A DNA stretch of 64,000 bases, from the IMG/VR virus record IMGVR_UViG_3300029286_002355, positions 64,001 to 128,000 of that record, one strand, 5' to 3'. The notes beneath the pieces are model-generated. The model worked only from the letters and a program-made list of their open reading frames with translations, was not told where the DNA came from and made no database searches. The position numbers and the translations under genes are program-made. Within the stretch, counting starts at the first letter, position 1; each line of letters begins with the position of its first letter. Positions 1-64,000 of this stretch are shown piece after piece. This DNA is from a virus.

Positions 1-232
1 TCCATCGTTTAACATATTTATCAGGGAAAGGCGGCAGAGTTGTAGTAGGAATTGTATCCCATTCTCTTTTTTCGTAGTTAAACTGGCCACAAAAAAATCC
101 CGCTACATTTGCGTTTGGCGGTTTAGTTTCAAAAAATACCAAGACGGAATAAGGACTACTATTATCAATTAAAGGTGGTTTTGCCACCCAATTATCAAAC
201 CATACTTCGTTATCTGTTTTCCCATTAATCAT
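1..232 (-). CDS. Partial small phage hypothetical protein (DUF551-like), runs off window edge
   Basis: Translated by hand: ATG at 232 after GGAG RBS, MINGKTDNEVWFDNWVAKPPLIDNSSPYSVLVFF...KRW, open to position 1. Confidence 0.5.
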   Translation of the reverse strand, partial: MINGKTDNEVWFDNWVAKPPLIDNSSPYSVLVFFETKPPNANVAGFFCGQFNYEKREWDTIPTTTLPPFPDKYVKRW

Positions 233-246
233 TGTGCTCCTTTAAA

Positions 247-1425
247 TTAAGGCTTTCCAAGACTACTAATCGCTCCCATTTCATCAATTTCTACAATGTC
301 TTCTGGGAGTATTTCTCTACCATTAGGATCTCTTTCATAACCAAATACGTCAATATCATTATACAAGGAATGAATATCGTAATATTCAAGATACTCCACT
401 AATTTCTTCTTGTCAAAAACTTCTGGTTCTATAGGCGGTAAAGACTCAATGTAATCCATCTTCTTCAAGCTATAAGCCAATTTAATTCGTTTTTGGAACA
501 TAAGAGCCATAAGTGTTGTTTTCGGCATTTTAACTTCTCCCCTTTCAAAAGCCATGGCAACCCCGGTATAAGGCATATCAAAAGTAATGTCGGGGTATTT
601 TAATCTTGATTTCTCGTTTGTTGGATCTGATCTGATTGCCTTAAAATCATCGAACACTTTTCTAGCATCTGGCAATCTTGCGTTTTCTGGAAGTTTCTCG
701 TTTTCGCATATATCCATGTATTTTTTTCTTAACTCCCCAAACTCTTTCTCGTAAGCTGCAATAACTTTTTCCCAACTGCCATATTTCTTGATTTCTTTTA
801 CGGCTGTCTTTTCGCCCCATCCCGGAACGCCAAAGATATTGTCACCATCGTCTCCCATTAGTGCGCCAACATCTATCCATTGACTCGATTGAATTCCATA
901 TTCTGCGGCAAGGCTTTTTTCTGTTACTTCTTTTTGCTTCATGGCATCATAAATGGATACATTCTTGTCCAATAGCTGTCGGTAATCTTTATCGCTAGTG
1001 ATGCAAATAATTTCATTGTCATTTTTCAAAATTTTACAATAACTGGCTATGACATCATCAGCCTCAAATTCTGGCAATCGTATCTGTGGAATTCCTGTTG
1101 CCCCTATGCCTCTTTGTAAATAAGGAGACTGAGCATAAAAATCTAGTAAGGGCTTTGGTTGAGGCCCTTTCTTTCTATTCTCCTTATATCCTTCGGGAAC
1201 AACACCATTGGAAACGGCTTCAAGAGATTCTTTCATTCGTCTAGCTGATTTGCCATCCCATACCATTAAAAATTGCCAATCGCTGAATTTTTTCTCCAAG
1301 AGAATAAGACTTTGAAGAACCCCGAAATGAACTCCAGTGGGTATTCCATTTGTACTCGTCAACTGCTCGTTAGCAAATGAACATCGGCAAGCTAAATTGC
1401 TTCCATCTATAAGTAAATATTTCAT
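247..1425 (-). CDS. 5'-3' exonuclease / flap endonuclease (PolA N-terminal, T4 RNase H-like)
   Basis: LLIDGSN, EADDVIAS, TSDKDYRQL and GDDGDNIFGVPGWGEKTA (H3TH) motifs; extra ~80 aa after H3TH. Confidence 0.92.
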   Translation of the reverse strand: MKYLLIDGSNLACRCSFANEQLTSTNGIPTGVHFGVLQSLILLEKKFSDWQFLMVWDGKSARRMKESLEAVSNGVVPEGYKENRKKGPQPKPLLDFYAQSPYLQRGIGATGIPQIRLPEFEADDVIASYCKILKNDNEIICITSDKDYRQLLDKNVSIYDAMKQKEVTEKSLAAEYGIQSSQWIDVGALMGDDGDNIFGVPGWGEKTAVKEIKKYGSWEKVIAAYEKEFGELRKKYMDICENEKLPENARLPDARKVFDDFKAIRSDPTNEKSRLKYPDITFDMPYTGVAMAFERGEVKMPKTTLMALMFQKRIKLAYSLKKMDYIESLPPIEPEVFDKKKLVEYLEYYDIHSLYNDIDVFGYERDPNGREILPEDIVEIDEMGAISSLGKP

Positions 1426-1446
1426 TATTCCATTCCTTTGTTATTT

Positions 1447-1461
1447 AGAGATATTATACAG
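1447..1461 (-). promoter_or_regulatory. Extended -10 promoter, CTGTATAATATCTCT class
   Basis: Repeated motif directly upstream of the exonuclease gene. Confidence 0.7.
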
Positions 1462-2386
1462 TTTTTGCCCAATGATGAATGGCTTCTTTTATTCTTTTAT
1501 CTAACCCCGCTAATTTGCATTCAATCCAAAGCTCTTCTAACCTTTTCACATCCCCTTTGTTATTGTATGTCCATTGTCTTGATTTTAAATAGGGGATTCG
1601 TCGTCTAGAAATCATTTTCCCTGTGTAAACGTTCCATAAAATAGCGGCGTAAAAATCAGCCTTATATGCATCAGGTAGATTCGTCCATGGCTTATATGAT
1701 TCGGGCATTAAATAGCTTAATAACGCAGGCCATATAGGAGAAATGTAGATGCCTTTTTCGCAGTTGATTTCGATAGGAATAGACCATTGCACGAAATAAG
1801 GAATTACAGCATAATCATAATAAATATATGCTTCTCCATCAATGTATCTTTGTTGACCTGTGGCTAAAACTCCCGCCATAAAGGAAATAGAATCCCTTGA
1901 ATAAGGAAGGTATAACGATGGAACGTGAGACCAAATATATCTATTTTCACCATATTTTTTGAGACTTTTTTTAACAATGATTTTGCCAGAGAACGGAGAA
2001 TCGCTAATAGTATTGGCTAAGTTCGTATTTCCAGACCATTTGAAAGCGGGGAAATGGGTTTTAAACCACGACACTTTACCGGCAGTAGTAAGTCCGGCAA
2101 CAAAATCTCCATTCCATATGCTTGCATTAATTTTAATGTGATTTCTTATATACCACTTGATATACGGTACAGGAGCATTACGAATAACAGTTTTGACAGA
2201 AGGGGGTGGAATTCCTTCAATACCGTCTAGATCCCACATTTGGCTAAGAATATCGTTGGTAAGTCCTTTTCGTCCTTTGAAAAGAAATATTTTTGACGCA
2301 ATTTCACAATATTTGATACGAAGTCTATTGGCTATATTTCTTGTATTATCGATTAAATAATAGGGTTTGGGTGTTAAGGAGATCAT
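1454..2386 (-). CDS. Hypothetical protein, possibly a degenerate LAGLIDADG-derived fold
   Basis: 310 aa ORF; two motifs FVAGLTTAG and FMAGVLATG resemble LAGLIDADG helices but lack the acidic residue. Confidence 0.4.
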   Translation of the reverse strand: MISLTPKPYYLIDNTRNIANRLRIKYCEIASKIFLFKGRKGLTNDILSQMWDLDGIEGIPPPSVKTVIRNAPVPYIKWYIRNHIKINASIWNGDFVAGLTTAGKVSWFKTHFPAFKWSGNTNLANTISDSPFSGKIIVKKSLKKYGENRYIWSHVPSLYLPYSRDSISFMAGVLATGQQRYIDGEAYIYYDYAVIPYFVQWSIPIEINCEKGIYISPIWPALLSYLMPESYKPWTNLPDAYKADFYAAILWNVYTGKMISRRRIPYLKSRQWTYNNKGDVKRLEELWIECKLAGLDKRIKEAIHHWAKTV

Positions 2387-2826
2387 AAGGGTTCTTGAAG
2401 CGGATCGTATTCTGATAAAGAAGGTTGGGTAACTTGGGGAACTAATATTATTTTTTTCCCCATTGCTATTGCTTTTTTTATGGTATCTTCGGTTCCACCT
2501 TTGCGATCAGAGGCTACTACGGCAATTAAAACATCGGAATCTTTAGCAATTAGAGTGTTTCTAGCGAAGTTGATTTCAGCATAAGCCCATCTAGGATTCT
2601 GTTTTAGTTTTACGGGATCAAGCTTAGATTTGTCGGGATAGTGGATTATTTTTTGGGTATGGTATTCTTCTATAAAGATTTTTGCAAACCTATCGCCACC
2701 CTTGGGACAGCCTCCGGAAACAATAATATCGCCCTCTTCGTAAATCTCCAAAAAGATTTTTCTACAGGCGTCTAGGTCTTCTTTTGTATCTCTTCTTCTA
2801 GATCCCACTATACCTATATTTTTCAT
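2383..2826 (-). CDS. SLOG-superfamily protein (YspA/DprA-like Rossmann)
   Basis: IGIVGSRR, IVSGGCPKGGD, RNTLIAKDSDVLIA, KGGTEDTIKKA; likely start 2826, 6 nt after TGTATAAT (leaderless). Confidence 0.8.
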   Translation of the reverse strand: MKNIGIVGSRRRDTKEDLDACRKIFLEIYEEGDIIVSGGCPKGGDRFAKIFIEEYHTQKIIHYPDKSKLDPVKLKQNPRWAYAEINFARNTLIAKDSDVLIAVVASDRKGGTEDTIKKAIAMGKKIILVPQVTQPSLSEYDPLQEPL

Positions 2827-2844
2827 ACCATTATTATACAAAAC

Positions 2845-4589
2845 CTAGCTAAATTGCAGCTTTTGCTTAAGGTCAAGGTAGTCCTGATTTAATATTTCTC
2901 TAGAATAGTTTTTATAATGTTCAGGAAGATAACGCCTATCGGAACAAGCTAATACCGCTGCTAATTCTTGTAGCCGTAGAAGCATGGGGTCAAGAGGATC
3001 AATGAACGAATCCACCGCCTCTTCAAAATCATTTGCTGTAACATTATCGTCTCGTTTAGCTATAACCGCCTTCTCTTTGGCCCGAATAACAATAGCTTCA
3101 ACATCACTCCCTGTTAAGCTACACTCTCCCATTTTCCTGTTGATCGAATTTCTTGTTTCATCTGTCAAAACAATAGCATTAGTTTTACAGACAGTTTCAA
3201 AAAGATCCATAACCTCTCCAGAATTTTGACTGGGGAAAAGAGGAATACAGAGGCCGAATCTTCCTTGACGTTTCATATCAATGGAAAGAAGATCGGGGCG
3301 AGATGTCATAGCTATCCAAAGTTCTCTTCCACGCAACGAAGTATCTCCAATGTAAGCTGCAATAGAAGAGAAAACTCTGGATGACACCCCGCTATCACCA
3401 GAAGCATTTCTGTTTCCCAAAGCCGCATCCGCTTCGTCAATAACAACGATAATAGGGCCAAGCGATTTAATAGTCATAAGAATTCTGGACAATTGTTTTT
3501 CGGTATCGCCAACCCACTTAGATCTGAAATCTCCCATAATCATAACTGGCAGTCCACATTCGCTAGCAAAACAACTGACCAAGAATGATTTCCCAACACC
3601 CACTCTCCCGGAAGTAAAATTCCTCTTTCTAGAACATTGCCCTTACCATCCTTTATCAGTTGGGCAATTTCACGCAATCTAGCTTTTGCCGCCGTATGGG
3701 TAGCAACATTTTCCAAACTGATACCTCTTTTAGGTTCCATAAATTGAACTAGTCCTTGGCAATACTCTTCGATCAATACCTTTTTCCGTTGAGAAAGATA
3801 CTTCCAATCTATTCTTATATTGTTATGAATGGCTTCCCCAAGAAGATGTTGGATTCGGACAAGATTTAAACCCGATGCCCTGCTAGCGAGTTGTTTGATG
3901 TCAAAATCGCAAAACTGTGACAATTGAGATTCTCCCAATAAGCCACTCATCCAAGTTGAATCGGAAAGGAAAGCCTCTCTTTCTTCGCCTGTGGGGAGTG
4001 GGATATTAACTTGGGCGAAATATGGATTGCGAACAATATCTGATTGAAGCTCAGAAATACTTTCCGTCAACAGAAATATTCCGATATCTGAATTACGCAT
4101 TTCTGGAGAGATGCCCCATTTTAGCATCGAAACGGTTGCCATTCTTTCTTCTTGACTCATGCCTCCACCCGACTCAGGAATAATTTTTTCAGCAAAGTCA
4201 ATGATTAGAGTGACTCCTTTCTTTTCATCGGTTGCCTTCATGAAAAATCTACGGAGGAGAGGGACAAGCTTCAAAAATTCTTTGGGAAGATTATTTTGAT
4301 AATTCGTCTTTTCTGTTTGATCGTAAATCTCAAGCCATTTGAAAAAGTCTGCCTGCATTATTTTTGACCCAAAGGTTAATCCATCACTAATGTCGTAATA
4401 GAGCAAATAGGGTCTGTCCTTGAATATCCGATTGGCAAGGAATGACTTCAAGGAAACATATTTGGTTCTTTCAAACGAGTTTTGAACCGGGAAAACATCA
4501 AATATATTACCGTATAGAACAAAGACAGAATAGGTTTGACTATTCCATTTTCGAACCAGCTCTGTTAGCCAAGAAGTGTTATCGTTCAT
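2845..4589 (-). pseudogene. Tandem AAA+ ATPase (SpoVK/Ycf46/Vps4/CDC48 clade) split by a 1-nt frameshift in Walker A (real lesion or assembly error)
   Basis: ORF 3540..4679 (start MNDNT at 4589) runs to ILLPG; ORF 2845..3603 continues VGVGKS, SKWVG pore loop, VVVIDEAD Walker B, KRQGRF Arg fingers; adding 1 nt at 3604-3606 gives a 581 aa protein. Confidence 0.85.
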
Positions 4590-5559
4590 ATGAATTCTCC
4601 AACGACGATTTTCTAATTTTCCTTGGATCTTTGGTTTCATAAGGTACTGCATTAACACTTTCTGTTTCACCAAACCCAATACGAGTTGTATTCAGTTGTG
4701 GCATATCTCCCACAACATCCTTGAAATCATTCAACTCCGAAAGCCACTTATTGGTACTTTCCAGATGAGATACGCTGGCATCAATTCGACTAGTTAAGGC
4801 ATCTGCATTACGGGTAGCAATAGCATCGGCCCGAATAAGTTTGACCTGTTGGGCTAGTCTTGCTTGTTCAGATATTACTATATCAATATTGTTTTTGCCT
4901 TGATCAACTCGCTCTAATCTCTTTTCTAATACGTCCAATCTTTCGGTATAGGAGTTAAGAAGTCTTTCCTTTGAACTGATAACCATAGCCGAACCATTTT
5001 TGGTATCCTTACGAGCATTGTCCAATTCTTTTCCAATGCTACTGATCTTTTCTTCAACCTCTTTTATTTCGGTGGGCAAATTATCTTGTCTTTCCGACTC
5101 AATAAAAACCTCTAGGGATTGCTCAATACACAGAAGTTTAAGATATGTCCAAATAAGCTCGTCAATTTTAATCAATCGTGTATTCATTGCTGTATCTTGA
5201 TCGGAAACAGAATCCATTGTAGCTTTTTCAATATCTTTGCCCACCTTTACCAATTCATTGTATTGCTGTTTGCGTGAATTACCAAGACTGGAATAATATC
5301 GGTCTCTTTTTATTTTGAACGCTTCTACTTGCCGTTGTTCTTCTTGTCTTTTGATTTCTGCATATTTTTCTTCCATCTTCTTTTTGAACCAAGGGGAATC
5401 GTGAAGAAACATAAAGCTCAACCCGTAAGCAACTCCGAATAGCAGAAAAATAAAGAAGTTTGCAGAAAGGAAGCCGAATCCAAGAAGACCCGCTGCCAAT
5501 CCGATATTCAGTTTACTTTTAAGATATTCTTTTGTGTAATCAATTTCGATATTGTCCAT
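4579..5559 (-). CDS. Two-TM, long coiled-coil protein of the PspA/AAA cassette
   Basis: N-terminal hydrophobic hairpin then heptad-rich helical body; translationally coupled to the AAA gene. Confidence 0.7.
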   Translation of the reverse strand: MDNIEIDYTKEYLKSKLNIGLAAGLLGFGFLSANFFIFLLFGVAYGLSFMFLHDSPWFKKKMEEKYAEIKRQEEQRQVEAFKIKRDRYYSSLGNSRKQQYNELVKVGKDIEKATMDSVSDQDTAMNTRLIKIDELIWTYLKLLCIEQSLEVFIESERQDNLPTEIKEVEEKISSIGKELDNARKDTKNGSAMVISSKERLLNSYTERLDVLEKRLERVDQGKNNIDIVISEQARLAQQVKLIRADAIATRNADALTSRIDASVSHLESTNKWLSELNDFKDVVGDMPQLNTTRIGFGETESVNAVPYETKDPRKIRKSSLENSYER

Positions 5560-5584
5560 AATCGCCTCTCAATTTATAAAGAAT

Positions 5585-5613
5585 ATCATAATATATTTTC
5601 CGCTAATTGTCAA
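5585..5613 (-). promoter_or_regulatory. Sigma70-type promoter TTGACA-17-TATGAT
   Basis: Near-consensus hexamers upstream of the 2TM coiled-coil gene. Confidence 0.7.
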
Positions 5614-5618
5614 TACAT

Positions 5619-6701
5619 TTATCCTATAAGTTTAAGTAGGGAAACCTCGTCTATATCTTCCCCTCTTTGTTTCTCGGTTTTTTTAGAAGATCGCATGGCT
5701 CTATTTACCCATTCCAATTCTCCCGAAGCGGTTTTACTATTCTCAACTCTATCTTGCAATTCTCTTACCATCTCGAAAAACCACTTCTTTTTCCTCATTT
5801 CTTCAGGAGAGATATCTGGCCGTGGAGCTTTCAAAATCTCAACCAGTCTTCCGGGATTTGCTTCCATTCTGAAAATTCTATCCCCAAGATAAACCGCTTC
5901 ATCCATGGAATGTGTAACAATGATTACTGTCCCTTGAATTTCTTTCCAAAGCTCAACCAAAAGCTCTTGCATCTTCAACCGCATTTTTGGGTCAAGGGCT
6001 CCAAAAGGTTCATCCATCAGAAGGATCTTAGGTTGAAGTATAAGTGTAGCGGCTAAAGAAACTCTCTGCTGCATACCACCCGAAAGTTCTTGCGGGAATT
6101 TATCTTCCGATCCTTCCAAGCCAATCTTTTTAACCCATTCCCTTGCCTTGTCTCTTCTTTCTTTCCGTCCTGTTCCATTCAATTTTAATCCAAAAGATAT
6201 ATTGTCGATTACCGTAAGATGAGGAAGGAGTGAATATTTTTGATCAACAACTCCACGGTCAATTCCTGATCCTGTAATTTCTCCACCTGCAACAAAAGCT
6301 TTTCCAGAAGTAGGAGGAAATTGTGGCTCTAATCCCGCTATGATTCTCAATATGGTTGACTTACCACAACCCGAAGGCCCAACCAAGGCTACCATTTCAC
6401 CCATATTAGGAACATCATGAACTTCAAAAGTAACATCATGAATGGCTATTTTATCGCCAAATTTTTTTGTTACATTTTGAAAAGAAACAATGGGTGCCGC
6501 TTCCAACAAGGCTTTTGGCTGTTTAGAAGCTTCTATTTGTTTTGGGGCTTCTTTGATTTCAATTTTGTGGGTTTCAATAACCTCTTCAATCTTAACTATT
6601 TCATCCTGTTTAATAGCTTCTGCTTTAACAGATGGACTAGGTTCCAATTTAGGAGCTTTGCTAACCCAAAAAGGAGCTAAAATTTGTTTTAGACTTGTCA
6701 T
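5619..6701 (-). CDS. ABC transporter ATP-binding protein, NitT/TauT/SsuB family, with ~70 aa N-terminal extension
   Basis: GPSGCGKS, LSGGMQQR, LLMDEPFGALD, H-loop VTHS; likely start 6701 just after the permease stop. Confidence 0.93.
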   Translation of the reverse strand: MTSLKQILAPFWVSKAPKLEPSPSVKAEAIKQDEIVKIEEVIETHKIEIKEAPKQIEASKQPKALLEAAPIVSFQNVTKKFGDKIAIHDVTFEVHDVPNMGEMVALVGPSGCGKSTILRIIAGLEPQFPPTSGKAFVAGGEITGSGIDRGVVDQKYSLLPHLTVIDNISFGLKLNGTGRKERRDKAREWVKKIGLEGSEDKFPQELSGGMQQRVSLAATLILQPKILLMDEPFGALDPKMRLKMQELLVELWKEIQGTVIIVTHSMDEAVYLGDRIFRMEANPGRLVEILKAPRPDISPEEMRKKKWFFEMVRELQDRVENSKTASGELEWVNRAMRSSKKTEKQRGEDIDEVSLLKLIG

Positions 6702-6702
6702 G

Positions 6703-7566
6703 TTAGCCTTTCTTTCTGTTTTGAGGGAACAACCACACCCCTGTAACTTTCCAAAGTTTATCACATAATGTAGCTATTACAACAATAACAATAATGATGG
6801 CAAAAATTTTATTGGTACAGCCTCTACGAGAAGATGTTTCCATGAGATAACCAATACCGTTTTGAGCATTAACAACTTCTGCTAGAATAATCCATCCCCA
6901 ACCTACTCCATAAACCCCACGAAGATGATTCCATATAGAAGGCATAGCTACAGGAAGCAATACGTTTTTTACCAACTGCCATTGAGATGCCCCCTTTGTT
7001 TTCGCCACATCAAGGAATGATTCGCTTACGTCATCGATTGAACGAATGACCAAGGGGAGAAGCACAACAAAACAGGCAATAAAAAGAAATCCTATTTTTT
7101 GTATTTCATCAGAACCCCACCAAGCCAAGGTCAAGGGAATAAAACTGATAATAGGAACATAGGAACCAATTAAAGCTACGGGTTTGAAAAAAGAAGAAAT
7201 AGGTGTAAACGCTGCCATATAAGTTCCAAGAACAAGAGCTAAAATCGCAGCAAGAATAAAACCTGATGTTACACGGACAAAAGAGACCCCAACGCTTCTT
7301 AGTAAGCCCTGATCAAAATGAAGAATGGGAAATGCCTGTAGAACTTCGACAGGACTAGGGAGAATAATAGGCGGAAGCATTCTATCTTCAACCCTATCTC
7401 CATTTGTAGAAAACCACCAAAATCCTATCAGAAGAGCAAGAAACGAAACCGTGATAAGAATTGATCTTTCTTTGGCAAGCTCTTTACGAACAGGGAACTT
7501 GGCAATTCTTACGACAAGAGTTAGAAGCACAACCAACCCTAAAATTATTCCAATGAAGCTCCACAT
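6703..7566 (-). CDS. ABC transporter permease, NitT/TauT/SsuC family
   Basis: Multiple TM helices, LPSPVEV motif, EAA-like loop DVAKTKGAS, GWGWIILAEV. Confidence 0.92.
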   Translation of the reverse strand: MWSFIGIILGLVVLLTLVVRIAKFPVRKELAKERSILITVSFLALLIGFWWFSTNGDRVEDRMLPPIILPSPVEVLQAFPILHFDQGLLRSVGVSFVRVTSGFILAAILALVLGTYMAAFTPISSFFKPVALIGSYVPIISFIPLTLAWWGSDEIQKIGFLFIACFVVLLPLVIRSIDDVSESFLDVAKTKGASQWQLVKNVLLPVAMPSIWNHLRGVYGVGWGWIILAEVVNAQNGIGYLMETSSRRGCTNKIFAIIIVIVVIATLCDKLWKVTGVWLFPQNRKKG

Positions 7567-7584
7567 AATTCCCTCGTTTCTTTA

Positions 7585-7624
7585 GCAAAAGGGAATGGAA
7601 GGTTTCTTCCACTCCCTTTTTTGC
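7585..7624 (-). terminator. Intrinsic terminator/stabilising hairpin between SBP and permease genes
   Basis: AAGGGAGTGGAAG-AAAC-CTTCCATTCCCTT followed by TT/TGC on the minus strand. Confidence 0.65.
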
Positions 7625-7639
7625 CAACATAGTTTTTGC

Positions 7640-9403
7640 CTATTCGGTTTCGAGAGGATATACCTTGATTTCGGTTCTTCGATTTTTCTTGTTTTGCTCC
7701 TTGTCGCTTGAATCTGTGCAACCGGGCAACGGGCTATCCCAACCATTTCCAACAACCTTGAACTTGTTAGGGTCAAAATTGGGATATTTGGTCAAAATAG
7801 ACTTCTTAACCGCTTCGGCTCTGTCATAGGACAATTTGCGAATAGCATCAGAAGGCACTAATCCCTTCATACTTCCATCGGTATTTCCTTCGATGACGAT
7901 GTAAGCATTACCGAAATTACCTGCAAGCATACCAATTTCAACAAGCGAATTTGGAATATTGGTATCATAGGTGGAATTCAAATCCCATTTACCAGATTCA
8001 AACCTAATCTGAACAGCCTTGGAAAGAATATTCCCTTCTCCAGCCTCAAGGGTCTTAAACACCATATTGGGACTGAAAACAGGCTGAGACAAATCCTGAA
8101 CGTCTTTATAGTCGTTAACCATTCCAAGAAGGAACTTGGAAGCCTTAACTTTGGCAGCAACAATAGGAGCATCAATAACCCCAAGTGACTGATAGATTGT
8201 TGAAGATTTATTCCAAATAGACTCAAAGTTAACTGGATTCATTTGGTCGCAGAAGAACTTGTAATTCTCTCTGTAATTGAGAAGATGGGCATCTCCGCTA
8301 GCAATACCACCATCTTTGCCAATCATCATTGCGCAATCCGCTACCGGAAGATTATAGGCCGCACTAAGATATTTGGCTGCAAGTTGGGGGTCTTTTCGAA
8401 CCATATCAACCCCCTCGAAAATACAGCGAATCATTTTTTCAACGATATCGGGATGATCGGTTGCAAAATCATTACGAACAGCCCAAACATCGAAGATAAC
8501 ATTATTGGCTGTAGCACTTGTAACCACCAATCTTGTTCCGGGGACTGAATCTGTAACCGTATAGATGTCAGGAGACCACCCCACGAAAGCATCAAACGAT
8601 GTATCCTGAACGAACAACTTAGCGGCTGAAGGAGCATCTTTTGTCCAACGGAAATCAATTTCGGCAGGATCAATACCCGCATTGATAAGCAGAATCATAA
8701 AGAAATTATGGCTAGGCGAATTCTGAGCAAGAACAACCTTGCACCTAACTCCATTCTTCATGCGGAAATCATTAATGGACTTGATATTGTTTCGAGAGAC
8801 AACCCCATCTCCACCATTTGAGTTATCAATGGCTTGAGCTACAATAGGAATAGTTCGTGAATCCTTTGACAAAGCAGGTGCAAAGAGAGCAATCATGTCC
8901 AATGTACCCCACAGAATATGAGAATGCCCACTCGCAAACAAATCTCTTGCCATGACAGGATCATCCACCAAACTAAGCTCAACGAAAAAGCCATACTTCT
9001 TATAGAAAAGACTTTCTTCGTTAGCCCCCATTCCGTTATTAGCCATGATGATTCCAGCCCATCCCGGCCATACATTAATAGGGAATTTCACCAAGAGTTT
9101 ACCGTTCTTGGTTGTTTTGTCATATGAGCTAACTGCCGTAACCGGAGGCATTACGCTATCTCCAATAAGCGAAACTGTATTAGTTCCTGCAAGCAATTTG
9201 GAGTTAATATCAACAGCAGTTTTGATTGCCGCCACTACATTACTCCCAAGGTTATTCAACTTATCCTTAAGAGCGTTAATGTTAATTGACGGATTTGAAG
9301 TCGGAGCAGGAGGGAACAACTTATCCTTCCACCTATAGCCCCCAATACTCAGTACGGCAATTACAGCCAATGCTACCAGAATTTTACCCTTTAGTGTCAT
9401 CAT
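7640..9403 (-). CDS. Membrane-anchored SsuA/NMT1-type substrate-binding protein fused to a C-terminal OmpA-like peptidoglycan-binding domain
   Basis: N-terminal TM anchor; WPGW and GTLD SBP motifs; C-terminal IEGNTD...LSYDRAEAV...GNG...NRRTEI OmpA motif. Confidence 0.85.
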   Translation of the reverse strand: MMTLKGKILVALAVIAVLSIGGYRWKDKLFPPAPTSNPSININALKDKLNNLGSNVVAAIKTAVDINSKLLAGTNTVSLIGDSVMPPVTAVSSYDKTTKNGKLLVKFPINVWPGWAGIIMANNGMGANEESLFYKKYGFFVELSLVDDPVMARDLFASGHSHILWGTLDMIALFAPALSKDSRTIPIVAQAIDNSNGGDGVVSRNNIKSINDFRMKNGVRCKVVLAQNSPSHNFFMILLINAGIDPAEIDFRWTKDAPSAAKLFVQDTSFDAFVGWSPDIYTVTDSVPGTRLVVTSATANNVIFDVWAVRNDFATDHPDIVEKMIRCIFEGVDMVRKDPQLAAKYLSAAYNLPVADCAMMIGKDGGIASGDAHLLNYRENYKFFCDQMNPVNFESIWNKSSTIYQSLGVIDAPIVAAKVKASKFLLGMVNDYKDVQDLSQPVFSPNMVFKTLEAGEGNILSKAVQIRFESGKWDLNSTYDTNIPNSLVEIGMLAGNFGNAYIVIEGNTDGSMKGLVPSDAIRKLSYDRAEAVKKSILTKYPNFDPNKFKVVGNGWDSPLPGCTDSSDKEQNKKNRRTEIKVYPLETE

Positions 9404-9450
9404 ATCTATACCCCTTTCTTTGTTACTACTATTATTGTTTGTTTATTTAC

Positions 9451-10218
9451 CTATGCTGTTGCTTCTATCTTTTGACGTTCTACAGGCTTAGACTCCGCTG
9501 TAGCTTCGGGAGCTTGAACCCCAATAGAAGCTTTCTGCTTGTACTCATTGAACAGAGCCCTACCACGTGCTTTTCGAGCGTCCTGTTGCATCCTGATATT
9601 TGCACCCATTTCTTTTGCAAGATCCATCGTTGCTGTCATTTGACCTTGCCCCTGAACAGACGCTTCACGCATCCTCTGTAATGCGGAAGCTGCTTCTCCA
9701 CCCACCATCCCTTGAAGCTCCGTAATAGATGCCTTCATCATTTGAGCAACCGATTCCATGTTTCTTGAGACTCGAACCTGAGCCTTAAGAGACATAAACT
9801 GTCGTTCGAGCTTTTGAATCTGACGAAGAGATTCCGCAATGATTTCGGTGTTCTGCTTATAGCTTGCGTTAAGCGTTTCCAGTTGTTCTTGGTTGGTTTT
9901 TAATTCACCTTCAAGGTTTGCCAACTCTTCCGCATAAATAGAACCGTTAGCCTCATCGTTCTCTTTTATAGCCAACTCAATCAAACGCTTAAACTCGTCT
10001 TGCTTATTGGTTTGATCCTTAATTTGCATTCTGAGAAGGATAATCGTAGATTGCAACTGACCATTGGCATAATGAGCCTTGTCAGCTTTCACCTTCTCTT
10101 CCCGCAAACTCTTCTCAACAACCGCTTCGTTCATGGCGTCTGTTTCTGTAGATTTCTCTATCCACAAACCCAAAGCCGCAAATACTCTTGCCAATGCCCT
10201 TCTAATGCTATCGAACAT
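9451..10218 (-). CDS. pspA: PspA/IM30 (ESCRT-III superfamily) protein
   Basis: N-terminal amphipathic helix MFDSIRRALARVF, ~255 aa all-helical coiled coil, A-rich PspA-like pattern. Confidence 0.75.
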   Translation of the reverse strand: MFDSIRRALARVFAALGLWIEKSTETDAMNEAVVEKSLREEKVKADKAHYANGQLQSTIILLRMQIKDQTNKQDEFKRLIELAIKENDEANGSIYAEELANLEGELKTNQEQLETLNASYKQNTEIIAESLRQIQKLERQFMSLKAQVRVSRNMESVAQMMKASITELQGMVGGEAASALQRMREASVQGQGQMTATMDLAKEMGANIRMQQDARKARGRALFNEYKQKASIGVQAPEATAESKPVERQKIEATA

Positions 10219-10247
10219 AATTAACTCCTTTCTTTATTGTTTGATAC

Positions 10248-10275
10248 ATTCTATCAGGTTTACAAAAAAATGCAA
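10248..10275 (-). promoter_or_regulatory. Sigma70-type promoter TTGCAT-16-TAGAAT with TGn extension
   Basis: Upstream of the pspA-like gene, followed by AGGAG RBS. Confidence 0.55.
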
Positions 10276-10287
10276 GTAAAATCGTAA

Positions 10288-10995
10288 TCAATCTTCTCGC
10301 TCCAAAAGAATCTTCTCTTTTAGAATGAAATCAAATTTTTCGTTCAACTCCTTTTCATTCGAAGCACCAACAACTGTAGCCCCACGATCCTGAACCGCTT
10401 TGAACAAACCAGCATCAATATCAAAAGCTACAAAATGAATTCCGTTTTTAATTCCTTCTTTTGACAAACCATCCATGATAGCATCGGGAGATGGGCCGGC
10501 GTTTGATCCACCATCCGTAAGAACCATAATATGTTTGGCTGGAGCATTTTTTATAATCGCAAGTTGATCAGAAGCAAGCTTGATAGCATTTCCAAGGGGA
10601 GTACCACCATCGGGAGAAGGAACTTTCCACTTCTTAATAACTTCAGATGCTTTTTTGTTATTATTCGCAATCCCAAATCCCTCATAAAGGACTCTGCCAT
10701 GATTAAGCAGAACAAGGCCAAGACCAATAGCACGATTCTTAGACATAGAAAGATATTGATCTAATCTGTTCCCAATTGATTCCAGAGCCCGACGAGAAAT
10801 GGCATCCTTACTTTCGTCTACACCTTTGTCATTTTTAACCGATTGTGCCATACTGCCAGAACCATCCCAAACAATATAGATAGCAATATTGTCTGTCTCC
10901 ACAGGAAGATCTACGGTTTTAACAGGGGCGGGAACAGAACCCGAACAACCTGCCACCATAACCATTATTGCTGCCAACACTATTGATCTTTTCAT
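10288..10995 (-). CDS. vWA-domain lipoprotein
   Basis: Lipobox VAG-C17; MIDAS DGSGS, GGTPL, VLTDG. Confidence 0.88.
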   Translation of the reverse strand: MKRSIVLAAIMVMVAGCSGSVPAPVKTVDLPVETDNIAIYIVWDGSGSMAQSVKNDKGVDESKDAISRRALESIGNRLDQYLSMSKNRAIGLGLVLLNHGRVLYEGFGIANNNKKASEVIKKWKVPSPDGGTPLGNAIKLASDQLAIIKNAPAKHIMVLTDGGSNAGPSPDAIMDGLSKEGIKNGIHFVAFDIDAGLFKAVQDRGATVVGASNEKELNEKFDFILKEKILLERED

Positions 10996-11019
10996 TATTT
11001 CTCCTTTTCTATGTTTTTT

Positions 11020-12198
11020 CTACGAATCCAACGACTTACCGAAACATTCCCAATTAGTCACTCTAATTGCTTCTGGATCACCCATTACTTTTCCCTTATC
11101 ATCCGATGTTTTAACAACGGGGATTCCATTAATACTCCACAGTTTAATAACCATATTAAGAGCAGGAGAATTTGGAAAATCATTGGTAAAGAAGGTTCCA
11201 ATCCCAAACGAGCAATTAATTACATCCCTGCAATATCTTGAAATATCAACCGCTTTTCTGCAATCCAAGGCGTTACTAAAGATGATCGTTTTTGTCAAAG
11301 GATTAATCTTCATCTTTTTATAGTGCGCAACAATCTTGTCTGTAAACTCCATTTCGTTACCAGAATCGCATCGGACACCATCAAAAAGCTTAGCATAACG
11401 AAGATCGAAATCCTTAAGGAAGAGATCGGTTCCAAGTGTATCGGTAAGAGCAATACCCAAATTTCCGCCATAGACTTTAACCCAGTTTTCCATCCCGAAG
11501 AGGTTGCTATGACGAATTCCAAATAGGGCTTGCATGGCCTGATACCACTCATGGGCCTGAGTTCCTTTGGGAGTCATATTGTTTTGATACGATAGATAAA
11601 CATTGCTCGTACCAACAAACCGATTGAATGGCTTCATGTTTTCAACAACCATAGCCTGAGCCAAAAAGTCTTTACGTCTACGGGTTCCAAAATCTGTAGT
11701 GATGCAGTTCCAATCCTGAAGCTGATTCATTTTTTCTTTAGCCCTATCTGCTTCTCCAACTCTATTCCAATTAGTATCAATAATTTTGAAATAAAGTTCC
11801 GAAACGGTTGCCATCAGCTTAACTTCCCACAAAACCGTTTCGCACCAAGGGCCTTCGATATCAATAACTAAATTTTTCTCTTCATTGAGGGAAATCTTAA
11901 CCTGTTTAGGATTATAGCGGTAATTTCTGAGATAGTCAAAATACCAAGGCTTAAGATATGGGCAAGTCTTACGATACCATTCGATTTCGGATTCACTAAT
12001 GGCAAATAGCGGGAAAAAGGTGGAAACTTGATATTGCAATGCCTTAAGGAATTCTTCGTTGAATCTTTGTTTGCCCCTGTTGATAAAACGATAATGTGCA
12101 ATAGCATCGGGAAACAGTTCAAGAATTGCGGCTTGCATTGAAAACTTGTACTGATCGTCGTCAAGCATTGAACGGATTATTGTTTCATTTGTATTCAT
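11020..12198 (-). CDS. pncB: Nicotinate phosphoribosyltransferase
   Basis: DDDQYKFSMQ, DFGTRRR, GTSNV, GTQAHEW, LTDT, GVRCDSG, FGIGT. Confidence 0.93.
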   Translation of the reverse strand: MNTNETIIRSMLDDDQYKFSMQAAILELFPDAIAHYRFINRGKQRFNEEFLKALQYQVSTFFPLFAISESEIEWYRKTCPYLKPWYFDYLRNYRYNPKQVKISLNEEKNLVIDIEGPWCETVLWEVKLMATVSELYFKIIDTNWNRVGEADRAKEKMNQLQDWNCITTDFGTRRRKDFLAQAMVVENMKPFNRFVGTSNVYLSYQNNMTPKGTQAHEWYQAMQALFGIRHSNLFGMENWVKVYGGNLGIALTDTLGTDLFLKDFDLRYAKLFDGVRCDSGNEMEFTDKIVAHYKKMKINPLTKTIIFSNALDCRKAVDISRYCRDVINCSFGIGTFFTNDFPNSPALNMVIKLWSINGIPVVKTSDDKGKVMGDPEAIRVTNWECFGKSLDS

Positions 12199-12242
12199 TT
12201 TTTCTCCAATGCTAAATTACTTTTTCAATCTTTAATGCAGCC

Positions 12243-12270
12243 ATTGTAACAGATTAGCGGATAAAGTCAA
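12243..12270 (-). promoter_or_regulatory. Sigma70-type promoter TTGACT-16-TACAAT
   Basis: Upstream of pncB; near-identical copy at 29376..29403. Confidence 0.7.
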
Positions 12271-12288
12271 GAACTGTTTTCAACTATT

Positions 12289-12708
12289 TTATTTATTTTT
12301 TACCAACCTAAAATATAGCTTTTCTATTTTTTTAATAAAATCTTCCATAGAATTATCCCACTTTAGACAATTACACTGGAAACAACATGGTACTATATTG
12401 CCCTTAATATATCCCTTATTGCTATCCATTCTATCGATACCTTGATATTTGATTTCTTTTCTAAACTCTTTGCTTTCACCAAATAGAACAAAAGTATTAC
12501 TTGGACCATCCCCGCAATAATGACAATTTTTATACATAATTTCTCTTACATCTTTTTTGGATAATTGAAGGGGAAACCCTTTTGTCCTTGCCCTTTGTCT
12601 TAGCCCGTTAAACATTCTTTTAATTACCTTGCTGTCTGCGTAATCTTGGTCTTCGTATTTTTCTTGATAACGAACAACAGCCCGTTCAATCATGCCACAA
12701 CTTCTGCA
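12289..12708 (-). pseudogene. HNH homing endonuclease, C-terminal part (gene interrupted by IS)
   Basis: CHYCG, GIDRMDSNKGY, NIVPCCFQCN; in-frame CRSCG directly abuts the IS right end. Confidence 0.85.
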
Positions 12709-12713
12709 ATGAA

Positions 12714-13910
12714 CTACCCAGACACTAAAGATGTCTGGGTTTCTATAGGATAGTTCCTACCCTTTTGAAATCCCATATTGGTTAATGCAAAGTCTTTAAC
12801 GTTCTTGGAAGCATTAACGTCTCTATCATGCTCCGAACCACACTTCTTACATTTCCATACTCTTTCATCTAATGTGAGTTCGTGATAGACTTCTCCACAA
12901 ACATTACAAGTCTTGCTGGACGGTTCAAATCTTCCTATCTTTAGAAAATTCTTACCATACCAATCGGACTTGTACTGAAGCATTCGGGTTAAATTGAACC
13001 AACCTAAATCTCCTATAATTCTGTTTGTAGGTGCTTGATTTTGACTCTGCATGTTTTTAATAGATAAGTCTTCAATACAAATCGTCTCTACTTGGTTATC
13101 GTGAGTCAATTTGTGTGATAGTTTATCTAAGAAATCTTTCCTTTGTCTTGCTATTTTTGCGTGTAACTTACTTATTTGCTCCTTCTTTGATATATGTTTT
13201 GTTGAACCCTTTGTTAGTAACTCTAGTTCTTGCTGATGTTTTGCTAGTTTATCTTGAGATTGCCTGAAGTATTTTGGTGATTCGATTTTATCTCCGTTTG
13301 AAATCGTCAAGAACATTTTAACACCAAAGTCTATTCCAACGGTCGTACTTTCTTCAACCGCTGGCTTCTTAGGAAACTCTATATTTTGTTCTACCAATAT
13401 TGAGGCATAATACTTTCCGTCATTTCCTCTTGAAACAGTGCATTGTTTAATATTCCCTTCAAAAGCTCTATCAAATATGCACTTCAATCTATTATCCCTA
13501 TTCTTGGTTTTAATGAACTTCGGGAGGTAAAGACGATTGTTCTCAAAATCTGGTCTAATGGAGTTAGCTTCAGGACAACAGAACGATTGCTTGTTATTCT
13601 TTCTTGACTTAAATTTAGGGAATCCCATGTTAGAACGGAAGAAGTTGGTATATGCGTTGTCAAGATTTCTGATAGTTGCTTGTAACGATTGACTGCCTAT
13701 TTCGTCTAGCCATTCATGTTCTTTTTTTAGTTCTATAAGGCTATTAGCTAAATCTACCCATCCAATAGTTTTTTTAGTTTCCTTGTAGTGAGTAATCTTC
13801 TTTTGAAGGAAGTGATTATAGATGAATCGACAGGAGCCAAAGTGTTTTTCAAGCAAAACTCTTTGTCCTTTATTTGGATACAATCTATATTTGTAAGCTA
13901 GTAATTTCAT
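12714..13910 (-). CDS. tnpB: TnpB RNA-guided endonuclease
   Basis: AYKYRLYP HTH, RuvC-I VGIDFG, RuvC-II CIEDL, Zn finger CNVCG/CKKCG, RuvC-III DRDVNA. Confidence 0.95.
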   Translation of the reverse strand: MKLLAYKYRLYPNKGQRVLLEKHFGSCRFIYNHFLQKKITHYKETKKTIGWVDLANSLIELKKEHEWLDEIGSQSLQATIRNLDNAYTNFFRSNMGFPKFKSRKNNKQSFCCPEANSIRPDFENNRLYLPKFIKTKNRDNRLKCIFDRAFEGNIKQCTVSRGNDGKYYASILVEQNIEFPKKPAVEESTTVGIDFGVKMFLTISNGDKIESPKYFRQSQDKLAKHQQELELLTKGSTKHISKKEQISKLHAKIARQRKDFLDKLSHKLTHDNQVETICIEDLSIKNMQSQNQAPTNRIIGDLGWFNLTRMLQYKSDWYGKNFLKIGRFEPSSKTCNVCGEVYHELTLDERVWKCKKCGSEHDRDVNASKNVKDFALTNMGFQKGRNYPIETQTSLVSG

Positions 13911-13922
13911 ACTACTAATCTT

Positions 13923-13948
13923 CTTCTATAACTATTTAGTCTTTTCCT
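13923..13948 (-). promoter_or_regulatory. Sigma-H-like promoter AGGAAAA-12-ATAGAAG
   Basis: Upstream of tnpB; matches the recurring AGGAWWW-N11/12-NNNGAA motif. Confidence 0.55.
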
Positions 13949-14019
13949 CTAATTATTTTTGGATATTTTAGTCGCTTACATCCACGACACTAAAGATGTC
14001 GTGGTTTTACGCTCCCAGA

Positions 14020-14148
14020 ATAAACTTTCTTTTTGCCATTTTTTAATTTTCGACGCCAATACCCTCTTTCTATTTTACGAATTTTGTTACAACGATCACA
14101 TTTTACATATTTATATTCTCTACACTTTATTTTTTCTAAATTTTTCAT
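14020..14148 (-). pseudogene. HNH homing endonuclease, N-terminal 43 codons
   Basis: Hand translation MKNLEKIKCREYKYVKCDRCNKIRKIERGYWRRKLKNGKKKVY; joins CRSCGMIER across the IS. Confidence 0.8.
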
Positions 14149-14191
14149 TTTACCCTTTAAAATAGACAAGCTCCTAACAGCTATCTTTGAC

Positions 14192-14263
14192 GGCGGCTAA
14201 ACCATTTCAAGACAAGACCATTAAGAGCTTATCACTATATTTCTATTTTAAGGTTTAGCCGCC
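14192..14263. repeat. 12-bp GC-rich inverted repeat with 48-nt spacer in the HNH leader
   Basis: GGCGGCTAAACC (14192-14203) and GGTTTAGCCGCC (14252-14263). Confidence 0.7.
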
Positions 14264-14316
14264 TTTCATAACATTATACAAGAATTTAACAGAAAAACCT
14301 CTATTTCTATCCATCA

Positions 14317-16299
14317 TCATTTCTTCCCCTTATACTCTAAGTATTTTCCGTGATAATCTTCATAAATTACTTCTTCGGAAGATTGCGCCTCTCCAATTTC
14401 AAGACCGTTTTCCTTACAAAGGATTACGAAATCAGCAGGAGAAATACTGTCAAAAGTCAAAAGCTGGTCAACCGTAGCTTTTAAAATCTGACTATTCCTA
14501 GTTAAAATATCATTGGCATCACTTCTGCATTTTTTCATAATGGTTTCAATAAGATTGTTTGTCCCTTCCACATCATTATTCAATAACTCCATTTCTGTGG
14601 AAACCGTGGAATCATAATTGCTCATGGCCCACTTACGAATCATACTTCCTGCACGTTCAGTCGCATGCATTAAATCGGATTCGTTCCCATTGGTTACAGT
14701 ATCGCTACCAAAAATAATGCGTTCCGCTTCTGTCCCAGCAAGAAGAACCGTGATTTTCTTAAGAAGCATACTTTTGGAGTTACATGTGCTTAGCGTATAA
14801 ACAAAACCTTCGGCCTCATTAGAAGCAGGGGTAGCCATAATTTGACTGGGCGACATTTTAAAAAGATAAGCAAATGCTACGGCGTGTCCTCCTTCATGAA
14901 CCGCCGACATTGCCCTTCTGTTATTGTTTTGCCCACGTTCTTTCTTGAGCTTGTCTAGAGTCCCCATGTAGGGAGATTTGATAACAGCTTCACCAATTTC
15001 AACTTCTATTTTTTCAGTCTTATAACTAAGCTTCACCATGGTCTTTTCGTTTATAATTGCTTCCAAAAGAAAGTTCGGCAAAAGTGTTTCGAGAATTTCT
15101 GATATGGTTGAAAATACAGGCCGGGTTCCTTGAGTGGGGAAAACGCCATTGTCATAAATCAACTTATTAATTGATTTATCTACAACCAAATCAATTCCCG
15201 CCGTAGCCTTAACCCTCTCGATGATCCCTGCGATTTTTCTTTCAATAATCACTTCAAAAGAATTTTTGCTGAGAGAGGGGTAAATGATATGACAGTTTCC
15301 CATACGAGAAATTTGTTCGGGGCGAAACCTTTTTGATAACGCTGCTTTAATATCCAAAATGTTAATCTTTTTAGACATATTGTGTAGGATATCGGCATCT
15401 ACATCAACTTCTTTTGAATCCTTTGTAAATCCGTAAGCATCATCTAAGTTGCCAGAAATAAAGATGAGACATTTCGTGTAATCTTCTTCTTCATAAATAG
15501 ATTTACTGGCTAACCTTTCCATAATAATTTCTTTCTTCTTAGTATCTGTCCAAAGAGCTATTTCCTCAAGCGATTCATTAAGACGAAGTAAACTTTTGAA
15601 ATAATTAAGCTGGTAAAAATTGAATTTACCATCATCGTCATCCTTAAAATAGGGTTTGGTCTTTATATCTGGAGAATCAAAAAGATCACTGTCATCATCA
15701 TCGTCATCTGATAAATCTTGACCAGACACTCTGGAAGTTACCGGAACTCTTGCTATGACATCCTTTTTCTGATAATCCCATAACATATTCATAAGACTCT
15801 CCACTTCTACTTGAAACGGAAGCTTGCCATCACTTAGAAGAGTCCAAACGTCCTTGAACTTGTAATCGTGGATATCTTGTCCCTGTTCATCAATAGTTCT
15901 AAATCCCTGAACTTCGTCTAACAATATAATGGCCGGACTACCAGATTGGATATTCGTATTCTGTCTAAGAATAGCTGCAACACTAGGACTCCAAGGATAA
16001 GTTGAACATCCTTTGTTGGAAATAATAATCTCACAAAACTTGTCTGGAAATCCAAGAATTTTAACCAATCTACGAACCAAATCTGTCTTGCCCACTCCGG
16101 TTGGTCCAAAAAGACATACAATAGCAGGACGAGTAAGAAGCTCAGGAAGGCAATACCACGTTTCAATGTTCTTGATGATCTTATCAATAATATCATCCAG
16201 TCCAACAAAATGAGCCTTCAGTTCTATTGCTGCCTTATCTAGAGTTGCCTTACGTTCTTTAATTCTATCAGCCAATTTTTTGATATCAAGTTTATCCAT
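14317..16299 (-). CDS. Soluble Clp-type AAA+ ATPase fused to an FtsH-like (M41) metalloprotease domain
   Basis: FGPTGVGKT, ILLDEV, RFRPEQISR; C-terminal AVHEGGH, LLAGTEAE, NESDL. Confidence 0.8.
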   Translation of the reverse strand: MDKLDIKKLADRIKERKATLDKAAIELKAHFVGLDDIIDKIIKNIETWYCLPELLTRPAIVCLFGPTGVGKTDLVRRLVKILGFPDKFCEIIISNKGCSTYPWSPSVAAILRQNTNIQSGSPAIILLDEVQGFRTIDEQGQDIHDYKFKDVWTLLSDGKLPFQVEVESLMNMLWDYQKKDVIARVPVTSRVSGQDLSDDDDDDSDLFDSPDIKTKPYFKDDDDGKFNFYQLNYFKSLLRLNESLEEIALWTDTKKKEIIMERLASKSIYEEEDYTKCLIFISGNLDDAYGFTKDSKEVDVDADILHNMSKKINILDIKAALSKRFRPEQISRMGNCHIIYPSLSKNSFEVIIERKIAGIIERVKATAGIDLVVDKSINKLIYDNGVFPTQGTRPVFSTISEILETLLPNFLLEAIINEKTMVKLSYKTEKIEVEIGEAVIKSPYMGTLDKLKKERGQNNNRRAMSAVHEGGHAVAFAYLFKMSPSQIMATPASNEAEGFVYTLSTCNSKSMLLKKITVLLAGTEAERIIFGSDTVTNGNESDLMHATERAGSMIRKWAMSNYDSTVSTEMELLNNDVEGTNNLIETIMKKCRSDANDILTRNSQILKATVDQLLTFDSISPADFVILCKENGLEIGEAQSSEEVIYEDYHGKYLEYKGKK

Positions 16300-16310
16300 A
16301 TACTCCTTGT

Positions 16311-17156
16311 TTATCGTTCCAGTTTCTGAACGTAATAAAATCTGTAAAATGATCCATATTTAGTCCCGCTTCTACCCCTAAGAAACCCAGTAACTTCTGT
16401 GTATGTGTTACTATGTGGAAAATAAAAGTCACATTTGCATCTTCCTAAGCCATACATCTTATTATGTTCGAAGATTTTCCCTTCTGTCTTATATTTTAGA
16501 TACATATAAGCTTCTGCAACAGAATGGCAGAATGTTCCATCTTGAAGGACGATACCCTGAGAACAAAGGGGGCAAGAACTTGTTGTGTTCCTGTGGTATA
16601 TCTTTGCTTCGTATTCATGCCCGTTTGGACAGATCCACCAAACTTTATACTTGCTGTTGGGAAGAACGCCATATGGAGTTATGCCTTTATTTCTGGTTGG
16701 ATGCCATTCTTTTGTCAACTCTGGATTTTGAGTCGCCAGACAGTTATCTATACATGCCATATGATTTGAACAATACGGACATCCCCTAGTATTTTTGGTT
16801 CTGTTCCCGACAGAAGATTTCCACTGATGTCCCTTTGAGCATATCCATTTATATTTCTTGGAAGAAAACGGTAATACGTCATACGGACTACATTTATTTT
16901 CAAAAGACCACTCAAGTACTAGCTCTGGAAAAAGATTACCCAAACAATTTTCTAGGCTTACTATCTTATTTTCGCAATATGGACATCCATATCCACCATA
17001 TCTATTGTCTACTCTCGCCATCCAAGAATGACCACAACTGCATTTCCACCAAACCTTTTCTTTACTCCATACCGATATTTTAGATGGATCTAATTCATTT
17101 TTAGCATCATCCCAATCAATATATAACTTAGAATTCTTAACATATTCTCGTTTCAT
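16311..17156 (-). CDS. Zinc-ribbon-repeat putative homing endonuclease
   Basis: Three KVWWKC-GH-W-R-GCPYC repeats plus a C-terminal CDFYFP..EVTGF nuclease-like domain; paralog of 58795..60111; likely start 17156. Confidence 0.75.
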   Translation of the reverse strand: MKREYVKNSKLYIDWDDAKNELDPSKISVWSKEKVWWKCSCGHSWMARVDNRYGGYGCPYCENKIVSLENCLGNLFPELVLEWSFENKCSPYDVLPFSSKKYKWICSKGHQWKSSVGNRTKNTRGCPYCSNHMACIDNCLATQNPELTKEWHPTRNKGITPYGVLPNSKYKVWWICPNGHEYEAKIYHRNTTSSCPLCSQGIVLQDGTFCHSVAEAYMYLKYKTEGKIFEHNKMYGLGRCKCDFYFPHSNTYTEVTGFLRGRSGTKYGSFYRFYYVQKLER

Positions 17157-17273
17157 TTTCGCAGTCTCCAAAAAAGTAGGCCCAAACCAATCACGAGACT
17201 GCGAAATCAAGAAGTGACCAGAATGGACCTACAAATTTTTCCTATTATATAAGTTTCGCAGTCTTATATAATA
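17157..17273. repeat. Three AGACTGCGAAA copies plus a TATTATATAAG/CTTATATAATA palindrome
   Basis: Copies at 17157-17167 (-), 17196-17206 (+), 17254-17264 (-); palindrome arms 17243-17253 and 17263-17273. Confidence 0.75.
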
Positions 17274-17292
17274 TTTCTACGTAGAGACAGTT

Positions 17293-19311
17293 TCATCCTT
17301 CAATCAATTTCAGAAAATCTTCCTGAGTAATAATTGGGACATTTAGCTCAAGTGCTTTTTGGTATTTCCCTTTCATTGTCTCCCCATCAAAGACCAATGC
17401 CGTCAATTCTTTAGATACAGAAGCAAGTTTACCACCATTCTCTCCGACCATTCTTTCCATAGTATTTCTATCGGGCGAATCAAAGGAACCCGTGAAGCAG
17501 AACTTTTTCCCTGCCAATTTATTACTGGCCTGAGCAACCTTTTTAATGCTGACATACTTCAGAAGAAGCTTAATTTCTCCACGACGAGCTTTCCAAGAAG
17601 TAATGAAGCTGTTTGCCTTAGCTTGACCAAATCCGCTAATTTTCAAAAGATCGTCAACCGTCAATTTGTCAATATCATCAATGGAAGGAGCAATATCAGA
17701 AATGTCTTTTGCACTTGTCTGAATATTCTCAATTCCCAATGCCCGAATAAAAATAGGTAGCGAAACTTCCGTAACCGATTTAATACTTTCCAAAAGGTTA
17801 TCGTAAGTCTTCTGCCCCATTTGAGACTTAAGATATGCATACTTACGGAAAGGATGTTCTGTTGCCCTATCGTTATCAAGCATGTAATACATTTCAGCAA
17901 TATTGGAAACAATTTGCTTCTTGTCCCAAGCCATTTCCTCTTTATCGGTCAATTTTGAAATCGTCCCTGCCCCAAACCCCTTAACGCCAATTTCCTTGAA
18001 CCAATAATCAATCTTCTTGTTAAGCTGTGTCGAGCAATTGTAATTCTTGCAAACCAATTCAACCTTGTTATCATCCCAATCAATTGCCTCTCCGCAAGCA
18101 GGACATTTGGTGGGGATATCAATGGTCTTATTTCCCATCTTCTTTACTTTAACGATTTGGGGAATGATATCGCCCTTCTTCGCAATTAAAACGATACTGC
18201 CAATCTTAATTGCGTCTTTACCAACCAACGCCCCAAAATTATGAAGCGTAGCCCTTGTCATCATGGCTCCACCCAATTCAACGGGCTTCAGAATTCCAAC
18301 AGGCGTAAGCTTACCTGTTCTACCAACTCCAACTTCAACGCCAATCAATTCCGTCTCTTTTTGTTCGGGCGGAAATTTTACAGCACGATTTGATTTAGGC
18401 TTTCGTCCACCTGCAACAGAGCCCATTTTCTTTGCCTTTTTAATATCGTTTAACTTAACCACGATTCCGTCAATATCATAATGGAGCATATTTCTATCAA
18501 TCGCATCCATGTAATATTGAACAGCCTTGGCAATTTCAGCATATCCAATCCCAGTTTTGGTTCTTTTGGTTGATTTGATAAGAGTGGGAAAACCCAGCTT
18601 ATCCAAAAACTCATTCTTCTCAACTTCCGTATCAAAATCGTGTCGGCAAATTTCATAAGCAACAAATCGAAGCCCCTTCTTGCGGGTTTCTTCGGGGTCT
18701 TTTTCGTTCATGGCTCCCGCTGTAAAGTTTCTCGGATTCTTGTATTCTCCACCAACCGAAGTATGCCATTTCTTATAAAAGTCCTGTCGGTTCTTATGGC
18801 ACTCTCCACGAACTTCAATCTCGTCCTTAAAGGGGATCGTATGTTGAACCCCTTCTACCGTCTTGGCCTTTTCGGTAACATCAATACCTGTAATTCCATC
18901 CCCTCTCGTAAGAGCTTGAACTAATTTACCGCCCTTATAAAGAAGACCAAGAGAAAGACCATCCACCTTATGTTGAAGAACGAAAGAGGCATCCTTTAGA
19001 TCGGGATATTGAGATCGAAGCCATTGTTCAAACTGTTCAACCGAAAGCGACTTACTAAGAGACCCCATAGTAACCTGATGGGGAACATCTTGCCCCTGAA
19101 TGGCATCTACGGCAATACCACCTACTTCATTGAAAAAGTCATTGCCGGGTTCCAAAGCTTCGCATTCGTAATACTCCTGATCGTAGTCTTTGTCGGAAAT
19201 AGGCGAATCTCCATTGGACTCATAACGTTCGGCGCAATAACGCAAAAATCCGATACGATCACCAATTAGGGCCGACTTATCAACTTTCTTTTGCTTCGAG
19301 AAATCTTTCAT
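17293..19311 (-). CDS. ligA: NAD+-dependent DNA ligase
   Basis: QHKVDG (KxDG), EVRGE, DGIVVK, OB fold TRATLHN, C4 Zn finger, HhH, BRCT FCFTGS; likely start 19311 after GGAGA. Confidence 0.96.
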   Translation of the reverse strand: MKDFSKQKKVDKSALIGDRIGFLRYCAERYESNGDSPISDKDYDQEYYECEALEPGNDFFNEVGGIAVDAIQGQDVPHQVTMGSLSKSLSVEQFEQWLRSQYPDLKDASFVLQHKVDGLSLGLLYKGGKLVQALTRGDGITGIDVTEKAKTVEGVQHTIPFKDEIEVRGECHKNRQDFYKKWHTSVGGEYKNPRNFTAGAMNEKDPEETRKKGLRFVAYEICRHDFDTEVEKNEFLDKLGFPTLIKSTKRTKTGIGYAEIAKAVQYYMDAIDRNMLHYDIDGIVVKLNDIKKAKKMGSVAGGRKPKSNRAVKFPPEQKETELIGVEVGVGRTGKLTPVGILKPVELGGAMMTRATLHNFGALVGKDAIKIGSIVLIAKKGDIIPQIVKVKKMGNKTIDIPTKCPACGEAIDWDDNKVELVCKNYNCSTQLNKKIDYWFKEIGVKGFGAGTISKLTDKEEMAWDKKQIVSNIAEMYYMLDNDRATEHPFRKYAYLKSQMGQKTYDNLLESIKSVTEVSLPIFIRALGIENIQTSAKDISDIAPSIDDIDKLTVDDLLKISGFGQAKANSFITSWKARRGEIKLLLKYVSIKKVAQASNKLAGKKFCFTGSFDSPDRNTMERMVGENGGKLASVSKELTALVFDGETMKGKYQKALELNVPIITQEDFLKLIEG

Positions 19312-19404
19312 AGTATCTCCTTTTACTTGCTTAATTATACAATCTTTTCCCATCGTCAATGAAGATACTGTAACAGAAATGCAGACAAAAAGCAAGCATA
19401 AAAG

Positions 19405-19446
19405 ATAAAAAGATTATCTATAAAACCTTACAGATAATCTTTTTAT
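19405..19446. terminator. AT-rich 15-bp perfect hairpin, probable terminator
   Basis: ATAAAAAGATTATCT / AGATAATCTTTTTAT with 12-nt loop between genes. Confidence 0.55.
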
Positions 19447-19496
19447 ATCCAGCTATATATCAACTACTTACTGCTTAAATTAGATTTTGATGTTTT

Positions 19497-19736
19497 TTAT
19501 AGTTTAACAAAAGATGGGCTCCACGGTTCTGTTTCTGATATTGTAAATGGTGTTTGGTTAATAAGTCCGCTTGTAAACTTTGAACTATCCATCTTTAACC
19601 TTGATTGCTTTTCTGCTTCCGCTATACTCCTTGCCCTGCTCACTATTCCTATTGTTATTACTGATTGGAAATAACTAATGTAATTATTAGGTTCTCCATC
19701 ATGTTTGATCTTTATCCGATTCCTAGTTACTGACAT
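19497..19736 (-). CDS. Hypothetical protein
   Basis: 79 aa, RBS AGGAG, upstream TTGATT-16-TACAAT. Confidence 0.6.
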   Translation of the reverse strand: MSVTRNRIKIKHDGEPNNYISYFQSVITIGIVSRARSIAEAEKQSRLKMDSSKFTSGLINQTPFTISETEPWSPSFVKL

Positions 19737-19820
19737 AATCCTATCTCCTTTATTTTCTTGCTACTTCCTAATACTATTGTAATTGAAAACCGGAAAAAAT
19801 CAACTACTTTTTAGTATTTT

Positions 19821-21536
19821 TTAACAAGGGATTATGTCCACTACCGTAAGTTCAAATTTAGAATAAGGCATACTAGAATTGGGAAGACGCTGAGGAAATG
19901 AAAACATAATGTTAACCTTTTTCCCTTCCATTTCGGTTCCACATAGAGCATGAAATGTTTTGAAGGTGTAAGGTATTTTTGTCCCATTTTTTTCAACATT
20001 AAACTTCATTAAACGCCAACCCTTATTCTTGTCAAGAAAAGATATATCTGTAATAATTGCATTGGATAACATAAAAATAGGTTCGTTGTTATTTTCGTCA
20101 CAATATGGATAAAGATGTTGACACAAAACTTTTGCCGTTTTAGGGGTTATAGCATCTACAGTTAATTTACCATCGTAATACTGAATAGGATCTTCCGTGA
20201 TGTGGTGCCTGTCATAAATGGTTTTACATGCCTTGTTAAATATTTTATTTGCTTTTTTAAGACAATTTATCTTTAAGGTAACTCCTGCCGCCGAAGCATG
20301 ACCCCCATAAGTTTCAAATATTTCAGGGCATTCATCGAGAATTTCTTTTAAATTAACGCCGGGGATAGTCCTGCCACTTCCTTTCCAAACACCGTTATGT
20401 TTCCCTACAACAATAGAAGGTTTTTTGTAAAGATCAACTAATCGGGCGGCTACAATACCTACTACTCCAATATGCCACTGATCATTGGAAATTAATATTC
20501 CGTGAGAAAAACTTCCATTGCCCATCTCTACAATTGCCTTGGCTTCTATCTCTATTTGTTTTTGAACATCTTTTCTTTCATCATTATAGGCCAAAATATA
20601 TCCTGCCATTTTATCAGCAGAGGCCATATCTCGTTCTACCATTAAGCCAAAGACAAGATCGGGATGAAACATTCTACCAACCGCATTTATTTTGGGAGCT
20701 ATTTGGAACGATATATCTTCTTGGGTTACAGAAGATGAATTTATTCTGGACTGTTTCAAAAGAGCAGTTAATCCAGAAGCGACAACGTTATTCAGTGCAT
20801 ATTCGGTCAATCCGTTTTTAACTATGATTCTATTGTCACCAATGATAGGGCTGCAATCGGCTATGGTTCCTATTGCGGATAACGATAAGTATTCTATTGG
20901 ATTAACTTTTTTCGTAAACCATCGAACTCCTCTTATAAATTGGAACATTTCTCCGCAAGTACACATTTCACAATTTCCGCCCAAATGCCAAGATATTATC
21001 GCATCGGCATTGTTTACAGCATCTTTATTAACCGAATGGTGATCAATTATAATAATTTTGCATCCAAACAAAGATTTAAGTTCTTCTATTTCCTTAACAC
21101 TATTCGTTCCACAATCGAGCACAAACAACAGGTTTATTTTCTTATCCTTGTTCTTATTTTTAATTTCCTCAAGAGACCTATGGTTTAGTCCGTATCCGTG
21201 ATCTAATCTTGACGGCAGCAAACAATTACATTCAACCCCAAAAGTTTTGCATAATTCCATAAGCATCACGCTAGATAGAATTCCGTCCACGTCGTAATCT
21301 CCCCATGAAGCAACAGATCCCTTATTATTTACCACTTCTAAGAATATTTCAACAGCCTTTTCTACGTCGTGTAATGAAAATGGGTGAGAAAGGTCATTAT
21401 ATTTTGCAGATAAAAAAACATCAACGTCAACGGCGGCAACATTCCTCTGAGCAATAAGTCGGGCCAACATTTTATGATAGCCGCACTGAATCAATTCTTG
21501 CTCTTTCGCTTTATCGTATGGTCTTTGTTTCCACAT
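19821..21536 (-). CDS. recJ: Single-stranded DNA exonuclease RecJ
   Basis: GDYDVDG, R..GYG, LDCG, IDHH, IGTIAD, APKINAVGR, GSGR, GGHASAAG. Confidence 0.96.
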   Translation of the reverse strand: MWKQRPYDKAKEQELIQCGYHKMLARLIAQRNVAAVDVDVFLSAKYNDLSHPFSLHDVEKAVEIFLEVVNNKGSVASWGDYDVDGILSSVMLMELCKTFGVECNCLLPSRLDHGYGLNHRSLEEIKNKNKDKKINLLFVLDCGTNSVKEIEELKSLFGCKIIIIDHHSVNKDAVNNADAIISWHLGGNCEMCTCGEMFQFIRGVRWFTKKVNPIEYLSLSAIGTIADCSPIIGDNRIIVKNGLTEYALNNVVASGLTALLKQSRINSSSVTQEDISFQIAPKINAVGRMFHPDLVFGLMVERDMASADKMAGYILAYNDERKDVQKQIEIEAKAIVEMGNGSFSHGILISNDQWHIGVVGIVAARLVDLYKKPSIVVGKHNGVWKGSGRTIPGVNLKEILDECPEIFETYGGHASAAGVTLKINCLKKANKIFNKACKTIYDRHHITEDPIQYYDGKLTVDAITPKTAKVLCQHLYPYCDENNNEPIFMLSNAIITDISFLDKNKGWRLMKFNVEKNGTKIPYTFKTFHALCGTEMEGKKVNIMFSFPQRLPNSSMPYSKFELTVVDIIPC

Positions 21537-22629
21537 ATTTATTATGTCCTAAGAATTCTGCCCATCCATTCCATTCATTTTTGTAAACTTTTTGTGGATT
21601 TATAGGAATATGACAATAGCCCTTGGATCTTATATGTTTTTTCCATTCGCTATCATTTTTTAAATGTAATGATATGGCTAACGTCCTTGCTTTTTTCATT
21701 GAAACAAACTTAGTTTTCAAATAATTGCTTTTTATTTCTCCAATACCATCAAATCGTTTATATTTTTCAACCAATTTCAGATTGCTTTCATTATACATAT
21801 ACTTCTTTAGTCTTCTAGCGTCGTTTATTCCACAAGTGAGTTGATAGTTCCATGCCGTATGTCTAAAACAAACCCCATTTACGGTTTTATCTTTTTCTTT
21901 TTCTTTTCTTCGCCTGATATATCCATAAAACCCATCTATGTTTTCCCTAAGAATATTTAAAAGACCATAAATAAAAATTTTGCTGCCAGAAGTGAAATTT
22001 GCGACATAATTAATTTTTTGTATTCCACTTTCTTTTGTTCTTCTAGCATCTTTGGACATGCAAATACAACCATCGCCATCAAAATAACCTCTTACAAAAT
22101 CTGGCAAAAGATTTTTTGGAATTTTAGGAAACGTTACATCTAAGCTCTTTCTTTCTTTTCCGCCTAAGGAAACTATATCATTCACAATTTCTCTAGATTG
22201 TATTTCAAACTGGCATACTCCCCATTTTCTTACCTTAATTGGGTAATTAGATCTCATGACTCTAAGTATTTTTTGTAAAATATATTTTCTGGGTTTCCCT
22301 TGCGATATACAAAATTTATCTTTATATATCCATCCGTCTGCCCACCAAAAACCCAATATATAAGCCATATCGTGCGACCATGTTTTAAAGAAATTATGGT
22401 TGGCATCATACTTTCTACATGTTTTTCTCTCTCCACCTAGCCAATCTCTCATCCCTTTCCAATCTTTTCCATACACTTTACGGGGAACAGATGGAATTTT
22501 CTCATTAAAACTTTTACTTTTTCTCCAATCCCTTAACTCATCTTGGTTCTGCAATCTCAATTTTCTAACAAATCTTCTAGCTCGTTCAAAATTCCAAAAC
22601 CTACTCTTTATCTTGTTTCTTTTTACCAT
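21511..22629 (-). CDS. Double-motif LAGLIDADG homing endonuclease flanked by integrase-repeat-type units
   Basis: YILGFWWADG and FVRGYFDGDG; N- and C-terminal F..AR...L.L....W...IP..P..VY...W.G...LG repeats. Confidence 0.88.
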   Translation of the reverse strand: MVKRNKIKSRFWNFERARRFVRKLRLQNQDELRDWRKSKSFNEKIPSVPRKVYGKDWKGMRDWLGGERKTCRKYDANHNFFKTWSHDMAYILGFWWADGWIYKDKFCISQGKPRKYILQKILRVMRSNYPIKVRKWGVCQFEIQSREIVNDIVSLGGKERKSLDVTFPKIPKNLLPDFVRGYFDGDGCICMSKDARRTKESGIQKINYVANFTSGSKIFIYGLLNILRENIDGFYGYIRRRKEKEKDKTVNGVCFRHTAWNYQLTCGINDARRLKKYMYNESNLKLVEKYKRFDGIGEIKSNYLKTKFVSMKKARTLAISLHLKNDSEWKKHIRSKGYCHIPINPQKVYKNEWNGWAEFLGHNKYVETKTIR

Positions 22630-22777
22630 TTGTTAACTCCCCATAAGTGTTCCTAATGAATTTTCTTATGAATTTAGACATATTAACACAGTGGTCGTTT
22701 CTAAGAAATTCAACCATGTTGTTTTCTTCTTTGGTAATTCTAACACAAATGCTATGATTTTTAATGTCTTCTTTCAT
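22601..22777 (-). CDS. Small ribbon-helix-helix-like protein (not in ORF track)
   Basis: Hand translation MKEDIKNHSICVRITKEENNMVEFLRNDHCVNMSKFIRKFIRNTYGELTNGKKKQDKE; GAGG RBS; overlaps the LAGLIDADG start. Confidence 0.65.
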   Translation of the reverse strand: MKEDIKNHSICVRITKEENNMVEFLRNDHCVNMSKFIRKFIRNTYGELTNGKKKQDKE

Positions 22778-22797
22778 AATTTTACCTCACTTATGTG

Positions 22798-22823
22798 ATT
22801 CTATAAATGTAATGCAAATTCCT
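22798..22823 (-). promoter_or_regulatory. Sigma-H-like promoter AGGAATT-12-ATAGAAT
   Basis: Full match to RNAGGAWWW-N11/12-RNNGAAT upstream of the RHH/LAGLIDADG genes. Confidence 0.7.
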
Positions 22824-22830
22824 GCTTTTA

Positions 22831-22878
22831 TTATACGTTTTCTTCCTTAGCTTTGTCGTATGTTTTTAATTGCCACAT
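22831..22878 (-). pseudogene. Remnant 5' end of recJ (15 codons)
   Basis: MWQLKTYDKAKEENV* versus RecJ MWKQRPYDKAKEQEL; ATG 6 nt after TGTATAAT. Confidence 0.75.
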
Positions 22879-22899
22879 GGAGATATTATACAGTAATTT
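22877..22899 (-). promoter_or_regulatory. Extended -10 promoter, copy 1 of a 23-bp direct repeat
   Basis: ATGGAGATATTATACAGTAATTT, identical at 24037..24059. Confidence 0.75.
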
Positions 22900-22940
22900 G
22901 AAAGGATATTCTGCGTAGTTTTATGAAAGAATATCTAACT

Positions 22941-23741
22941 ATGAAAATTAAATTATCCAAATCTCAGTGGGAATCAATGGGAAAGCAAGCGGGTTGGATG
23001 CAAAAAAAATCTCAAAATACTAGAGAATTTTATCACGGAACCAGCTCTGGCCCAAATAATGAAAAAGTTATATCGTTTAAAAACGGGATAAACCAATCTG
23101 TCGCTCAAGGATATGGTCAGGGATCTGGCTTTTATGTGTGGTTGAATAAAAATAACGCCATTAATCATTCTCAAGAATTTTCTAAGGGTGGGTATCCAAT
23201 GATCGTTTCTATTCAAGCAGAATTATCTCCTCAAAATTTTGATTTGGATCACGAGGTTATGTCTTCAATGACTGGACAATTCATATACGACACATGGGAC
23301 AACTTATTTAAGAGAATTCCTGAAAATTATGTAAGTGTAGAAAGAGGTACGCTAAATATTAATAAAAGTAGAAAAGTAGTAGAAAGTAATGTGATGGTTT
23401 TTAGCTTTGGCAATGGAGGAACTAAAGCGTTAAGACCGTCAACAGAATCAGATATAGGAGCTGGAGAAATATTTGGGTCTATTTTCAACGCTATTCAAAA
23501 ACTGTTCCCGCAACAAACATCGGATTTTGAATTAAAAGCATTTAGCCAAGTGGTGAACAATACTAACGCAGCTTTAAAATATGTTGGTAGCCAAACGTTA
23601 ATCCCGTCAAAAATTGAATGTTTTATAAATAATCAGTGGATTGACGTTACAAACCAAAATATGCCTCAACAGGTTCAATCGCAACCAACACAACCAGCAC
23701 AATCTAACCCATTAGCACCCACTACGCCACCAACAACTTAA
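22941..23741 (+). CDS. Putative ADP-ribosyltransferase-fold protein with an N-terminal leader peptide
   Basis: FYHGTS and GSGFYV motifs of H-Y-type ARTs; leader MKIKLSKSQWESMGKQAGW; Q/P/T-rich tail; likely start 22941. Confidence 0.55.
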   Translation: MKIKLSKSQWESMGKQAGWMQKKSQNTREFYHGTSSGPNNEKVISFKNGINQSVAQGYGQGSGFYVWLNKNNAINHSQEFSKGGYPMIVSIQAELSPQNFDLDHEVMSSMTGQFIYDTWDNLFKRIPENYVSVERGTLNINKSRKVVESNVMVFSFGNGGTKALRPSTESDIGAGEIFGSIFNAIQKLFPQQTSDFELKAFSQVVNNTNAALKYVGSQTLIPSKIECFINNQWIDVTNQNMPQQVQSQPTQPAQSNPLAPTTPPTT

Positions 23742-23770
23742 TTTTACGGTATAAATTTATTTCTCTTGAC

Positions 23771-23986
23771 CTAAATACAATTCTTTTTATAAACTTTAAT
23801 AATGGCTTTTTTGTATTGCGATAATTGTGGCTCTAACCCATAAGTAGCAATAATATGTGGTTTTTTATTTAAGATATCAATCGAATCGGAAAATCTTATT
23901 TCTATAAAATTAGCTGATTCTAAATCATTAATCATATTTCCCTGTAGTTCTGTTGCGACCCTATATTGATCTATTTTCTTCTTCAT
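23771..23986 (-). CDS. Hypothetical protein
   Basis: 71 aa, AAGGA RBS, upstream repeated promoter. Confidence 0.55.
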   Translation of the reverse strand: MKKKIDQYRVATELQGNMINDLESANFIEIRFSDSIDILNKKPHIIATYGLEPQLSQYKKAIIKVYKKNCI

Positions 23987-24036
23987 AATTATTCCTTTAT
24001 TTTATAACTTCAATACGTGTTTACAAAAATTACTTT

Positions 24037-24059
24037 ATGGAGATATTATACAGTAATTT
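24037..24059 (-). promoter_or_regulatory. Extended -10 promoter, copy 2 of a 23-bp direct repeat
   Basis: Identical to 22877..22899. Confidence 0.75.
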
Positions 24060-24115
24060 CTATATTGCTATCAATTTTATCATTCCGTGTATGTTTTGTG
24101 TTGTATAATGTAAGA

Positions 24116-24406
24116 GTGAAAAAGAAGAACCGAAAAGCCATTAATAGGTCTGGAACTGAGGCCTGTTGCGTTTGTAAAAATATCGACTTTCTTCATACCC
24201 ATCATATCAACGGAAGAGACATTCCCAACTCTGACCACGCTTCAAATCTTGCGGATTTATGTCCTTCGTGCCATAATCGGGTTCATATGGGGGAAGTCAT
24301 TATAGAGCGTTGGGTTATGACTTCGGCAGGACATGAATTGATATGGCATAAAAAGGGGGAAACAGGTCTTACAGGCGACAATTCTTCACCCTATGTTATT
24401 CCCTAG
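24116..24406 (+). CDS. Small HNH endonuclease
   Basis: CCVC, HTHHING, NLADLCPSCHNRVH; likely GTG start at 24116, 6 nt after TGTATAAT. Confidence 0.8.
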   Translation: MKKKNRKAINRSGTEACCVCKNIDFLHTHHINGRDIPNSDHASNLADLCPSCHNRVHMGEVIIERWVMTSAGHELIWHKKGETGLTGDNSSPYVIP

Positions 24407-25496
24407 TTAATTCTCTATACAATGCTTCAATTTTGCCTTGGTCAACCGAATGTGGAATTGTGGAAGTTTTATATAGTTCTTTGAGATTTTCCATTCTCTT
24501 TTCCACCTCGTCCATTAGCTCTTCATACTGGAATTCTCCATTACGAATCTTCATAAGGTAATCTCTTTGTTTTCCTTCAAATCTAACAAGAGGGCATCCA
24601 TGAGTAAGAATATGCTCACCCGAAATTAAAAGTCGAAAAGTATGCATCATATTTTTAGCATCCCACTTCATGACCTTATTATCATGACCTATCCATCTAT
24701 TAGGATTTTTGTTATCTACCCACTCCTTATACTTTCTATGTTGCTGTAGGGCTTTTTCGTATTCGTTTTTATTATAGATCAAAATACCATAAAACTTATC
24801 CCACTCATCATCAATAGGAATACTTTCACATACCAACATATCATCCCCACGAAATACTCCTTTAGCTTGTTCTCCATAGTCATATAATCTATAAGTATCA
24901 GAAACGTGCTCTAATCCCGCTGCATGAAATCTACTTAAATCAAGACCAGATTTACTTAACGGCATAGGTCTCATGGGAAAAATAGCAGAGAAAATATCAA
25001 TATGTCTAACCCCCATAAAAAATGGAGATTTAATTACATGACAAAAATCTTCTTTAATAGGCTTTTTGAACATTTCTGGGTGATTAATCATTTTATTTTG
25101 ACCCGTCGCCTTTTCACATTGAGCCCTTGCATAAGCTATATGTGTAAAGAAACATTTTTTGGAAATAAAAAGATCTCTATATTTAATTAGCTCATCCATT
25201 TTTACTGTTTTAATATTGACACAATTATCTGGAATCCATAAAAGTTCTACGCAATTTGGATTTGATTTTTGTAATAACTCAAAAATTCTTTTTAGGCTGT
25301 AATAAACAATATCGTGTTTCTCGTCATTAATTTGCCCCGATGGTTCTGAAAGTCCAAGATATTCTAAAGAAGGGTTTATATATAGGCCACGAGTATCAAA
25401 ATCAGATTTTTCTGGAAGATGAAGATTATATGCCCTACTACCAGAGACACATTCAAAAATTATACGATCTGAATATTTAAGTTCATTAAGATTCAT
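24396..25496 (-). CDS. Pol-beta-superfamily nucleotidyltransferase (Nuc-transf/RlaP-like)
   Basis: SGSRAY...SDFDTRG, NPNCVELL, KNMMHTFRLL. Confidence 0.85.
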   Translation of the reverse strand: MNLNELKYSDRIIFECVSGSRAYNLHLPEKSDFDTRGLYINPSLEYLGLSEPSGQINDEKHDIVYYSLKRIFELLQKSNPNCVELLWIPDNCVNIKTVKMDELIKYRDLFISKKCFFTHIAYARAQCEKATGQNKMINHPEMFKKPIKEDFCHVIKSPFFMGVRHIDIFSAIFPMRPMPLSKSGLDLSRFHAAGLEHVSDTYRLYDYGEQAKGVFRGDDMLVCESIPIDDEWDKFYGILIYNKNEYEKALQQHRKYKEWVDNKNPNRWIGHDNKVMKWDAKNMMHTFRLLISGEHILTHGCPLVRFEGKQRDYLMKIRNGEFQYEELMDEVEKRMENLKELYKTSTIPHSVDQGKIEALYRELTRE

Positions 25497-25651
25497 AAGT
25501 TTTTGTGAGCGGAAACCCCGACATCTTCAGTGTCGTGGGTAAGCGAACATCTTTTGATATTTTCTTCCGCTTCTCTCCTTTGTCTTATATTATACTCATT
25601 ATCTGCCAAAAATCAAGGAAAAAGAAAATTAAAATATTTTCACTTTCTTAG

Positions 25652-25676
25652 AGGATTTTAAAAAGTTTCATAGAAC
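25652..25676 (+). promoter_or_regulatory. Sigma-H-like promoter AGGATTT-11-ATAGAAC
   Basis: Upstream of second tnpB. Confidence 0.55.
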
Positions 25677-25696
25677 TAATAAGACATAACAAAACT

Positions 25697-26839
25697 ATGA
25701 AAGTTCTTAAAACATATAAACTAAAACTTGATGGAGATTTTTCTAACATTTCTTCCGTTTCTAATTCCTATCTCCAAGCTATAAACTGGATGTCTGAAAT
25801 TATATATAACAAACATAAATCTTCTTCAATCAAAGATGTAAAACCTGATAACCCCAATAAACTATCAAAAGAATATTACTCCGTCATTAGAGAAAAATTC
25901 AAGCTGACTAGTCAACTAACACAATCCCTCTTCCGTCATCTTATGGGAACTTATTGGTCTATGAAATCTAATGGAAACTGGGAACTAGCTATATATAAGA
26001 AACCTACTATTCCCGTATGCTGGAAAAGAGATTTTAATGTTTCAAATAGAAATGGACTTACAATCTGGAGAAACAAATTTTCTTATAAATCTAAAGAATT
26101 ACCCACTGGAAGCTGGAAAGATTCTAAAATAAAACTAATCAAAGAACAATGGTATCTTATACTTACAATAGAGCTTGAATCTAAGGAACAAAAAATCGAA
26201 GGAAGCATTATTGGGGTTGACAGAGGAATTAAAAATATTTTAGTTGCCACAAACTTGTCTACAAATAAAACACTATATATAAAGGGAGGAAAGTTAAATC
26301 ACAAGAGAAAGTGCATTAGACAGACTAAAAGTAAAGTTGCTAGTGTTGGTACTCAATCCGCTAAGAGATTATTAAAAAGACTTAGTGGAAAAGAGAAATC
26401 CGTAACACAAGAAATGCTACATATTGCTTCAAAAGAGTTAGTAACATTTGCCGAGTCTCAAAATGCAAAAACAATAGTAATGGAAAAATTAACTCATTAT
26501 CGCAAAAACCAAAAGAACCAAGGAAGGGTATTAAATAGGATGAAGCATTCTTGGCCTTATGCAAAAGCTGGATTCTTTATTGAATATAAGGCATTGGATA
26601 AGGGCATGGAAGTCAAGTATGTAAATCCTAGAGATACTAGTAGAAGTTGTCCTAAATGTGGCAATGTATCGAAAGAGAATAGAAATGGGTTAATGTTCTG
26701 TTGTGTTTCTTGTGGCTATAAAGACAATTCTGATCGTGTTGGAAGTATTAATATTTCTATGCGATCTGTTCTTCTAAGGCAAGCCGAGGAAGAACGAGCC
26801 TCAATCAATAGGCTTAAAGTAACAGAGAGTAATCTTTAG
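25697..26839 (+). CDS. tnpB: TnpB RNA-guided endonuclease
   Basis: IGVDRG, VMEKL, CPKCG/CVSCG, NSDRVGSIN. Confidence 0.9.
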   Translation: MKVLKTYKLKLDGDFSNISSVSNSYLQAINWMSEIIYNKHKSSSIKDVKPDNPNKLSKEYYSVIREKFKLTSQLTQSLFRHLMGTYWSMKSNGNWELAIYKKPTIPVCWKRDFNVSNRNGLTIWRNKFSYKSKELPTGSWKDSKIKLIKEQWYLILTIELESKEQKIEGSIIGVDRGIKNILVATNLSTNKTLYIKGGKLNHKRKCIRQTKSKVASVGTQSAKRLLKRLSGKEKSVTQEMLHIASKELVTFAESQNAKTIVMEKLTHYRKNQKNQGRVLNRMKHSWPYAKAGFFIEYKALDKGMEVKYVNPRDTSRSCPKCGNVSKENRNGLMFCCVSCGYKDNSDRVGSINISMRSVLLRQAEEERASINRLKVTESNL

Positions 26840-26913
26840 TTACAAACCCAATGATCTTTAGTCATTGGGTAGTTGATGAGGGATTATAACAGAAACAATA
26901 AGGAAATCAAGCT

Positions 26914-27150
26914 TTAAATAGGGCGAAATGCTTTACCTGAGAAATGTAGTTTTTCGACAAACATTTGAAGGCGTGATTTAGGGGCCGTAAAAAGTAACCC
27001 ATTATCTTTTTCTTCTACTTTAATTCCATACTGACGAGCTACAGACCCAACAGTTCCTAGAACATCTCCATGGGTTTTTACTCGCATATCTATTAATGTT
27101 TCGTAAGGTGAAATTCCGCACCAAACCGATAATGTAGGTTGCTTTTCCAT
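26914..27150 (-). CDS. Hypothetical protein
   Basis: 78 aa ORF in an intergenic slot. Confidence 0.55.
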   Translation of the reverse strand: MEKQPTLSVWCGISPYETLIDMRVKTHGDVLGTVGSVARQYGIKVEEKDNGLLFTAPKSRLQMFVEKLHFSGKAFRPI

Positions 27151-27202
27151 GATATTTATTTCAAAAGAAGGTAGTTGAATCCCTTCTTATGAAAAATTTA
27201 CT

Positions 27203-27553
27203 ATGCGTCGTTCTTCTAAAAAGAAAAAACACAAAAGAGACAGTAAAAATAATCTCTATAAAATAACCCATCGACTCTACAATGAAATTAGAGAAAACCC
27301 AGAAGCCTTAAAACTTAAAAAATTACGTGGATATCAAGGCGAATACGACATGACAACAGAAAATATTCTGGTTGATTACCGCAAAATGTTTTTCCCAACC
27401 CTTATCCATGAGTATTTTCACAAATGGAACGAAGAAAAAAATGAAACTTGGATTCTTAATAAGGAACGCACAATCATCAATAGCATATCCGTAAGGCAAA
27501 TTGTCAATCTCATTAAGATTTTAGCTATGTCTCTATCTAGCAGAGAAAAATAA
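27203..27553 (+). CDS. Small HExxH zincin-like protein
   Basis: TLIHEYFH motif. Confidence 0.5.
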   Translation: MRRSSKKKKHKRDSKNNLYKITHRLYNEIRENPEALKLKKLRGYQGEYDMTTENILVDYRKMFFPTLIHEYFHKWNEEKNETWILNKERTIINSISVRQIVNLIKILAMSLSSREK

Positions 27554-28030
27554 CTATTCAACGTGAGAAATCTTTTTGTCCCATTCTCCTAATTCAACAA
27601 GAGTATCTTTAACGATCAACCAATCACTCATGCCCTCAAATCCAGCTTTATCTTCAAGCATGATATCTAAATACATTTTTTCAGAAAAATCACATAGCTC
27701 ATTATTTTCGCATTCAGGGTTGCAATTAACATAATCAAATCTTATGTGATATTGGTTAATCCAACTCAAAATATCATCAATAGCTTCCGCATGGCTGGAA
27801 GTATAAAGAATTATACACATATCTTTACGATTAGTAAGCCACCTAAGTACTTCTTCTGCATGGGGATACATACATCTTCCATCGTTATTCCGTGTATAGG
27901 TTCCGGGAATTATAACGTCATGAAGATCGATGGCCCAGTACATAGGATATTTCCAATTACCATGCTCGTCTTTCTTTTCACGCTTCTTTTTTTTGTCAAA
28001 GGCTCTAACAATAGCATTTTTAAGCGACAT
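27554..28030 (-). CDS. HAD-superfamily-like phage protein
   Basis: WAIDLHDVI, ILYTSS, DIMLEDKAG; start 28030 after AGGAGG. Confidence 0.7.
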   Translation of the reverse strand: MSLKNAIVRAFDKKKKREKKDEHGNWKYPMYWAIDLHDVIIPGTYTRNNDGRCMYPHAEEVLRWLTNRKDMCIILYTSSHAEAIDDILSWINQYHIRFDYVNCNPECENNELCDFSEKMYLDIMLEDKAGFEGMSDWLIVKDTLVELGEWDKKISHVE

Positions 28031-29207
28031 GTTTTTCCTCCTGTTCCCATTTATTTTTGACCCATACAATACATGAACGGGTTAATCCTGTCAATGAAAT
28101 TATTTCATCAACATCAAAAATGCCTGCACAAAGATATTTTCTTATCAATTGTTTTCGTTCATCTGCTATTTCTTTCCTAGATTTCACTTCAGTATTTATA
28201 TTCACTTTTGACCATTTTCTAGACATTATGGGCAACTTAAATTCAATAGCCTTCCGCTTCATTGCCTTAATTAACCTAACATCTGGAATTTCCCACTTAA
28301 CAGCCCTGTCTCGTTTTTCTAATGGCATATTTTCATAATGAACAATTCCAATGTGTTTTGCTTTTGAATTCTTTTCCAATCCAAAATATCCATACAAGAA
28401 TGGCTCGAATTGTTCAAATATCGACATCCAAGCTTTGTAGGCCGTATAGGTTACAAAAGGGAATTTACCATTTTTTTGCTGCTTTAACATAATGCAACCG
28501 TCTCCATCCGTATAGCCAACAATCAAGCAAAACAGTTCGTCAGGTTTCAAAGAGAATAGTTTTGTTGGAGGGTTATAGGTTTTAACTTGTGACGATTCTA
28601 ACCCCATCTTATCCATCAGGGTTCTAATGGTGACTATATCGTTAACATGAACACCCAATGCATCATGCGTTTCGTCTTTTACAACGACATTAACTGTTGC
28701 ATTTATGAATTTTGCAAACTTTCGCACAGATGACAAATCTTTCCTTGCCAATGTAAACTTCAATGCGTTATACTGCTTATCGTATTTTTTGCTTTTATCT
28801 CCACTAAAGCATCCATCGGCTAGAATAAATCCTATCCAATAATAAGATTCTGGTGAATTATCTAATATTCTTTTTAGATTGTTATTGGTTGTTTTTTCTA
28901 CTGGCCTTACTCGATACTTATTCATTCGTGCATAAACATTCGAATATTTCAGATTTAATTCTTTTGCAACATCTGATGGGGATTTTGTCTTTAAAAGATC
29001 AAGAATCTTTTCATCTATGGATTTTATTTTCACCCAATGTCCACTTCGGCTTAATCCATAATGCCTTGCTGTGGTATTGATTCCATTCCAACTTCTATTT
29101 GGGAACAAACTAATTAACGCCTGTTTACTTTCTGTTGGGAACTTTTCTTTAAGAAGCAGTAAATCTTCTTTAGACCATCGTGATTTAATATACGCTGTAT
29201 TATTCAT
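28020..29207 (-). CDS. Double-motif LAGLIDADG homing endonuclease with HTH repeats
   Basis: YWIGFILADG and LIVGYTDGDG; N-terminal WSKEDL..LK..RSW.GI HTH. Confidence 0.88.
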   Translation of the reverse strand: MNNTAYIKSRWSKEDLLLLKEKFPTESKQALISLFPNRSWNGINTTARHYGLSRSGHWVKIKSIDEKILDLLKTKSPSDVAKELNLKYSNVYARMNKYRVRPVEKTTNNNLKRILDNSPESYYWIGFILADGCFSGDKSKKYDKQYNALKFTLARKDLSSVRKFAKFINATVNVVVKDETHDALGVHVNDIVTIRTLMDKMGLESSQVKTYNPPTKLFSLKPDELFCLIVGYTDGDGCIMLKQQKNGKFPFVTYTAYKAWMSIFEQFEPFLYGYFGLEKNSKAKHIGIVHYENMPLEKRDRAVKWEIPDVRLIKAMKRKAIEFKLPIMSRKWSKVNINTEVKSRKEIADERKQLIRKYLCAGIFDVDEIISLTGLTRSCIVWVKNKWEQEEKHVA

Positions 29208-29352
29208 GGCATATTATTCTATATTCATTGTAATATTCCTGCATAAATTTACAAAAATATTTTTCGCCATTTTGCCAGTACATTCGTGGCCACTTTTCCC
29301 ATCCCCTCTTGATTTTCTTTTCAAAGGCTCTTTTTATAGCATGTTGAAGCAT
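29200..29352 (-). pseudogene. Remnant 5' end of the HAD-like gene fused to unrelated sequence (50 codons)
   Basis: MLQHAIKRAFEKKIKRGWEKWPRMYW versus HAD MSLKNAIVRAFDKKKKR...WKYPMYW; has AGGAG RBS and the sigma70 promoter. Confidence 0.75.
29216..29240 (-). promoter_or_regulatory. Sigma-H-like promoter AGGAATA-11-ATAGAAT
   Basis: Directly upstream of the LAGLIDADG ATG at 29207. Confidence 0.7.
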
Positions 29353-29375
29353 TGTATTCTCCTATTGTTTCGAGC

Positions 29376-29403
29376 ATTGTAACAGATTGGGAAAGAAAGT
29401 CAA
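29376..29403 (-). promoter_or_regulatory. Sigma70-type promoter TTGACT-16-TACAAT
   Basis: Shares TTGACTTT and AATCTGTTACAATG with the pncB promoter. Confidence 0.7.
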
Positions 29404-29409
29404 GGGAAA

Positions 29410-29760
29410 TCAATCTATGTCCCAATTCTGCTGACCGCATATGGGGCACTTCAATTGATCTTTTTTGGCCTTAAATTCATCATATGTTTTAACTAGCATT
29501 TTTCGAATTCTTTTGGCTCTACGCTCTAATTCCCAAGCCACATAATCAGTTCCAGTGCAATAAGTTTTTCCTTTATCATCTATGTGCATTGGAATAAGAA
29601 GATTTTCTCTAAAAAATGATATGTCAAAATATAGTTTTTCTATCATTAAATCTTGGAACCAATGCATATCTTGGTTAAAATTAACTGGATTATAATATTT
29701 ATCCCAGAAATCATCTTGAGACCAATGACAATTTTTTGTGTGACAGTGTAAATAAGCCAT
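29410..29760 (-). CDS. Hypothetical Zn-binding protein
   Basis: N-terminal CHTKNC and C-terminal CPICG. Confidence 0.6.
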   Translation of the reverse strand: MAYLHCHTKNCHWSQDDFWDKYYNPVNFNQDMHWFQDLMIEKLYFDISFFRENLLIPMHIDDKGKTYCTGTDYVAWELERRAKRIRKMLVKTYDEFKAKKDQLKCPICGQQNWDID

Positions 29761-29770
29761 AATTCTCCCT

Positions 29771-30676
29771 TTATTCCAACCATTTAGGAATTGGCAAACC
29801 GCTTTTTGTTCTAACTACTTCGGCAATAGAAGATAAACGATCTTCTGATTTAGAATGATATTTAGGAGACATTTCTATACCTATGTAATGCCGCTTCATT
29901 TTCTTAGCAACCGCACAACTTGTTCCACTTCCTGAAAAAGGATCTAAAACAATATCGTCTTCGTAGGTAAGTTGATCTATTAACCTACAAGGAAGTTCTT
30001 CGGGAAAGCAAGCTGGATGATCGTACTTTTTCATCATTTGTCCTTCGCAAGGGAAAGACCATAATGCTCTTGAATTTCTGATAAAGTTTTCTTTAGATAC
30101 GGTTATTTTAGACTTATCTCCTTCGTGCTTTAGTGTTCCTTTACTAACAACAATGATAAACTCGAATTGTGTAGGGAAAGATGGGCAGGAGGGACTTTGC
30201 CAAGACCCCCAAGCGGTAGAAGCTCCTATTTGATTTTTATCCCATACTATTGTGGTCATCATTTGAAAGGGTTTATAAATTTCTGGAGCATCTTGCCAAT
30301 CATTTCCGCTATCAACAACAAAACAACCACGACAGATTTCCCTAGTTAACATATGGGTAAAATCTGCATGGGATGGAACAGAACCATTGGCTCCATCTCC
30401 AATGTTTATACAAAGTCTACCCCCAACCTTAAGAACCCTATTGCATTGATAGAATAATTTCTTCATCCAGTTCAAATAGTCTTCATAAGGCATATTATCA
30501 TCATAGGAATCATAGCTATCAACTTTGTGCTTATTACCCACTCCCAATGAAACGTTGTACGGAGGACTTGTAACAATAAGGTCAACAGAACAGGCCGGGA
30601 TAGAGGGCATAACATCTTCCCATTTGCCAAGGTGAATTTTATCAATTATTTCTTCTATAGTTTTCATATTACCCAC
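29771..30676 (-). CDS. Orphan DNA methyltransferase, beta class (N4-C/N6-A)
   Basis: IVTSPPY before HPACFP and VLDPFSGSGT. Confidence 0.92.
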   Translation of the reverse strand: MGNMKTIEEIIDKIHLGKWEDVMPSIPACSVDLIVTSPPYNVSLGVGNKHKVDSYDSYDDNMPYEDYLNWMKKLFYQCNRVLKVGGRLCINIGDGANGSVPSHADFTHMLTREICRGCFVVDSGNDWQDAPEIYKPFQMMTTIVWDKNQIGASTAWGSWQSPSCPSFPTQFEFIIVVSKGTLKHEGDKSKITVSKENFIRNSRALWSFPCEGQMMKKYDHPACFPEELPCRLIDQLTYEDDIVLDPFSGSGTSCAVAKKMKRHYIGIEMSPKYHSKSEDRLSSIAEVVRTKSGLPIPKWLE

Positions 30677-31191
30677 AGCGATGTATCCAAGATGCCATTA
30701 TTTACTTTATTCAAGTAAATAAGCATTTCGTTCCATTCAGAAAAGAAATGGTGCTCCTTAATAAACGTTGCCATCCAAGGGTTAAAATCATTTAACTGCT
30801 TTTTTTCATACTTAAGTAAAATTACTTTTTTCTCAAAAGTCGCAACCACCAATTCATGAATACTACCCACCATAGGAACTAATGGATCGTAGTTAAATAT
30901 AATAAAATCGCAATGATCTACCATCCTTAGATCACATCTGACAATCGGCCAAAACCCTCGTTTAACCTCTCCCCAGTCTCCTGAATTAACTAGGTCTCGA
31001 AATTTTTGTTTGTTTTTACCCACTTCGCTGAGATCAACACTCCCGTTTACTATTTTTTTACATGGATCAAGAACTTCCATACCATAACGATATAACGATG
31101 GTGTAATTTCATCTCGCCATATTGTCCCATCATCGTTAACCGAATGGATGGGGCCGGTCAAATAAACTTTTTTACCTTTTAAATAATTCAT
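30664..31191 (-). CDS. Nucleoside 2-deoxyribosyltransferase-like protein
   Basis: VYLTGPI, DLRMVDHCD, GSIHELVVA. Confidence 0.75.
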   Translation of the reverse strand: MNYLKGKKVYLTGPIHSVNDDGTIWRDEITPSLYRYGMEVLDPCKKIVNGSVDLSEVGKNKQKFRDLVNSGDWGEVKRGFWPIVRCDLRMVDHCDFIIFNYDPLVPMVGSIHELVVATFEKKVILLKYEKKQLNDFNPWMATFIKEHHFFSEWNEMLIYLNKVNNGILDTSLWVI

Positions 31192-31700
31192 ATAGCCTCG
31201 ATTGTAGCAATATTGTTAAGTTCTAATTCCTGTTTCCATTCATTAAATTCTTCTTTTGATACCATGGAATATAGATTATTATGAAAAGGTTCTATTTTTG
31301 CTCTTCCTAATGTTTTCGCCTTATCGCTAACATCTTTTGCTTCCTTCAATCCCATTCCTGTTCTTCTTCTGACCGCTCTTATAAAATCTATTGGCTTTAA
31401 AACTGATGTAACCATTATACAAAAATCACATACATAATGTCTTGGATCTGGTAAAACAACTGTATTGCACATAATTGGAAAATTAAGTTCTAATAAATGA
31501 ACTTCTCCTGTAACTTCCCTAATAGCCTTCCTTTCTTCTATTCTGCCATCCCCACCACAATCTAAGCTACCCCTACCTTTAGCTGCTTTTTCGGCCTGAT
31601 TTCTTTCTGTAAAAACTCCTATTAGATGTCCGTTTCCCACGTTACCATAATCCCCATATACAGCTAAAACATCTATTATTTGATTCATATTTTGATTCAT
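31188..31700 (-). CDS. Hypothetical protein with a C-terminal ribosomal L7/L12-CTD-like motif
   Basis: IDFIRAVRRRTGMGLKEAKD; likely start MNQN at 31700 after GGAGA. Confidence 0.55.
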   Translation of the reverse strand: MNQNMNQIIDVLAVYGDYGNVGNGHLIGVFTERNQAEKAAKGRGSLDCGGDGRIEERKAIREVTGEVHLLELNFPIMCNTVVLPDPRHYVCDFCIMVTSVLKPIDFIRAVRRRTGMGLKEAKDVSDKAKTLGRAKIEPFHNNLYSMVSKEEFNEWKQELELNNIATIEAI

Positions 31701-31719
31701 ATTTTGCTCTCCTAACAGG

Positions 31720-31974
31720 CTAGTTAACAGATTTGAAACGTTTCGCATCAGGGTTCTTGTCGTTCTGATGATATTTAAATTGATTGCAATTATTGGCATT
31801 ACTAAGAGTAAATGGACATTTGAATTTCGAAGAATCTTCCGTGTCCTCGTCAAATAATTCGTCAAATACTTTTTCTGCACAAAGGAGGCCATACGTTTCA
31901 TCGTCCAATTGATGACTGCAAAAAGTATGAGGACTATCCCAATACCCATAAGTGTTTTTGTCTATAAATTTCAT
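31720..31974 (-). CDS. Hypothetical Cys-rich protein
   Basis: 84 aa, ATGA-coupled to the IMPDH/GMPR gene. Confidence 0.55.
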   Translation of the reverse strand: MKFIDKNTYGYWDSPHTFCSHQLDDETYGLLCAEKVFDELFDEDTEDSSKFKCPFTLSNANNCNQFKYHQNDKNPDAKRFKSVN

Positions 31975-33014
31975 ATTTTGCTCTCCAATCTGGCTCCACC
32001 GCTAATCTCTATTAACACTGATTTTTCTTGGAATTCTTTTAGATTATTTGCGCCAGAATAAGAGAATGAAGATTGGAGATTTTCTTTAATCTTTTTCAAC
32101 AAATATCTCACATGCCCCCTAAACGGAACCATCTTAACAACTCCCTCTACGAAAGCATGTTTTCCTCCGTTTTCCACTTTTCTTTCCCCGCTAGCCGATC
32201 CGCCAAAAACCTTATAAAACTGACCATCGGGACTTTCATAAACGTTTCCGGGGGTTTCTGAAGCTCCTGCTATGAAACTTCCGATCATAACCGCATTAGC
32301 ATACTTCATGGCTTTAGCAATATCACCTGTAGTTTTAATACCGCCATCAGAAATCATAACGATATCTGGAATGGCTTGCCGTATATCTCGAATAGCAGAA
32401 AGTTGCGGAACTCCAACTCCTGTATTTTTTCTTGTTTGACATGCTTCGCCGGGGCCAATTCCAACCTTGATGATATCCGCCCCCCACTCTCTCAAATCTT
32501 TTGCTCCTTGAATAGTGGCAACATTCCCCGCTATGATTGTAACGTTTAGATGATTCCTAATCCTAATCCATTTTATCATATTCTTAACTAAAATGTGGTG
32601 ACCCTGAGCAACATCAATACAGAATATTCTTGCTCCTGCCTCGAAAAGTTCATAGAATCTGTGTTTATCATCCTCTTTTACCCCTATAGAAACGCCCACA
32701 TGTTTTGCTATTTCGTCATAAGTCATAGCAGGTTCTTCTTCTGAAAATTGATCAAACGTATTACGAAGCAGGTTTACTCCATATGGGTCGTTTGAATCTT
32801 GCGGATTTCGAAAACGATGAAGAATTCCCACTCCTCCAGCTCTATACATAGCATGACACATTTTTGGGCCTGTAACATCTTTCATGTTGGCAGATATTAC
32901 CGGGAGACTCAACTTAAATTTACCCATATCAGAGCTTAGATCAACACTAGATCGAGACATAACCTCGGAATATTGAGGCTCGAAAAGAACATCGCTAAAC
33001 GTTATTGCAGACAT
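31971..33014 (-). CDS. IMP dehydrogenase/GMP reductase family protein without CBS domains
   Basis: SANM, IDVAQGH, AGNVAT, KVGIGPG..C.TR, DGGIK, VMIGS, EG; GSAS flap resembles type-2 GMP reductase. Confidence 0.88.
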
Positions 33015-33037
33015 AGTTTCTCCTTTGATTTACTTAC

Positions 33038-33052
33038 AGAGATATTATACAG
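33038..33052 (-). promoter_or_regulatory. Extended -10 promoter CTGTATAATATCTCT
   Basis: Repeated motif upstream of IMPDH/GMPR. Confidence 0.7.
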
Positions 33053-33058
33053 ACAAAA

Positions 33059-34090
33059 TTAAAGTTCCAAGCTACCAATCGTTCCTTTTGCAGGCGATTG
33101 GAAAGCATCTTCTGGCAACTCATTAAGATGTTCTTCTACTGAACGAAGACATTCAACCTCTTTTATTTCATCAATTTCTTTACGTATTCCATTCATCATC
33201 TCGTCGGTAAAAGAACAGTCTTTTTCAATTTTATAGATGAATCCACTCTGGTTGCGCACCGTATTGCCGTTGATTTCTTTGATTAGAAGTCTTGGATCAA
33301 TAAGTTTTTGCTTAAGAACATGGGAAACCCAATCTTTAGGCATAAAATATTCTTCGGAAGAAATAGAAGTAATATATTTAGTTGCAAACTTACTTCCTTT
33401 CCTTTCGATAACTATATCATGCGCTAACATTCCGCTTATTTTTTTACGGTTAGCCTCTTGCTCGCTCTTAGAAGATTCTGCAACGGCACGGAAAATATCC
33501 CTGCATAGACTTAACGGGAAACAAACAATAAATATACGGTTGGGAGAATTACTAGTTCTACTTCCGAACTGCTCTATAAGAAAAACATTAGAAAATAAAC
33601 AAGGTTGCCATCCTTCAGCAGTTACCAACCTGAATAGTTCCATCAATGTTTCTCTGCTTTTAATGCCTTGTTTATCTACAGAGCTTATCCCATCTAAGAT
33701 ATTTATGAAAGTATTTTTGCTATCATTCAGTGAATAGGATAATTCTTTATGTTGTTTTGGTTTATTCAATGGCTTTTCGGCAGGAACTTGACTGGCTAGC
33801 CCCCTTGCTATATTCAGAAACAACGACATATCTCCACGCAGACACTTCATTAGGTCGTTACTGGACATTATTTCGGCTAGATGTAACTCAGGAGAAATGT
33901 AGACTCTTTTACCCCTATATAATCCCCCCATGAGTCTAAATTTACTCGTGGTATCGGGATAAAAAACCAGCATTTTTGATATGGCAGAGCAAGAACCATA
34001 AAGGTCATTCCATAAATCAGAGCAGGTCTTTGGAATGGAAATTTCTTCAATAGTGTTTAAAACAGCTAAGTTGTTTATGTCTTTACTCAT
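33059..34090 (-). CDS. Hypothetical protein ending TIGSLEL
   Basis: 343 aa ORF. Confidence 0.65.
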   Translation of the reverse strand: MSKDINNLAVLNTIEEISIPKTCSDLWNDLYGSCSAISKMLVFYPDTTSKFRLMGGLYRGKRVYISPELHLAEIMSSNDLMKCLRGDMSLFLNIARGLASQVPAEKPLNKPKQHKELSYSLNDSKNTFINILDGISSVDKQGIKSRETLMELFRLVTAEGWQPCLFSNVFLIEQFGSRTSNSPNRIFIVCFPLSLCRDIFRAVAESSKSEQEANRKKISGMLAHDIVIERKGSKFATKYITSISSEEYFMPKDWVSHVLKQKLIDPRLLIKEINGNTVRNQSGFIYKIEKDCSFTDEMMNGIRKEIDEIKEVECLRSVEEHLNELPEDAFQSPAKGTIGSLEL

Positions 34091-34106
34091 GATTTCTAAC
34101 GTTGGG

Positions 34107-34856
34107 CTATTGCGATTTTATACTAAGTGCTTCTAGACGGTACATAATATTCTTTACAATCTCTCTTTCTTTGTCTGTTTTGACTTCACTAAATGCATCT
34201 GTAAAGACTTTGGCAAATTCATCCGTTGGTATATTAACGATCTCTCCATTGTTTTTCATTTCTCCAAGAATAGAAGCTTGAAGTTTTAACAAGTTGGTGA
34301 GGACTCCCATTTGTCTAGCGGTTTCCACACTCTTTATCTTTTCAACTTCTGTTATGCTTTCTTCTGTAGTTGGAACGATACTGTTAACCCCCATTAATCT
34401 TTCTGTAATAATAGCATAGCTGGTTGCAATGCGATCCATCGTGGTCAAATTATTGCTAGAAAGCCTCTTAATCCTATTAGCATATTCAACCTTTTGAATT
34501 TCTTTTATAGCCTCATCATAATGAAAAGACATATGGTTTTCAATAACACTTTTAGCTATATTTAATCCCGATTTGTCTTTAAATAGCTTTTGAGCTTCTG
34601 CAAAGTTTTTGTTTTTTAAGAAGTTTTGTTCTATTTCCTCTCTAAATTGGCTGGAGCATAGAATACAAGTTGGCTCATAAAGAACGGAATTGTCGCCAAG
34701 GTTTATTGCCTGAGCAAAAATCTTTTCAACCTTATCCTTTGCCCCACTTGGATTATGTAGGGTTTCTAGGGCTGTTGGAACCGATTCTTGTTTAAGAGGC
34801 TCAATAGATTCGGTTGACTCAATTGATTCATCTAACGGATCATCTTTTTTGCTCAT
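34107..34856 (-). CDS. Hypothetical protein, possible terminase small subunit-like
   Basis: CILC...ENHMSFH Zn/HTH pattern followed by a helical region; likely start 34856. Confidence 0.35.
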   Translation of the reverse strand: MSKKDDPLDESIESTESIEPLKQESVPTALETLHNPSGAKDKVEKIFAQAINLGDNSVLYEPTCILCSSQFREEIEQNFLKNKNFAEAQKLFKDKSGLNIAKSVIENHMSFHYDEAIKEIQKVEYANRIKRLSSNNLTTMDRIATSYAIITERLMGVNSIVPTTEESITEVEKIKSVETARQMGVLTNLLKLQASILGEMKNNGEIVNIPTDEFAKVFTDAFSEVKTDKEREIVKNIMYRLEALSIKSQ

Positions 34857-34992
34857 ATCAATCCCAATTGCATTATTTTCAGTAACCCGCAAATAGCCAC
34901 TTGACAAAATAAGTCATAACAAGGAGCCCAATAGTAAAAATAGTATTTTATGCTTTTCATGTTGGTATTATACATGATTTTGGCATTTGATT

Positions 34993-35250
34993 TTAGATAT
35001 TTTGGACTATATCTTGAGCTATATCCAGAATCAAGTAATGAAGAGTTAGGGGGCGGCTATCAATTAATACACTATAAAAATTTTCTATCTTTTGTTCTGG
35101 TAAATGAAAATTCTTATTCCGTGCATAGATTTGCAAGGCTGTCATAACGTCTTTGGCAACTTCTTTTCTTTGAGAAACCACAATAAGGTCATTAATGTTA
35201 TTAAGAAGGGTCAATACGGAGCGAACTGTTGGAGTAATTGTTTTAGGCAT
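34993..35250 (-). CDS. Hypothetical protein
   Basis: 85 aa in a co-oriented run. Confidence 0.55.
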   Translation of the reverse strand: MPKTITPTVRSVLTLLNNINDLIVVSQRKEVAKDVMTALQIYARNKNFHLPEQKIENFYSVLIDSRPLTLHYLILDIAQDIVQNI

Positions 35251-35273
35251 TTTTATATACCTGTATTGTTTAC

Positions 35274-35705
35274 CTAATCTACTTTTTCTACGCTAATTAA
35301 TCTAAGTTCGCTATTGCTGTCTAAGTTCCCCACAACCTCTTCAGATTTTTCCCATGCTTCGTTTTCGTTGGAAGCAAATATTTTTTTGCCTACATCGTAA
35401 GAACCTAGTACCGTTCCATAGGCGTCTTCAAACTGGAAACTATATTCGTTTAAACCACCACCTTTTTCAACATCTGATTGAACCATCTCGACATAATTCT
35501 TAGCAGCAGCACGTGACAATCCCTCAATAACCAATAACTCTTCGCATTCTTCGGAATCTAGGCCATCTTGTATAAAAATAGCTGTCTTTGCCATCCACTT
35601 TTTATGGTCGGAAATGGCATTTTTGGTTTGTTGACGCAAAGATCTGTATAGACTTTGGACAAACTGACTCTTGCTTAGATCTTCATTTGTAGAACTTATC
35701 TTCAT
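35274..35705 (-). CDS. Hypothetical protein (putative late gene)
   Basis: 143 aa, preceded by a sigma-H-like promoter. Confidence 0.6.
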   Translation of the reverse strand: MKISSTNEDLSKSQFVQSLYRSLRQQTKNAISDHKKWMAKTAIFIQDGLDSEECEELLVIEGLSRAAAKNYVEMVQSDVEKGGGLNEYSFQFEDAYGTVLGSYDVGKKIFASNENEAWEKSEEVVGNLDSNSELRLISVEKVD

Positions 35706-35713
35706 ATTAACAT

Positions 35714-35739
35714 ATTCTGCAAACCATATCTTAAATCCT
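35714..35739 (-). promoter_or_regulatory. Sigma-H-like promoter AGGATTT-12-GCAGAAT
   Basis: Full consensus match. Confidence 0.65.
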
Positions 35740-35743
35740 TCTA

Positions 35744-36613
35744 CTATTTGGATTCAGATAGTGGAAAACCAATATCATCATCATCATTATTCTTTGTGAT
35801 ATTGTCATTCTCCTTGTTTGCAGAATCGTTTTTTGAAGATTCTGTGGAAACGGCATCTGTTTTTATCTTACTCTCTTCTAGCTGGTAGTGAATACCATAG
35901 CGTCCGGAAGATGTTTTATCTACCCATTTATTGTCTTCGAAAGTTTTAATTGACATTTTCCCACCACGAGGCGTATAAATATAATCAATAGCTTCATTCC
36001 CACTCCAATATTCTGATTGAATATAGCCCGTAACCTTGTATTGGGTTTCGTTACTTTTACCTTCAAAAACAATATGAATTTCTTTGCCTTTGCTCCCGCT
36101 CTTGATCTTTGCTTCTTTAACTTCTCCTAAGCGATAACATTGAACAGTACGAGAAATAACTTGTTCTAGGTTTTTATTGAGATCGGGCATTTCCAAACCA
36201 GAAACATGATTAAGTGGTTCGAAATCTTCTACTTCTCCACCTGCGATTCGGATACAACTTCCAACCCTACTAATTTGATCGGTTAATACGTTGCCCACTC
36301 CCGAATTTATTCCGCATCCCTCAAACGCCTTGATAAGTTCTTCTCTAACATCATAAAGAGCCAGAAGTATTTTCTCTGCTCCCGCCATGGCAACAGGCTT
36401 ACCATCTTGAGCAACCTGTCTACTGCCCACTCTCGCTACGGTAGCAATATCTCCATGTCCCTCTATTTCTTTGGTTACTTCTTGTACCTTTTGTTCGGAA
36501 GGATTTCCCATATAAGTACGCAATCCCTCTTCCAGTAAATCATCGGTTTTAAGTGGCTCCATTTTTCTACCAACCAATTGCGCCAATATTTCTTGTTCTG
36601 TCATTTCGGGCAT
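35744..36613 (-). CDS. Hypothetical protein
   Basis: 289 aa, AAGGAG RBS, acidic tail. Confidence 0.65.
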   Translation of the reverse strand: MPEMTEQEILAQLVGRKMEPLKTDDLLEEGLRTYMGNPSEQKVQEVTKEIEGHGDIATVARVGSRQVAQDGKPVAMAGAEKILLALYDVREELIKAFEGCGINSGVGNVLTDQISRVGSCIRIAGGEVEDFEPLNHVSGLEMPDLNKNLEQVISRTVQCYRLGEVKEAKIKSGSKGKEIHIVFEGKSNETQYKVTGYIQSEYWSGNEAIDYIYTPRGGKMSIKTFEDNKWVDKTSSGRYGIHYQLEESKIKTDAVSTESSKNDSANKENDNITKNNDDDDIGFPLSESK

Positions 36614-36623
36614 ATATTACTCC

Positions 36624-36866
36624 TTATGCATTAATTTCAGTAGTCAAATCATCTACCCCGCAATTAGGGCAACCATTTATCGTTAAAAGTTCAGAAGCTA
36701 CAAAACCACATCCTGCACATTGAACCACATTCGCCCCATAATTTTTTTGATCGGAAATAGCAGCCTCAATAGCTTTTACTCCTGATTCATGGAGGACTCT
36801 TTTAGATGATGTTTTCCCTATGGCCCTCTGTCTTTGAAAAATTGGTATGGCTTCTTGAATATTCAT
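36624..36866 (-). CDS. Small rubredoxin-like Zn-ribbon protein
   Basis: CAGCG...CPNCG. Confidence 0.65.
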   Translation of the reverse strand: MNIQEAIPIFQRQRAIGKTSSKRVLHESGVKAIEAAISDQKNYGANVVQCAGCGFVASELLTINGCPNCGVDDLTTEINA

Positions 36867-36877
36867 TTACCCTTATG

Positions 36878-36902
36878 TTTCTTTCTTATTATACAATTTC
36901 CT
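36878..36902 (-). promoter_or_regulatory. Overlapping sigma-H-like (AGGAAAT-11-AAAGAAA) and TGTATAAT promoters
   Basis: Both motifs nested upstream of 36866. Confidence 0.5.
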
Positions 36903-36973
36903 TGAACTTTTAGCACAAAAATATCATTCAGTGGATGGAAATTATTGTATAATGGTGATAATGGATTTGTTAT

Positions 36974-37534
36974 ATGAGCAAACGTAAAAACAGTAAAAAA
37001 AAGCTAGAATCAATTCCGAAGATAAACCGGAGACTATTTAAGCTATGGAGCGAAGCCGTTAGAGATAAAGCCGGAAACAAATGCGAGTTTTGCGGAAAAT
37101 CTAAAAACGAAGACAATGGGCATGGGATAATAAATAAGCTTGATAGCCATCACGTTTTATCTAGAAAAATCAAAGATTGCCCTTTAAAATTCGACATTAG
37201 AAACGGGGTGCTTGTAGACCCATTTCATCATAAATGGGGTATTCCTAGCTTCCACAGAGATCCTGTTACTACAATAACATGGCTTCAAAAAAATAAACCA
37301 GCTAGCTATGAATTTATTCTAAAAAACTCAACAGTTACAGTGGATTTAGACAATAGGTGTGTCTTAGAAGAAATTGAAAAAAGATTAATGGAAAAAGAAG
37401 CTTTAGATATTGATAAGTTGAAAGAAATAGAAGAGAAATTCCCTAGACAGCCAAAGAAAGAACCCACTACCAATATTGCAGATGTCCTAAGAAGAGAAGA
37501 ACCTAAACCTCAAGAGAACCCACAGGAGATGTAG
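36974..37534 (+). CDS. NinG/Rap-like HNH-type endonuclease
   Basis: LWSEAVR...CEFCG...SHHVLSR..LKFDIRNG. Confidence 0.75.
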   Translation: MSKRKNSKKKLESIPKINRRLFKLWSEAVRDKAGNKCEFCGKSKNEDNGHGIINKLDSHHVLSRKIKDCPLKFDIRNGVLVDPFHHKWGIPSFHRDPVTTITWLQKNKPASYEFILKNSTVTVDLDNRCVLEEIEKRLMEKEALDIDKLKEIEEKFPRQPKKEPTTNIADVLRREEPKPQENPQEM

Positions 37535-37856
37535 GTTCCTGAGTAGAAGAATTACTTATTTCATCATTCGTCCAACCATTCAGTGCATGACCATTGGGAT
37601 CTTTTTCGCTAAAATCTCCGTGTAAAATTACCTTGAGAACTCCGCATCCGCCACTTATAGATTCTATACGAAACACTCCACCATTGTAACAAACTGGCAT
37701 GTTTTTACATATGGATTGGCACTTGTTATGGTTTTCATTTTTACATATGTCATTTATATTGCAGGACAACTTTATGGATGCCGAAAGCACCTTCTGGTTC
37801 TTGGAATATTTCTCATCGTCCAAAACCATACAAGTAAGATCGGCGTAATCATTCAT
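37503..37856 (-). CDS. Hypothetical protein ending PVGSLEV
   Basis: 117 aa, ATGA-coupled. Confidence 0.6.
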   Translation of the reverse strand: MNDYADLTCMVLDDEKYSKNQKVLSASIKLSCNINDICKNENHNKCQSICKNMPVCYNGGVFRIESISGGCGVLKVILHGDFSEKDPNGHALNGWTNDEISNSSTQEPTSPVGSLEV

Positions 37857-38308
37857 AGCTCTAACGACCCTATGGTAGATTGATGTTTTAATGCGACTTC
37901 TTCAACCAGTTTTTGCTCTTGTTCTTTTAGTTTTTGCTCTTGTTCTTTCTTGAGTTTTCGTCTTTCTTTTGCTTTTTCTTTAAGAGCGGATATCTTTAAT
38001 GCCTTGGCTGCTTTTTCTTCCTCTATTATTTTTTTAATTGCGCTAGAGTTCAATGGGGCGGAATTGTTTTTAACAATAGCGGTTATTTCAACATCGCAAA
38101 TAGGATGCCCACCAAAAATAACTTTTGCTCCAATATAGCTAACAACAAAAGCATGTCCGTCCCAATCCACTGTATCGCCTACCTGAAAATTATCATAACT
38201 ATAAGCTTGATGGTTTCTTCCCTTTACCGTTATCTTCTTTTCGGTTTCAGAGTATTTTTCTACTTGTTCTGAAGGGGCATGATCAAAAAATATACGTGCC
38301 ATAGCCAT
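37853..38308 (-). CDS. Hypothetical protein ending TIGSLEL
   Basis: 151 aa, K/E-rich C-terminal helix. Confidence 0.6.
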   Translation of the reverse strand: MAMARIFFDHAPSEQVEKYSETEKKITVKGRNHQAYSYDNFQVGDTVDWDGHAFVVSYIGAKVIFGGHPICDVEITAIVKNNSAPLNSSAIKKIIEEEKAAKALKISALKEKAKERRKLKKEQEQKLKEQEQKLVEEVALKHQSTIGSLEL

Positions 38309-39528
38309 TAAATCATCCTACTAGTTAATGCCGCAACCATTTCCTGCAAATCTTGATTGGGCGTTTCTCCGTATCTTATCTCTTTTAATTTTTTGACAAC
38401 AAATAAATATACTTTCAAGGCCCTATTAAGTACTTTCTGATGTGTTTCACTCTTATTGTATTTGTTTATGTTTGGTTTTACTATCCCCTCTTTAACAAAG
38501 TTGACATATTGTTGTGCTATGAAATCCCAAGGTATTGCTTCTGCTTTACCTTCCTTTTTCTTGCTATCAAAAAATATATCCGGTAAACCCCCACTTTTGA
38601 CCATAACATCTATGCGGTCTTGAAGTAATTTGTTATTCTCAGTCATTTTTCTTTTTTGGGTTGGAGTGAGTTGATAATCATGCCATATATAAGATGGAAA
38701 TTTACCCATAGTAATTATTTTCTTAGCAATGTCATCCCAAGACATTCCCTCGCTCCATAAATGACTTACGACTAGTTGCCATCTAGCTTTTTTCGCCATT
38801 ATTTCCGCCAAGACATTAGGGTTAATTCCAAGATCCAGAAATTCCTGCATCATAATAACCGATTTAGAATAAGTTGTATCCAATACATTACCAAATTTAA
38901 ACAAGACAGCTTCATCGGACGAAGGATAGGTGTTTTCTATCACAAAATTGGATTTTACTTCTTGCGGAGCCGTAATACAGAGTTTCTCCACTTCTGTTTC
39001 TATGACCCCTCTGCTTTTTCCAACTATGGCAATAAACAATTTGGCAGCTTCCGTATCAATGTTTTTACCACGATGTAAAAATTTAGCCTTAACAAAATCT
39101 ATTCCCAATACTTCTTCTTTGTCCGTGAATTCAAATCCATTATTGATAATTTTATGATTGGCGTTCTTTTTCAGTTCATTAATGAATTCACTCCACGTTT
39201 TGTTAAACGCTTTAGTCTTAGGGTCAGGCTTAATAACGTTTTCAGAATCCCATAAGATAAACTTGAGAGAATCGGAAGACGATTTTACAAGATCCAAAAG
39301 AAATTCACGTGCATCCTTATGGTTAGGGATTTCCTTGATTAAAAGAAGTTTCTTTCTGGCAAAGATATCTCTTGTACCTGATTCCAGTCGGATTTTATCA
39401 AAGCTAGATTCTGTGGCCGACAAAACTATCCATTTGAAATCAATATATTTCTTCTTTGCAGAATTAACGTTTTTCTGGCAGAGGTATTTATCCCCTATCA
39501 TTAAAACCGGAGATGGAACGTCACTCAT
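38308..39528 (-). CDS. holA: DNA polymerase III delta (HolA)-like clamp-loader subunit
   Basis: DIFARKKLLLIKE, AIVGKSRGVIETEVEKL; next to dnaN and dnaX. Confidence 0.6.
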   Translation of the reverse strand: MSDVPSPVLMIGDKYLCQKNVNSAKKKYIDFKWIVLSATESSFDKIRLESGTRDIFARKKLLLIKEIPNHKDAREFLLDLVKSSSDSLKFILWDSENVIKPDPKTKAFNKTWSEFINELKKNANHKIINNGFEFTDKEEVLGIDFVKAKFLHRGKNIDTEAAKLFIAIVGKSRGVIETEVEKLCITAPQEVKSNFVIENTYPSSDEAVLFKFGNVLDTTYSKSVIMMQEFLDLGINPNVLAEIMAKKARWQLVVSHLWSEGMSWDDIAKKIITMGKFPSYIWHDYQLTPTQKRKMTENNKLLQDRIDVMVKSGGLPDIFFDSKKKEGKAEAIPWDFIAQQYVNFVKEGIVKPNINKYNKSETHQKVLNRALKVYLFVVKKLKEIRYGETPNQDLQEMVAALTSRMI

Positions 39529-39529
39529 A

Positions 39530-40834
39530 TTATTCGGCTTTTGAGGAATCGTACTTGTGTTTCTCAACAGACATGGTTACATAGATTAATTTTTCATCTA
39601 TTTTTCCGCATATCTTAACGCTATCGGGAACGCCCAACGGAACCATAAACCGTGTTTCGCTGTCTTCTATACTACCCAAAATATCTATGATATGTTGAAT
39701 ATTCCATACGATCTTGCAATCCTTCTTGCAATCATTGACTGGGATAGCTGTTACCATGGGAGACTTTCCGCATTCAGAAACAGCATAAATAGAAGCTTGA
39801 TCAACTCCCTTTTTGAAGGAAAACAAAACCGCTTCTTTGTTAACCATGAGTAAAGATTCTAATCGAACCTTGAGAAGTTTTGTATCCGTTCCGCAAAGAG
39901 GTTCATATTTTTTGTTGAGAACCAAAGTAACAGGAGGTATCTTGTTGAATTTATCCCTGTCTGAAGCCGTTATTCTAGCAATTGTATTGGTTTGCTCGAC
40001 AAAGACTTTGTTCGATTTGGAATCATAAAAGACAGAAACCTTACCTAAGGGATCACAAACTTTAATGAAATCTTGGAACAAGTCGGCATTAATTACCACA
40101 TTAAAATTGTCCTTGGGTTTTTCTTCGCCAACAGGAGCCTCGTCCAAAGTAATATCTTCTGCTTCGGTTACGGCATACGTTGCTATCCGTGCCATATCTG
40201 TGGTTATCATATAAAGCTTACCCGACTTTTGCTGAAAAGATACCCCATCATAAACATGCTCATAATCTTTCTTTAGGGTTGCAGAAATGATGTTTTGTAT
40301 TCCCTTTTCCAGTTGTGCGGTTGGGGCGGTAAACAAGGCTTTGCTCTCTGGTTTGAAAACAGAAACAGGTAATGGTTCAGTAGAATAACTGTCCAAAGCC
40401 CACTTGATTCCTGTCTTGGTAAAATCTCTAGAAACTATTTTGACATCTCCTAGCTTTTTAATAGTATTCTTGTCAGATTTACCTTCTTCTACAGGCGTAA
40501 CAATTTCAGGTTTAGCTAAAGGCGTATAAGATAGACCAATACGAGATTCGCCTTGCTTTTTAATCCAGTCGTAGAGATCTTTTGCGGCAACTGTAATTTC
40601 TCCTGTCTCTTTAACCTCAATTCCACTATCTTTGGTAATAGGGAGGGTATGACGCACAGCCATAAGTTTTGTAGCCGATTCAAAAACAACAGATTTCTCA
40701 TTAGCCTTGATAGTTACCGCTTTTAAAAGGACAGAGATATTGCTAGTATCGGCCTGAGCTTCTTCTGACAAAGCGGCCAATGCTCCACGATCCAATGCTT
40801 CCAACAGTGTTTTTTGATTTATGCCTAGTTTCAT
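39530..40834 (-). CDS. dnaN: DNA polymerase III beta sliding clamp
   Basis: INQKTLLEAL, GEITVAAK, YEHVYDGV, ITTDMARI, KIVWNIQHIIDIL; three-domain length. Confidence 0.78.
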   Translation of the reverse strand: MKLGINQKTLLEALDRGALAALSEEAQADTSNISVLLKAVTIKANEKSVVFESATKLMAVRHTLPITKDSGIEVKETGEITVAAKDLYDWIKKQGESRIGLSYTPLAKPEIVTPVEEGKSDKNTIKKLGDVKIVSRDFTKTGIKWALDSYSTEPLPVSVFKPESKALFTAPTAQLEKGIQNIISATLKKDYEHVYDGVSFQQKSGKLYMITTDMARIATYAVTEAEDITLDEAPVGEEKPKDNFNVVINADLFQDFIKVCDPLGKVSVFYDSKSNKVFVEQTNTIARITASDRDKFNKIPPVTLVLNKKYEPLCGTDTKLLKVRLESLLMVNKEAVLFSFKKGVDQASIYAVSECGKSPMVTAIPVNDCKKDCKIVWNIQHIIDILGSIEDSETRFMVPLGVPDSVKICGKIDEKLIYVTMSVEKHKYDSSKAE

Positions 40835-40868
40835 TTTTGCTCCTTTGTTATTTCTACTTTGTTTTTTC

Positions 40869-40883
40869 AGAGATATTATACAG
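40869..40883 (-). promoter_or_regulatory. Extended -10 promoter CTGTATAATATCTCT
   Basis: Repeated motif upstream of the beta clamp. Confidence 0.7.
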
Positions 40884-40888
40884 CGAAA

Positions 40889-41860
40889 TCAATAAATAAA
40901 AATAGGAATTTCTTCTACTTTACCTATTCTTTTTAGTTGTTTCGCTTTTCTTCTTATTCTAACCAATGCATTATCTACGGCTTTAGTTGGATATCTATGT
41001 CTATATTTCTTAGACAAATTACCCGCAATTTCGTTGTATGATGAACTGGTTAAAAACTCATTAAGAACCTTCTTTTCAAACTCGGACAGTTGTTTTGCCA
41101 ATGTATCGAGTGTTACCTCATAAGCTTCTTTGCCCTCTGTTATTTTGACTACTGTTGCTTTCTCGTCAGGAAGTATATTGGCAAACGTATTATTATTAGA
41201 ATCGTTCCCCCTATTAACAGGGCAACTATCAATCGAAACCGCTTTGTTAATCGATTGATCTTTTTGTCTATTTTTCGAAGCATTCAAAATGGTAATTAGA
41301 TGTCTGCGTATACACATCTTTGCAAAGTTAAGAAAACTCATACCTTTACCTTTTTTGAATCCCGGTATTGATTTAAACCGTAAAGCTATCAACGACTCTT
41401 GGTATACGTCAACCGTTTGCAATCCTTTTATATATGGAAATTGTTTAAGTGCTATATTAATTAGATACCCATGAATATAAAGATGAATTCTATCGAACTG
41501 TTTTTTACTTTCTATGGTGTCTGGATTTTTTTTGATTCCAATAGCAATATTGTCTAATTTTTTTTGAACTTGCTTTGGAGTTCCTATCAATGGATCATGA
41601 ACTATTGGTAGTTTGAAAAGAATATCCTCTACAACAGAAGACTTCCTTCCAAACGATTCAATCTCAATTTCTGAATCTTCTATTTCTTCAATTTCTACTA
41701 ACGCTGTATCAATGCCCTTAATCTCTCCGATACTGGGAGAATCGACATCCATATTTTTACATAAGGCAAGTTCAGCCTCTTTGACTTTCTCTTTTTGACT
41801 CTTAACTCTTTTGACTGCTTTAACTACTTTTGACCTAAATTGATTTTTCTCTACTATCAT
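40889..41860 (-). CDS. Sigma-H (Spo0H)-like sigma70-family factor
   Basis: DVYQESLIAL, SFLNFAKMCIRRHLITIL, LSEFEKKVL..SYNEIA, KAVDNALVRIRRK; N-terminal extension; start 41860 or 41902. Confidence 0.85.
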   Translation of the reverse strand: MIVEKNQFRSKVVKAVKRVKSQKEKVKEAELALCKNMDVDSPSIGEIKGIDTALVEIEEIEDSEIEIESFGRKSSVVEDILFKLPIVHDPLIGTPKQVQKKLDNIAIGIKKNPDTIESKKQFDRIHLYIHGYLINIALKQFPYIKGLQTVDVYQESLIALRFKSIPGFKKGKGMSFLNFAKMCIRRHLITILNASKNRQKDQSINKAVSIDSCPVNRGNDSNNNTFANILPDEKATVVKITEGKEAYEVTLDTLAKQLSEFEKKVLNEFLTSSSYNEIAGNLSKKYRHRYPTKAVDNALVRIRRKAKQLKRIGKVEEIPIFIY

Positions 41861-41911
41861 TCCCTTTAATCTCCCTTTATTGGGGGATCGGGGAATCCTC
41901 AAAGTTTCATA

Positions 41912-43015
41912 TTATGTCTGCTGTTTTAACAAAGCTGTGCAATGGATAAGTGTTGATTCCAAAACCCACCTCTCGTTTATACTATACTCTAATTCCTTTC
42001 TCAGAGTAGAAAATTGTTTTGACAACTTATCTAGTTGACCCAATTTTACCGCCTCTCCAACTTTCTTTAACTGTTCAATTTCTTGATCCGGCAAATCGAT
42101 CCATTTGGTTTGTCCATTTTGAGCTTTCAATAGCATGATCGTTCTAAAGGCTTCTGAAATTTCAAAAGCAATTGCCTCCGTGTCAACATTAGCCATAATC
42201 AAATCATTAACTTGGTCTAATAGAAGCGATATGTTACCACCTGTTATAGAATTAACAATTTGGAAAACAATCTGTCTGTCGGGTAGCCCAAAAAATTTCT
42301 GAATATGATTATCATCTATCATATTCTTTCCTGCTTGAGTGCTAATCTGTTCCAAGGTAACAATAGCATCCCTCATACAACCTCTACTAATCTTAGCTAT
42401 GGCAAATAATGCTTCGTTCGTAATATTGACACCCTCCTTATCAGATATAAAACGAATCCTACCTACTATTTCCTTAGATAAAAGACGCCTAAAGTTAAAA
42501 CGTTGAGAACGAGAAGGTATTGTACCAATAACTTTTTTAGGTTCAGTAGTGCAAAATATAAAACTTAAGTATTCTGGGGGCTCTTCTACGATTTTTAGCA
42601 ATGCCGATATCGCTTTCGAGCTTAATTGATGAGCTTCGTCAATTAAATAAACTTTCCTTTTAAGTTCATTGGGAGACCATCTGGCTCCATCTATAAGCGA
42701 TTGAATGTTTTCCACATTACCATTTGCAGCACCATCCAACTCAATCACATCCATTGCCACATCCGATGGTATGGTTTGACAGGCTCTACATTTTCCGCAA
42801 AGTTTACCATCTTTAGGATTTTCACAATTCATAAGATTTGCCAAAATTCTTGCCACAGATGTTTTACCGCATCCCTTTGTTCCTACAAAAAAATATGAAT
42901 TTGCAAACTTCCCCGCTATGGTTGCTTGTTTCAGTGTCGATGTCACGCTATTCTGTCCTACCACTTCATCTAGTTGGAAGGGTCTATATTTAAGGTGCCA
43001 TTCATTTTTAGACAT
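41912..43015 (-). CDS. dnaX: DNA polymerase III gamma/tau clamp-loader ATPase
   Basis: KYRP..L.EVVGQ, GTKGCGKT, CGKCRAC, IDEAH, LLKIVEEPP, SRSQRF, GCMRDA. Confidence 0.95.
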   Translation of the reverse strand: MSKNEWHLKYRPFQLDEVVGQNSVTSTLKQATIAGKFANSYFFVGTKGCGKTSVARILANLMNCENPKDGKLCGKCRACQTIPSDVAMDVIELDGAANGNVENIQSLIDGARWSPNELKRKVYLIDEAHQLSSKAISALLKIVEEPPEYLSFIFCTTEPKKVIGTIPSRSQRFNFRRLLSKEIVGRIRFISDKEGVNITNEALFAIAKISRGCMRDAIVTLEQISTQAGKNMIDDNHIQKFFGLPDRQIVFQIVNSITGGNISLLLDQVNDLIMANVDTEAIAFEISEAFRTIMLLKAQNGQTKWIDLPDQEIEQLKKVGEAVKLGQLDKLSKQFSTLRKELEYSINERWVLESTLIHCTALLKQQT

Positions 43016-43070
43016 AATTACTCCATTGTTTTGTGTTTATTATACATCAATGTCTGGTTTTTTTACATTC

Positions 43071-43085
43071 AGGGATATTATACAG
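43071..43085 (-). promoter_or_regulatory. Extended -10 promoter CTGTATAATATCCCT
   Basis: Repeated motif upstream of dnaX; second TGTATAAT near 43039-43046. Confidence 0.65.
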
Positions 43086-43089
43086 TATT

Positions 43090-43542
43090 TCAGGCGGATT
43101 TGCGAAACTTATCCTGAATGGATTTGCGAAGAGAATTAAGATCGGAATTGTTAGCAAGAATTTCAATTTTTGAAGTATTTTCTTTAGAGACCCCATCCCT
43201 AAAGACGCATATAGGTCTTATAACGCTAGAAATAACGTCATTTTCTTTTAAATCATCAATAACTATCAAGTCCTTATCTTCGGGAGCAGAACCCAAGGTG
43301 AGGTTTATCCAATAAGTTTTGTTTACTTTATAGCCTCTTTCCCTTATTTGATCTAAAGTCTCTTCGGGCCAATCGTCTCCGGGCAATAAATATTTGGCTA
43401 TTTCTCTGACTTTAGATAATATACTTATCCTGTGAAATCCCATTTCGGAAAGCATAGCAGAAACAGTTGTCTTCCCGCTTCCCTTGTCCCCCAGTAAACC
43501 TATAATTATCTTTTTTATAACTCTCCTAATGCATAACCGCAT
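43090..43542 (-). CDS. P-loop kinase (dNMP kinase/dephospho-CoA kinase-like)
   Basis: IIGLLGDKGSGKTT, LIVIDDL. Confidence 0.75.
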   Translation of the reverse strand: MRLCIRRVIKKIIIGLLGDKGSGKTTVSAMLSEMGFHRISILSKVREIAKYLLPGDDWPEETLDQIRERGYKVNKTYWINLTLGSAPEDKDLIVIDDLKENDVISSVIRPICVFRDGVSKENTSKIEILANNSDLNSLRKSIQDKFRKSA

Positions 43543-44393
43543 CCCACAAATGGCAAAGCTGACATAATAGGGCCTAACGATGAATTTCTCTCAATAGGCT
43601 TAACCAAAATATTAAGAACCTTTGACCATGATGTTCCAACATGTATTTCTAATGTTTGTGGTGTATCACTTTCTACAAATGCTAGGTCACCACCTTTATT
43701 ATAATAGTTAATACTGCCAGAAACTTCTTGCATCCCAACTCTTATAACGTAAGGAGATAGTTTTTGCATACCTCCTGCTCCATTGTTGGCCCCTGCTGTA
43801 TAAATTGGCATACAGTTATTGTTAACAGAAAAATCTACGCTGGATATTCCCTTATTGGAATTATCAGAAGTAATAGCGGAACATTTAACCGTTATAGTAT
43901 CCCATGTCATTAGTTTTTCTTCATTAGTAATTAAATCAACCATGGAGGAATCTTCGCCTTGGATAGCCATTATATCTGCACTTATATTAAGAATATCTCC
44001 AGAAGCAACAGAAAATGAATAGGTGTTTACTCTGCATCCGTAGAAATGTCTTGAAATGCCGCAAGTATGCTTAAATTCCATTTCAAACTCGTCTCCTGTT
44101 CTAGCCAAGTCGAACATGGCAACCATAGAGGTTTCTGTGGCAGGGAAAGAAATAGCTCCTTGGTAAATCTTTACTCCGGGTCTAAATAGTATTTTCTGTT
44201 TGTTTAAATTACCTACATCATCTTTGCCATCAAATATGTTTATTCCACTAGGTATAGAGTCTCTAAGACCTATTACATGGTCATAAAATAGAACTTCTTG
44301 CCTTGGGTTTACGCTAAAGTCAGTACATCTTATAGTAGTTCCATTTATTATGGCGTAACCAAGAAAACCAGCATTTACATCACCTACTGCCAT
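43515..44393 (-). CDS. Putative tail tube protein
   Basis: Beta-rich 292 aa with tube-like pattern (DFSVNP, QGAISF, VNTYSFSV, EVSGSINYY); no definitive motif. Confidence 0.5.
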   Translation of the reverse strand: MAVGDVNAGFLGYAIINGTTIRCTDFSVNPRQEVLFYDHVIGLRDSIPSGINIFDGKDDVGNLNKQKILFRPGVKIYQGAISFPATETSMVAMFDLARTGDEFEMEFKHTCGISRHFYGCRVNTYSFSVASGDILNISADIMAIQGEDSSMVDLITNEEKLMTWDTITVKCSAITSDNSNKGISSVDFSVNNNCMPIYTAGANNGAGGMQKLSPYVIRVGMQEVSGSINYYNKGGDLAFVESDTPQTLEIHVGTSWSKVLNILVKPIERNSSLGPIMSALPFVGCGYALGEL

Positions 44394-44394
44394 A

Positions 44395-46503
44395 TTAATC
44401 TATTCCCAGAACATCAGTCTCACTATCATTAGAAGGTTCGGCGTCCTCTTCGATCTTATCGGACTTACCAGATTTAGAGTATTTTTTGAATGTTTTTTTA
44501 ACCGATCCATCAAGAGACTCGGAATATTTACATTTTGGATAACAAATACATCCAAGAAACACGCTTCCATCTGCCTTATTCTTTCTTTCTACTAGCTTGC
44601 CATCCCTACCTTCTTTTTGACATTCTGGACATAACCGATCTGTAATATTAAGAACCTTCTTCTCTTTGATAGTAAATTTACCATCCTCCCCCTTAGCGTA
44701 AATCATGCGGCATAAAGGATATCGGTCACAGCCGTAGAAATCTCCGAACTTCCCATGTCTCTGAACAATAGATCCATTTTTGCACTCTTTAGACATGCAT
44801 TTTTCTCCTGTTGTTACGCCAATACTTTTAGAATCATTACCTTTAGCTTCTTTTATGTATTTTTGTAATGTTTCATAAACAGCACTAACCACTCCCAAAT
44901 AATCCTTTTTCCCATCCGCTATTTCATCTAAATTCTCTTCGAGTTTGGAAGTGTATTTTATGTCCATAAAGAAGTCTTTGAAATTAGGTTGCAAATAGTC
45001 ACATATTCTTGTTCCCAATATGGTTGCAATAAGACCCTTGCCTTTCTTTTCTTTTTCTACATAGCCTTTCTTTTGAATTGAAGTAATAATACTAGCTCTT
45101 GTAGATGGCCTTCCAACACCCTCCTTCTCCATCGCTTTCGCCAAACTGCCCTCGTTATATCTTGCGGGGGGTTGAGTAGTATGTTTTGTTTTTTTGATAT
45201 CCTTTAAATTTAAGGCTTCCTTTTCCTTAGCGTCCGGCAATACCTCTTCTTTTGTTTTTGAATATTTGTAAACTTTAGACCATCCATCAAATTTAACAGT
45301 TTGTCCTCTTGCAATTAAATGATGATTGGTACTAGCCTTGACATCGTAAACAACCGTATCCACAATTTGAGGTGTCATCTGGCAAGCTATGAATCTATCA
45401 CGAATTAGCTTATACATCTTTTTTTCTGAATCCTCATCTAAATCGTCTCCAACATCCTTAACATGGGTTGGCCTGATACATTCGTGGGCTTCTTGTGCTG
45501 CTGCTCCAGATTTTTTCGTATAAACATTTGCACTTTGAGGTAAATAGGGGCTCGATTCTGTTTCTTTGATAAAATCTCTAACCTCTTTAATAGCATCAGC
45601 AGATATGGCAAAAGAATCAGAGCGTATATAGGTAACTTTACCCTGTTCATATAGTTTTTGAGCTATGACCTGAGATTTACTAAGACTCCATCCGAAAAGA
45701 GCGGAACATGTAACTTGAAGAGAATTGGTATCGAAGGGAGCTGGCGGACTGTTCTTTTTTTCTGCCTTTTCTACTTTATCTAAAATGAAAGATGCCTTTT
45801 GAAGTTTCGCTAAATCATCTTGTGCTACTTTTTCACTAAGATATTTGTTTTCTTTTTCTTTGGTTACTACTCTGGCCCAAAATTCCCCCTTTTTACATTC
45901 TAAAAGGGCTTCTACAAACCAATAATCTTCTGGTTTGAAAGCATCAATCTCTTTCTGCCTGTCGCAAACAATTTTTAAGGCTATAGACTGAACCCGCCCG
46001 GCACTAGAACCGGGTATATGAGCCGAATACCAAAGTACCGGAGAAACGCCATACCCAATTAATCTATCCAAAACTTGCCTAGCCTTTGCCGCTTGTATGG
46101 TTGGCATATGAGTTTCTATTTTGGTTTCTTCTTTAATGGCGTTAAGAATTGCGGTTTTGTTAATTTCATTAAACATTACTCTAACACATTTCTTTTTGCA
46201 TTTTTCATTTAAAATATCATAAATGTGGTAAGATATACTAGACCCTTCTCTATCAGGATCGGTTGCCAAATATATTTTTTCTGCTTTTTCAGCTTCTTCT
46301 TTTATTTTCTTAACCACATCTTTTTTATCATTGCTAATTTGATAAACTGGCTCGAATCCATTTTTTATATCGATATTCATCCCTTTTTTGGGTATCTCTC
46401 TAATGTGTCCAACAGAAGCGGTAACAACATAGTCAGATCCCAAAAACGACTTAATCTTTGCGCATTTATTGGGAGACTCTACTATAAACAAATATTTACT
46501 CAT
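44395..46503 (-). CDS. topA: DNA topoisomerase I (type IA) with C-terminal Zn ribbons
   Basis: IVESPNK, LATDPDREG, SAGRVQS, VTYIRSD catalytic Tyr, AHECIRPT, GVGRPST. Confidence 0.96.
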   Translation of the reverse strand: MSKYLFIVESPNKCAKIKSFLGSDYVVTASVGHIREIPKKGMNIDIKNGFEPVYQISNDKKDVVKKIKEEAEKAEKIYLATDPDREGSSISYHIYDILNEKCKKKCVRVMFNEINKTAILNAIKEETKIETHMPTIQAAKARQVLDRLIGYGVSPVLWYSAHIPGSSAGRVQSIALKIVCDRQKEIDAFKPEDYWFVEALLECKKGEFWARVVTKEKENKYLSEKVAQDDLAKLQKASFILDKVEKAEKKNSPPAPFDTNSLQVTCSALFGWSLSKSQVIAQKLYEQGKVTYIRSDSFAISADAIKEVRDFIKETESSPYLPQSANVYTKKSGAAAQEAHECIRPTHVKDVGDDLDEDSEKKMYKLIRDRFIACQMTPQIVDTVVYDVKASTNHHLIARGQTVKFDGWSKVYKYSKTKEEVLPDAKEKEALNLKDIKKTKHTTQPPARYNEGSLAKAMEKEGVGRPSTRASIITSIQKKGYVEKEKKGKGLIATILGTRICDYLQPNFKDFFMDIKYTSKLEENLDEIADGKKDYLGVVSAVYETLQKYIKEAKGNDSKSIGVTTGEKCMSKECKNGSIVQRHGKFGDFYGCDRYPLCRMIYAKGEDGKFTIKEKKVLNITDRLCPECQKEGRDGKLVERKNKADGSVFLGCICYPKCKYSESLDGSVKKTFKKYSKSGKSDKIEEDAEPSNDSETDVLGID

Positions 46504-46544
46504 TTTTGTCCTTATGAAATTTTATCTTTCTCTCAAGTTAACCT

Positions 46545-46558
46545 AGATATATTATACA
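46545..46558 (-). promoter_or_regulatory. Extended -10 promoter variant TGTATAATATATCT
   Basis: Upstream of topA. Confidence 0.55.
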
Positions 46559-46700
46559 TATTCTACATTAAAAATTAATCACAAAACATGAGTGTATCGT
46601 TTGATTATTGAAAAATACAGATGGCATTGCACGGGAAGATACAAAAATGTCAAATGCTAAGAGAATAAAAAATATTATACAGGTTTTTAAATTAACTTAA

Positions 46701-46725
46701 AGGAAGTATATTGTTTATTTTGAAT
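46701..46725 (+). promoter_or_regulatory. Sigma-H-like promoter AGGAAGT-11-TTTGAAT
   Basis: Upstream of the plus-strand TM coiled-coil gene. Confidence 0.5.
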
Positions 46726-46756
46726 TATATAGTGTATTAAAAACCGAAAAGGAAAG

Positions 46757-47470
46757 GTGAAGGTAATTATGACAATAAAACATATAAATGATGTAAACAG
46801 CGGGTGGGAGCCCAGAGTAGCAAAACTAGAAACAAGTATGGAGATGCTAACTAACAATGTCAATACTTTAACCAATAACGTTAGAGATCAAGGTGTTGAT
46901 ATTGAAAAACAACTTCGTGAGTTAACGGCATCAATCAACCTAGTAGCCAGCCCGAAACAAACAAACTGGAGTACTATTATTGCTGCTATAGCATTAATTT
47001 TGGCATTAGGAGCCGCTGTGTTTGCTCCGTTGAATATGCGAATTAATGAGAATAAAATATCAATTGAAAAATTATCCGGTTTTCATTTTGATCATGAAAA
47101 ATTACCTTTACATCCTGTGGGAGAAACAAAAATAGCCGGCCTTGAAGGATCTATTGCAGATAAACATCACTTATTTGAGCAATCTATTGGAGAACTTAAT
47201 GATAAACTCCAAGAAGAGTTCAAATTAACAACTGATGCCACAAAAGAACAAATCGAACAATTGGATGTTAGACTGCAACGTGAGTTTATGTTGTCAATGG
47301 CTAATACGGAAAAACAGGTAGAAGCAGCACGTTTAGATATTAAAGAAGGGAATTCTTTAGCTTTAAATAGAATTGAATCGCTAGAGCAATGGGTTAATAA
47401 TCGTACACAAGACGAGTTTAAAGAATTACAAAGCAGAAGAATGGGCGTAGAATGTGCAAAGAAAAAATAG
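46757..47470 (+). CDS. Single-TM coiled-coil protein (possible lysis accessory or virion membrane protein)
   Basis: Coiled coil - TM IIAAIALILALGAAVFAPL - coiled coil. Confidence 0.55.
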   Translation: MKVIMTIKHINDVNSGWEPRVAKLETSMEMLTNNVNTLTNNVRDQGVDIEKQLRELTASINLVASPKQTNWSTIIAAIALILALGAAVFAPLNMRINENKISIEKLSGFHFDHEKLPLHPVGETKIAGLEGSIADKHHLFEQSIGELNDKLQEEFKLTTDATKEQIEQLDVRLQREFMLSMANTEKQVEAARLDIKEGNSLALNRIESLEQWVNNRTQDEFKELQSRRMGVECAKKK

Positions 47471-47475
47471 TTGAT

Positions 47476-48075
47476 TCAATTATTTTTTAGACAACATTTT
47501 TTATATTTTAACACCTTACCTGTTCTAGCATCTATTTTCCCACATGGACAAGGATCGTTTCGTCCTGTTTTTTTACCACCCTTTATAGTAAACAATCCTT
47601 TCTTACCATAATCAATAAGGATTTTTCCAGAAAGATGATCCATTTCATGTTGGGCAGCTACAGCCAATAAACCATCATTGTTTTCGCTCTTGATATTTGA
47701 ATAATAGAAGGCAACTGTTTGTTCCCTTAATTTATCATCCTCAAGTAGTTGATATTTTATGATATAGTTGCAAAAACGCTTCGTATCTAAATATATACTA
47801 GGAAAAGACAAACATCCTTCACCATAAAAAACAATTTCATCTTCTGCGCTTACTATCTCTGGGTTAATGAAATGCAGAAATTGACCTTCGCTCCTAAGAA
47901 TAAAAATGCGTTTTGGAATACCAATTTGGATTGCCGATAATCCTATCCCATCGTTGTGCTTAGATAGGGTTTCTTCTAGTTTCTTGATTATATCCTTGGC
48001 TTCTTCTATAGAAGTAACGATTTCAGAAACCGTTCCTTTAAACCTACAAAAATCTGTGTCGTTGTTTTTCATCAT
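47476..48075 (-). CDS. def: Peptide deformylase with C-terminal SEC-C motif
   Basis: GIGLSAIQIG, EGCLS, QHEMDHL; GRNDPCPCG...KYKKCC. Confidence 0.93.
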   Translation of the reverse strand: MMKNNDTDFCRFKGTVSEIVTSIEEAKDIIKKLEETLSKHNDGIGLSAIQIGIPKRIFILRSEGQFLHFINPEIVSAEDEIVFYGEGCLSFPSIYLDTKRFCNYIIKYQLLEDDKLREQTVAFYYSNIKSENNDGLLAVAAQHEMDHLSGKILIDYGKKGLFTIKGGKKTGRNDPCPCGKIDARTGKVLKYKKCCLKNN

Positions 48076-48080
48076 TTATC

Positions 48081-49169
48081 TTATATGTTTATTGGTTTGT
48101 AACTGGCACCGTAGGGACCAGTAAGAAACCGTGACAAAATATTCCTACTTGCATTTATATCTGCGTTGTCAGCATGATCACAACTCTGACAGCGGAATAC
48201 TTCTCCGTCACGATTCTTCTTATCGGCAAGACCACATTTCGGACAGGTAATACTAGTATTGTAAGGAGAGACAGTACGAAAGCTAACACGGTTATCTTCG
48301 CACCTTTGTTCTAGTCTTCCTAACCAGTATTTCCAATTCCAACTGCCGATAGAACGACGAATATTTTTACTCAATCGTCGTTTGAGTTTTGAGTTCTTAC
48401 CCAAATTCTTTAATCCTTCAACCACAATCAAGTCAGGATTCGTTCTAATAACTTCCTTGGCTACTTCATCAATTCTTTGTTTTAAAGCCCTTCTAGCCCT
48501 GTCCTTGCCCTTAGAACCTTGCTTGCATCTCTTGACTCGCTCTATGTTCTGTTTAATATCCTTGCCTAATTGTTGTCCTGTTGAAAGAGAAGCTAAAGCA
48601 TTTATTCCTGTATCAATTCCAATACACTTTTTACCATCTTTCTTTGCTCCTGTTTCCGTTTCAAAAACAAATTGGACATAGTTTTCTGTTATTATGTAGG
48701 AATTGAGTCTTTTTCCTTTAATACAAAGTCTATTATAATGCTTGTGGAATTTGATTGGAATATCCATTGTTATTTTATTACCTACAGAAGCGATATGTAG
48801 CCAAGCATCAAATTGTTTTGCTTCTTTACTATCTTTGAGTTCTGCTATAGTGCAAGAGACATACATTCTTTTGCCTTTATGAACAGGCTTGACTAGTTTA
48901 TTTGGTTGATTCTTCCAACGTTCTTTTGAGGCGGAAATCATATCAAGTGATTCTCTTGCGGCTACTTTTCTTAACCTAGCAGAAAGCCATGTCTGAGGTA
49001 TATCAACAATTGGTTTTAAGAGTTGTGTTTTATCAGTTGGATTAGTCCATAAATAGCCAACAAAGCAATTTACTACCTTTCCATACTCTTGAAGAATGGT
49101 GAGTAGTTCTTGCTTTTTCTTTTGAGTAGCGAATTTAGTGCTACATTTTGTTGACCTTATTATTTTCAT
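48081..49169 (-). CDS. tnpB: TnpB RNA-guided endonuclease (probably IS607-associated)
   Basis: IGIDTG, VVEGL, CPKCG/CQSC, NADINASRN; no IS605-type end hairpins nearby. Confidence 0.9.
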   Translation of the reverse strand: MKIIRSTKCSTKFATQKKKQELLTILQEYGKVVNCFVGYLWTNPTDKTQLLKPIVDIPQTWLSARLRKVAARESLDMISASKERWKNQPNKLVKPVHKGKRMYVSCTIAELKDSKEAKQFDAWLHIASVGNKITMDIPIKFHKHYNRLCIKGKRLNSYIITENYVQFVFETETGAKKDGKKCIGIDTGINALASLSTGQQLGKDIKQNIERVKRCKQGSKGKDRARRALKQRIDEVAKEVIRTNPDLIVVEGLKNLGKNSKLKRRLSKNIRRSIGSWNWKYWLGRLEQRCEDNRVSFRTVSPYNTSITCPKCGLADKKNRDGEVFRCQSCDHADNADINASRNILSRFLTGPYGASYKPINI

Positions 49170-49175
49170 TCTATT
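49165..49175 (-). repeat. AATAGAATGAA direct repeat, tnpB-side copy
   Basis: Identical to 54508..54518. Confidence 0.8.
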
Positions 49176-49705
49176 TTAAGCCCGTCAAGTAATTTCCCAT
49201 CTTTTATCTTTTTTATGGTTTCCAAACATCTTGATTCTGACAAGTAATTGTTAAATGTCTCTCCTTTGGGCAATTTAAGATAATCAAGTGACCCATTTGG
49301 AAATTGTGTTAAAGGAACATGAACTATATTTTTCGCCAACTGCTTAATAATTTCTATGTAATCTTGTTGTGATAGTTTTACGGTCTTATATTTAGTAATA
49401 ACTTTTAGGAGTCTCAATCTGCATTCATTTACGTTATCTCTAAATATATCGCATCCATATATTGTTGATATGGCTTGAACGGGGTGGGCGTGTTTTAGTT
49501 TTCTTTTGAGCACAGGAATTAAGAGTTGACCATTTCCACAGGCGGGGTCTATAATTGTTTTCTCTGGATTGGAGAACAAATCAGGAGAGTATTCTTCCAT
49601 TTTTGAGCACATTTCTTCTGCAAGAAGAAGTGGCGTAAAGCATTCTGCGGATTGCTTACGCCTTTTATCTCTTTTTTCTTCTATTGATTGGTTCTCATTA
49701 TTCAT
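49166..49705 (-). CDS. Short N6-adenine MTase-like protein (SAM-binding half, no NPPY)
   Basis: FTPLLLAEEM, IIDPACGNGQ, IYGCDIFRDNV; catalytic motif IV absent. Confidence 0.8.
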   Translation of the reverse strand: MNNENQSIEEKRDKRRKQSAECFTPLLLAEEMCSKMEEYSPDLFSNPEKTIIDPACGNGQLLIPVLKRKLKHAHPVQAISTIYGCDIFRDNVNECRLRLLKVITKYKTVKLSQQDYIEIIKQLAKNIVHVPLTQFPNGSLDYLKLPKGETFNNYLSESRCLETIKKIKDGKLLDGLKIE

Positions 49706-49709
49706 GGAT

Positions 49710-50450
49710 TTATATTCCGTTATAAATTAAATTGCACTTTTTATTGCAATCAAAAAAGTATGTTTGTAATTTCGATGAACGTAATTTTTCATCGTCTAAT
49801 CTTTTTTGAATTATATTTTGAAAATCCTCTCCTTGATTTACGCCTATTCCCTCAAATCCATTATTTGAATAATACATGTGATATGTGTCAGGAGATAAAT
49901 CCTCTAATTCTAGCGAAGACGTAAAAGAAGCATATGGGATTATTATAAGCCGATATCCATTTATATTTTGATATTTCTTTATCTTAGAGCATATTCCATC
50001 TATCATCTTCTGAACAAGGAATGAGGAATTGGGGCAATAACAGCAAATACTTTCATCTATATTGCCAGTCGCCACTGAATTTTTATCTACAGGCTTCGTA
50101 TTGTGAATTTTCTTGTCGGTTTCATTGTCTAAATTTACAGTAAAACATTCTATAATGACTTTTGCATTATCGTCAACAAAATCAGGAGTCAACCCGCTTA
50201 TATCTTTCTCGTATTCAAGATGTAATTTTTCTTGGTTGATGAAATGTTCTGATATTGACAACTCATTTATAAATTCTAGTCCCTGAATGTTTTTTCTATG
50301 AGATTCTTTTTCTTTACTATTTATTAGCGAAATTAACTTTTTTAGTATCTTTTGTTGAGATGATTGACCAAAATTAGGCAATATCCTTTTTAAGTTTTCT
50401 TTAATGGACGAATTCATTTTTAGTGTATCTATTTCTTCCGTTATATTCAT
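49710..50450 (-). CDS. Putative PD-(D/E)XK nuclease
   Basis: ELSISEH...TPDF...IIECFT. Confidence 0.5.
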   Translation of the reverse strand: MNITEEIDTLKMNSSIKENLKRILPNFGQSSQQKILKKLISLINSKEKESHRKNIQGLEFINELSISEHFINQEKLHLEYEKDISGLTPDFVDDNAKVIIECFTVNLDNETDKKIHNTKPVDKNSVATGNIDESICCYCPNSSFLVQKMIDGICSKIKKYQNINGYRLIIIPYASFTSSLELEDLSPDTYHMYYSNNGFEGIGVNQGEDFQNIIQKRLDDEKLRSSKLQTYFFDCNKKCNLIYNGI

Positions 50451-51613
50451 TTTACAAACTCCTTCCAGAAATCTTTCTTTAAGAATTCAAAAACCTCTGG
50501 TTCAATTGAAAACCCAGACCACTTACAAATATTCATCATCTCTATGAATTTTTCCGACCTTATTGCCGCAATTATGTTTTCGGCTTCTTTTGTGTTATCA
50601 ACTTCTATGGCTATACAGTTGTTTGTCACTCCATATTCGCCTTTTTCATCATAAAAACAGTTTTCTGGACTTGCCTTTCCTAAGATAACTTTCTTCACTC
50701 CGAAATGCCCATCTTTTTTAGAAGAATATAACAAAACAGGTGTCTTACCACATGGCGTAGAGTAAATGCATGGATATAAAAACTTATCATCTTTCTCTTT
50801 AGACATCCAAGGCTTATCGTTTCCATACATTGACCTTGAGTGAATAACCTTTATTCGTTTTTCGCCCTTGATCCCTATACATTTTTCTAGTATTTCAGAA
50901 TGCTTATGGGAAATAAATGGCTTAGAAGACATATCAATTTTTTTAGAAACCCCATCTTCGTCTAAAATTATTGTGCCATTCTTTCTGGCTTTATTTATTA
51001 ATACATACCAGTCATATCTTGTTCCGCATCCAAACGTTTTCTGCCCATCAGACTGATTATGAATTTCCAAATATTCCAATTGCTTATCTTGGAATACGGA
51101 ATATAGAGGGTGATTGGGTTTTCTCCAAGCACTAGGATGAATGAGGGAAATAATTCCTCCATCATTAACAATATTAAATCCCATTTCAACAAATCTTTGC
51201 CAAAGAGATTTGTGCTTATTTTTTGGGTCTTGATAAGGAGGATTTCCTATAACACAATCCCAAGTCCTTATCTCTTTCTTTTCTTGCACCTTCTCAAAGA
51301 AATCAAAAAAGTCATCACTCATAATTTCTACTCCTATTTTTTGTCCAAATTTAGCCTTTTGTTCACAATCTGTGAAGAAACAAATATCTTTAGGATCAAT
51401 CCCTATTTCAACAAGAACTATAGCAATTTCCAAATTCGTAACCAATATCTTTTTGCCCTTTAGTTCACAATACTTGCAAACCTTATCAATCATTTTCTCG
51501 CAAAGATCATAGGGTGTAAAAACATTCTGCAAGTTATTATCAAGAGTTGCCCACTCCTTGAATACTTCTTGATAATACTCTCTAAGAGCCAATTGTTTTG
51601 CTGACAGAATCAT
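50447..51613 (-). CDS. N6-adenine DNA methyltransferase (gamma class) with a degenerate motif I
   Basis: VFTPYDL, DCVIGNPPY, LIHPSAWR; FxGxG replaced by ILVTNLE. Confidence 0.8.
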   Translation of the reverse strand: MILSAKQLALREYYQEVFKEWATLDNNLQNVFTPYDLCEKMIDKVCKYCELKGKKILVTNLEIAIVLVEIGIDPKDICFFTDCEQKAKFGQKIGVEIMSDDFFDFFEKVQEKKEIRTWDCVIGNPPYQDPKNKHKSLWQRFVEMGFNIVNDGGIISLIHPSAWRKPNHPLYSVFQDKQLEYLEIHNQSDGQKTFGCGTRYDWYVLINKARKNGTIILDEDGVSKKIDMSSKPFISHKHSEILEKCIGIKGEKRIKVIHSRSMYGNDKPWMSKEKDDKFLYPCIYSTPCGKTPVLLYSSKKDGHFGVKKVILGKASPENCFYDEKGEYGVTNNCIAIEVDNTKEAENIIAAIRSEKFIEMMNICKWSGFSIEPEVFEFLKKDFWKEFVK

Positions 51614-53823
51614 AACGCAAATTCCTTTCGCAACGCCTCTTTCTCGCTATCCACTTGTTTCCTAAACTCTTCTTGCTTTTTTCTTTCCTCAATTGAAAGA
51701 ATAATACTAAATTCATGCTCAATCTCTTCAGGAACAGTATAGGTCTTTTCAATTCTAGGCGGTGGGACAGTAATCATCTTGCCATCATAGGTTTCCTCAT
51801 TGAATATCTCATAAGGGCAATACCCAATATCGGACTGAATCTGATCCACCATTCTCTCAATATTGTTTCTGTTAATATCGCTAAATCCACAATACTTTGG
51901 CATAATAACATAACAGAATGGCTTATAGAACTTCCCTTTATAGCAATCCGAAGGAACGATCAATCCTTTGGACAATCTTTCTCTATCAAAAGGATGAAGT
52001 CTCATTCCCCTACCCAAAGCCTGACTTGAAGTAATATCACTCATGTCTCCAAAGGGAAGAATAGCATTAATCCCCGGCACATCCCATCCTTCACCTACCA
52101 TTGCAATATGAAGAATAATAGCCTTTTCATCTGGTGCCTTATTCGCCAAATCTTCCATAAATTGATTTATGTTATGGGCATTAGAAGGATATGGCACTCC
52201 GTTTCTGTAAACATTCCAATCACTTGAAACGGCATAAATAGCTACATCGGGCAATTCTTTCTGATAGTTCTTGAAAGTCTTGGATTTAATCGCTTCAGAA
52301 TAAGATTTTCCACCCGGACATCTCACAAGAAGTTTTACTCCATTTGCCTTACTGTTGACAGAATGCTTGTCGTTAATCCTTGCCACTTCTTTCCAAGATT
52401 CCCATATAATGTACGCATTGAGTTCTGCATTTTTTGTAATCTCTTCCTGTGTTGCAGTAGAAATATCAACATGCTTTCTTAAAACCGCTTTGGTAATTGA
52501 CAAATGACACAAGAGAGGTCTTACAATCTTACCCAATTCAATCATTTCTTTTGGACTCTTCCTAGAAATAACTTCTCCAAACAACTCTGTATTATCCATG
52601 CCTTTGCCGTCTACAATAGGTGCATCGGGAGTTCCGCTTAACGCTTGTGTTGCAGTATAAAAGACCGTTAATGGGGAAAGCATCTTGGCTTCTTTAGAAA
52701 TAACCGATTCCCTACTCTTTTGAGGAATACTTCTTCCTTTCACTATATTATGGGCTTCATCGCAGTTAATCAAGTCAAACTTCATTCCTGACTCAATAAT
52801 CTTATAAACTGAATGATATGTTGTGAAAATAAGGGCTAGTCCATTTGAATCATTCACAGCCTTATTTAGTTGTTCTATATTAGTGGTATTTACCACTTCT
52901 TCTATGCCAGTATTCATTCTGGCTAGATTATCATTGTCATAGTCGCCAGAAGTAAAATTAACTACTGTCACGTTATCAATCCCATACTGCTTAAGGCGAT
53001 TGATTATCTTCTTTATTCCTTGCTTTCCAAGAGTAATTCTAGGCGAAACAAAAAGGATTTTAGAATGAGGCTTGTATTTTAATACATCACCAGACAACTC
53101 AATTGAATACTCCATCATAATTTCATTTTTGCCAGTTCCAGTAGGCCAAATAACTTGATATCTACCCTGCTTTTTACTTAGCAATGCCTTAATTGCTTCC
53201 ACTTGGTATGCGTCTGGAACAAAATCCATTGAACATGATAAAACTTCATTGACGGCATTTTCCAAAGATTCCCTATATGCCTTCCAAAAACCAATATTAC
53301 CATCAACCAAAGACTTAATCTCGTTAATTCCGTAAAATTGAGTTTTCTCTGGCAAAACAAAGTTCTTTATAGTGTTTTCATGAATCGCAACAGAATCAGA
53401 AAATATATTGAAAACTTTTTCATCGGCAGACAAATCAAATCCGTCAAGATAGCATGATTGAGAAAAGTATTCAGTAAGTTGACTGTTGCCATCCGTCATA
53501 AACTCTTTGCCATTAAAGGCGAAGAAAGCAGTTACAACCTTGCCATTTCTCTTGCCAAGACCATGAGCCTTATATTTATGATTAATCGAATTAATATTTT
53601 CGTAATCACTTATGCCAATTTTATCTCCAAAATAAAGTATCAATGCTTCCACAAAAGACTGAAAGCCACTCTCAATAAAGTCTTTAGCCGTTTTACTTTC
53701 TAGTGAAAGTTTCCTAAGATTTTGTCCAAATCCGTCAAAGGACAAATCAGAAGGCATCAAATTACCAGCATTAGAGACGCTTCCATTAAGGATTTTGAAT
53801 TTGAATATATGATTTGTTTTCAT
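51610..53823 (-). CDS. SF2 helicase/ATPase of restriction type (Type ISP/III-like)
   Basis: PTGTGK, FTTYHS, CDEAH, YTAT, GEGWDVP, QALGRGMR; likely start 53823 (ATGA overlap). Confidence 0.88.
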   Translation of the reverse strand: MKTNHIFKFKILNGSVSNAGNLMPSDLSFDGFGQNLRKLSLESKTAKDFIESGFQSFVEALILYFGDKIGISDYENINSINHKYKAHGLGKRNGKVVTAFFAFNGKEFMTDGNSQLTEYFSQSCYLDGFDLSADEKVFNIFSDSVAIHENTIKNFVLPEKTQFYGINEIKSLVDGNIGFWKAYRESLENAVNEVLSCSMDFVPDAYQVEAIKALLSKKQGRYQVIWPTGTGKNEIMMEYSIELSGDVLKYKPHSKILFVSPRITLGKQGIKKIINRLKQYGIDNVTVVNFTSGDYDNDNLARMNTGIEEVVNTTNIEQLNKAVNDSNGLALIFTTYHSVYKIIESGMKFDLINCDEAHNIVKGRSIPQKSRESVISKEAKMLSPLTVFYTATQALSGTPDAPIVDGKGMDNTELFGEVISRKSPKEMIELGKIVRPLLCHLSITKAVLRKHVDISTATQEEITKNAELNAYIIWESWKEVARINDKHSVNSKANGVKLLVRCPGGKSYSEAIKSKTFKNYQKELPDVAIYAVSSDWNVYRNGVPYPSNAHNINQFMEDLANKAPDEKAIILHIAMVGEGWDVPGINAILPFGDMSDITSSQALGRGMRLHPFDRERLSKGLIVPSDCYKGKFYKPFCYVIMPKYCGFSDINRNNIERMVDQIQSDIGYCPYEIFNEETYDGKMITVPPPRIEKTYTVPEEIEHEFSIILSIEERKKQEEFRKQVDSEKEALRKEFAL

Positions 53824-54512
53824 GCTTTCACCATTTCGCAAAATGTTTTCCAAAACGTAGGATTGTTGCCACAGACAGACTTCAAAGAACAAACTTCGGT
53901 TGGATCGTTATTTGGAAGATAAATTCCACCAGACTCTTCTTGGGCTATGAATTTCAATCTCCCATGAAAATGTCCACCTAAAGTCATCCAATTTATATCG
54001 TGAGCCAAGGTAAAGACAAACATTTGATCTCTACTTGTGGTTCCAACTCCATATTTTGAAATTGAAGTCCAATGAAAGGTTCTTAACTTTCTTTTAATAT
54101 GATCAAGGGCAGTAGACCAATTGCCATATTTGACCTGAACTGTAATAACTCTTCCGTCTTTTGTCTTGCCTGTTCCGTCCACTCCTACATCTTGATCTTC
54201 CCCGCAAACAGAAAAGAATGGAACATAATTATAAATTCCCCATGTTCTCCCATATCCTTTAAGGACATATTCTGCAAAAACTTCTGTTACGTCACCTTTG
54301 AAAGAATTCGCTCCATCCTCGCCATATTTATCAAAGAAATCAACTTTTTCTGATTTTTCTATAATTCCAACCTGTTTTTCTATTCTGGAAGCAAAACAAG
54401 ACAATGAACTACACTTCTCTAAAAGCACATCCCAACATTTAACCGCAACCTTTCTTGGATGGGTTATCGAAGTTGCCAACATATCATCGTCTAATTGGTT
54501 ATCGTTATTCAT
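53820..54512 (-). CDS. Mrr-like PD-(D/E)XK restriction endonuclease
   Basis: KGDVTEVF...DVGVDG...VQVKY. Confidence 0.75.
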   Translation of the reverse strand: MNNDNQLDDDMLATSITHPRKVAVKCWDVLLEKCSSLSCFASRIEKQVGIIEKSEKVDFFDKYGEDGANSFKGDVTEVFAEYVLKGYGRTWGIYNYVPFFSVCGEDQDVGVDGTGKTKDGRVITVQVKYGNWSTALDHIKRKLRTFHWTSISKYGVGTTSRDQMFVFTLAHDINWMTLGGHFHGRLKFIAQEESGGIYLPNNDPTEVCSLKSVCGNNPTFWKTFCEMVKA

Positions 54513-54518
54513 TCTATT
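54508..54518 (-). repeat. AATAGAATGAA direct repeat, tnpA-side copy
   Basis: Identical to 49165..49175. Confidence 0.8.
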
Positions 54519-55195
54519 CCTTTCTCAATTGTTGGCGTCATCATACCAGAACCATTGAGTAAGTCAAGCTCTTTCTGCAATTTTTTCTCTTTTCTTCGTT
54601 TTGCTGACCTTTTCCCGTAAAGTCGCCCTGAGAAAACAGCCATAAGCATCATAATATCTTGAACTAATTCCTCTTCATCATTAGAAGACGTAGATTCAAC
54701 CTTCTCTATTTCAACACCATAACTATCAAAAAATCTCACTAATACATTAAATTGGAAACGTGTCAATCTATCTTTATGCTCTACAATTACTTTAGATACT
54801 TTCTTCTGAATTACAAGATCAAATAATTTGTTAAATCCACTTCTTGTATCCGACAATCCCGAACCAACATCTTTGATAATGTGTTCAACTCTATACTTCT
54901 TTTTGGCACAGTATTCAGACAATCTTTGACTCTGCCTATCTAAATCTCCTTTTTGTTTCTGTTCATGGCTACTCACTCTAGCATAGGTAGCAACAGGAAG
55001 AAGATTTCTATTTACTTCTTCCTCTTTAATTCCCATGTAAGAATTAATATCGCTCTGCTTATACCTACGATGACCACCTTTTGTTCTAACTGGCTTTAGA
55101 GTTCCATCGGCGTCCCAATTCCTTAAGGTTTCTTGGGATACATTGAGTCTAAGGCAAGTTTCCGCCATACTAAGGAGTTTATCTTTTTCTAGCAT
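54509..55195 (-). CDS. tnpA: IS607-family serine recombinase/transposase TnpA
   Basis: MerR-like HTH TLRNWD..GGHRRY, YARVSS, DVGSGL, EHKDRLTRF, FSGRLYG. Confidence 0.95.
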   Translation of the reverse strand: MLEKDKLLSMAETCLRLNVSQETLRNWDADGTLKPVRTKGGHRRYKQSDINSYMGIKEEEVNRNLLPVATYARVSSHEQKQKGDLDRQSQRLSEYCAKKKYRVEHIIKDVGSGLSDTRSGFNKLFDLVIQKKVSKVIVEHKDRLTRFQFNVLVRFFDSYGVEIEKVESTSSNDEEELVQDIMMLMAVFSGRLYGKRSAKRRKEKKLQKELDLLNGSGMMTPTIEKGIE

Positions 55196-55418
55196 TTCGC
55201 TTCTCCTTTTCTGACTTTTTAATGAATTCAGATATAAGCGACTTGGAATCGTTTATAAATTTTTGGAATTCTTCTAGTGTTGGCTCATATCCCAAATCAA
55301 ACGGAATTGGGTAAATGTCTCCCGTATCTAGTTCAAATTCTGTTTTAGAGACTCTAACGACCTTATGATTTTTATTTTCCATATCTTTAATTATCCTTGC
55401 AAATTTTGATGATTTCAT
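55179..55418 (-). CDS. Small hypothetical protein overlapping the tnpA start
   Basis: 79 aa, AGGAG RBS. Confidence 0.65.
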   Translation of the reverse strand: MKSSKFARIIKDMENKNHKVVRVSKTEFELDTGDIYPIPFDLGYEPTLEEFQKFINDSKSLISEFIKKSEKEKRNARKR

Positions 55419-55433
55419 TTTTCATACTCCTTT

Positions 55434-55459
55434 ATTCTATATTATACTGCGAAATTCCT
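55434..55459 (-). promoter_or_regulatory. Sigma-H-like promoter AGGAATT-12-ATAGAAT
   Basis: Full consensus upstream of the IS607 unit. Confidence 0.7.
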
Positions 55460-55478
55460 GCAAGAAAATGAAAATATT

Positions 55479-55508
55479 TTTTAGGTGTTTGTAGATTTTT
55501 GTAGGTTT
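55479..55508 (-). repeat. Three tandem imperfect 10-bp repeats, candidate IS607 left-end TnpA sites
   Basis: AAACCTACAA AAATCTACAA ACACCTAAAA. Confidence 0.55.
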
Positions 55509-55564
55509 TCATTCAACGGTTGCCAACCCTCTTCAAAAGAGATATGTTTTCGATAATTTCCATA

Positions 55565-56308
55565 TTACACCTCTCTTACTTTTACTTCGTTTGTATATTC
55601 CATAGCTACACTGGCAAGATATTTTATTTCTATATCGTCATATAAAGGAATATTTTTCGCTTTTTTTGACAACATGGTTTTCGTTTTTCTAAAAGGTTGT
55701 AAAATCCACTTTTCTTCCTTCTGCAAAGCCATTCCAATGTACCTAATGGCTTTCTCGTCTACTAGCGAAGGATAAAGTGTGGTTCTAATTTCATAGTTAA
55801 AAGAGTCATGAAAATGTTTTTTAGCCCTTAGTTTCCCTAGGCTTGTAAAAACGCTATCAAAAAGACCCAATTTAGTCTTATTGCCCGTCTTTCCCGCCAA
55901 TAAGTTATCATATCTATCTTTATCCGTTTTGATATCCAACGTAACATAATCCACAAAAGATAAAATCATAGATAGTTTGTTAAATTCTAATCCATTGGTT
56001 GACAGAGCTATTTTGCAACCCCATTTTTTTATTTCATAAACCATAGACATAATTTCAAAGATAGATCTATATAAGGGTTCCCCACCACTTATACCTACCC
56101 ATTTGCAATCGTTTTCTTTTACAAACAGTTTTACTTCATCCAAACTAATATCGGGCTTAATATTTTCCCCCGTAACCAGTCTTGAATTCATGCAATAAGG
56201 GCAGCGTAATTGGCAGTTTCTAAGAAAAACAGAAGGCGCAAAGGCATCTGGCCCTGCTTCACTACTTTTGTTAAAGCCATATATTTTCGGTAACAATTGG
56301 CAAATCAT
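55565..56308 (-). CDS. Radical SAM protein, anaerobic RNR activase (NrdG/PflA-like)
   Basis: CQLRCPYCMN, ISGGEP, LSTNG, DIK, YEIRTT. Confidence 0.85.
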   Translation of the reverse strand: MICQLLPKIYGFNKSSEAGPDAFAPSVFLRNCQLRCPYCMNSRLVTGENIKPDISLDEVKLFVKENDCKWVGISGGEPLYRSIFEIMSMVYEIKKWGCKIALSTNGLEFNKLSMILSFVDYVTLDIKTDKDRYDNLLAGKTGNKTKLGLFDSVFTSLGKLRAKKHFHDSFNYEIRTTLYPSLVDEKAIRYIGMALQKEEKWILQPFRKTKTMLSKKAKNIPLYDDIEIKYLASVAMEYTNEVKVREV

Positions 56309-57189
56309 GGGATATCTCCTTCGTCATCACCCAAACAAAAATCATCTAAATCATTTTCTTCGTTATCCACGCCTAAAAACGTACTTGTCCCCATGGTTGC
56401 ATTTGTTGGACTAACCCCCAAAAGTTCTTCTAGCACTTGAGCCGCCTCAGAATTTTGTATATGGATAGTAGAATTTCCAGAAATGAAACTAGTAATTGCT
56501 CCTATAGGATCTCCATTGTGTAAACCCATTGCTTCTGCTATTTCTGCTGACCCAATAGTAACTGGAATTCCAGCGTTTACACTAATCGTAAATGGATTTT
56601 GTATATCTGCTTGTGAAAGACTATGGGTATTTACAGAAGCTCCTACGGGAATTTCGTACAGATTAAAGATGTTACGGTTTTCTTTCTCTTCGTCTTTATC
56701 TCCGTGACGATAAACGAAAAACGCCTTATCTCTTATAGAAGCCGATTTCTTAATTGCATCATAAAGTAGCTGTCTGTGGCATTTAGATTTTCCACTTGTA
56801 TTTTCCCAACAACATAAAAAATACAATGTGTCTTGATTTAACGTTTCTATCCAATCCTTTACTGAATCTTTTCTCAGTCTAAGTAATTTTAGATATTCTT
56901 TGGTATAAGAGTCCCAGTCTTTGTCGCTTTTATATTTGCTCAAAATTTCATAGGTTGGACATAGACAGTTTATCCTTACCAAATCCCCGCAGCATTTTTT
57001 GATTTCGGGTAAATTTTTACAATCAGGATGGGATAGTGCTATAGAATAAACCTTATAGTTTAAGGGCTTATCTTTTTCTGAAATCAATCTGCAGCGATAG
57101 AGTTTGGCTCCTTCGGAAAAAATAAAATATCCATTTTTGATGATGGAATTAACGTCCCAAAAATTACTAAATACGCATACTGGTTTCAT
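56305..57189 (-). CDS. DUF488-like domain protein with an acidic tail
   Basis: WDSYTKEYL...LCCWE...CHRQLL. Confidence 0.55.
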   Translation of the reverse strand: MKPVCVFSNFWDVNSIIKNGYFIFSEGAKLYRCRLISEKDKPLNYKVYSIALSHPDCKNLPEIKKCCGDLVRINCLCPTYEILSKYKSDKDWDSYTKEYLKLLRLRKDSVKDWIETLNQDTLYFLCCWENTSGKSKCHRQLLYDAIKKSASIRDKAFFVYRHGDKDEEKENRNIFNLYEIPVGASVNTHSLSQADIQNPFTISVNAGIPVTIGSAEIAEAMGLHNGDPIGAITSFISGNSTIHIQNSEAAQVLEELLGVSPTNATMGTSTFLGVDNEENDLDDFCLGDDEGDIP

Positions 57190-57431
57190 AAATTCCTTAT
57201 GGCTTTTTCTATTTCATCATATTCAAAATGTTTACCCTGAAAAATTTTATCTCCTATTACGCAAGAAGGTAAATCGTCTATTCCGTGTTTTATAGCGATA
57301 TCAATAGCTGCCCTTGTTGTGCTCTTAACCTCTTTGATTTCAATTTTTCTATCCGATATAGCCGTTTTGAGAAAGCCCTTCATTCTTTCGCAATCTGGGC
57401 ATCCATCAGCATATATAAATAGAATTTCCAT
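57186..57431 (-). CDS. Thioredoxin/glutaredoxin-like protein
   Basis: CPDC, cis-Pro LPS. Confidence 0.85.
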   Translation of the reverse strand: MEILFIYADGCPDCERMKGFLKTAISDRKIEIKEVKSTTRAAIDIAIKHGIDDLPSCVIGDKIFQGKHFEYDEIEKAIRNL

Positions 57432-57455
57432 ATTGTAGTAGGGTTTGATATTTTT

Positions 57456-57668
57456 TCAAGGCTTTTCGTCCAATAATTCTTCAAATATTTCAAGTGGTCT
57501 TCTACCCCTTACTTTGAATTTATCAGCTATCATAAGCATTTGTTTGGCAGTAGGACACCAACAGGGATTAAAAACAAGGTGAAATTTCATCCACCTCTTC
57601 ATTTCGCCTACACCATCATAGGTTGGAATATCAAACAGAAGAAGTTGATCTGGCGTACTGAGTTTCAT
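57456..57668 (-). CDS. Hypothetical protein
   Basis: 70 aa, ATGA-coupled. Confidence 0.5.
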   Translation of the reverse strand: MKLSTPDQLLLFDIPTYDGVGEMKRWMKFHLVFNPCWCPTAKQMLMIADKFKVRGRRPLEIFEELLDEKP

Positions 57669-57940
57669 TTGTATTCTAGCTTCTGTTCGGAACTAGAACG
57701 GATCAAATCTAAATTTAGAACCTTACCCATTCTAGTTTCTTTTATTATATCAACGTATTTTTCCATTTCTTTATCTATCTCTTCTGCGGTTCTCTTCCCA
57801 AAAGAAGCAATTTCATTTCGGTGCTCTTGCATTCTTATTTTTCTACCATCATCTAATTCGTACACATATAAAACCGATTCTGCTTCTTTAACGTATTTAA
57901 CGCTAATGAGTCTGGCTTTTACTTTTTTAATCTCTGGCAT
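57665..57940 (-). CDS. Hypothetical protein
   Basis: 91 aa, AAGGTG RBS. Confidence 0.55.
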   Translation of the reverse strand: MPEIKKVKARLISVKYVKEAESVLYVYELDDGRKIRMQEHRNEIASFGKRTAEEIDKEMEKYVDIIKETRMGKVLNLDLIRSSSEQKLEYK

Positions 57941-57942
57941 TA

Positions 57943-58764
57943 CTACACCTTTGCTTTTTCTATTAAACCCCTTACCAACTTGTCCACCCTGTCCTTAAAC
58001 GAGTTTTTAAGAACCTCCTTAAACACTTTGATCTGATCTTCCATGATTTCCTTATTGGCCTTTAAAATGAAAGTGGTTAAATTAGATAGTCCATCTTCGC
58101 CATAGACGCTTAAAAGAAGCCAATCGTGGAATGTACGATAATTTTCCCTTTGCTTTATTTGTAGCTCTGAAAATGTTCCTATTTTTTTATCTAGATCATT
58201 TAACTGTTGATATAGCTTTTCTATAAGTTCTTCGGTAAGCGGAACACTTTCATCAACACGTTTTACACAGTTACATTGGGTGCTTAGTGGCAATTCTCCT
58301 CTCTGAATGTTGTATTTTGCGTAAGCTTTTTCGAATTTGTCTACACGACGATTGTAAATGTCATCGGGCCACAATCCATACATTCTGCATGACAATGGAC
58401 GATCTTTATAAACTGTGCATCTTCCTTCTTTGCTCAACAACATACAGGGTTTAACCATGGTTTCCATACCCCACTTAGCATATTCGTATCTGAAGAAATA
58501 TTCAACGCTAGTGCATACAATATCTAATATTTCTTCTATGTTCTTGGTTTCATATATAGTAGAAAGTATTTGAAGAAATTCAGAATAGTTAATTTGCGGC
58601 ATGGCAACCTTGCAACAAATATTTTGCTGCTTGCACGTGCTTTCCAAATTTATACTATCGTGGTATATGCTCTGTAAAACACTTTGTAAGTTGGTTCTTT
58701 TTCTAGCAATTTCAGACAACCTCTTCTGCCCTAGTTTCTTATGCTTTTTTGATTTATTTCCCAT
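57943..58764 (-). CDS. YkgJ-family cysteine-cluster (Fe-S/Zn) protein
   Basis: CKQQNICC, CMLL...GRCTVYKDRPLSCR. Confidence 0.8.
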   Translation of the reverse strand: MGNKSKKHKKLGQKRLSEIARKRTNLQSVLQSIYHDSINLESTCKQQNICCKVAMPQINYSEFLQILSTIYETKNIEEILDIVCTSVEYFFRYEYAKWGMETMVKPCMLLSKEGRCTVYKDRPLSCRMYGLWPDDIYNRRVDKFEKAYAKYNIQRGELPLSTQCNCVKRVDESVPLTEELIEKLYQQLNDLDKKIGTFSELQIKQRENYRTFHDWLLLSVYGEDGLSNLTTFILKANKEIMEDQIKVFKEVLKNSFKDRVDKLVRGLIEKAKV

Positions 58765-58794
58765 GGTTCTCCTTTATAATATTATACAATAACT

Positions 58795-60111
58795 CTACTT
58801 TTTAATATATGGCAACAGTCCTAATACTTCTACTTTTTTTAATTTTTTTACAATAAACTCAAATTTTGCTCCCAACACTTTTTCAACATAGTGTTTTTTA
58901 ATAACAATTCTCCGAAGGTACGACTTCCAAAACTTAAATGTGGAATCAAACCCAGTTACCTCAACATATTTATTTTCTTTTGGAAAATAAAAATCATATC
59001 TACAAGAACCTAACCCTCCATACTTCTTATTGTACGAAAAGTTAATTTTCTGAATTCGATATTGGATATAAAAATAAGCATCAATCATAGACGAGCAAAC
59101 AGTTCCATCGTCTAACATAACCCCATTACAAGACGGACAACCGTTGCCGTCAACTCTTCCCATTATTCTAGCTTTCCATTCAAAGCCACACCTACTGCAT
59201 TTCCACCATACGGATAAATTGCTCCCCCAACTAACATCAAACGGAGTTAATTTTCCATTTTTGGTTGGATGCCATTCTCTTGATAACTCTAGATTTTTAG
59301 ATCCTAATGAGTCACACTTAAAGCAAGACTTTAATCCTTTATTCCTCGCAAGGATTGATGCCAACCATTCGTTTTTACACTTTCCACATTTCCACCATAC
59401 TTTTCTTTTACTGCCATAAGTTACATGATACGGAGTAACACTTCCATTCTTACTGGCATTCCATTCCGAAGCCAGTCTAGGATTTTGAGAGGCTAAACAA
59501 TTACATATGGGGCAAGATTTTTCCAGAACACTCCTCGCTCTAATTTCCGCATCCCATTCGTGTCCGCATTTATTGCATTTCCACCATACTTTTTTACCGG
59601 ATCTATAATCAACATCAAACGGAGTTAATTTTCCATTTTTGGTTGGATGCCATTCTCTTGATAATCCAATTTCTTTTTCCCCCAGAGAATTACACTTAGA
59701 ACATTTTGTTATTCTATTATCTTGTGTTCTTAATAGAGGCGAAGACGCCCATTCATAACCACATTTATTACATTTCCACCATACTTTTTTACCGGATCTA
59801 AGGCTTATTTTATTAGGGGTCAAATCTCCGTTTTTGGTTGGATGCCATTCTTCTGCTAATTCTGGACATTTTTTAGACAAAGAATTATTTTCCGTAATGG
59901 CTCTCCCTATACACGATGGACAATTATAATTTCTAATTCTATTGTTTATTATTGCTTCCCATTCATAACTACACTTATTACATTTCCACCATACTTTTTT
60001 ATTACTTCTATAACAAAAATCCTTTGGAGTCAAATTTCCGTTTTTGGTTGGATGCCACTGCTCTAACAAAGTAGGACAGGAATCGCTTAAGTTTCTATGC
60101 GAATGTTTCAT
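58795..60111 (-). CDS. Zinc-ribbon-repeat putative homing endonuclease
   Basis: Five EWHPTKN/EWNASKN..KVWWKC..C repeats; same C-terminal YDFYFP..EVTGF domain as 16311..17156. Confidence 0.78.
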   Translation of the reverse strand: MKHSHRNLSDSCPTLLEQWHPTKNGNLTPKDFCYRSNKKVWWKCNKCSYEWEAIINNRIRNYNCPSCIGRAITENNSLSKKCPELAEEWHPTKNGDLTPNKISLRSGKKVWWKCNKCGYEWASSPLLRTQDNRITKCSKCNSLGEKEIGLSREWHPTKNGKLTPFDVDYRSGKKVWWKCNKCGHEWDAEIRARSVLEKSCPICNCLASQNPRLASEWNASKNGSVTPYHVTYGSKRKVWWKCGKCKNEWLASILARNKGLKSCFKCDSLGSKNLELSREWHPTKNGKLTPFDVSWGSNLSVWWKCSRCGFEWKARIMGRVDGNGCPSCNGVMLDDGTVCSSMIDAYFYIQYRIQKINFSYNKKYGGLGSCRYDFYFPKENKYVEVTGFDSTFKFWKSYLRRIVIKKHYVEKVLGAKFEFIVKKLKKVEVLGLLPYIKK

Positions 60112-60119
60112 GTTATAGT

Positions 60120-60144
60120 ATTCGATAAAATCTGAATAATTCCT
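60120..60144 (-). promoter_or_regulatory. Sigma-H-like promoter AGGAATT-11-ATCGAAT
   Basis: Full consensus directly upstream of ATG 60111. Confidence 0.7.
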
Positions 60145-60178
60145 TTGTTTATTTTATTAGAGAAACAGATATTCGCAG

Positions 60179-62716
60179 CTATTCAATTCTTTTTATCTCA
60201 CTTAAACCGCATAACCCAGCATGTTTTTCTATAATGATGTTGTTTTTTAGCCGCTGTTGTATTTCTGGACTATGCGTAATTATCATGACCCTATCAAATC
60301 TGTTTTCCAGTCTTTCTAGCATTTTAAAAACAGATTCAACATGCGAATTATCTAGACAGTTAAATATTTCGTCAAGGCAAACCAATCCGGGCTTTTGGGA
60401 GGATCTTGAAAACGATAACAAAGCCAAACCTACATCAACCGCCAATCGAACAATCATTTGCTCTCCACCGCTCAACATTTCGTAGGTATCTGCCGACCCT
60501 CCCGTTATAGTCATATCAACCTTGGAACTATCATTAATAAACATTTTAACCACTACTTCTCCATGGCTTAAAATATCCAAGAATTCTCTGATATAGACAT
60601 TGAGTAGCGGAAGGTATTTTTTTACAATACGTGTTTGTATTCCTTCTAGCCCATAAATTTCTTCAAGAATTAACATCCTCTTTAGAGTCTTGCCTTCTTT
60701 TTCAAACTCTTTTCTTTTGTTTTCTAGGTTTGTTTTTAACTGTTCGAAATTTTCTATTTCTTTACCCAAGAATCCAACTTTTTCTGAGTATTTTTGTTTG
60801 CGCTGCGAATACTCATCTTTCTTCTTTTTGTTCTCTTCTAGCTTGGCTTTTACAATGGCCGCTTCTGCCTCTGCCTGTTTGTATTTTTGAGTTAATTCCG
60901 ACAATTTGTTTTGAATAGATTCGATTTCAACCTTAAAGCGGGTTTCAATTTCAATACACTTCTGTTTGTATTCTTTGGATTTGAGTTCAAGCCCCTTTAT
61001 AGATTTACTGGATTCCTCTATTTCGGTTTTTTCAACTTTAAGAGTGGCTTCAACCTCTTTGAGTCTTTCATGGTATTCCGTGAATGATTTAAACTCGGCA
61101 AGAATATCGTTATGTTCTATCTGACTCTGTAGGCTTCCTCTTGCTCGATTCTCTAAATTAGACAAAAACGCTTTATCAACGGATAACTTCTCAGAAATCT
61201 CTTTCATAATTCTTGTTTTTTCTTCGCAAGCAAGAAGAGCTTCTTTTAGTTTGGATTCTATATGGTCTTTTGTCACCTTCATTTTGCATTCGCTACAAAT
61301 GAAAGAATCACCCTTTTTAAGTTGGTTCTGAAATTTAAGTATAATTTCCTGATATTCCTGCACTTTCGACTTGAGTTTGGATATCTCGCCAACTTTTTCC
61401 TCAACATTTACTTTAGCATTTGGAATCAGTTTTTCTACTTCGGTTTTGGCATCAATAATTTTTTTGAGTTGGGCTAACTTGTTTTCTTTTTCTCCTTTGT
61501 TGAAAGCCTTTATCTTGTTCTCTAGGATTGTCTTTCGTTCTATGCCCTTACAAACCCTATCTTCTTTGGTCTGTAAGGAAGCACTCTGTTTAAGGAGTTC
61601 CGCTTCTGATTCTTTTTGAAGTTTATCCCAATCCGCTAATTGTTTTGCGCATTCTTCTTCTCTTTCTTTCTTTTGTTTTTTGTAATTTCTCCCTTCTTCC
61701 ATAATCAGTCCTAATTTGGAAATAGGCTCTGACTTTGAAAGAAGATCGATTTCGTTCTGTAAATCCGTAATGTTCTTGTCGCATAAAATAACCTTTTCGT
61801 TACATTCCTTTTGGATAACGGATAAAGCGTTTACGAGCCCCTGAGGAGAATCTATTTTTGATTTATCTTCCATTATCCCCATCATGTCTTCGTAATTAAT
61901 GTAAGCTTTAAGGAACATATCTTCAAGAAAAGAAACATTGGATTGGATCGCTTGAACAACCTTATCTTGAGCATTTTTTTTCTTACGCAAATTTTCCAAG
62001 CATCCAACTACTACATTTTCCAAACGCAAAAGACTAATTAACATTTCTTTCCTAGTTTTGTCGCCGCCAGTTAGATATTTCCCAGCATCGTTTTGTCCAA
62101 ACATCTGACTGTTAACAAAAACATCGTAATCCTGAGTAATAACATCGGAAATAGATTCTTTAGTATCGGTTGTTCTATGGCCCGACAAGCTATCAGAACC
62201 GTCTTTGCTAATGCATTCAAATTCCAACAAAGGAGTGCTACTTTTCTGAGTTGAAACAAAAGTCCTGCCTCTCTTAATACGATATATCCTATCCGCATCT
62301 TCCAAAAATTCTTCTACATAGGATTCTCTTAGATTGGGTGGATATTTCCCATTTATCTTTGTTACAACAGATAAACCCGCTTTTTCTACCTTATCTGAAT
62401 TCCTAGTCTTACGAACAATTTTTTCATAATGGGCATAACAAATTCCCTCCATGATACTGCTTTTACCCACTCCATTAGACATATCGACATTACCATCTAC
62501 TAATCCTATGATGCCTAATTGTTTTTCTATGCCCCTTTGTTTAGCTTTCTTAATATGGGTAACAGGATCTTTTTTAACCCCCTCATATATGTCATCCATG
62601 GTTATTTTTTCTTCTTTCAAGTCCATCTTTTGTTGAGAAGTAAGATCGAATACAATAGTGTTATTACTTTCCCCGAAGCGAAGAAAGTTATGGAACTTCA
62701 TGGCGTAAACTTGCAT
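60179..62716 (-). CDS. sbcC: SbcC/Rad50-type ATPase
   Basis: NGVGKS, coiled coil with CSEC hook, LSGGEQ, CLDEIF, ITH. Confidence 0.93.
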   Translation of the reverse strand: MQVYAMKFHNFLRFGESNNTIVFDLTSQQKMDLKEEKITMDDIYEGVKKDPVTHIKKAKQRGIEKQLGIIGLVDGNVDMSNGVGKSSIMEGICYAHYEKIVRKTRNSDKVEKAGLSVVTKINGKYPPNLRESYVEEFLEDADRIYRIKRGRTFVSTQKSSTPLLEFECISKDGSDSLSGHRTTDTKESISDVITQDYDVFVNSQMFGQNDAGKYLTGGDKTRKEMLISLLRLENVVVGCLENLRKKKNAQDKVVQAIQSNVSFLEDMFLKAYINYEDMMGIMEDKSKIDSPQGLVNALSVIQKECNEKVILCDKNITDLQNEIDLLSKSEPISKLGLIMEEGRNYKKQKKEREEECAKQLADWDKLQKESEAELLKQSASLQTKEDRVCKGIERKTILENKIKAFNKGEKENKLAQLKKIIDAKTEVEKLIPNAKVNVEEKVGEISKLKSKVQEYQEIILKFQNQLKKGDSFICSECKMKVTKDHIESKLKEALLACEEKTRIMKEISEKLSVDKAFLSNLENRARGSLQSQIEHNDILAEFKSFTEYHERLKEVEATLKVEKTEIEESSKSIKGLELKSKEYKQKCIEIETRFKVEIESIQNKLSELTQKYKQAEAEAAIVKAKLEENKKKKDEYSQRKQKYSEKVGFLGKEIENFEQLKTNLENKRKEFEKEGKTLKRMLILEEIYGLEGIQTRIVKKYLPLLNVYIREFLDILSHGEVVVKMFINDSSKVDMTITGGSADTYEMLSGGEQMIVRLAVDVGLALLSFSRSSQKPGLVCLDEIFNCLDNSHVESVFKMLERLENRFDRVMIITHSPEIQQRLKNNIIIEKHAGLCGLSEIKRIE

Positions 62717-63990
62717 TATTTAGCCTCCGTTGCTTCTTTATAGATATCCGTAGACATTTGAATCAAAATGTCCTGTTCCTCTTTGATTACTTCACGTTCT
62801 TTGATCATGTCGTTGATAGTTCCCAACACAACCACTTCATTAATGCGCCCTTCCCCCAAAATAGTTTCTTCAATTTCCATAGCTTCTTTGTCTTCTTCTT
62901 CGTCAATTACTTTTTGTTCATGGAATACATGTATGGGATTTATTTTCTGACGAATCTTTCTTTTAATCTCTTCCAATCCCAAAGAGAAATCCATCAACTC
63001 ATTATTATTTCCAACAAAAGATATCTTAACGATAGCTCCCTTGAACCCCTTAGGAACGGCATCCAAAGTGTTTTCTATCTGTTTAATATTACCTTTTAGT
63101 TCAAGCATCGGACGGCAGTTGGGATATTCAATAAATTTACATTTACCCATTGGAGAATTTTCAACTATTTTATCATCATAAACTACAAAACCCTTTTTGT
63201 GGTCTATTTCTGTCATATCTGTTTTTTCTATACTGCCACAATACATAGAGATACTGTTTTTAACTGGAAGAATTTGAAACTGATGATAGTCTCCAAGGAA
63301 TATATATTTTGCACCTATTAACTCCAAATCTTCAAGACCAATATCGTTTAAGTTGGTGTTGTAGAAATTTTTCTTGCCTGTTGTTGTTGTATTCGTAATC
63401 GTGCGCTCGGTTTGTAACTCAACATATTGGCTTTTAATAGCACCCTTAACCCCAAAATGACCGAAAAAAAGTTTTTCTTTCAAAGCTAACTCAGGTTGCT
63501 CTTTAATTTTCGCCTCTACTTGCCTAATAAAAGTGTGTAGCTGATCCTTGATAAGTATTTTCCCTTGTTCAACCTCCATCGAATAAGGAAATAGCAAAAG
63601 AAGTTTGTCTTTGAATTCTAGAATCTGAGGGGTTTCAACAACCTTGATATTCTTAAACTGGGATCTGGCAATGGGGCGAAGGGCGTGGTGCTTCTTACAA
63701 ACATCATGATTCCCTACCAAAATAATAATGGGTATCTTGGCTTCGGTTAGTTCTCTTAGTTTGGCATTAAAGAAAGCTCTAACATCATTAGAAGGATCAA
63801 AGGTTTCAAAAGAATCGCCTGCTATAACAATCAGATCAGGTTTAATTTGATCTTTGTTTAGAGAAATCATATATTCGAATGACTTCATGAAATCAACGGA
63901 TCTAAAAGGCATATCGGAATACCCTTTATCCATAACACCTTTATAAACCGATTTATTAAGGTGTAAATCTGCCATGATGCTTATTTTCAA
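62716..63990 (-). CDS. sbcD: SbcD/Mre11-type nuclease
   Basis: ADLH, AGDSF, GNHD, GH, GDYH, YCGS; TTG start near the window edge. Confidence 0.93.
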   Translation of the reverse strand: MKISIMADLHLNKSVYKGVMDKGYSDMPFRSVDFMKSFEYMISLNKDQIKPDLIVIAGDSFETFDPSNDVRAFFNAKLRELTEAKIPIIILVGNHDVCKKHHALRPIARSQFKNIKVVETPQILEFKDKLLLLFPYSMEVEQGKILIKDQLHTFIRQVEAKIKEQPELALKEKLFFGHFGVKGAIKSQYVELQTERTITNTTTTGKKNFYNTNLNDIGLEDLELIGAKYIFLGDYHQFQILPVKNSISMYCGSIEKTDMTEIDHKKGFVVYDDKIVENSPMGKCKFIEYPNCRPMLELKGNIKQIENTLDAVPKGFKGAIVKISFVGNNNELMDFSLGLEEIKRKIRQKINPIHVFHEQKVIDEEEDKEAMEIEETILGEGRINEVVVLGTINDMIKEREVIKEEQDILIQMSTDIYKEATEAK

Positions 63991-64000
63991 AGTAGTTCCC

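Follow-up and report, generated by a model that had tools for sequence, protein, structure and literature searches.

The window, a 64,000-nt stretch (positions 64,001 to 128,000) of the 186-kb IMG/VR record IMGVR_UViG_3300029286_002355, carries a complete bacterial cell-envelope operon on a large, probably viral DNA element. With a probability of roughly 0.55, we read this cassette as a full copy of an envelope operon from the chromosomes of Verrucomicrobiota/PVC bacteria, captured long ago by an ancestor of this large phage lineage and kept by selection since, most likely for keeping the host inner membrane tight and energised. The cassette shares gene content, homology and synteny with the bacterial operon, and its phage copies are inherited, ameliorated in base composition and under purifying selection. 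An initial annotation of this region held up in its central observation and in part of its interpretation.

The cassette encodes seven envelope-associated proteins

Eight minus-strand open reading frames (2845-10995) were called as seven genes separated by -11 to +73 nt, which agrees with the co-oriented and tightly packed gene set described initially. From the 5' end of the cassette, the features are:

10288..10995, minus strand: vWA-domain lipoprotein, 235 aa (Pfam VWA and LPAM_1 above cut-offs; motifs in the translation)
10248..10275, minus strand: weak promoter-like site, TTGCAT-16-TAGAAT with extended -10, 5' of the PspA-like gene (read from the sequence)
9451..10218, minus strand: divergent PspA/IM30-family (ESCRT-III superfamily) protein, 255 aa (family profile and fold ranking)
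7640..9403, minus strand: fusion of an inner-membrane-anchored solute-binding protein (SBP; NMT1/SsuA/TauA-like) with a peptidoglycan-binding domain of OmpA-C-like type, 587 aa (profile matches)
6703..7566, minus strand: ABC permease, NitT/TauT type (BPD_transp_1, 2e-17)
5619..6764, minus strand: ABC ATPase, likely start ATG 6701 (ABC_tran, 7e-29)
5585..5613, minus strand: sigma-70-like site, TTGACA-17-TATGAT, between the ABC ATPase and 2TM genes (11/12 consensus match only)
4579..5559, minus strand: 2TM helical protein, 326 aa (no Pfam family; AF2 model)
3540-4679 (true start about 4589) and 2845-3603, minus strand: AAA ATPase in two frames
3603..4589, minus strand: N-terminal part of the AAA ATPase, with an AAA-like domain (degenerate, no P-loop), a linker and the first Walker A half (identity to L008 and L118)
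3600..3611, minus strand: frameshift site, one base missing in the Walker A codons (comparison with relatives)
2845..3603, minus strand: C-terminal part of the AAA ATPase, with GVGKS, the SKWVGD pore loop, Walker B, SRH and lid (Pfam AAA, 2.3e-18)

The vWA lipoprotein passed the cut-offs of both profiles (Pfam VWA, 24.5 bits against 23.8; LPAM_1 lipobox, 20.1 against 20), and its translation contains a VAGC lipobox with the Cys and a complete MIDAS (DGSGS...T...D), in line with the vWA lipoprotein proposed originally. The 255-aa protein matched PF04012 with an E-value of 9.3e-5 and 22.6 bits, under the cut-off of 33.9, as is likewise the case for 19 of the 48 members of its family. The family profile links transitively to proteins that do pass this cut-off, Vipp1 and PspA were the best Foldseek matches of the AF2 model, and the protein combines an amphipathic stretch at its N-terminus with a long helical hairpin and, at the C-terminus, a conserved ERQKI tail. 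E. coli PspA gave no profile match to the family. Judged by profiles and modelled fold, the 255-aa protein is a member of the PspA/IM30 (ESCRT-III) superfamily, so that this part of the earlier reading was borne out.

Among the transporter proteins, the SBP-OmpA fusion matched NMT1 and SsuA_fam weakly and OmpA with 23.8 bits against a cut-off of 27.2, and an NTDGS...LSYDRA motif is present in its sequence. The closest NCBIfam models of the permease are SaoP, TauC, SsuC and NtrB. The ABC ATPase bears a Lys/Glu-rich N-terminal extension that is absent in relatives, and alignment to these starts near residue 75-93.

The AF2 model of the 2TM protein (pLDDT 86.6) shows a long helical bundle on the cytoplasmic side and, at about residues 16-52, a short membrane hairpin of two helices. 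Fold and profile searches with this protein gave no ESCRT-III signal and no specific match, so the suspected kinship to ESCRT-III was not confirmed, nor did these searches connect the protein to PspA. A protein-language-model search returned the Rv2743c (PspM) family as the nearest named cluster (score 0.85), which we treat as a lead only. The stop of the 2TM gene overlaps the start of the AAA gene, both in the window and in relatives.

The cassette had also been credited with its own sigma-70-type promoters. A consensus scan recovered the site at 5613-5585 and another at 12270-12243 (10/12 with TG), while the site at 10275-10248, which is followed by an AAAGGAG ribosome-binding site, fell below threshold. 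As the total of 28 sites equals the 27.4 expected from shuffling, the promoters are leads only, and the early expression by host RNA polymerase suggested initially is hypothetical.

The AAA ATPase is interrupted by a single missing base

The SKWVG pore loop noted at first is present in the AAA ATPase, alongside Walker B (IDEAD) and the SRH arginines. The proposed Vps4-like identity was rejected. About 320 N-terminal residues resemble a degenerate AAA domain, and the profile of this N-domain matched only FtsH-family AAA domains in the PDB, in register and with E-values of 0.14-1.9. VAT and p97 D2 are the best solved relatives, the CdvC model scored 39.9 bits against a cut-off of 650, and a search for an MIT domain detected none. 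By its sequence, the ATPase is therefore a tandem AAA protein of the classic AAA clade, Cdc48/VAT-like and not a Vps4 member.

At the frameshift, the window reads CCGGGA-GAGTGGGT, compared to CCN GGN AGA/CGC GTN GGN in relatives, whose codons encode the family-invariant PGRVGVGKS. The gap reflects either an error in sequencing or a mutation that arose very recently. With its reading frame disrupted, the gene may yield no motor protein in this genome, and the cassette could be a decaying passenger that no longer works as a whole. We regard this reading as possible but on the unlikely side. The absent Walker A base does split the gene into two overlapping reading frames, and a search for a closer relative with an intact copy found none. 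However, no further lesions were detected, and the other six genes are intact. Identity of the N-terminal part to the intact proteins (578-611 aa) of L008 and the related contig L118 is 44-55%, that of the C-terminal part to L008 is 62%, and together both parts keep 183 of 196 family-invariant residues, compared to 167 in the intact L008 copy. In relatives, moreover, all seven genes are under strong purifying selection (see below).

The operon is widespread in Verrucomicrobiota/PVC chromosomes

A scan of bacteria with the AAA alignment as query and one genome per species yielded 80 loci, nearly all of which carry a Verrucomicrobiota or PVC label; counts of gene order rest on the 52 loci with at least 7 kb of upstream DNA. 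The PspA-like, SBP-OmpA, permease, ABC ATPase, 2TM and AAA genes occur in the order of the window in 38 of these 52, and 33 additionally have a vWA homologue 5' of the PspA-like gene and thus all seven genes in the same order. Its chromosomal neighbours are, for example, ileS and lspA on a contig of 909 kb and polA on another of 761 kb. The window proteins are 38-67% identical to Verrucomicrobiota operon members. Similar chromosomal operons had been suggested in the initial annotation, and this synteny supports both that suggestion and the proposed host origin of the cassette.

The bacterial loci also bear on the view that the cassette is mainly an auxiliary set for the uptake of a nutrient (sulfonate, nitrate, taurine or similar), with the PspA-like, 2TM and AAA proteins only assembling or maintaining the transporter. 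The transporter genes are the best conserved (for SBP-OmpA, 61-65% identity to bacterial operon members; for the ATPase, 55-72% to relatives; for the permease, identities of about 63-67%) and have the lowest dN/dS values (0.016-0.067); the adjacent pncB is a metabolic gene, and import would still be possible in the window despite the broken AAA gene. Yet a shorter bacterial variant (L009, L013, L036 and L063) keeps the PspA-like, OmpA, 2TM and AAA genes without the ABC genes, and the most constant unit is the 2TM-AAA pair, which adjoins in 50 of the 52 loci. In bacteria, the transporter is therefore the optional part, and we consider a primary role in uptake unlikely.

The cassette is old and under selection in phages

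The 23.5-kb contig L118 (31.7% GC), with an intact 611-aa AAA protein, is collinear with the window through the ligase, Lon-like and pncB genes, all seven cassette genes, the orf310 homologue and the exonuclease (37-72% amino-acid identity), so that the cassette occupies the same ligase-to-exonuclease slot in both. L008 and L011 carry the cassette as well. All phage copies group together in the tree (SH-aLRT 100), but this clade unites long branches with deviant amino-acid composition, and a single capture is thus firm only for the window plus L118. The GC content of the cassette is 40% in the window and 33% in L008 and L011, compared to a range of 52-72% among 44 bacterial loci (median 61%). 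The L008-L011 pair gives dN/dS values of 0.016-0.11 for all seven genes at a dS of 0.34-0.44. The phage-level GC content, the low dN/dS and the slot shared with L118 indicate that the cassette is old, inherited and selected in phages. With 28-36%, the GC content of the phages differs greatly from that of the bacterial carriers sampled and so gives no pointer to the host.

The proposed location in a phage replication region agrees with a phage-type replication and repair arm in the record, which encodes a UvsX-like recombinase, SbcCD (gp46/47-like), RNA ligases, RtcB and an endonuclease VII-like protein, together with numerous HNH endonucleases, tRNAs and a tmRNA; almost all genes lie on one strand. 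Searches of the record for capsid, terminase and sheath genes recognised none, and the viral nature of the contig hence rests on its gene content and its classification by IMG/VR (CheckV estimate, 82%). It is improbable that the record is instead an extrachromosomal element, plasmid-like or otherwise, or a wrongly binned piece of cellular DNA: in G000, G001, G002 and G003, no match was obtained for terminase, for HK97 or T4 capsid or for sheath families, thirty large open reading frames yielded only nucleic-acid enzymes, transposases and unknowns against PHROGs, and one related record is labelled provirus, but the viral classification and a gene content typical of large-phage replication arms speak against it.

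Discussion

We infer the physical interactions of the cassette products, the direction and ligand of transport and the benefit to the phage as follows. The products would form a complex around the inner membrane, in which a NitT/TauT-type ABC importer works with a binding protein whose anchor sits in the inner membrane and whose OmpA-like domain holds it to peptidoglycan. The vWA/MIDAS lipoprotein would be placed in the periplasm. At the cytoplasmic face, the PspA/IM30 protein would coat and stabilise stressed membrane; the 2TM helical protein probably anchors or nucleates it, and the tandem AAA+ unfoldase (inactive D1, active D2, KWVG pore loop) probably recycles assemblies of the PspA-like protein, the 2TM protein or both. 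For the phage, the most likely benefit of such a module is a host inner membrane that stays tight and energised, and a sustained inflow of one solute, throughout a long infection. A role in conflict with other phages or host defence, by superinfection exclusion at the envelope or by countering membrane-depolarising abortive infection, would fit the induction of PspA by phage and membrane damage in model bacteria (PMC7619361), the wall-tethered, envelope-spanning module and the weak similarity of the AAA domain to the IetA/IteA defence ATPases, but is quite doubtful, as PADLOC systems match only at a generic AAA or coiled-coil level and the bacterial operon lies among housekeeping genes, outside defence islands.

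A literature search found no experiment on an operon of this type in any organism. With classical Psp systems (E. coli pspF-pspABCDE; M. tuberculosis clgR-pspA-pspM-pspN) the cassette shares a PspA effector and a small integral membrane partner, but it is without PspB, PspC and PspF, and its AAA protein is of the unfoldase type rather than an NtrC-type transcription activator. In archaeal and eukaryotic ESCRT-III with Vps4 (CdvB/CdvC), too, a polymer-forming protein of the ESCRT-III superfamily, built as a helical hairpin, is paired with an AAA unfoldase of the classic clade, and pore loop 1 of the cassette ATPase (SKWVGD) resembles the Vps4 loop. Unlike Vps4, the ATPase has the tandem, Cdc48/VAT D2-related architecture described above, and Vps4 is absent from bacteria according to reviews (PMC7619361; PMC10936438). 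The likeness to ESCRT-III/Vps4 may thus concern the working mode, not family membership.

The closest counterpart is an operon class predicted by Ravi, Anantharaman, Aravind, Gennaro et al. 2024 (PMC11237479, section 18), comprising PspA, a TM-'Snf7' protein, a tandem (inactive and active) AAA+ protein, ABC ATPase, permease and PBPb-OmpA. The gene set of the window is alike, as is the proposed logic, in which remodelling of PspA-type polymers depends on ATP and is coupled to solute transport, and OmpA provides the wall tether; our fold and profile searches did not confirm the 'Snf7' assignment. The window differs by its phage-type element and phage base composition, and by the vWA lipoprotein as a seventh conserved member, which is absent from the text of that paper. 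Carriage by a phage, initially considered the notable part, is not new either: Yuan and Chen (bioRxiv 10.64898/2026.10.24.761521) described 189 pspA genes across 184 huge phages and 667 IMG/VR genomes, with complete ABC transporters adjoining 15 of these genes and with VWA proteins and a 2TM substrate-binding protein nearby. In contrast to the window, an AAA ATPase is not mentioned in the text of that preprint (0 occurrences), and the neighbourhood is not tied to the bacterial operon class. Since operon type and phage-borne PspA have both been described before, the cassette is a well-documented further example and no new kind of system. To these descriptions it adds the collinearity with L118, the GC contrast between phages and bacteria, the dN/dS values of phage copies and the one-base gap in Walker A.

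Genome setting and layout of the cassette

The cassette sits in the window, bases 64001-128000 of a single record of 186,119 bp (36% GC) with nearly every gene on the minus strand. IMG/VR lists the record as a linear viral sequence (CheckV estimate, 82%). Its genes suit the replication arm of a large phage and include a DnaE-type polymerase, a UvsX-like recombinase, SbcCD, a sliding-clamp-like protein, an NAD ligase and RecJ. The record further has RNA ligases, RtcB, an endonuclease VII-like gene, numerous HNH endonucleases and TnpB transposases, together with five tRNAs and a tmRNA. PF03237, PF17289, PF05065, PF07068 and PF04984 gave no match in the 186-kb record and its relatives, all of them fragments (15-82% by CheckV); the PF07068 (Gp23) search is uninformative here, as it returned zero matches in its control genomes too. 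The viral assignment of the initial annotation is therefore carried by the IMG/VR class and the replication-arm genes, and not by a terminase, capsid or sheath match. The virion module lies either beyond the contig ends or is too divergent for detection, and we regard the record as very probably that of a phage. A further 90-kb record, L102 (IMGVR_UViG_3300029288_007054), shares its sample of origin with L008, a record that carries the cassette, is listed as 'provirus' in IMG/VR and encodes a DnaE polymerase 55% identical to that of this genome. L102 and L008, each of about 90 kb, may be parts of one phage related to this genome.

Within 2845-10995, eight ORFs on the minus strand make up seven genes.

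Genes of the cassette (2845-10995, all on the minus strand)
vWA lipoprotein: minus strand; lipobox and MIDAS residues
PspA-like protein: minus strand; 255 aa, helical, sub-threshold PspA_IM30 match
SBP-OmpA: minus strand; 587 aa, N-terminal membrane anchor, NMT1/SsuA-like binding domain, OmpA-C-like domain
Permease: minus strand; BPD_transp_1
ABC ATPase: minus strand; Lys/Glu-rich N-terminal extension
2TM protein: minus strand; 326 aa, two short hydrophobic helices, the rest long and helical
AAA ATPase: minus strand; coding sequence split over two frames

The permease (64 bits) and the ABC ATPase (101.5 bits) both pass the Pfam cut-offs, and the matches of the binding protein stay below theirs (NMT1, 18.2 vs 20.5; SsuA_fam, 44.5 vs 163.5). 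BPD_transp_1 permease, ABC_tran ATPase and NMT1/SsuA-like binding protein together make up a predicted binding-protein-dependent importer set of the NitT/TauT type. The extension of the window ABC ATPase (6440-6764, minus strand) comprises roughly 55-75 residues and is missing from the bacterial locus L010 (304 aa) and from the other phage copies (321-326 aa). Early expression had been proposed from three sigma70-type promoters, two of which (5613-5585 and 12270-12243) were recovered in a consensus scan, while the third is weaker; overall, promoter-like sites are no commoner in the window than in shuffled sequence.

The cassette has a bacterial counterpart

For the N-terminal part of the intact ATPase, at least 804 homologues were found on contigs of up to 909 kb, many of these homologues with Verrucomicrobiota names. 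With each prokaryotic species represented by a single genome, scanning yielded 80 loci, nearly all with Verrucomicrobiota or other PVC labels, and synteny was counted in the 52 loci with at least 7 kb of upstream DNA. The window order of PspA-like, SBP-OmpA, permease, ABC, 2TM and AAA genes was found in 38 of these 52 loci, and 33 additionally carry the vWA gene, so that the full seven-gene synteny occurs in PVC-type bacteria. The neighbours in bacteria are ordinary chromosomal genes, for example ileS and lspA, or polA. A shorter bacterial variant (L009, L013, L036 and L063) lacks the ABC genes, and the 2TM gene directly precedes the ATPase gene in 50/52 loci; the 2TM-AAA pair is thus the constant core, and the transporter is optional.

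The cassette has a history in phages

All seven genes also occur in L008 (identical to L092 and L174), a 91-kb IMG/VR record, and in L011, a 50-kb contig. Their cassette proteins show 31-63% identity to those of the window, and their ATPases are intact (578-580 aa). An alignment scan with the SBP found no relatives above 64% identity and revealed four further low-GC carriers, L115, L118, L134 and L178. L118 (23.5 kb) and L115 (18.7 kb), both at 32% GC, are nearer the window for some genes, with 65-72% identity for the PspA-like protein and 72% for the ABC ATPase. A near-identity DNA search with the cassette and a tblastn search with the PspA-like protein gave no match in 50,697 GenBank phage records.

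In L118, an NAD ligase, a Lon-like protease and pncB are followed by the seven genes, an orf310 homologue, an exonuclease and the next gene. The window differs from L118 in insertions alone, namely a SLOG gene, an endonuclease VII-like gene with TnpB, and a 299-aa gene. The collinearity of L118 and the window extends far past the cassette, which shows that their last shared phage ancestor had it; the two phages are now at only about 60% protein identity. The GC content of the cassette is 40% in the window and 33% in L008 and L011, near that of the flanks, compared to 52-72% in 44 bacterial copies. This phage-like composition and the same flanks in L118 exclude a chimeric assembly with a bacterial contig.

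In a tree of six concatenated proteins from the window, L118, L008, L011 and sampled bacteria, L118 is the partner of the window and L011 that of L008, and the four group apart from the sampled bacteria with an SH-aLRT of 100. Owing to long branches and deviant composition, it is nevertheless not secure that all four go back to one capture. Between L008 and L011, dN/dS is 0.016-0.11 across all seven genes at a dS of 0.34-0.44. That all seven have been kept through a complete turnover of base composition at dN/dS <0.12 argues that the genes function together and benefit the phage in the course of infection.

Two small ORFs within the phage cassettes are lineage-specific: one of 99-101 aa lies 3' of the PspA-like gene in three carriers (L008:7528-7833, L011:5073-5372 and L178:533-829; dN/dS 0.33 between L008 and L011), and a 189-aa ORF lies between SBP and permease in L118 (12128-12697). 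No family match was obtained for either ORF, and the window has no counterpart of them.

Three nucleotides past the ATPase stop, the window carries a 152-aa SLOG/DprA-like gene (2383-2841, minus strand; Pfam LDcluster4 and DNA_processg_A) with weak PADLOC ShosA and PsyrA matches. Since it is missing from L118 and the bacterial operons, we consider it a separate insertion. Between pncB and the Lon-like protease (12289-13910, minus strand), the window has two genes that L118 lacks at this position, one endonuclease VII/HNH-like (134 aa) and one of TnpB type (398 aa); in L011, the gene directly after the cassette ATPase is a further TnpB gene. With these neighbours in the window and L011, mobile elements cluster around the cassette. 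The 660-aa homologue of Lon-like ATP-dependent proteases (14317-16299, minus strand) occupies the same position in L118, with 53% identity. PADLOC identified no defence system, only a generic IetA-type AAA and weak similarities to the ZorA tail, TerY and ShosA.

The 255-aa protein is accepted as a PspA/IM30 superfamily member

The 255-aa protein scores 22.6 bits against PF04012, under the gathering threshold of 33.9, and sub-threshold matches at E<=0.01 occur in 19/48 family members (best E 2.5e-6). Searched against 1.8 billion representatives, the family profile reached full-length proteins at library-wide E-values of 7e-11 to 4e-5, and six of the ten reached proteins that were scanned pass the PF04012 cut-off (40-151 bits). 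E. coli PspA taken singly gave a null result in direct profile comparison (hhalign), and the family profile had no match at E<=1 among PDB sequences. An AF2 model shows a long hairpin of helices 2-85 and 89-170, with pLDDT >90 at residues 40-130; this agrees with the family layout, in which an N-terminal helix comes before a long alpha1-alpha2/3 hairpin. Vipp1 or PspA occupied 12 of the first 13 rows in Foldseek (E 3e-3 to 5e-2), and E. coli PspA 1-144 aligns with the model at an rmsd of 1.5 Å over 116 columns; pure geometry does not discriminate here, as all long hairpins tie at Z ~12. Based on the profile reach to PF04012 proteins and the Foldseek ranking, we accept that the protein belongs to the PspA/IM30 (ESCRT-III) superfamily, as initially annotated. 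Its C-terminal end (9451-9500, minus strand; alignment A2) carries a near-invariant ERQKI-x-E motif after a low-confidence or disordered linker, from bacteria to phage. This tail is a possible recognition handle for the ATPase.

For the 2TM protein, ESCRT-III kinship is unconfirmed. Its AF2 model reached a pLDDT of 86.6, and comparison of the family with PDB sequences, Pfam, Foldseek and VIA-align returned only coiled-coil/BAR-like noise and generic helical bundles. None of 71 family members matched the Pfam family Snf7, and hhalign was null both against E. coli PspA and against the PspA-like family. An ESM-Atlas lead to Rv2743c/PspM (score 0.85) had no HMM backing.

The AAA ATPase is close to VAT and p97 rather than to Vps4

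The split of the ATPase frame results from one base missing within Walker A. Relatives encode an invariant PGRVGVGKS in a single frame; in the window, PGE is followed by GVGKS one base out of frame. Of 196 residues that do not vary among 28 bacterial homologues, the window ATPase otherwise keeps 183, more than the 167 of the intact L008 copy; the lesion is therefore very recent or an assembly error. A programmed frameshift is unlikely, since the site has no slippery heptamer and the motif is read in a single frame in the relatives L008, L011, L118, L010 and L052.

The FRSKWVGD pore loop, IDEAD and SRPD...KRQGRFG are invariant across the ATPase family, and the SKWVG loop and SRH arginines noted before are thus family features. 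With its K-W-x-G type, pore loop 1 resembles the Vps4 loop. Membership of the Vps4 class itself did not hold up: the NCBIfam CdvC model, whose cut-off is 650 bits, gave 39.9 bits and was outscored by the CDC48 and PAN models. The closest solved AAA structures are VAT and p97 D2 (1.7e-29, PDB), and by sequence the ATPase is a classic-clade member nearest to these two.

The N-terminal ~320 residues matched no Pfam family and, by phmmer, no PDB sequence. No MIT domain was detected there in Pfam, PDB sequence and profile searches, and scans of IMG/VR and metagenome contigs with this part gave nothing close. A profile of the domain gave four PDB matches, all to FtsH-family AAA domains at weak E-values (0.14-1.9), with alignments that begin at the post-sensor region, run through the lid and stay in register. 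Inspection by eye places LHGN-FD and IIDFPE at the positions of Walker A and B; an hhalign comparison of the N and C halves was null. The N-terminal 320 residues would fit a degenerate D1. The ATPase may act like Vps4, yet it stands outside the Vps4 family.

Possible function and comparison with known systems

Most likely, the cassette is a host-derived module that would protect the membrane and support uptake, and that would be retained because it sustains the infected cell. We infer from gene order alone that the PspA-like, 2TM and AAA proteins may be physically coupled. A bolder reading, to which we assign a probability of roughly 0.3, is that the phage carries a functional bacterial equivalent of ESCRT-III with its recycling motor, coupled to a wall-tethered importer, and actively employs it in resealing or reshaping the host inner membrane while infection proceeds. 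It would combine a PspA-type polymer, a membrane anchor and a dedicated tandem AAA unfoldase. If true, the cassette would provide a compact natural system for the turnover of bacteria-type PspA polymers by a dedicated AAA protein, and L118 and L008 offer small, AT-rich, intact gene sets suited to biochemistry. For phage biology, the cassette joins recent evidence for host-envelope management by large phages.

Reviews of ESCRT-III evolution describe bacteria as having PspA and Vipp1 and lacking a Vps4-like recycling ATPase (PMC7619361, PMC10936438), and the operon class of the cassette is the leading candidate for an exception. Since phage-borne PspA and the operon type have each been published before, the discovery is incremental and the window is a further example; the finding is real and well supported, and what is added here is the history of the cassette in phages. 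The operon type was described as PspA, a TM-bearing 'Snf7 homolog' and an AAA+ protein with an inactive N-terminal copy (Ravi et al. 2024, PMC11237479). The window has the gene set of that class, with the genes for PspA, TM helical protein, AAA+, ABC ATPase, permease and SBP-OmpA clustered and all read in the same direction. The 'Snf7' label for the TM protein could not be confirmed in the family studied here, and the inactive N-terminal AAA copy has a possible parallel in the weak matches of the N-domain profile to FtsH-type AAA domains. In huge phages, 189 pspA genes have been reported, 15 of them adjoining complete ABC systems (Yuan and Chen, bioRxiv 10.64898/2026.10.24.761521). An AAA ATPase goes unmentioned in that preprint, whereas the window cassette has one.

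Follow-up and report, generated by a model that had tools for sequence, protein, structure and literature searches.

A probable intact IS607-family transposon in a lake-water phage, with a split Type ISP-like cargo between tnpA and tnpB

In classical IS607 elements tnpA and tnpB are adjacent or overlapping. In the 186-kb genome of a large lake-water phage, by contrast, the two genes lie 5.3 kb apart with an operon of five co-oriented genes in between (Table 1), which raises the question of whether the whole interval is one mobile unit, and of what kind. The initial annotation of the 64-kb window (the whole stretch of DNA analysed here) proposed an IS607 element turned cargo transposon, moving an R-M-like system and equipped with a TnpB able to home. 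The mapped ends, the copies found elsewhere and a covarying RNA all support this proposal, and we consider it very probable that positions 48030-55528 (minus strand, 7,497 bp) constitute one intact IS607-family transposon of a phage-borne lineage with a split Type ISP-like R-M cargo, for which TnpB-driven homing is proposed. Its order is left end (LE, ~55528), orf79, tnpA, the 5.3-kb cargo operon, tnpB with an overlapping omega-RNA, and right end (RE, 48030).

Table 1. Features of the element and its flanks (positions in the window).
Feature	Position	Strand	Basis or remark
AGGG on left flank, TAM-like target motif	55527..55530	-	flank consensus
Orphaned first 12 pdf codons (MEIIENISLLKR)	55528..55563	-	flank joining
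Left end (LE)	55481..55528	-	alignment of 20 loci upstream of orf79 and motif scan
orf79, small conserved ORF	55179..55418	-	tblastn; immediately precedes tnpA in most related loci
tnpA, IS607-family serine transposase	54509..55195	-	NF033518, PF00239
11-mer AATAGAATGAA, left copy	54508..54518	-	spans tnpA stop/c1 start
c1, PD-(D/E)xK nuclease, Mrr type	53820..54512	-	alignment, AlphaFold/Foldseek
c2, SF2 helicase/translocase	51610..53823	-	PF04851 ResIII, 55 bits
c3, N6-adenine DNA methyltransferase part	50447..51613	-	PF07669 Eco57I, 40 bits; phrog_3689 DNA methyltransferase
c4, orphan 246-aa ORF	49710..50450	-	present in window copy
c5, methyltransferase N-terminal half	49166..49705	-	PF02384, 23 bits; PADLOC MTase_II
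11-mer AATAGAATGAA, right copy	49165..49175	-	spans c5 stop/tnpB start
tnpB, RNA-guided nuclease	48081..49169	-	NF040570, PF07282
Omega-RNA scaffold	48030..48219	-	covariation, 24-sequence alignment
Right end (RE)	48030..48075	-	family-wide terminal GGAACGG; blastn end of homology
Putative omega-RNA guide source flank (TTTCTGAAATCGTTAC...)	48010..48029	-	inferred from IS607 TnpB architecture and mapped RE
Body of interrupted pdf	47476..48029	-	PF01327, 95 bits, from residue 19

Both ends of the element could be mapped. The alignment and the motif scan revealed a conserved GGGT plus AACnGTT motif at LE, which comprises the core GGT (55528-55526), the conserved terminal motif (TTGGCAACCGTTG) and three tandem 10-bp repeats of AAAAnCTAC type (55510-55481); these repeats, already noticed in the initial annotation, are conserved and are presumed to be TnpA binding sites. 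Within RE, 16 nt of the LE repeats (55508-55493) recur in inverted orientation (48055-48040), and RE ends in the family-wide GGAACGG, followed by T, at which homology stops. GGT is common to both junctions, RGGG is the family consensus immediately outside LE, and the LE and RE motifs co-vary from lineage to lineage. In blastn comparisons, 13 independent contigs become homologous at 55529-55534 and 5 independent contigs cease to be so at 48026-48029, with unrelated flanks beyond either point, and more than 10 independent metagenome contigs drop homology exactly at the mapped ends. An exact 20-mer search of viral contigs yielded neither an excised circle nor a natural empty site; the empty site can, though, be reconstructed by joining the flanks.

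The reconstructed site is a peptide deformylase gene (pdf), cut by the insertion at codon 12/13. Joining 55563-55527 to 48029-47476 produces a single pdf ORF of 196 aa. To align its N-terminus with phage pdf homologues, the 4-residue gap required by the present N-terminus is no longer needed, and its original start codon lies 1 nt beyond the stop of a radical-SAM gene. The pdf body is now read from an outward-facing ATGATG in RE (48075-48070), which adds 15 new residues (MMKNNDTDFCRFKGT). The flank just outside RE corresponds to pdf codons 13-19 and would, going by the layout of IS607 elements, be the target of TnpB in an element-free pdf allele.

TnpA matches NCBIfam NF033518 with 205 bits (cut-off, 110) and PF00239 with 78 bits, combining a MerR-type HTH with a resolvase catalytic domain. 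Where a sigma-H-like promoter had been proposed upstream, a sigma-70 promoter scan returned nothing convincing. The small ORF proposed upstream of tnpA is real: orf79 lies inside the element, overlaps tnpA by 17 nt and is conserved in most relatives, with viral hypothetical proteins as its nearest Atlas clusters and no Pfam, PHROG or NCBIfam family match. TnpB (NF040570, 103 bits, cut-off 100; PF07282, 59 bits) has a CxxC...CxxC zinc finger and a RuvC triad (D186/E251/D337) in invariant alignment columns, and by these residues it is predicted to be catalytically intact. The last ~120 nt of its ORF (48219-48102) hold five helices of the omega-RNA, followed by a 3' tail ending ...GGAACGG at RE. 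In the 24-sequence alignment, 93% of cells in the 33 pairs are paired (33-45% with partners slid) and the covariation score is 0.47 against 0.08-0.11, a value reached by 0 of 500 shuffles; the fold matches no Rfam family. The kept triad and the overlapping, covarying fold are in line with a TnpB that could drive homing. At more than 25 independent loci, TnpA and TnpB of these same clades recur together, with TnpB downstream, within units bounded by LE and RE, which answers the question of whether the two belong together.

As described earlier, the five cargo genes are co-oriented and coupled: ATGA overlaps are found at tnpA/c1, c1/c2 (with ATG 53823, the likely c2 start), c2/c3, c3/c4 and c5/tnpB, and only c4 and c5 are spaced, by 4 nt. 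The nuclease c1 (phrog_7683, function unknown) has the motif E...GVDG...TVQxKY, and its AlphaFold model (pLDDT 69) finds the restriction endonucleases EcoO109I, Ecl18kI and EndoMS as top Foldseek matches (E from 5e-4). An N-terminal c1-like domain without the catalytic D/Q/K residues precedes the helicase of c2, whose profile has the Type ISP enzymes LlaGI (5ffj, E 6.5e-19) and LlaBIII (4xqk, E 2.3e-18) as best solved relatives. In c3 the catalytic NPPY motif is present and AdoMet motif I is degenerate, and the variable C-terminal two-thirds probably form the target-recognition region. The c5 gene, which always follows a c3-type gene in relatives, has an FTP motif X and a DPACGNG motif I without catalytic motif IV; such a split of the methylase over c3 and c5 is unusual. 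The orphan c4 has no family match in four libraries, only three relatives (85-92% identity) and an unusable structure model (pLDDT 38), and it is absent from the related loci L058, L023, L029 and L055.

Judged by these homologies, the cargo resembles a Type ISP R-M enzyme whose modules are spread over separate proteins, with a nuclease of Mrr type, a helicase like that of LlaGI and an N6-adenine methylase in two parts. It is possible, though on balance unlikely, that the cargo does not restrict at all: it might serve the phage in DNA modification or against restriction, or supply a nuclease-helicase for replication or repair accompanied by a methylase, with no part in cutting foreign DNA. Such a function would suit the divided methylase with its poor AdoMet motif in c3, the PADLOC result, in which the cargo gave only partial, weak matches and made up none of the known defence systems in full, and the locus L055, where a four-gene cassette lies without any IS607 amid phage thymidylate synthase, ClpP and DNA ligase genes; the same slot elsewhere also holds a counter-defence gene, Tad3. 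On the other hand, both the domain order and the nearest solved relatives fit Type ISP restriction enzymes, the D...QxK catalytic motif of c1 is kept in all lineages while the second, fused copy has lost it, and close relatives have different C-terminal parts in c3 (exchanged for 817 other letters in run X14), as happens with the target-recognition domains of R-M systems.

The unit recurs at other sites. In L058 (6,937 bp), a cargo-bearing element sits elsewhere in another phage with ends 92-95% identical and orf79 present, and the amino acid identities are 97% for tnpA, 98% for c1, 78% for c2, 55% for c3, 87% for c5 and 97% for tnpB; because its cargo is mosaic relative to the window (c3 at 55%, no c4), neither copy is the product of simple transposition from the other. 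Looked for on the initial annotation's advice, this cargo with its tnpA and tnpB flanks is found in L058, and part of it in L060 and L066, all at other genomic sites. Backbones around the copies are at most 66% identical at the protein level and map to other places in the phage genome. Runs of three further studies have coverage over 47974-55722 and none over the flanks, and their contigs bridge the tnpA/c1 junction. The link to the transposon is not obligatory, as L055 demonstrates, and in L023 the cassette occupies a different position inside an IS607. The interval between tnpA and tnpB is usually occupied in this lineage (178-5339 nt in 28 of the 34 junction lineages), and other cargos in the slot include an N6_N4 methylase, a ResIII helicase, a GHKL ATPase, the Thoeris inhibitor Tad3 and DUF4238.

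A mark of how the cargo arrived had been sought in the 11-mer shared by its two junctions. It does occur exactly twice in the window, at these junctions only and spanning stop and start codons as claimed. Four of its bases do come from the ATGA overlap, as had been cautioned; the sharing nonetheless exceeds what the overlap alone explains, since 5 of the 1431 pairs among 54 ATGA-overlap junctions of the genome, or ~0.3%, share a run of at least 11 nt with this pair counted (p ~0.003). The repeat might be the scar of cargo entry into an ancestral ATGA tnpA/tnpB overlap within ...AATAGAATGAAAAT..., which would have duplicated the junction on both sides, the cassette entering, for example, as a circle by short-homology recombination; an ancestral cargo-free junction GGAATAGAATGAAAATAA would then be expected. 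Several observations agree with this: cargo-free members of the family usually join tnpA to tnpB by an ATGA overlap (L018, L040, L075), the cargo-free junction of L040 has the very same 12-mer (AATAGAATGAAA), the repeat in L058 is 13 nt, and the gene order of the cassette in L029 is a circular permutation of that in the window, L023 and L055. We nevertheless regard a scar as improbable for the following reasons: (i) no allele recombines at the repeat, for although a joined allele exists, L059, the single close cargo-free one, is a different deletion that retains the tnpA tail and the last 62 nt of c5, a genuine coding sequence homologous to L023 and L029; (ii) the joints that bypass the cargo in public runs leave out 5355 and 5394 nt, with only 2 shared letters in the one case reported, instead of the 5343 nt and 11 letters of recombination at the 11-mer; (iii) many relatives with 89-96% identical TnpA lose homology at 54564, upstream of the left copy, which consequently travels with the cargo module, and tnpA codons ~211 to 228 are part of this exchangeable module; (iv) the independent cargo-bearing L029, L025 and L023 lack a junction repeat, sharing merely 4-5 nt; and (v) matches of 9-12 nt elsewhere are accounted for by AAAATGAAAA. 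That the 11-mer marks the insertion of the cargo is not supported.

That tnpA with LE and tnpB with RE are remnants of two elements flanking a native phage operon, so that the 7.5 kb is not one mobile unit, is most improbable and largely refuted, for while solo tnpB elements are common in this phage (six TnpB-like genes to one TnpA) and TnpA/TnpB identities are discordant in some relatives (96%/60% in L061, 49%/82% in L008), the interval holds a single LE-type motif and a single RE-type motif, both in the correct polarity, the RE repeat matches its own LE, the flanks join to one pdf ORF, the same LE-to-RE unit lies between other flanks in L058, and L029 shares the architecture with another TnpB clade.

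Read as one transposon, the element can be set beside several known systems. It shares with the IS607 family (ISHp607/IS1535 type; TnpA structures, eLife 2018, PMC6188088) a serine-recombinase TnpA with N-terminal MerR-type HTH, a tnpB that follows in the same orientation, subterminal repeats at either end and a GG core at both junctions, with neither terminal inverted repeats nor target duplication. The xGGG target/TAM, the scaffold ending in CGG and the omega-RNA overlapping the tnpB 3' end are likewise family traits: the GG core, the identity of TAM and target motif and the ...CGG scaffold end are published for IS607, and TGGG is the TAM/target of the Clostridium botulinum IStron (Zedaveinyte et al., bioRxiv 10.1101/2023.11.20.567912). 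Apart from the operon, the extra conserved orf79 before tnpA and residence in phage genomes differ from classical IS607, and unlike the IStron the element has no group I intron, the outward start codon of RE instead restarting the interrupted gene. Serine-recombinase/TnpB elements holding extra genes are known from Asgard Cas1-TnpB loci and from the Ser-3 branch, which 'on rare occasions' carries an extra HTH protein, RNA helicase, WhiA-like or unknown proteins (Altae-Tran et al. 2023, PNAS, PMC10691335). That one-sentence remark comes without ends, mobility or phage context, whereas here ends, copies at other sites and a variable slot are documented, and we came across neither R-M nor counter-defence cargo in that paper. 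The cargo follows the order of Type ISP LlaGI and LlaBIII (Mrr-type nuclease, SF2 translocase, NPPY N6-adenine methylase, variable recognition part), but those enzymes are single polypeptides of 1,400-1,600 residues, whereas here the proteins are separate and translationally coupled, the helicase has a second, dead nuclease-like domain and an orphan gene separates the methylase genes. T4-like homing-endonuclease gene islands and P2/P4 defence hotspots (PMC13565253; PMC13586616) likewise combine a selfish phage nuclease with hitch-hiking neighbour genes, and the hotspots place variable defence or counter-defence genes between conserved ones; the carrier here differs in being a bona fide transposon with its own recombinase, defined ends and an RNA-guided nuclease.

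To conclude, we propose that TnpA would bind the AAAnCTAC repeats of LE and RE and excise the whole unit as a circle, with crossover at the shared GG(T), and that the circle would insert between RGGG and T without target duplication, as in codon 12/13 of pdf, which the ATG in RE now restarts. The cargo would be read as a single translationally coupled operon from the tnpA side, giving nuclease c1, translocase c2, NPPY methylase/TRD c3, AdoMet-binding half c5 and orphan c4. TnpB, with an omega-RNA guide taken from the pdf flank, would cleave pdf alleles that lack the element beside AGGG, and in co-infected cells repair by recombination would then bring in the element as a whole with its cargo. 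The slot, from tnpA codon ~210 to the tnpB ATG, holds many different genes across the lineage, which on this proposal are exchanged through recombination between related elements. The near-identical copies at other sites in other phages indicate that a simple transposon acts here as a gene shuttle.

The IS607-family element in the window (see the table below), in which five cargo ORFs (c1 to c5) lie between tnpA and tnpB, recurs in unrelated genomic surroundings. A metagenome scan with TnpA recovered 80 related loci on other contigs (each given as L with a number), and blastn of the element against them gave matches starting at 55529-55534 in 13 contigs and ending at 48026-48029 in 5, with unrelated flanks; the same ends next to unrelated flanks are found in L058, L059, L060, L061 and L068. 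L058, on a 148-kb contig, holds an element of 6,937 bp that is inserted at AAAAGGG|T, lacks c4 and also carries orf79, the small ORF before tnpA; its proteins are identical to ours at 97% (tnpA), 98% (c1), 78% (c2), 55% (c3), 87% (c5) and 97% (tnpB) of residues, and L060 and L066 contain tnpA-c1-c2 as far as the contig ends. The conserved end segments have 91-96% DNA identity to the closest copies (L058-L060), and the helicase/methylase part of L058 at most 81% identity to the window, while the DNA around the copies matches this phage genome at 30-66% protein identity only and at other map positions. In three public sequencing runs from other studies (sediment, groundwater and freshwater sediment), 47974-55722 was covered at 90% identity or more with the flanks uncovered, and contigs from these runs stop at 55529, 55523 and 48020 and bridge the tnpA/c1 junction. 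The copies at other sites and in public runs indicate that the cargo-bearing unit has moved whole between distantly related phages. The initial annotation had proposed an IS607 element turned cargo transposon that mobilises a restriction-modification (R-M)-like system, and this interpretation is supported by the mapped ends and the copies at independent sites, with restriction activity and homing as proposals.

Coordinates of the element, of its cargo slot in related loci and of further genes in the phage
Feature	Sequence	Position (strand)	Description
Element	window	48030-55528 (-)	LE, orf79, tnpA, c1-c5, tnpB, RE
LE repeats	window	55508-55493	predicted TnpA-binding repeats
orf79	window	55179-55418	small ORF before tnpA
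tnpA	window	54509-55195	IS607 transposase
11-mer, first copy	window	54508-54518	tnpA stop/c1 start
c1	window	53820-54512	putative nuclease
c2	window	51610-53823	helicase
c3	window		putative N6-adenine methylase
c4	window		orphan
c5	window		putative methylase half
11-mer, second copy	window	49165-49175	c5 stop/tnpB start
tnpB	window	48081-49169	guided nuclease
omega-RNA fold	window	48219-48102	putative scaffold
RE	window	48030-48075	right end; carries outward-facing ATGATG
RE repeat	window	48055-48040	inverted 16-nt copy of LE repeats
pdf	window	47476-48029	interrupted gene
DUF4379 protein	window	58795-60111 (-)	438 aa
TnpB-like gene	window	25697-26839 (+)	
TnpB-like gene	window	12714-13910 (-)	
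TnpB-like genes	G000 (elsewhere in same phage)	11984-12376, 162273-162509, 49-294	
Cargo	L068	between tnpA and tnpB	N6_N4 DNA methylase and ORF without assignment
Cargo	L025	between tnpA and tnpB	198-aa ORF and 1051-aa ResIII helicase; element 6.0 kb
Cargo	L102	between tnpA and tnpB	GHKL ATPase
Cargo	L079	between tnpA and tnpB, 1002-1538	Tad3 Thoeris inhibitor (Pfam PF25185, 139 bits); also L087
Cargo	L023	between tnpA and tnpB	DUF4238; tnpB frameshifted
Cargo	several loci	between tnpA and tnpB	small ORFs without assigned family

The right end (RE) was mapped by aligning the 3' flanks of ten TnpB relatives; in all ten, homology ends right after a common ...TTTAAAGGAACGG|T, 40-50 nt beyond the tnpB stop, a point that falls at 48030 in the window, within the annotated ORF of the peptide deformylase gene (pdf). 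Alignment of the regions upstream of orf79 defined the left end (LE) as a block of (A/G)GGG|T, then TGaCAACnGTT, then two or three AAAAnCTAC repeats, starting at 55529. The interval holds only one LE-type and one RE-type motif, both in the correct polarity, and GGT(T) is common to the two junctions (55528-55525 and 48031-48028); there are neither terminal inverted repeats nor a target-site duplication, and the flanks join into one ORF. A small ORF and three 10-bp repeats had been reported upstream of tnpA, and both are present; the three repeats in the LE and the inverted copy in the RE are predicted to bind TnpA, and in lineages with other repeats (L040, L111, L029, L020) the RE resembles the LE of the same element more than that of any other. 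These ends, their GG core, the left flank AGGG and the RE terminus ACGG agree with published features of IS607, namely, that both junctions have a GG core, that the xGGG target doubles as the TnpB TAM, and that the omega-RNA scaffold ends in ...CGG, with self/non-self discrimination at position -3 (bioRxiv 10.1101/2023.11.20.567912). An excised circle would carry the joint of RE ...AAAGGAACGG with TTGGCAACCG... of the LE; neither this joint nor an empty site was seen among the contigs, in which rare forms would not show. Across 21 reconstructed empty sites of the IS607 lineage, most insertions lie at RGGG|T within co-oriented ORFs, close to one end of the ORF (5' or 3'), and codon phases 1 and 2 are favoured over phase 0, a bias that is probably due to the rarity of GGG codons in these AT-rich genomes.

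Joining 55563-55527 to 48029-47476 restores a single ORF of 196 aa, with its start 1 nt past the stop of the radical-SAM gene that precedes it. When aligned with phage pdf homologues, residues 1-12 of this ORF (MEIIENISLLKR) fit the N-termini, and the N-terminus now supplied by the RE (MMKNNDTDFCRFKGT) fits only with a gap of 4 residues; the restored ORF and this N-terminal fit place the element in pdf codon 12/13, with the RE providing a replacement start. The Pfam domain, which starts at residue 19, is left intact. The element-free site was reconstructed as ...TTGAAGAGGG joined to TTTCTGAAAT..., and the exact 20-mer across this joint had zero matches in viral contigs; a close sister phage was lacking for comparison, since relatives of the flanking pdf reach at most 38% identity and a search with the radical-SAM gene returned none. 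The RE start faces outward, lying 46 nt before the end of the element and in frame with pdf (184 codons). Outward-facing starts also occur in L059, L061, L068, L109, L105 and L081. Within this sub-lineage, the start shares its frame with the ORFs interrupted in L059, L061 and L068, and in another sub-lineage the end is ...ATGAACGG|T and opens into ORFs of 515, 130 and 72 codons; such starts may be a way of keeping interrupted phage genes expressed. The in-frame start was rejected as a target preference: it holds at all four sites of the sub-lineage, but p is only ~0.08, because the site phase is biased by codon usage (8/15 sites share this phase).

On NF033518, the NCBIfam model for IS607 transposases (cut-off 110), TnpA reaches 205 bits, and its N-terminal, MerR-like HTH (residues 7-54) and PF00239 catalytic domain (residues 69-207) identify it as a serine recombinase. 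The tnpB gene follows tnpA in the same orientation and inside the LE/RE unit, but at a distance of 5.3 kb; its product scores 103 bits on the guided-TnpB model NF040570 (cut-off 100) and 24 bits on the NCBIfam IS607_TnpB exception model (cut-off 350), which assigns it to another branch than that of the latter model. RuvC residues D186, E251 and D337 and four zinc-finger cysteines are invariant or nearly so among ten TnpB relatives. Within the last ~120 nt of the ORF, the tnpB 3' ends (alignment n=24) fold as five helices with 33 pairs, 17 of them with compensatory changes; 93% of cells are paired, compared with 33-45% when the partners are slid, and the covariation score is 0.47, compared with 0.08-0.11; none of 500 shuffles came as high. 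This covarying fold is the putative omega-RNA scaffold expected to overlap the 3' end of tnpB and to end at the RE; an Rfam search of the element returned zero families, Rfam having no model of this omega-RNA. The guide would derive from the adjoining pdf sequence, from 48029 downwards, and, by analogy with published TnpB work, TnpB could home into element-free pdf alleles. Most members of the phage IS607 lineage (L008-L041, L058-L137) have an ORF of the orf79 type (~70-80 aa) in front of tnpA, on the LE side, with the conserved core VRVTKTEFELDxGD and no match to a known family; orf79 might regulate the element or serve as its directionality factor. A sigma-H-like promoter had been suggested upstream of tnpA; a sigma-70 scan from the LE to orf79 gave no convincing promoter.

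The five cargo ORFs are co-oriented, and ATGA overlaps occur at five of the seven junctions counted from tnpA through tnpB. The first, c1, has the conserved pattern E...GVDG...TVQxKY of Mrr-type PD-(D/E)xK nucleases, with D...QxK kept; its predicted model, of moderate confidence (pLDDT 69), gives weak fold matches, mostly to restriction endonucleases (E from 5e-4), and no sequence match to the LlaBIII nuclease was obtained. The second, c2, is an SF2 helicase (GTGK, DEAH, TAT and QxxGRxxR motifs), the profile of which has as its top PDB matches the Type ISP enzymes LlaGI (5ffj, E 6.5e-19) and LlaBIII (4xqk, E 2.3e-18). Its first ~200 residues form a c1-like domain with H, F and F at the positions of the catalytic D, Q and K; direct BLASTP between c1 and the c2 N-terminus was not significant, and the relationship follows from the match of both to c1-type proteins of L029 and L055. 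The helicases of L023, L029 and L055 are without this domain, and the c2 N-terminus looks like the product of a duplication followed by inactivation and fusion. The putative methylase functions are divided, c3 having NPPY, an Eco57I-type match (PF07669, 40 bits) and a degenerate AdoMet motif I, and c5 having FTP and DPACGNG motifs without NPPY, so that motif I is intact only in c5, apart from c3; a complex prediction for c3 and c5, run without controls, scored 0.00 and carries no weight either way on their binding. In c3, the C-terminal two-thirds are replaced in run X14 (freshwater sediment) and diverged in L058, and this variability is as expected of a putative recognition domain. In run X14, the replacement takes the form of 817 other letters in place of 50449-51225, and 847 extra letters stand between the helicase and c3 (51614-51618). 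The orphan c4 is restricted to this sub-lineage, with three close relatives only; no family or PDB match was found for it, and its single-sequence model was unusable.

The order c1, c2, c3, c5 recurs in L023, L055 and L058 and is permuted in L029. A profile scan of viral contigs with the cargo helicase found, beyond L023 and L029, only L055-L057, and zero matches came from searching viral contigs with the single sequence or genome contigs with the profile. The putative modules of the cargo stand in the order known from Type ISP enzymes (nuclease, translocase, methylase, recognition part), but such enzymes carry all modules in a single polypeptide, whereas the cargo consists of four or five separate ORFs with ATGA overlaps; it is therefore classed as putatively Type ISP-like in its working and not as a member of that type.

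Two identical 11-mers had been proposed to bound the cargo, and AATAGAATGAA does occur twice in the window, once at each cargo junction. This repeat is unusual, but it probably has no mechanistic role; no allele recombines there. Were it an insertion scar left by duplication of the junction of a cargo-free ancestor, a cargo-free relative should read GGAATAGAATGAAAATAA; we regard this explanation as rather unlikely. In its favor, when the ATGA junctions of this phage genome are compared pairwise, a run of at least 11 nt is shared in only 5 of the 1431 pairs; the repeat grows to 13 nt in L058; and in L040, a distant relative without cargo, the ATGA overlap of tnpA and tnpB lies in the same 12-mer. 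Against it stand several observations: (i) the only close cargo-free copy, L059 (TnpA 97%, TnpB 95%), does not use the 11-mer and retains both the TnpA tail that goes with the cargo and the final 62 nt of c5, genuine c5 coding sequence, which makes it a different internal deletion of a cargo-bearing ancestor; (ii) cargo-skipping joints in runs X3 and X14 omit 5355 and 5394 nt, not 5343; (iii) relatives whose TnpA is 89-96% identical part from the window sequence at 54564, before the 11-mer copy at the tnpA stop is reached; and (iv) the junction repeat is absent from the independent cargo-bearing L029, L025 and L023. A joint in run X13 from 54216 back to 49579, with CCGTTCC between and a depth of 2.5, probably stems from a permuted relative like L029.

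Other members of the lineage hold other genes in the tnpA-tnpB interval. Among 34 distinct tnpA-tnpB junction lineages of this TnpB clade, 6 have the two genes overlapping or within 15 nt, and 28 have 178-5339 nt between the genes; homology breaks in the TnpA tail (~54564-54585) and exactly at the tnpB ATG. The Tad3 gene of L079 is a counter-defence cargo in the same slot. Discordant identities of TnpA and TnpB (96% and 60% in L061, 49% and 82% in L008) show module exchange. The R-M-like cassette itself has three settings: the tnpA-tnpB interval (window, L058, L029), the stretch from the LE to orf79 (L023), and a phage with no IS607 element nearby (L055). In the viral contig L023, the region 5500-12830 has the c1-helicase-methylase cassette in that stretch, and together with the site of DUF4238 this gives one element two cargo positions.

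The phage record (IMG/VR) is 186 kb long, an estimated 82% complete, and the window comprises its bases 64001-128000; it is gene-dense, with ~36% GC and nearly all genes on the minus strand. Its phage and replication genes encode, among others, a tail tube, a clamp loader, a topoisomerase and SbcC. The record contains one IS607 TnpA and six TnpB-like genes. The five outside the element have at most 36% identity to its TnpB and no TnpA partner; they represent either domesticated copies or solo TnpB elements. Upstream of the element, at a distance of a few genes, a protein with five DUF4379 treble-clef zinc-finger repeats (Pfam 312 bits) is encoded.

IS607/TnpB elements are usually regarded as minimal two-gene parasites. 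Serine-recombinase TnpB transposons have been reported to carry, rarely, an HTH protein, a helicase, a WhiA-like protein or uncharacterized genes (Altae-Tran et al. 2023, PMC10691335), and our literature search found no paper on a phage IS607 element with R-M or counter-defence cargo or with an RE-encoded start codon. Cargo figures in published work as a rare oddity only, and the present element bears a complete R-M-like operon between exact ends. Tentatively, and with somewhat more doubt than confidence, we combine these features into one reading, in which the tnpA-tnpB interval is a cargo slot, the element a double gene drive and the RE start a means of sparing the phage genes in which the element sits: (i) the slot would shuttle defence (R-M-like cassettes, methylases, GHKL ATPase) and counter-defence (Tad3) genes between unrelated phages; (ii) in cells infected by both kinds of phage, TnpB homing and the R-M cargo would each act against genomes that lack the element; and (iii) the outward-facing RE start would be a protein-level counterpart of the splicing of IStrons. 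The element also offers compact parts for testing, namely, a TnpB with a defined, putative omega-RNA and a predicted AGGG TAM, a serine transposase apparently tolerating at least 5 kb of cargo, and a Type ISP-like enzyme, of predicted activity, that is naturally split into modules. Together with the other arms-race genes that relatives carry in the slot, the element would make RNA-guided IS607 elements a means for phages to exchange genes of defence and counter-defence, and it would exemplify a natural TnpB 'gene drive' with a multi-kilobase payload.
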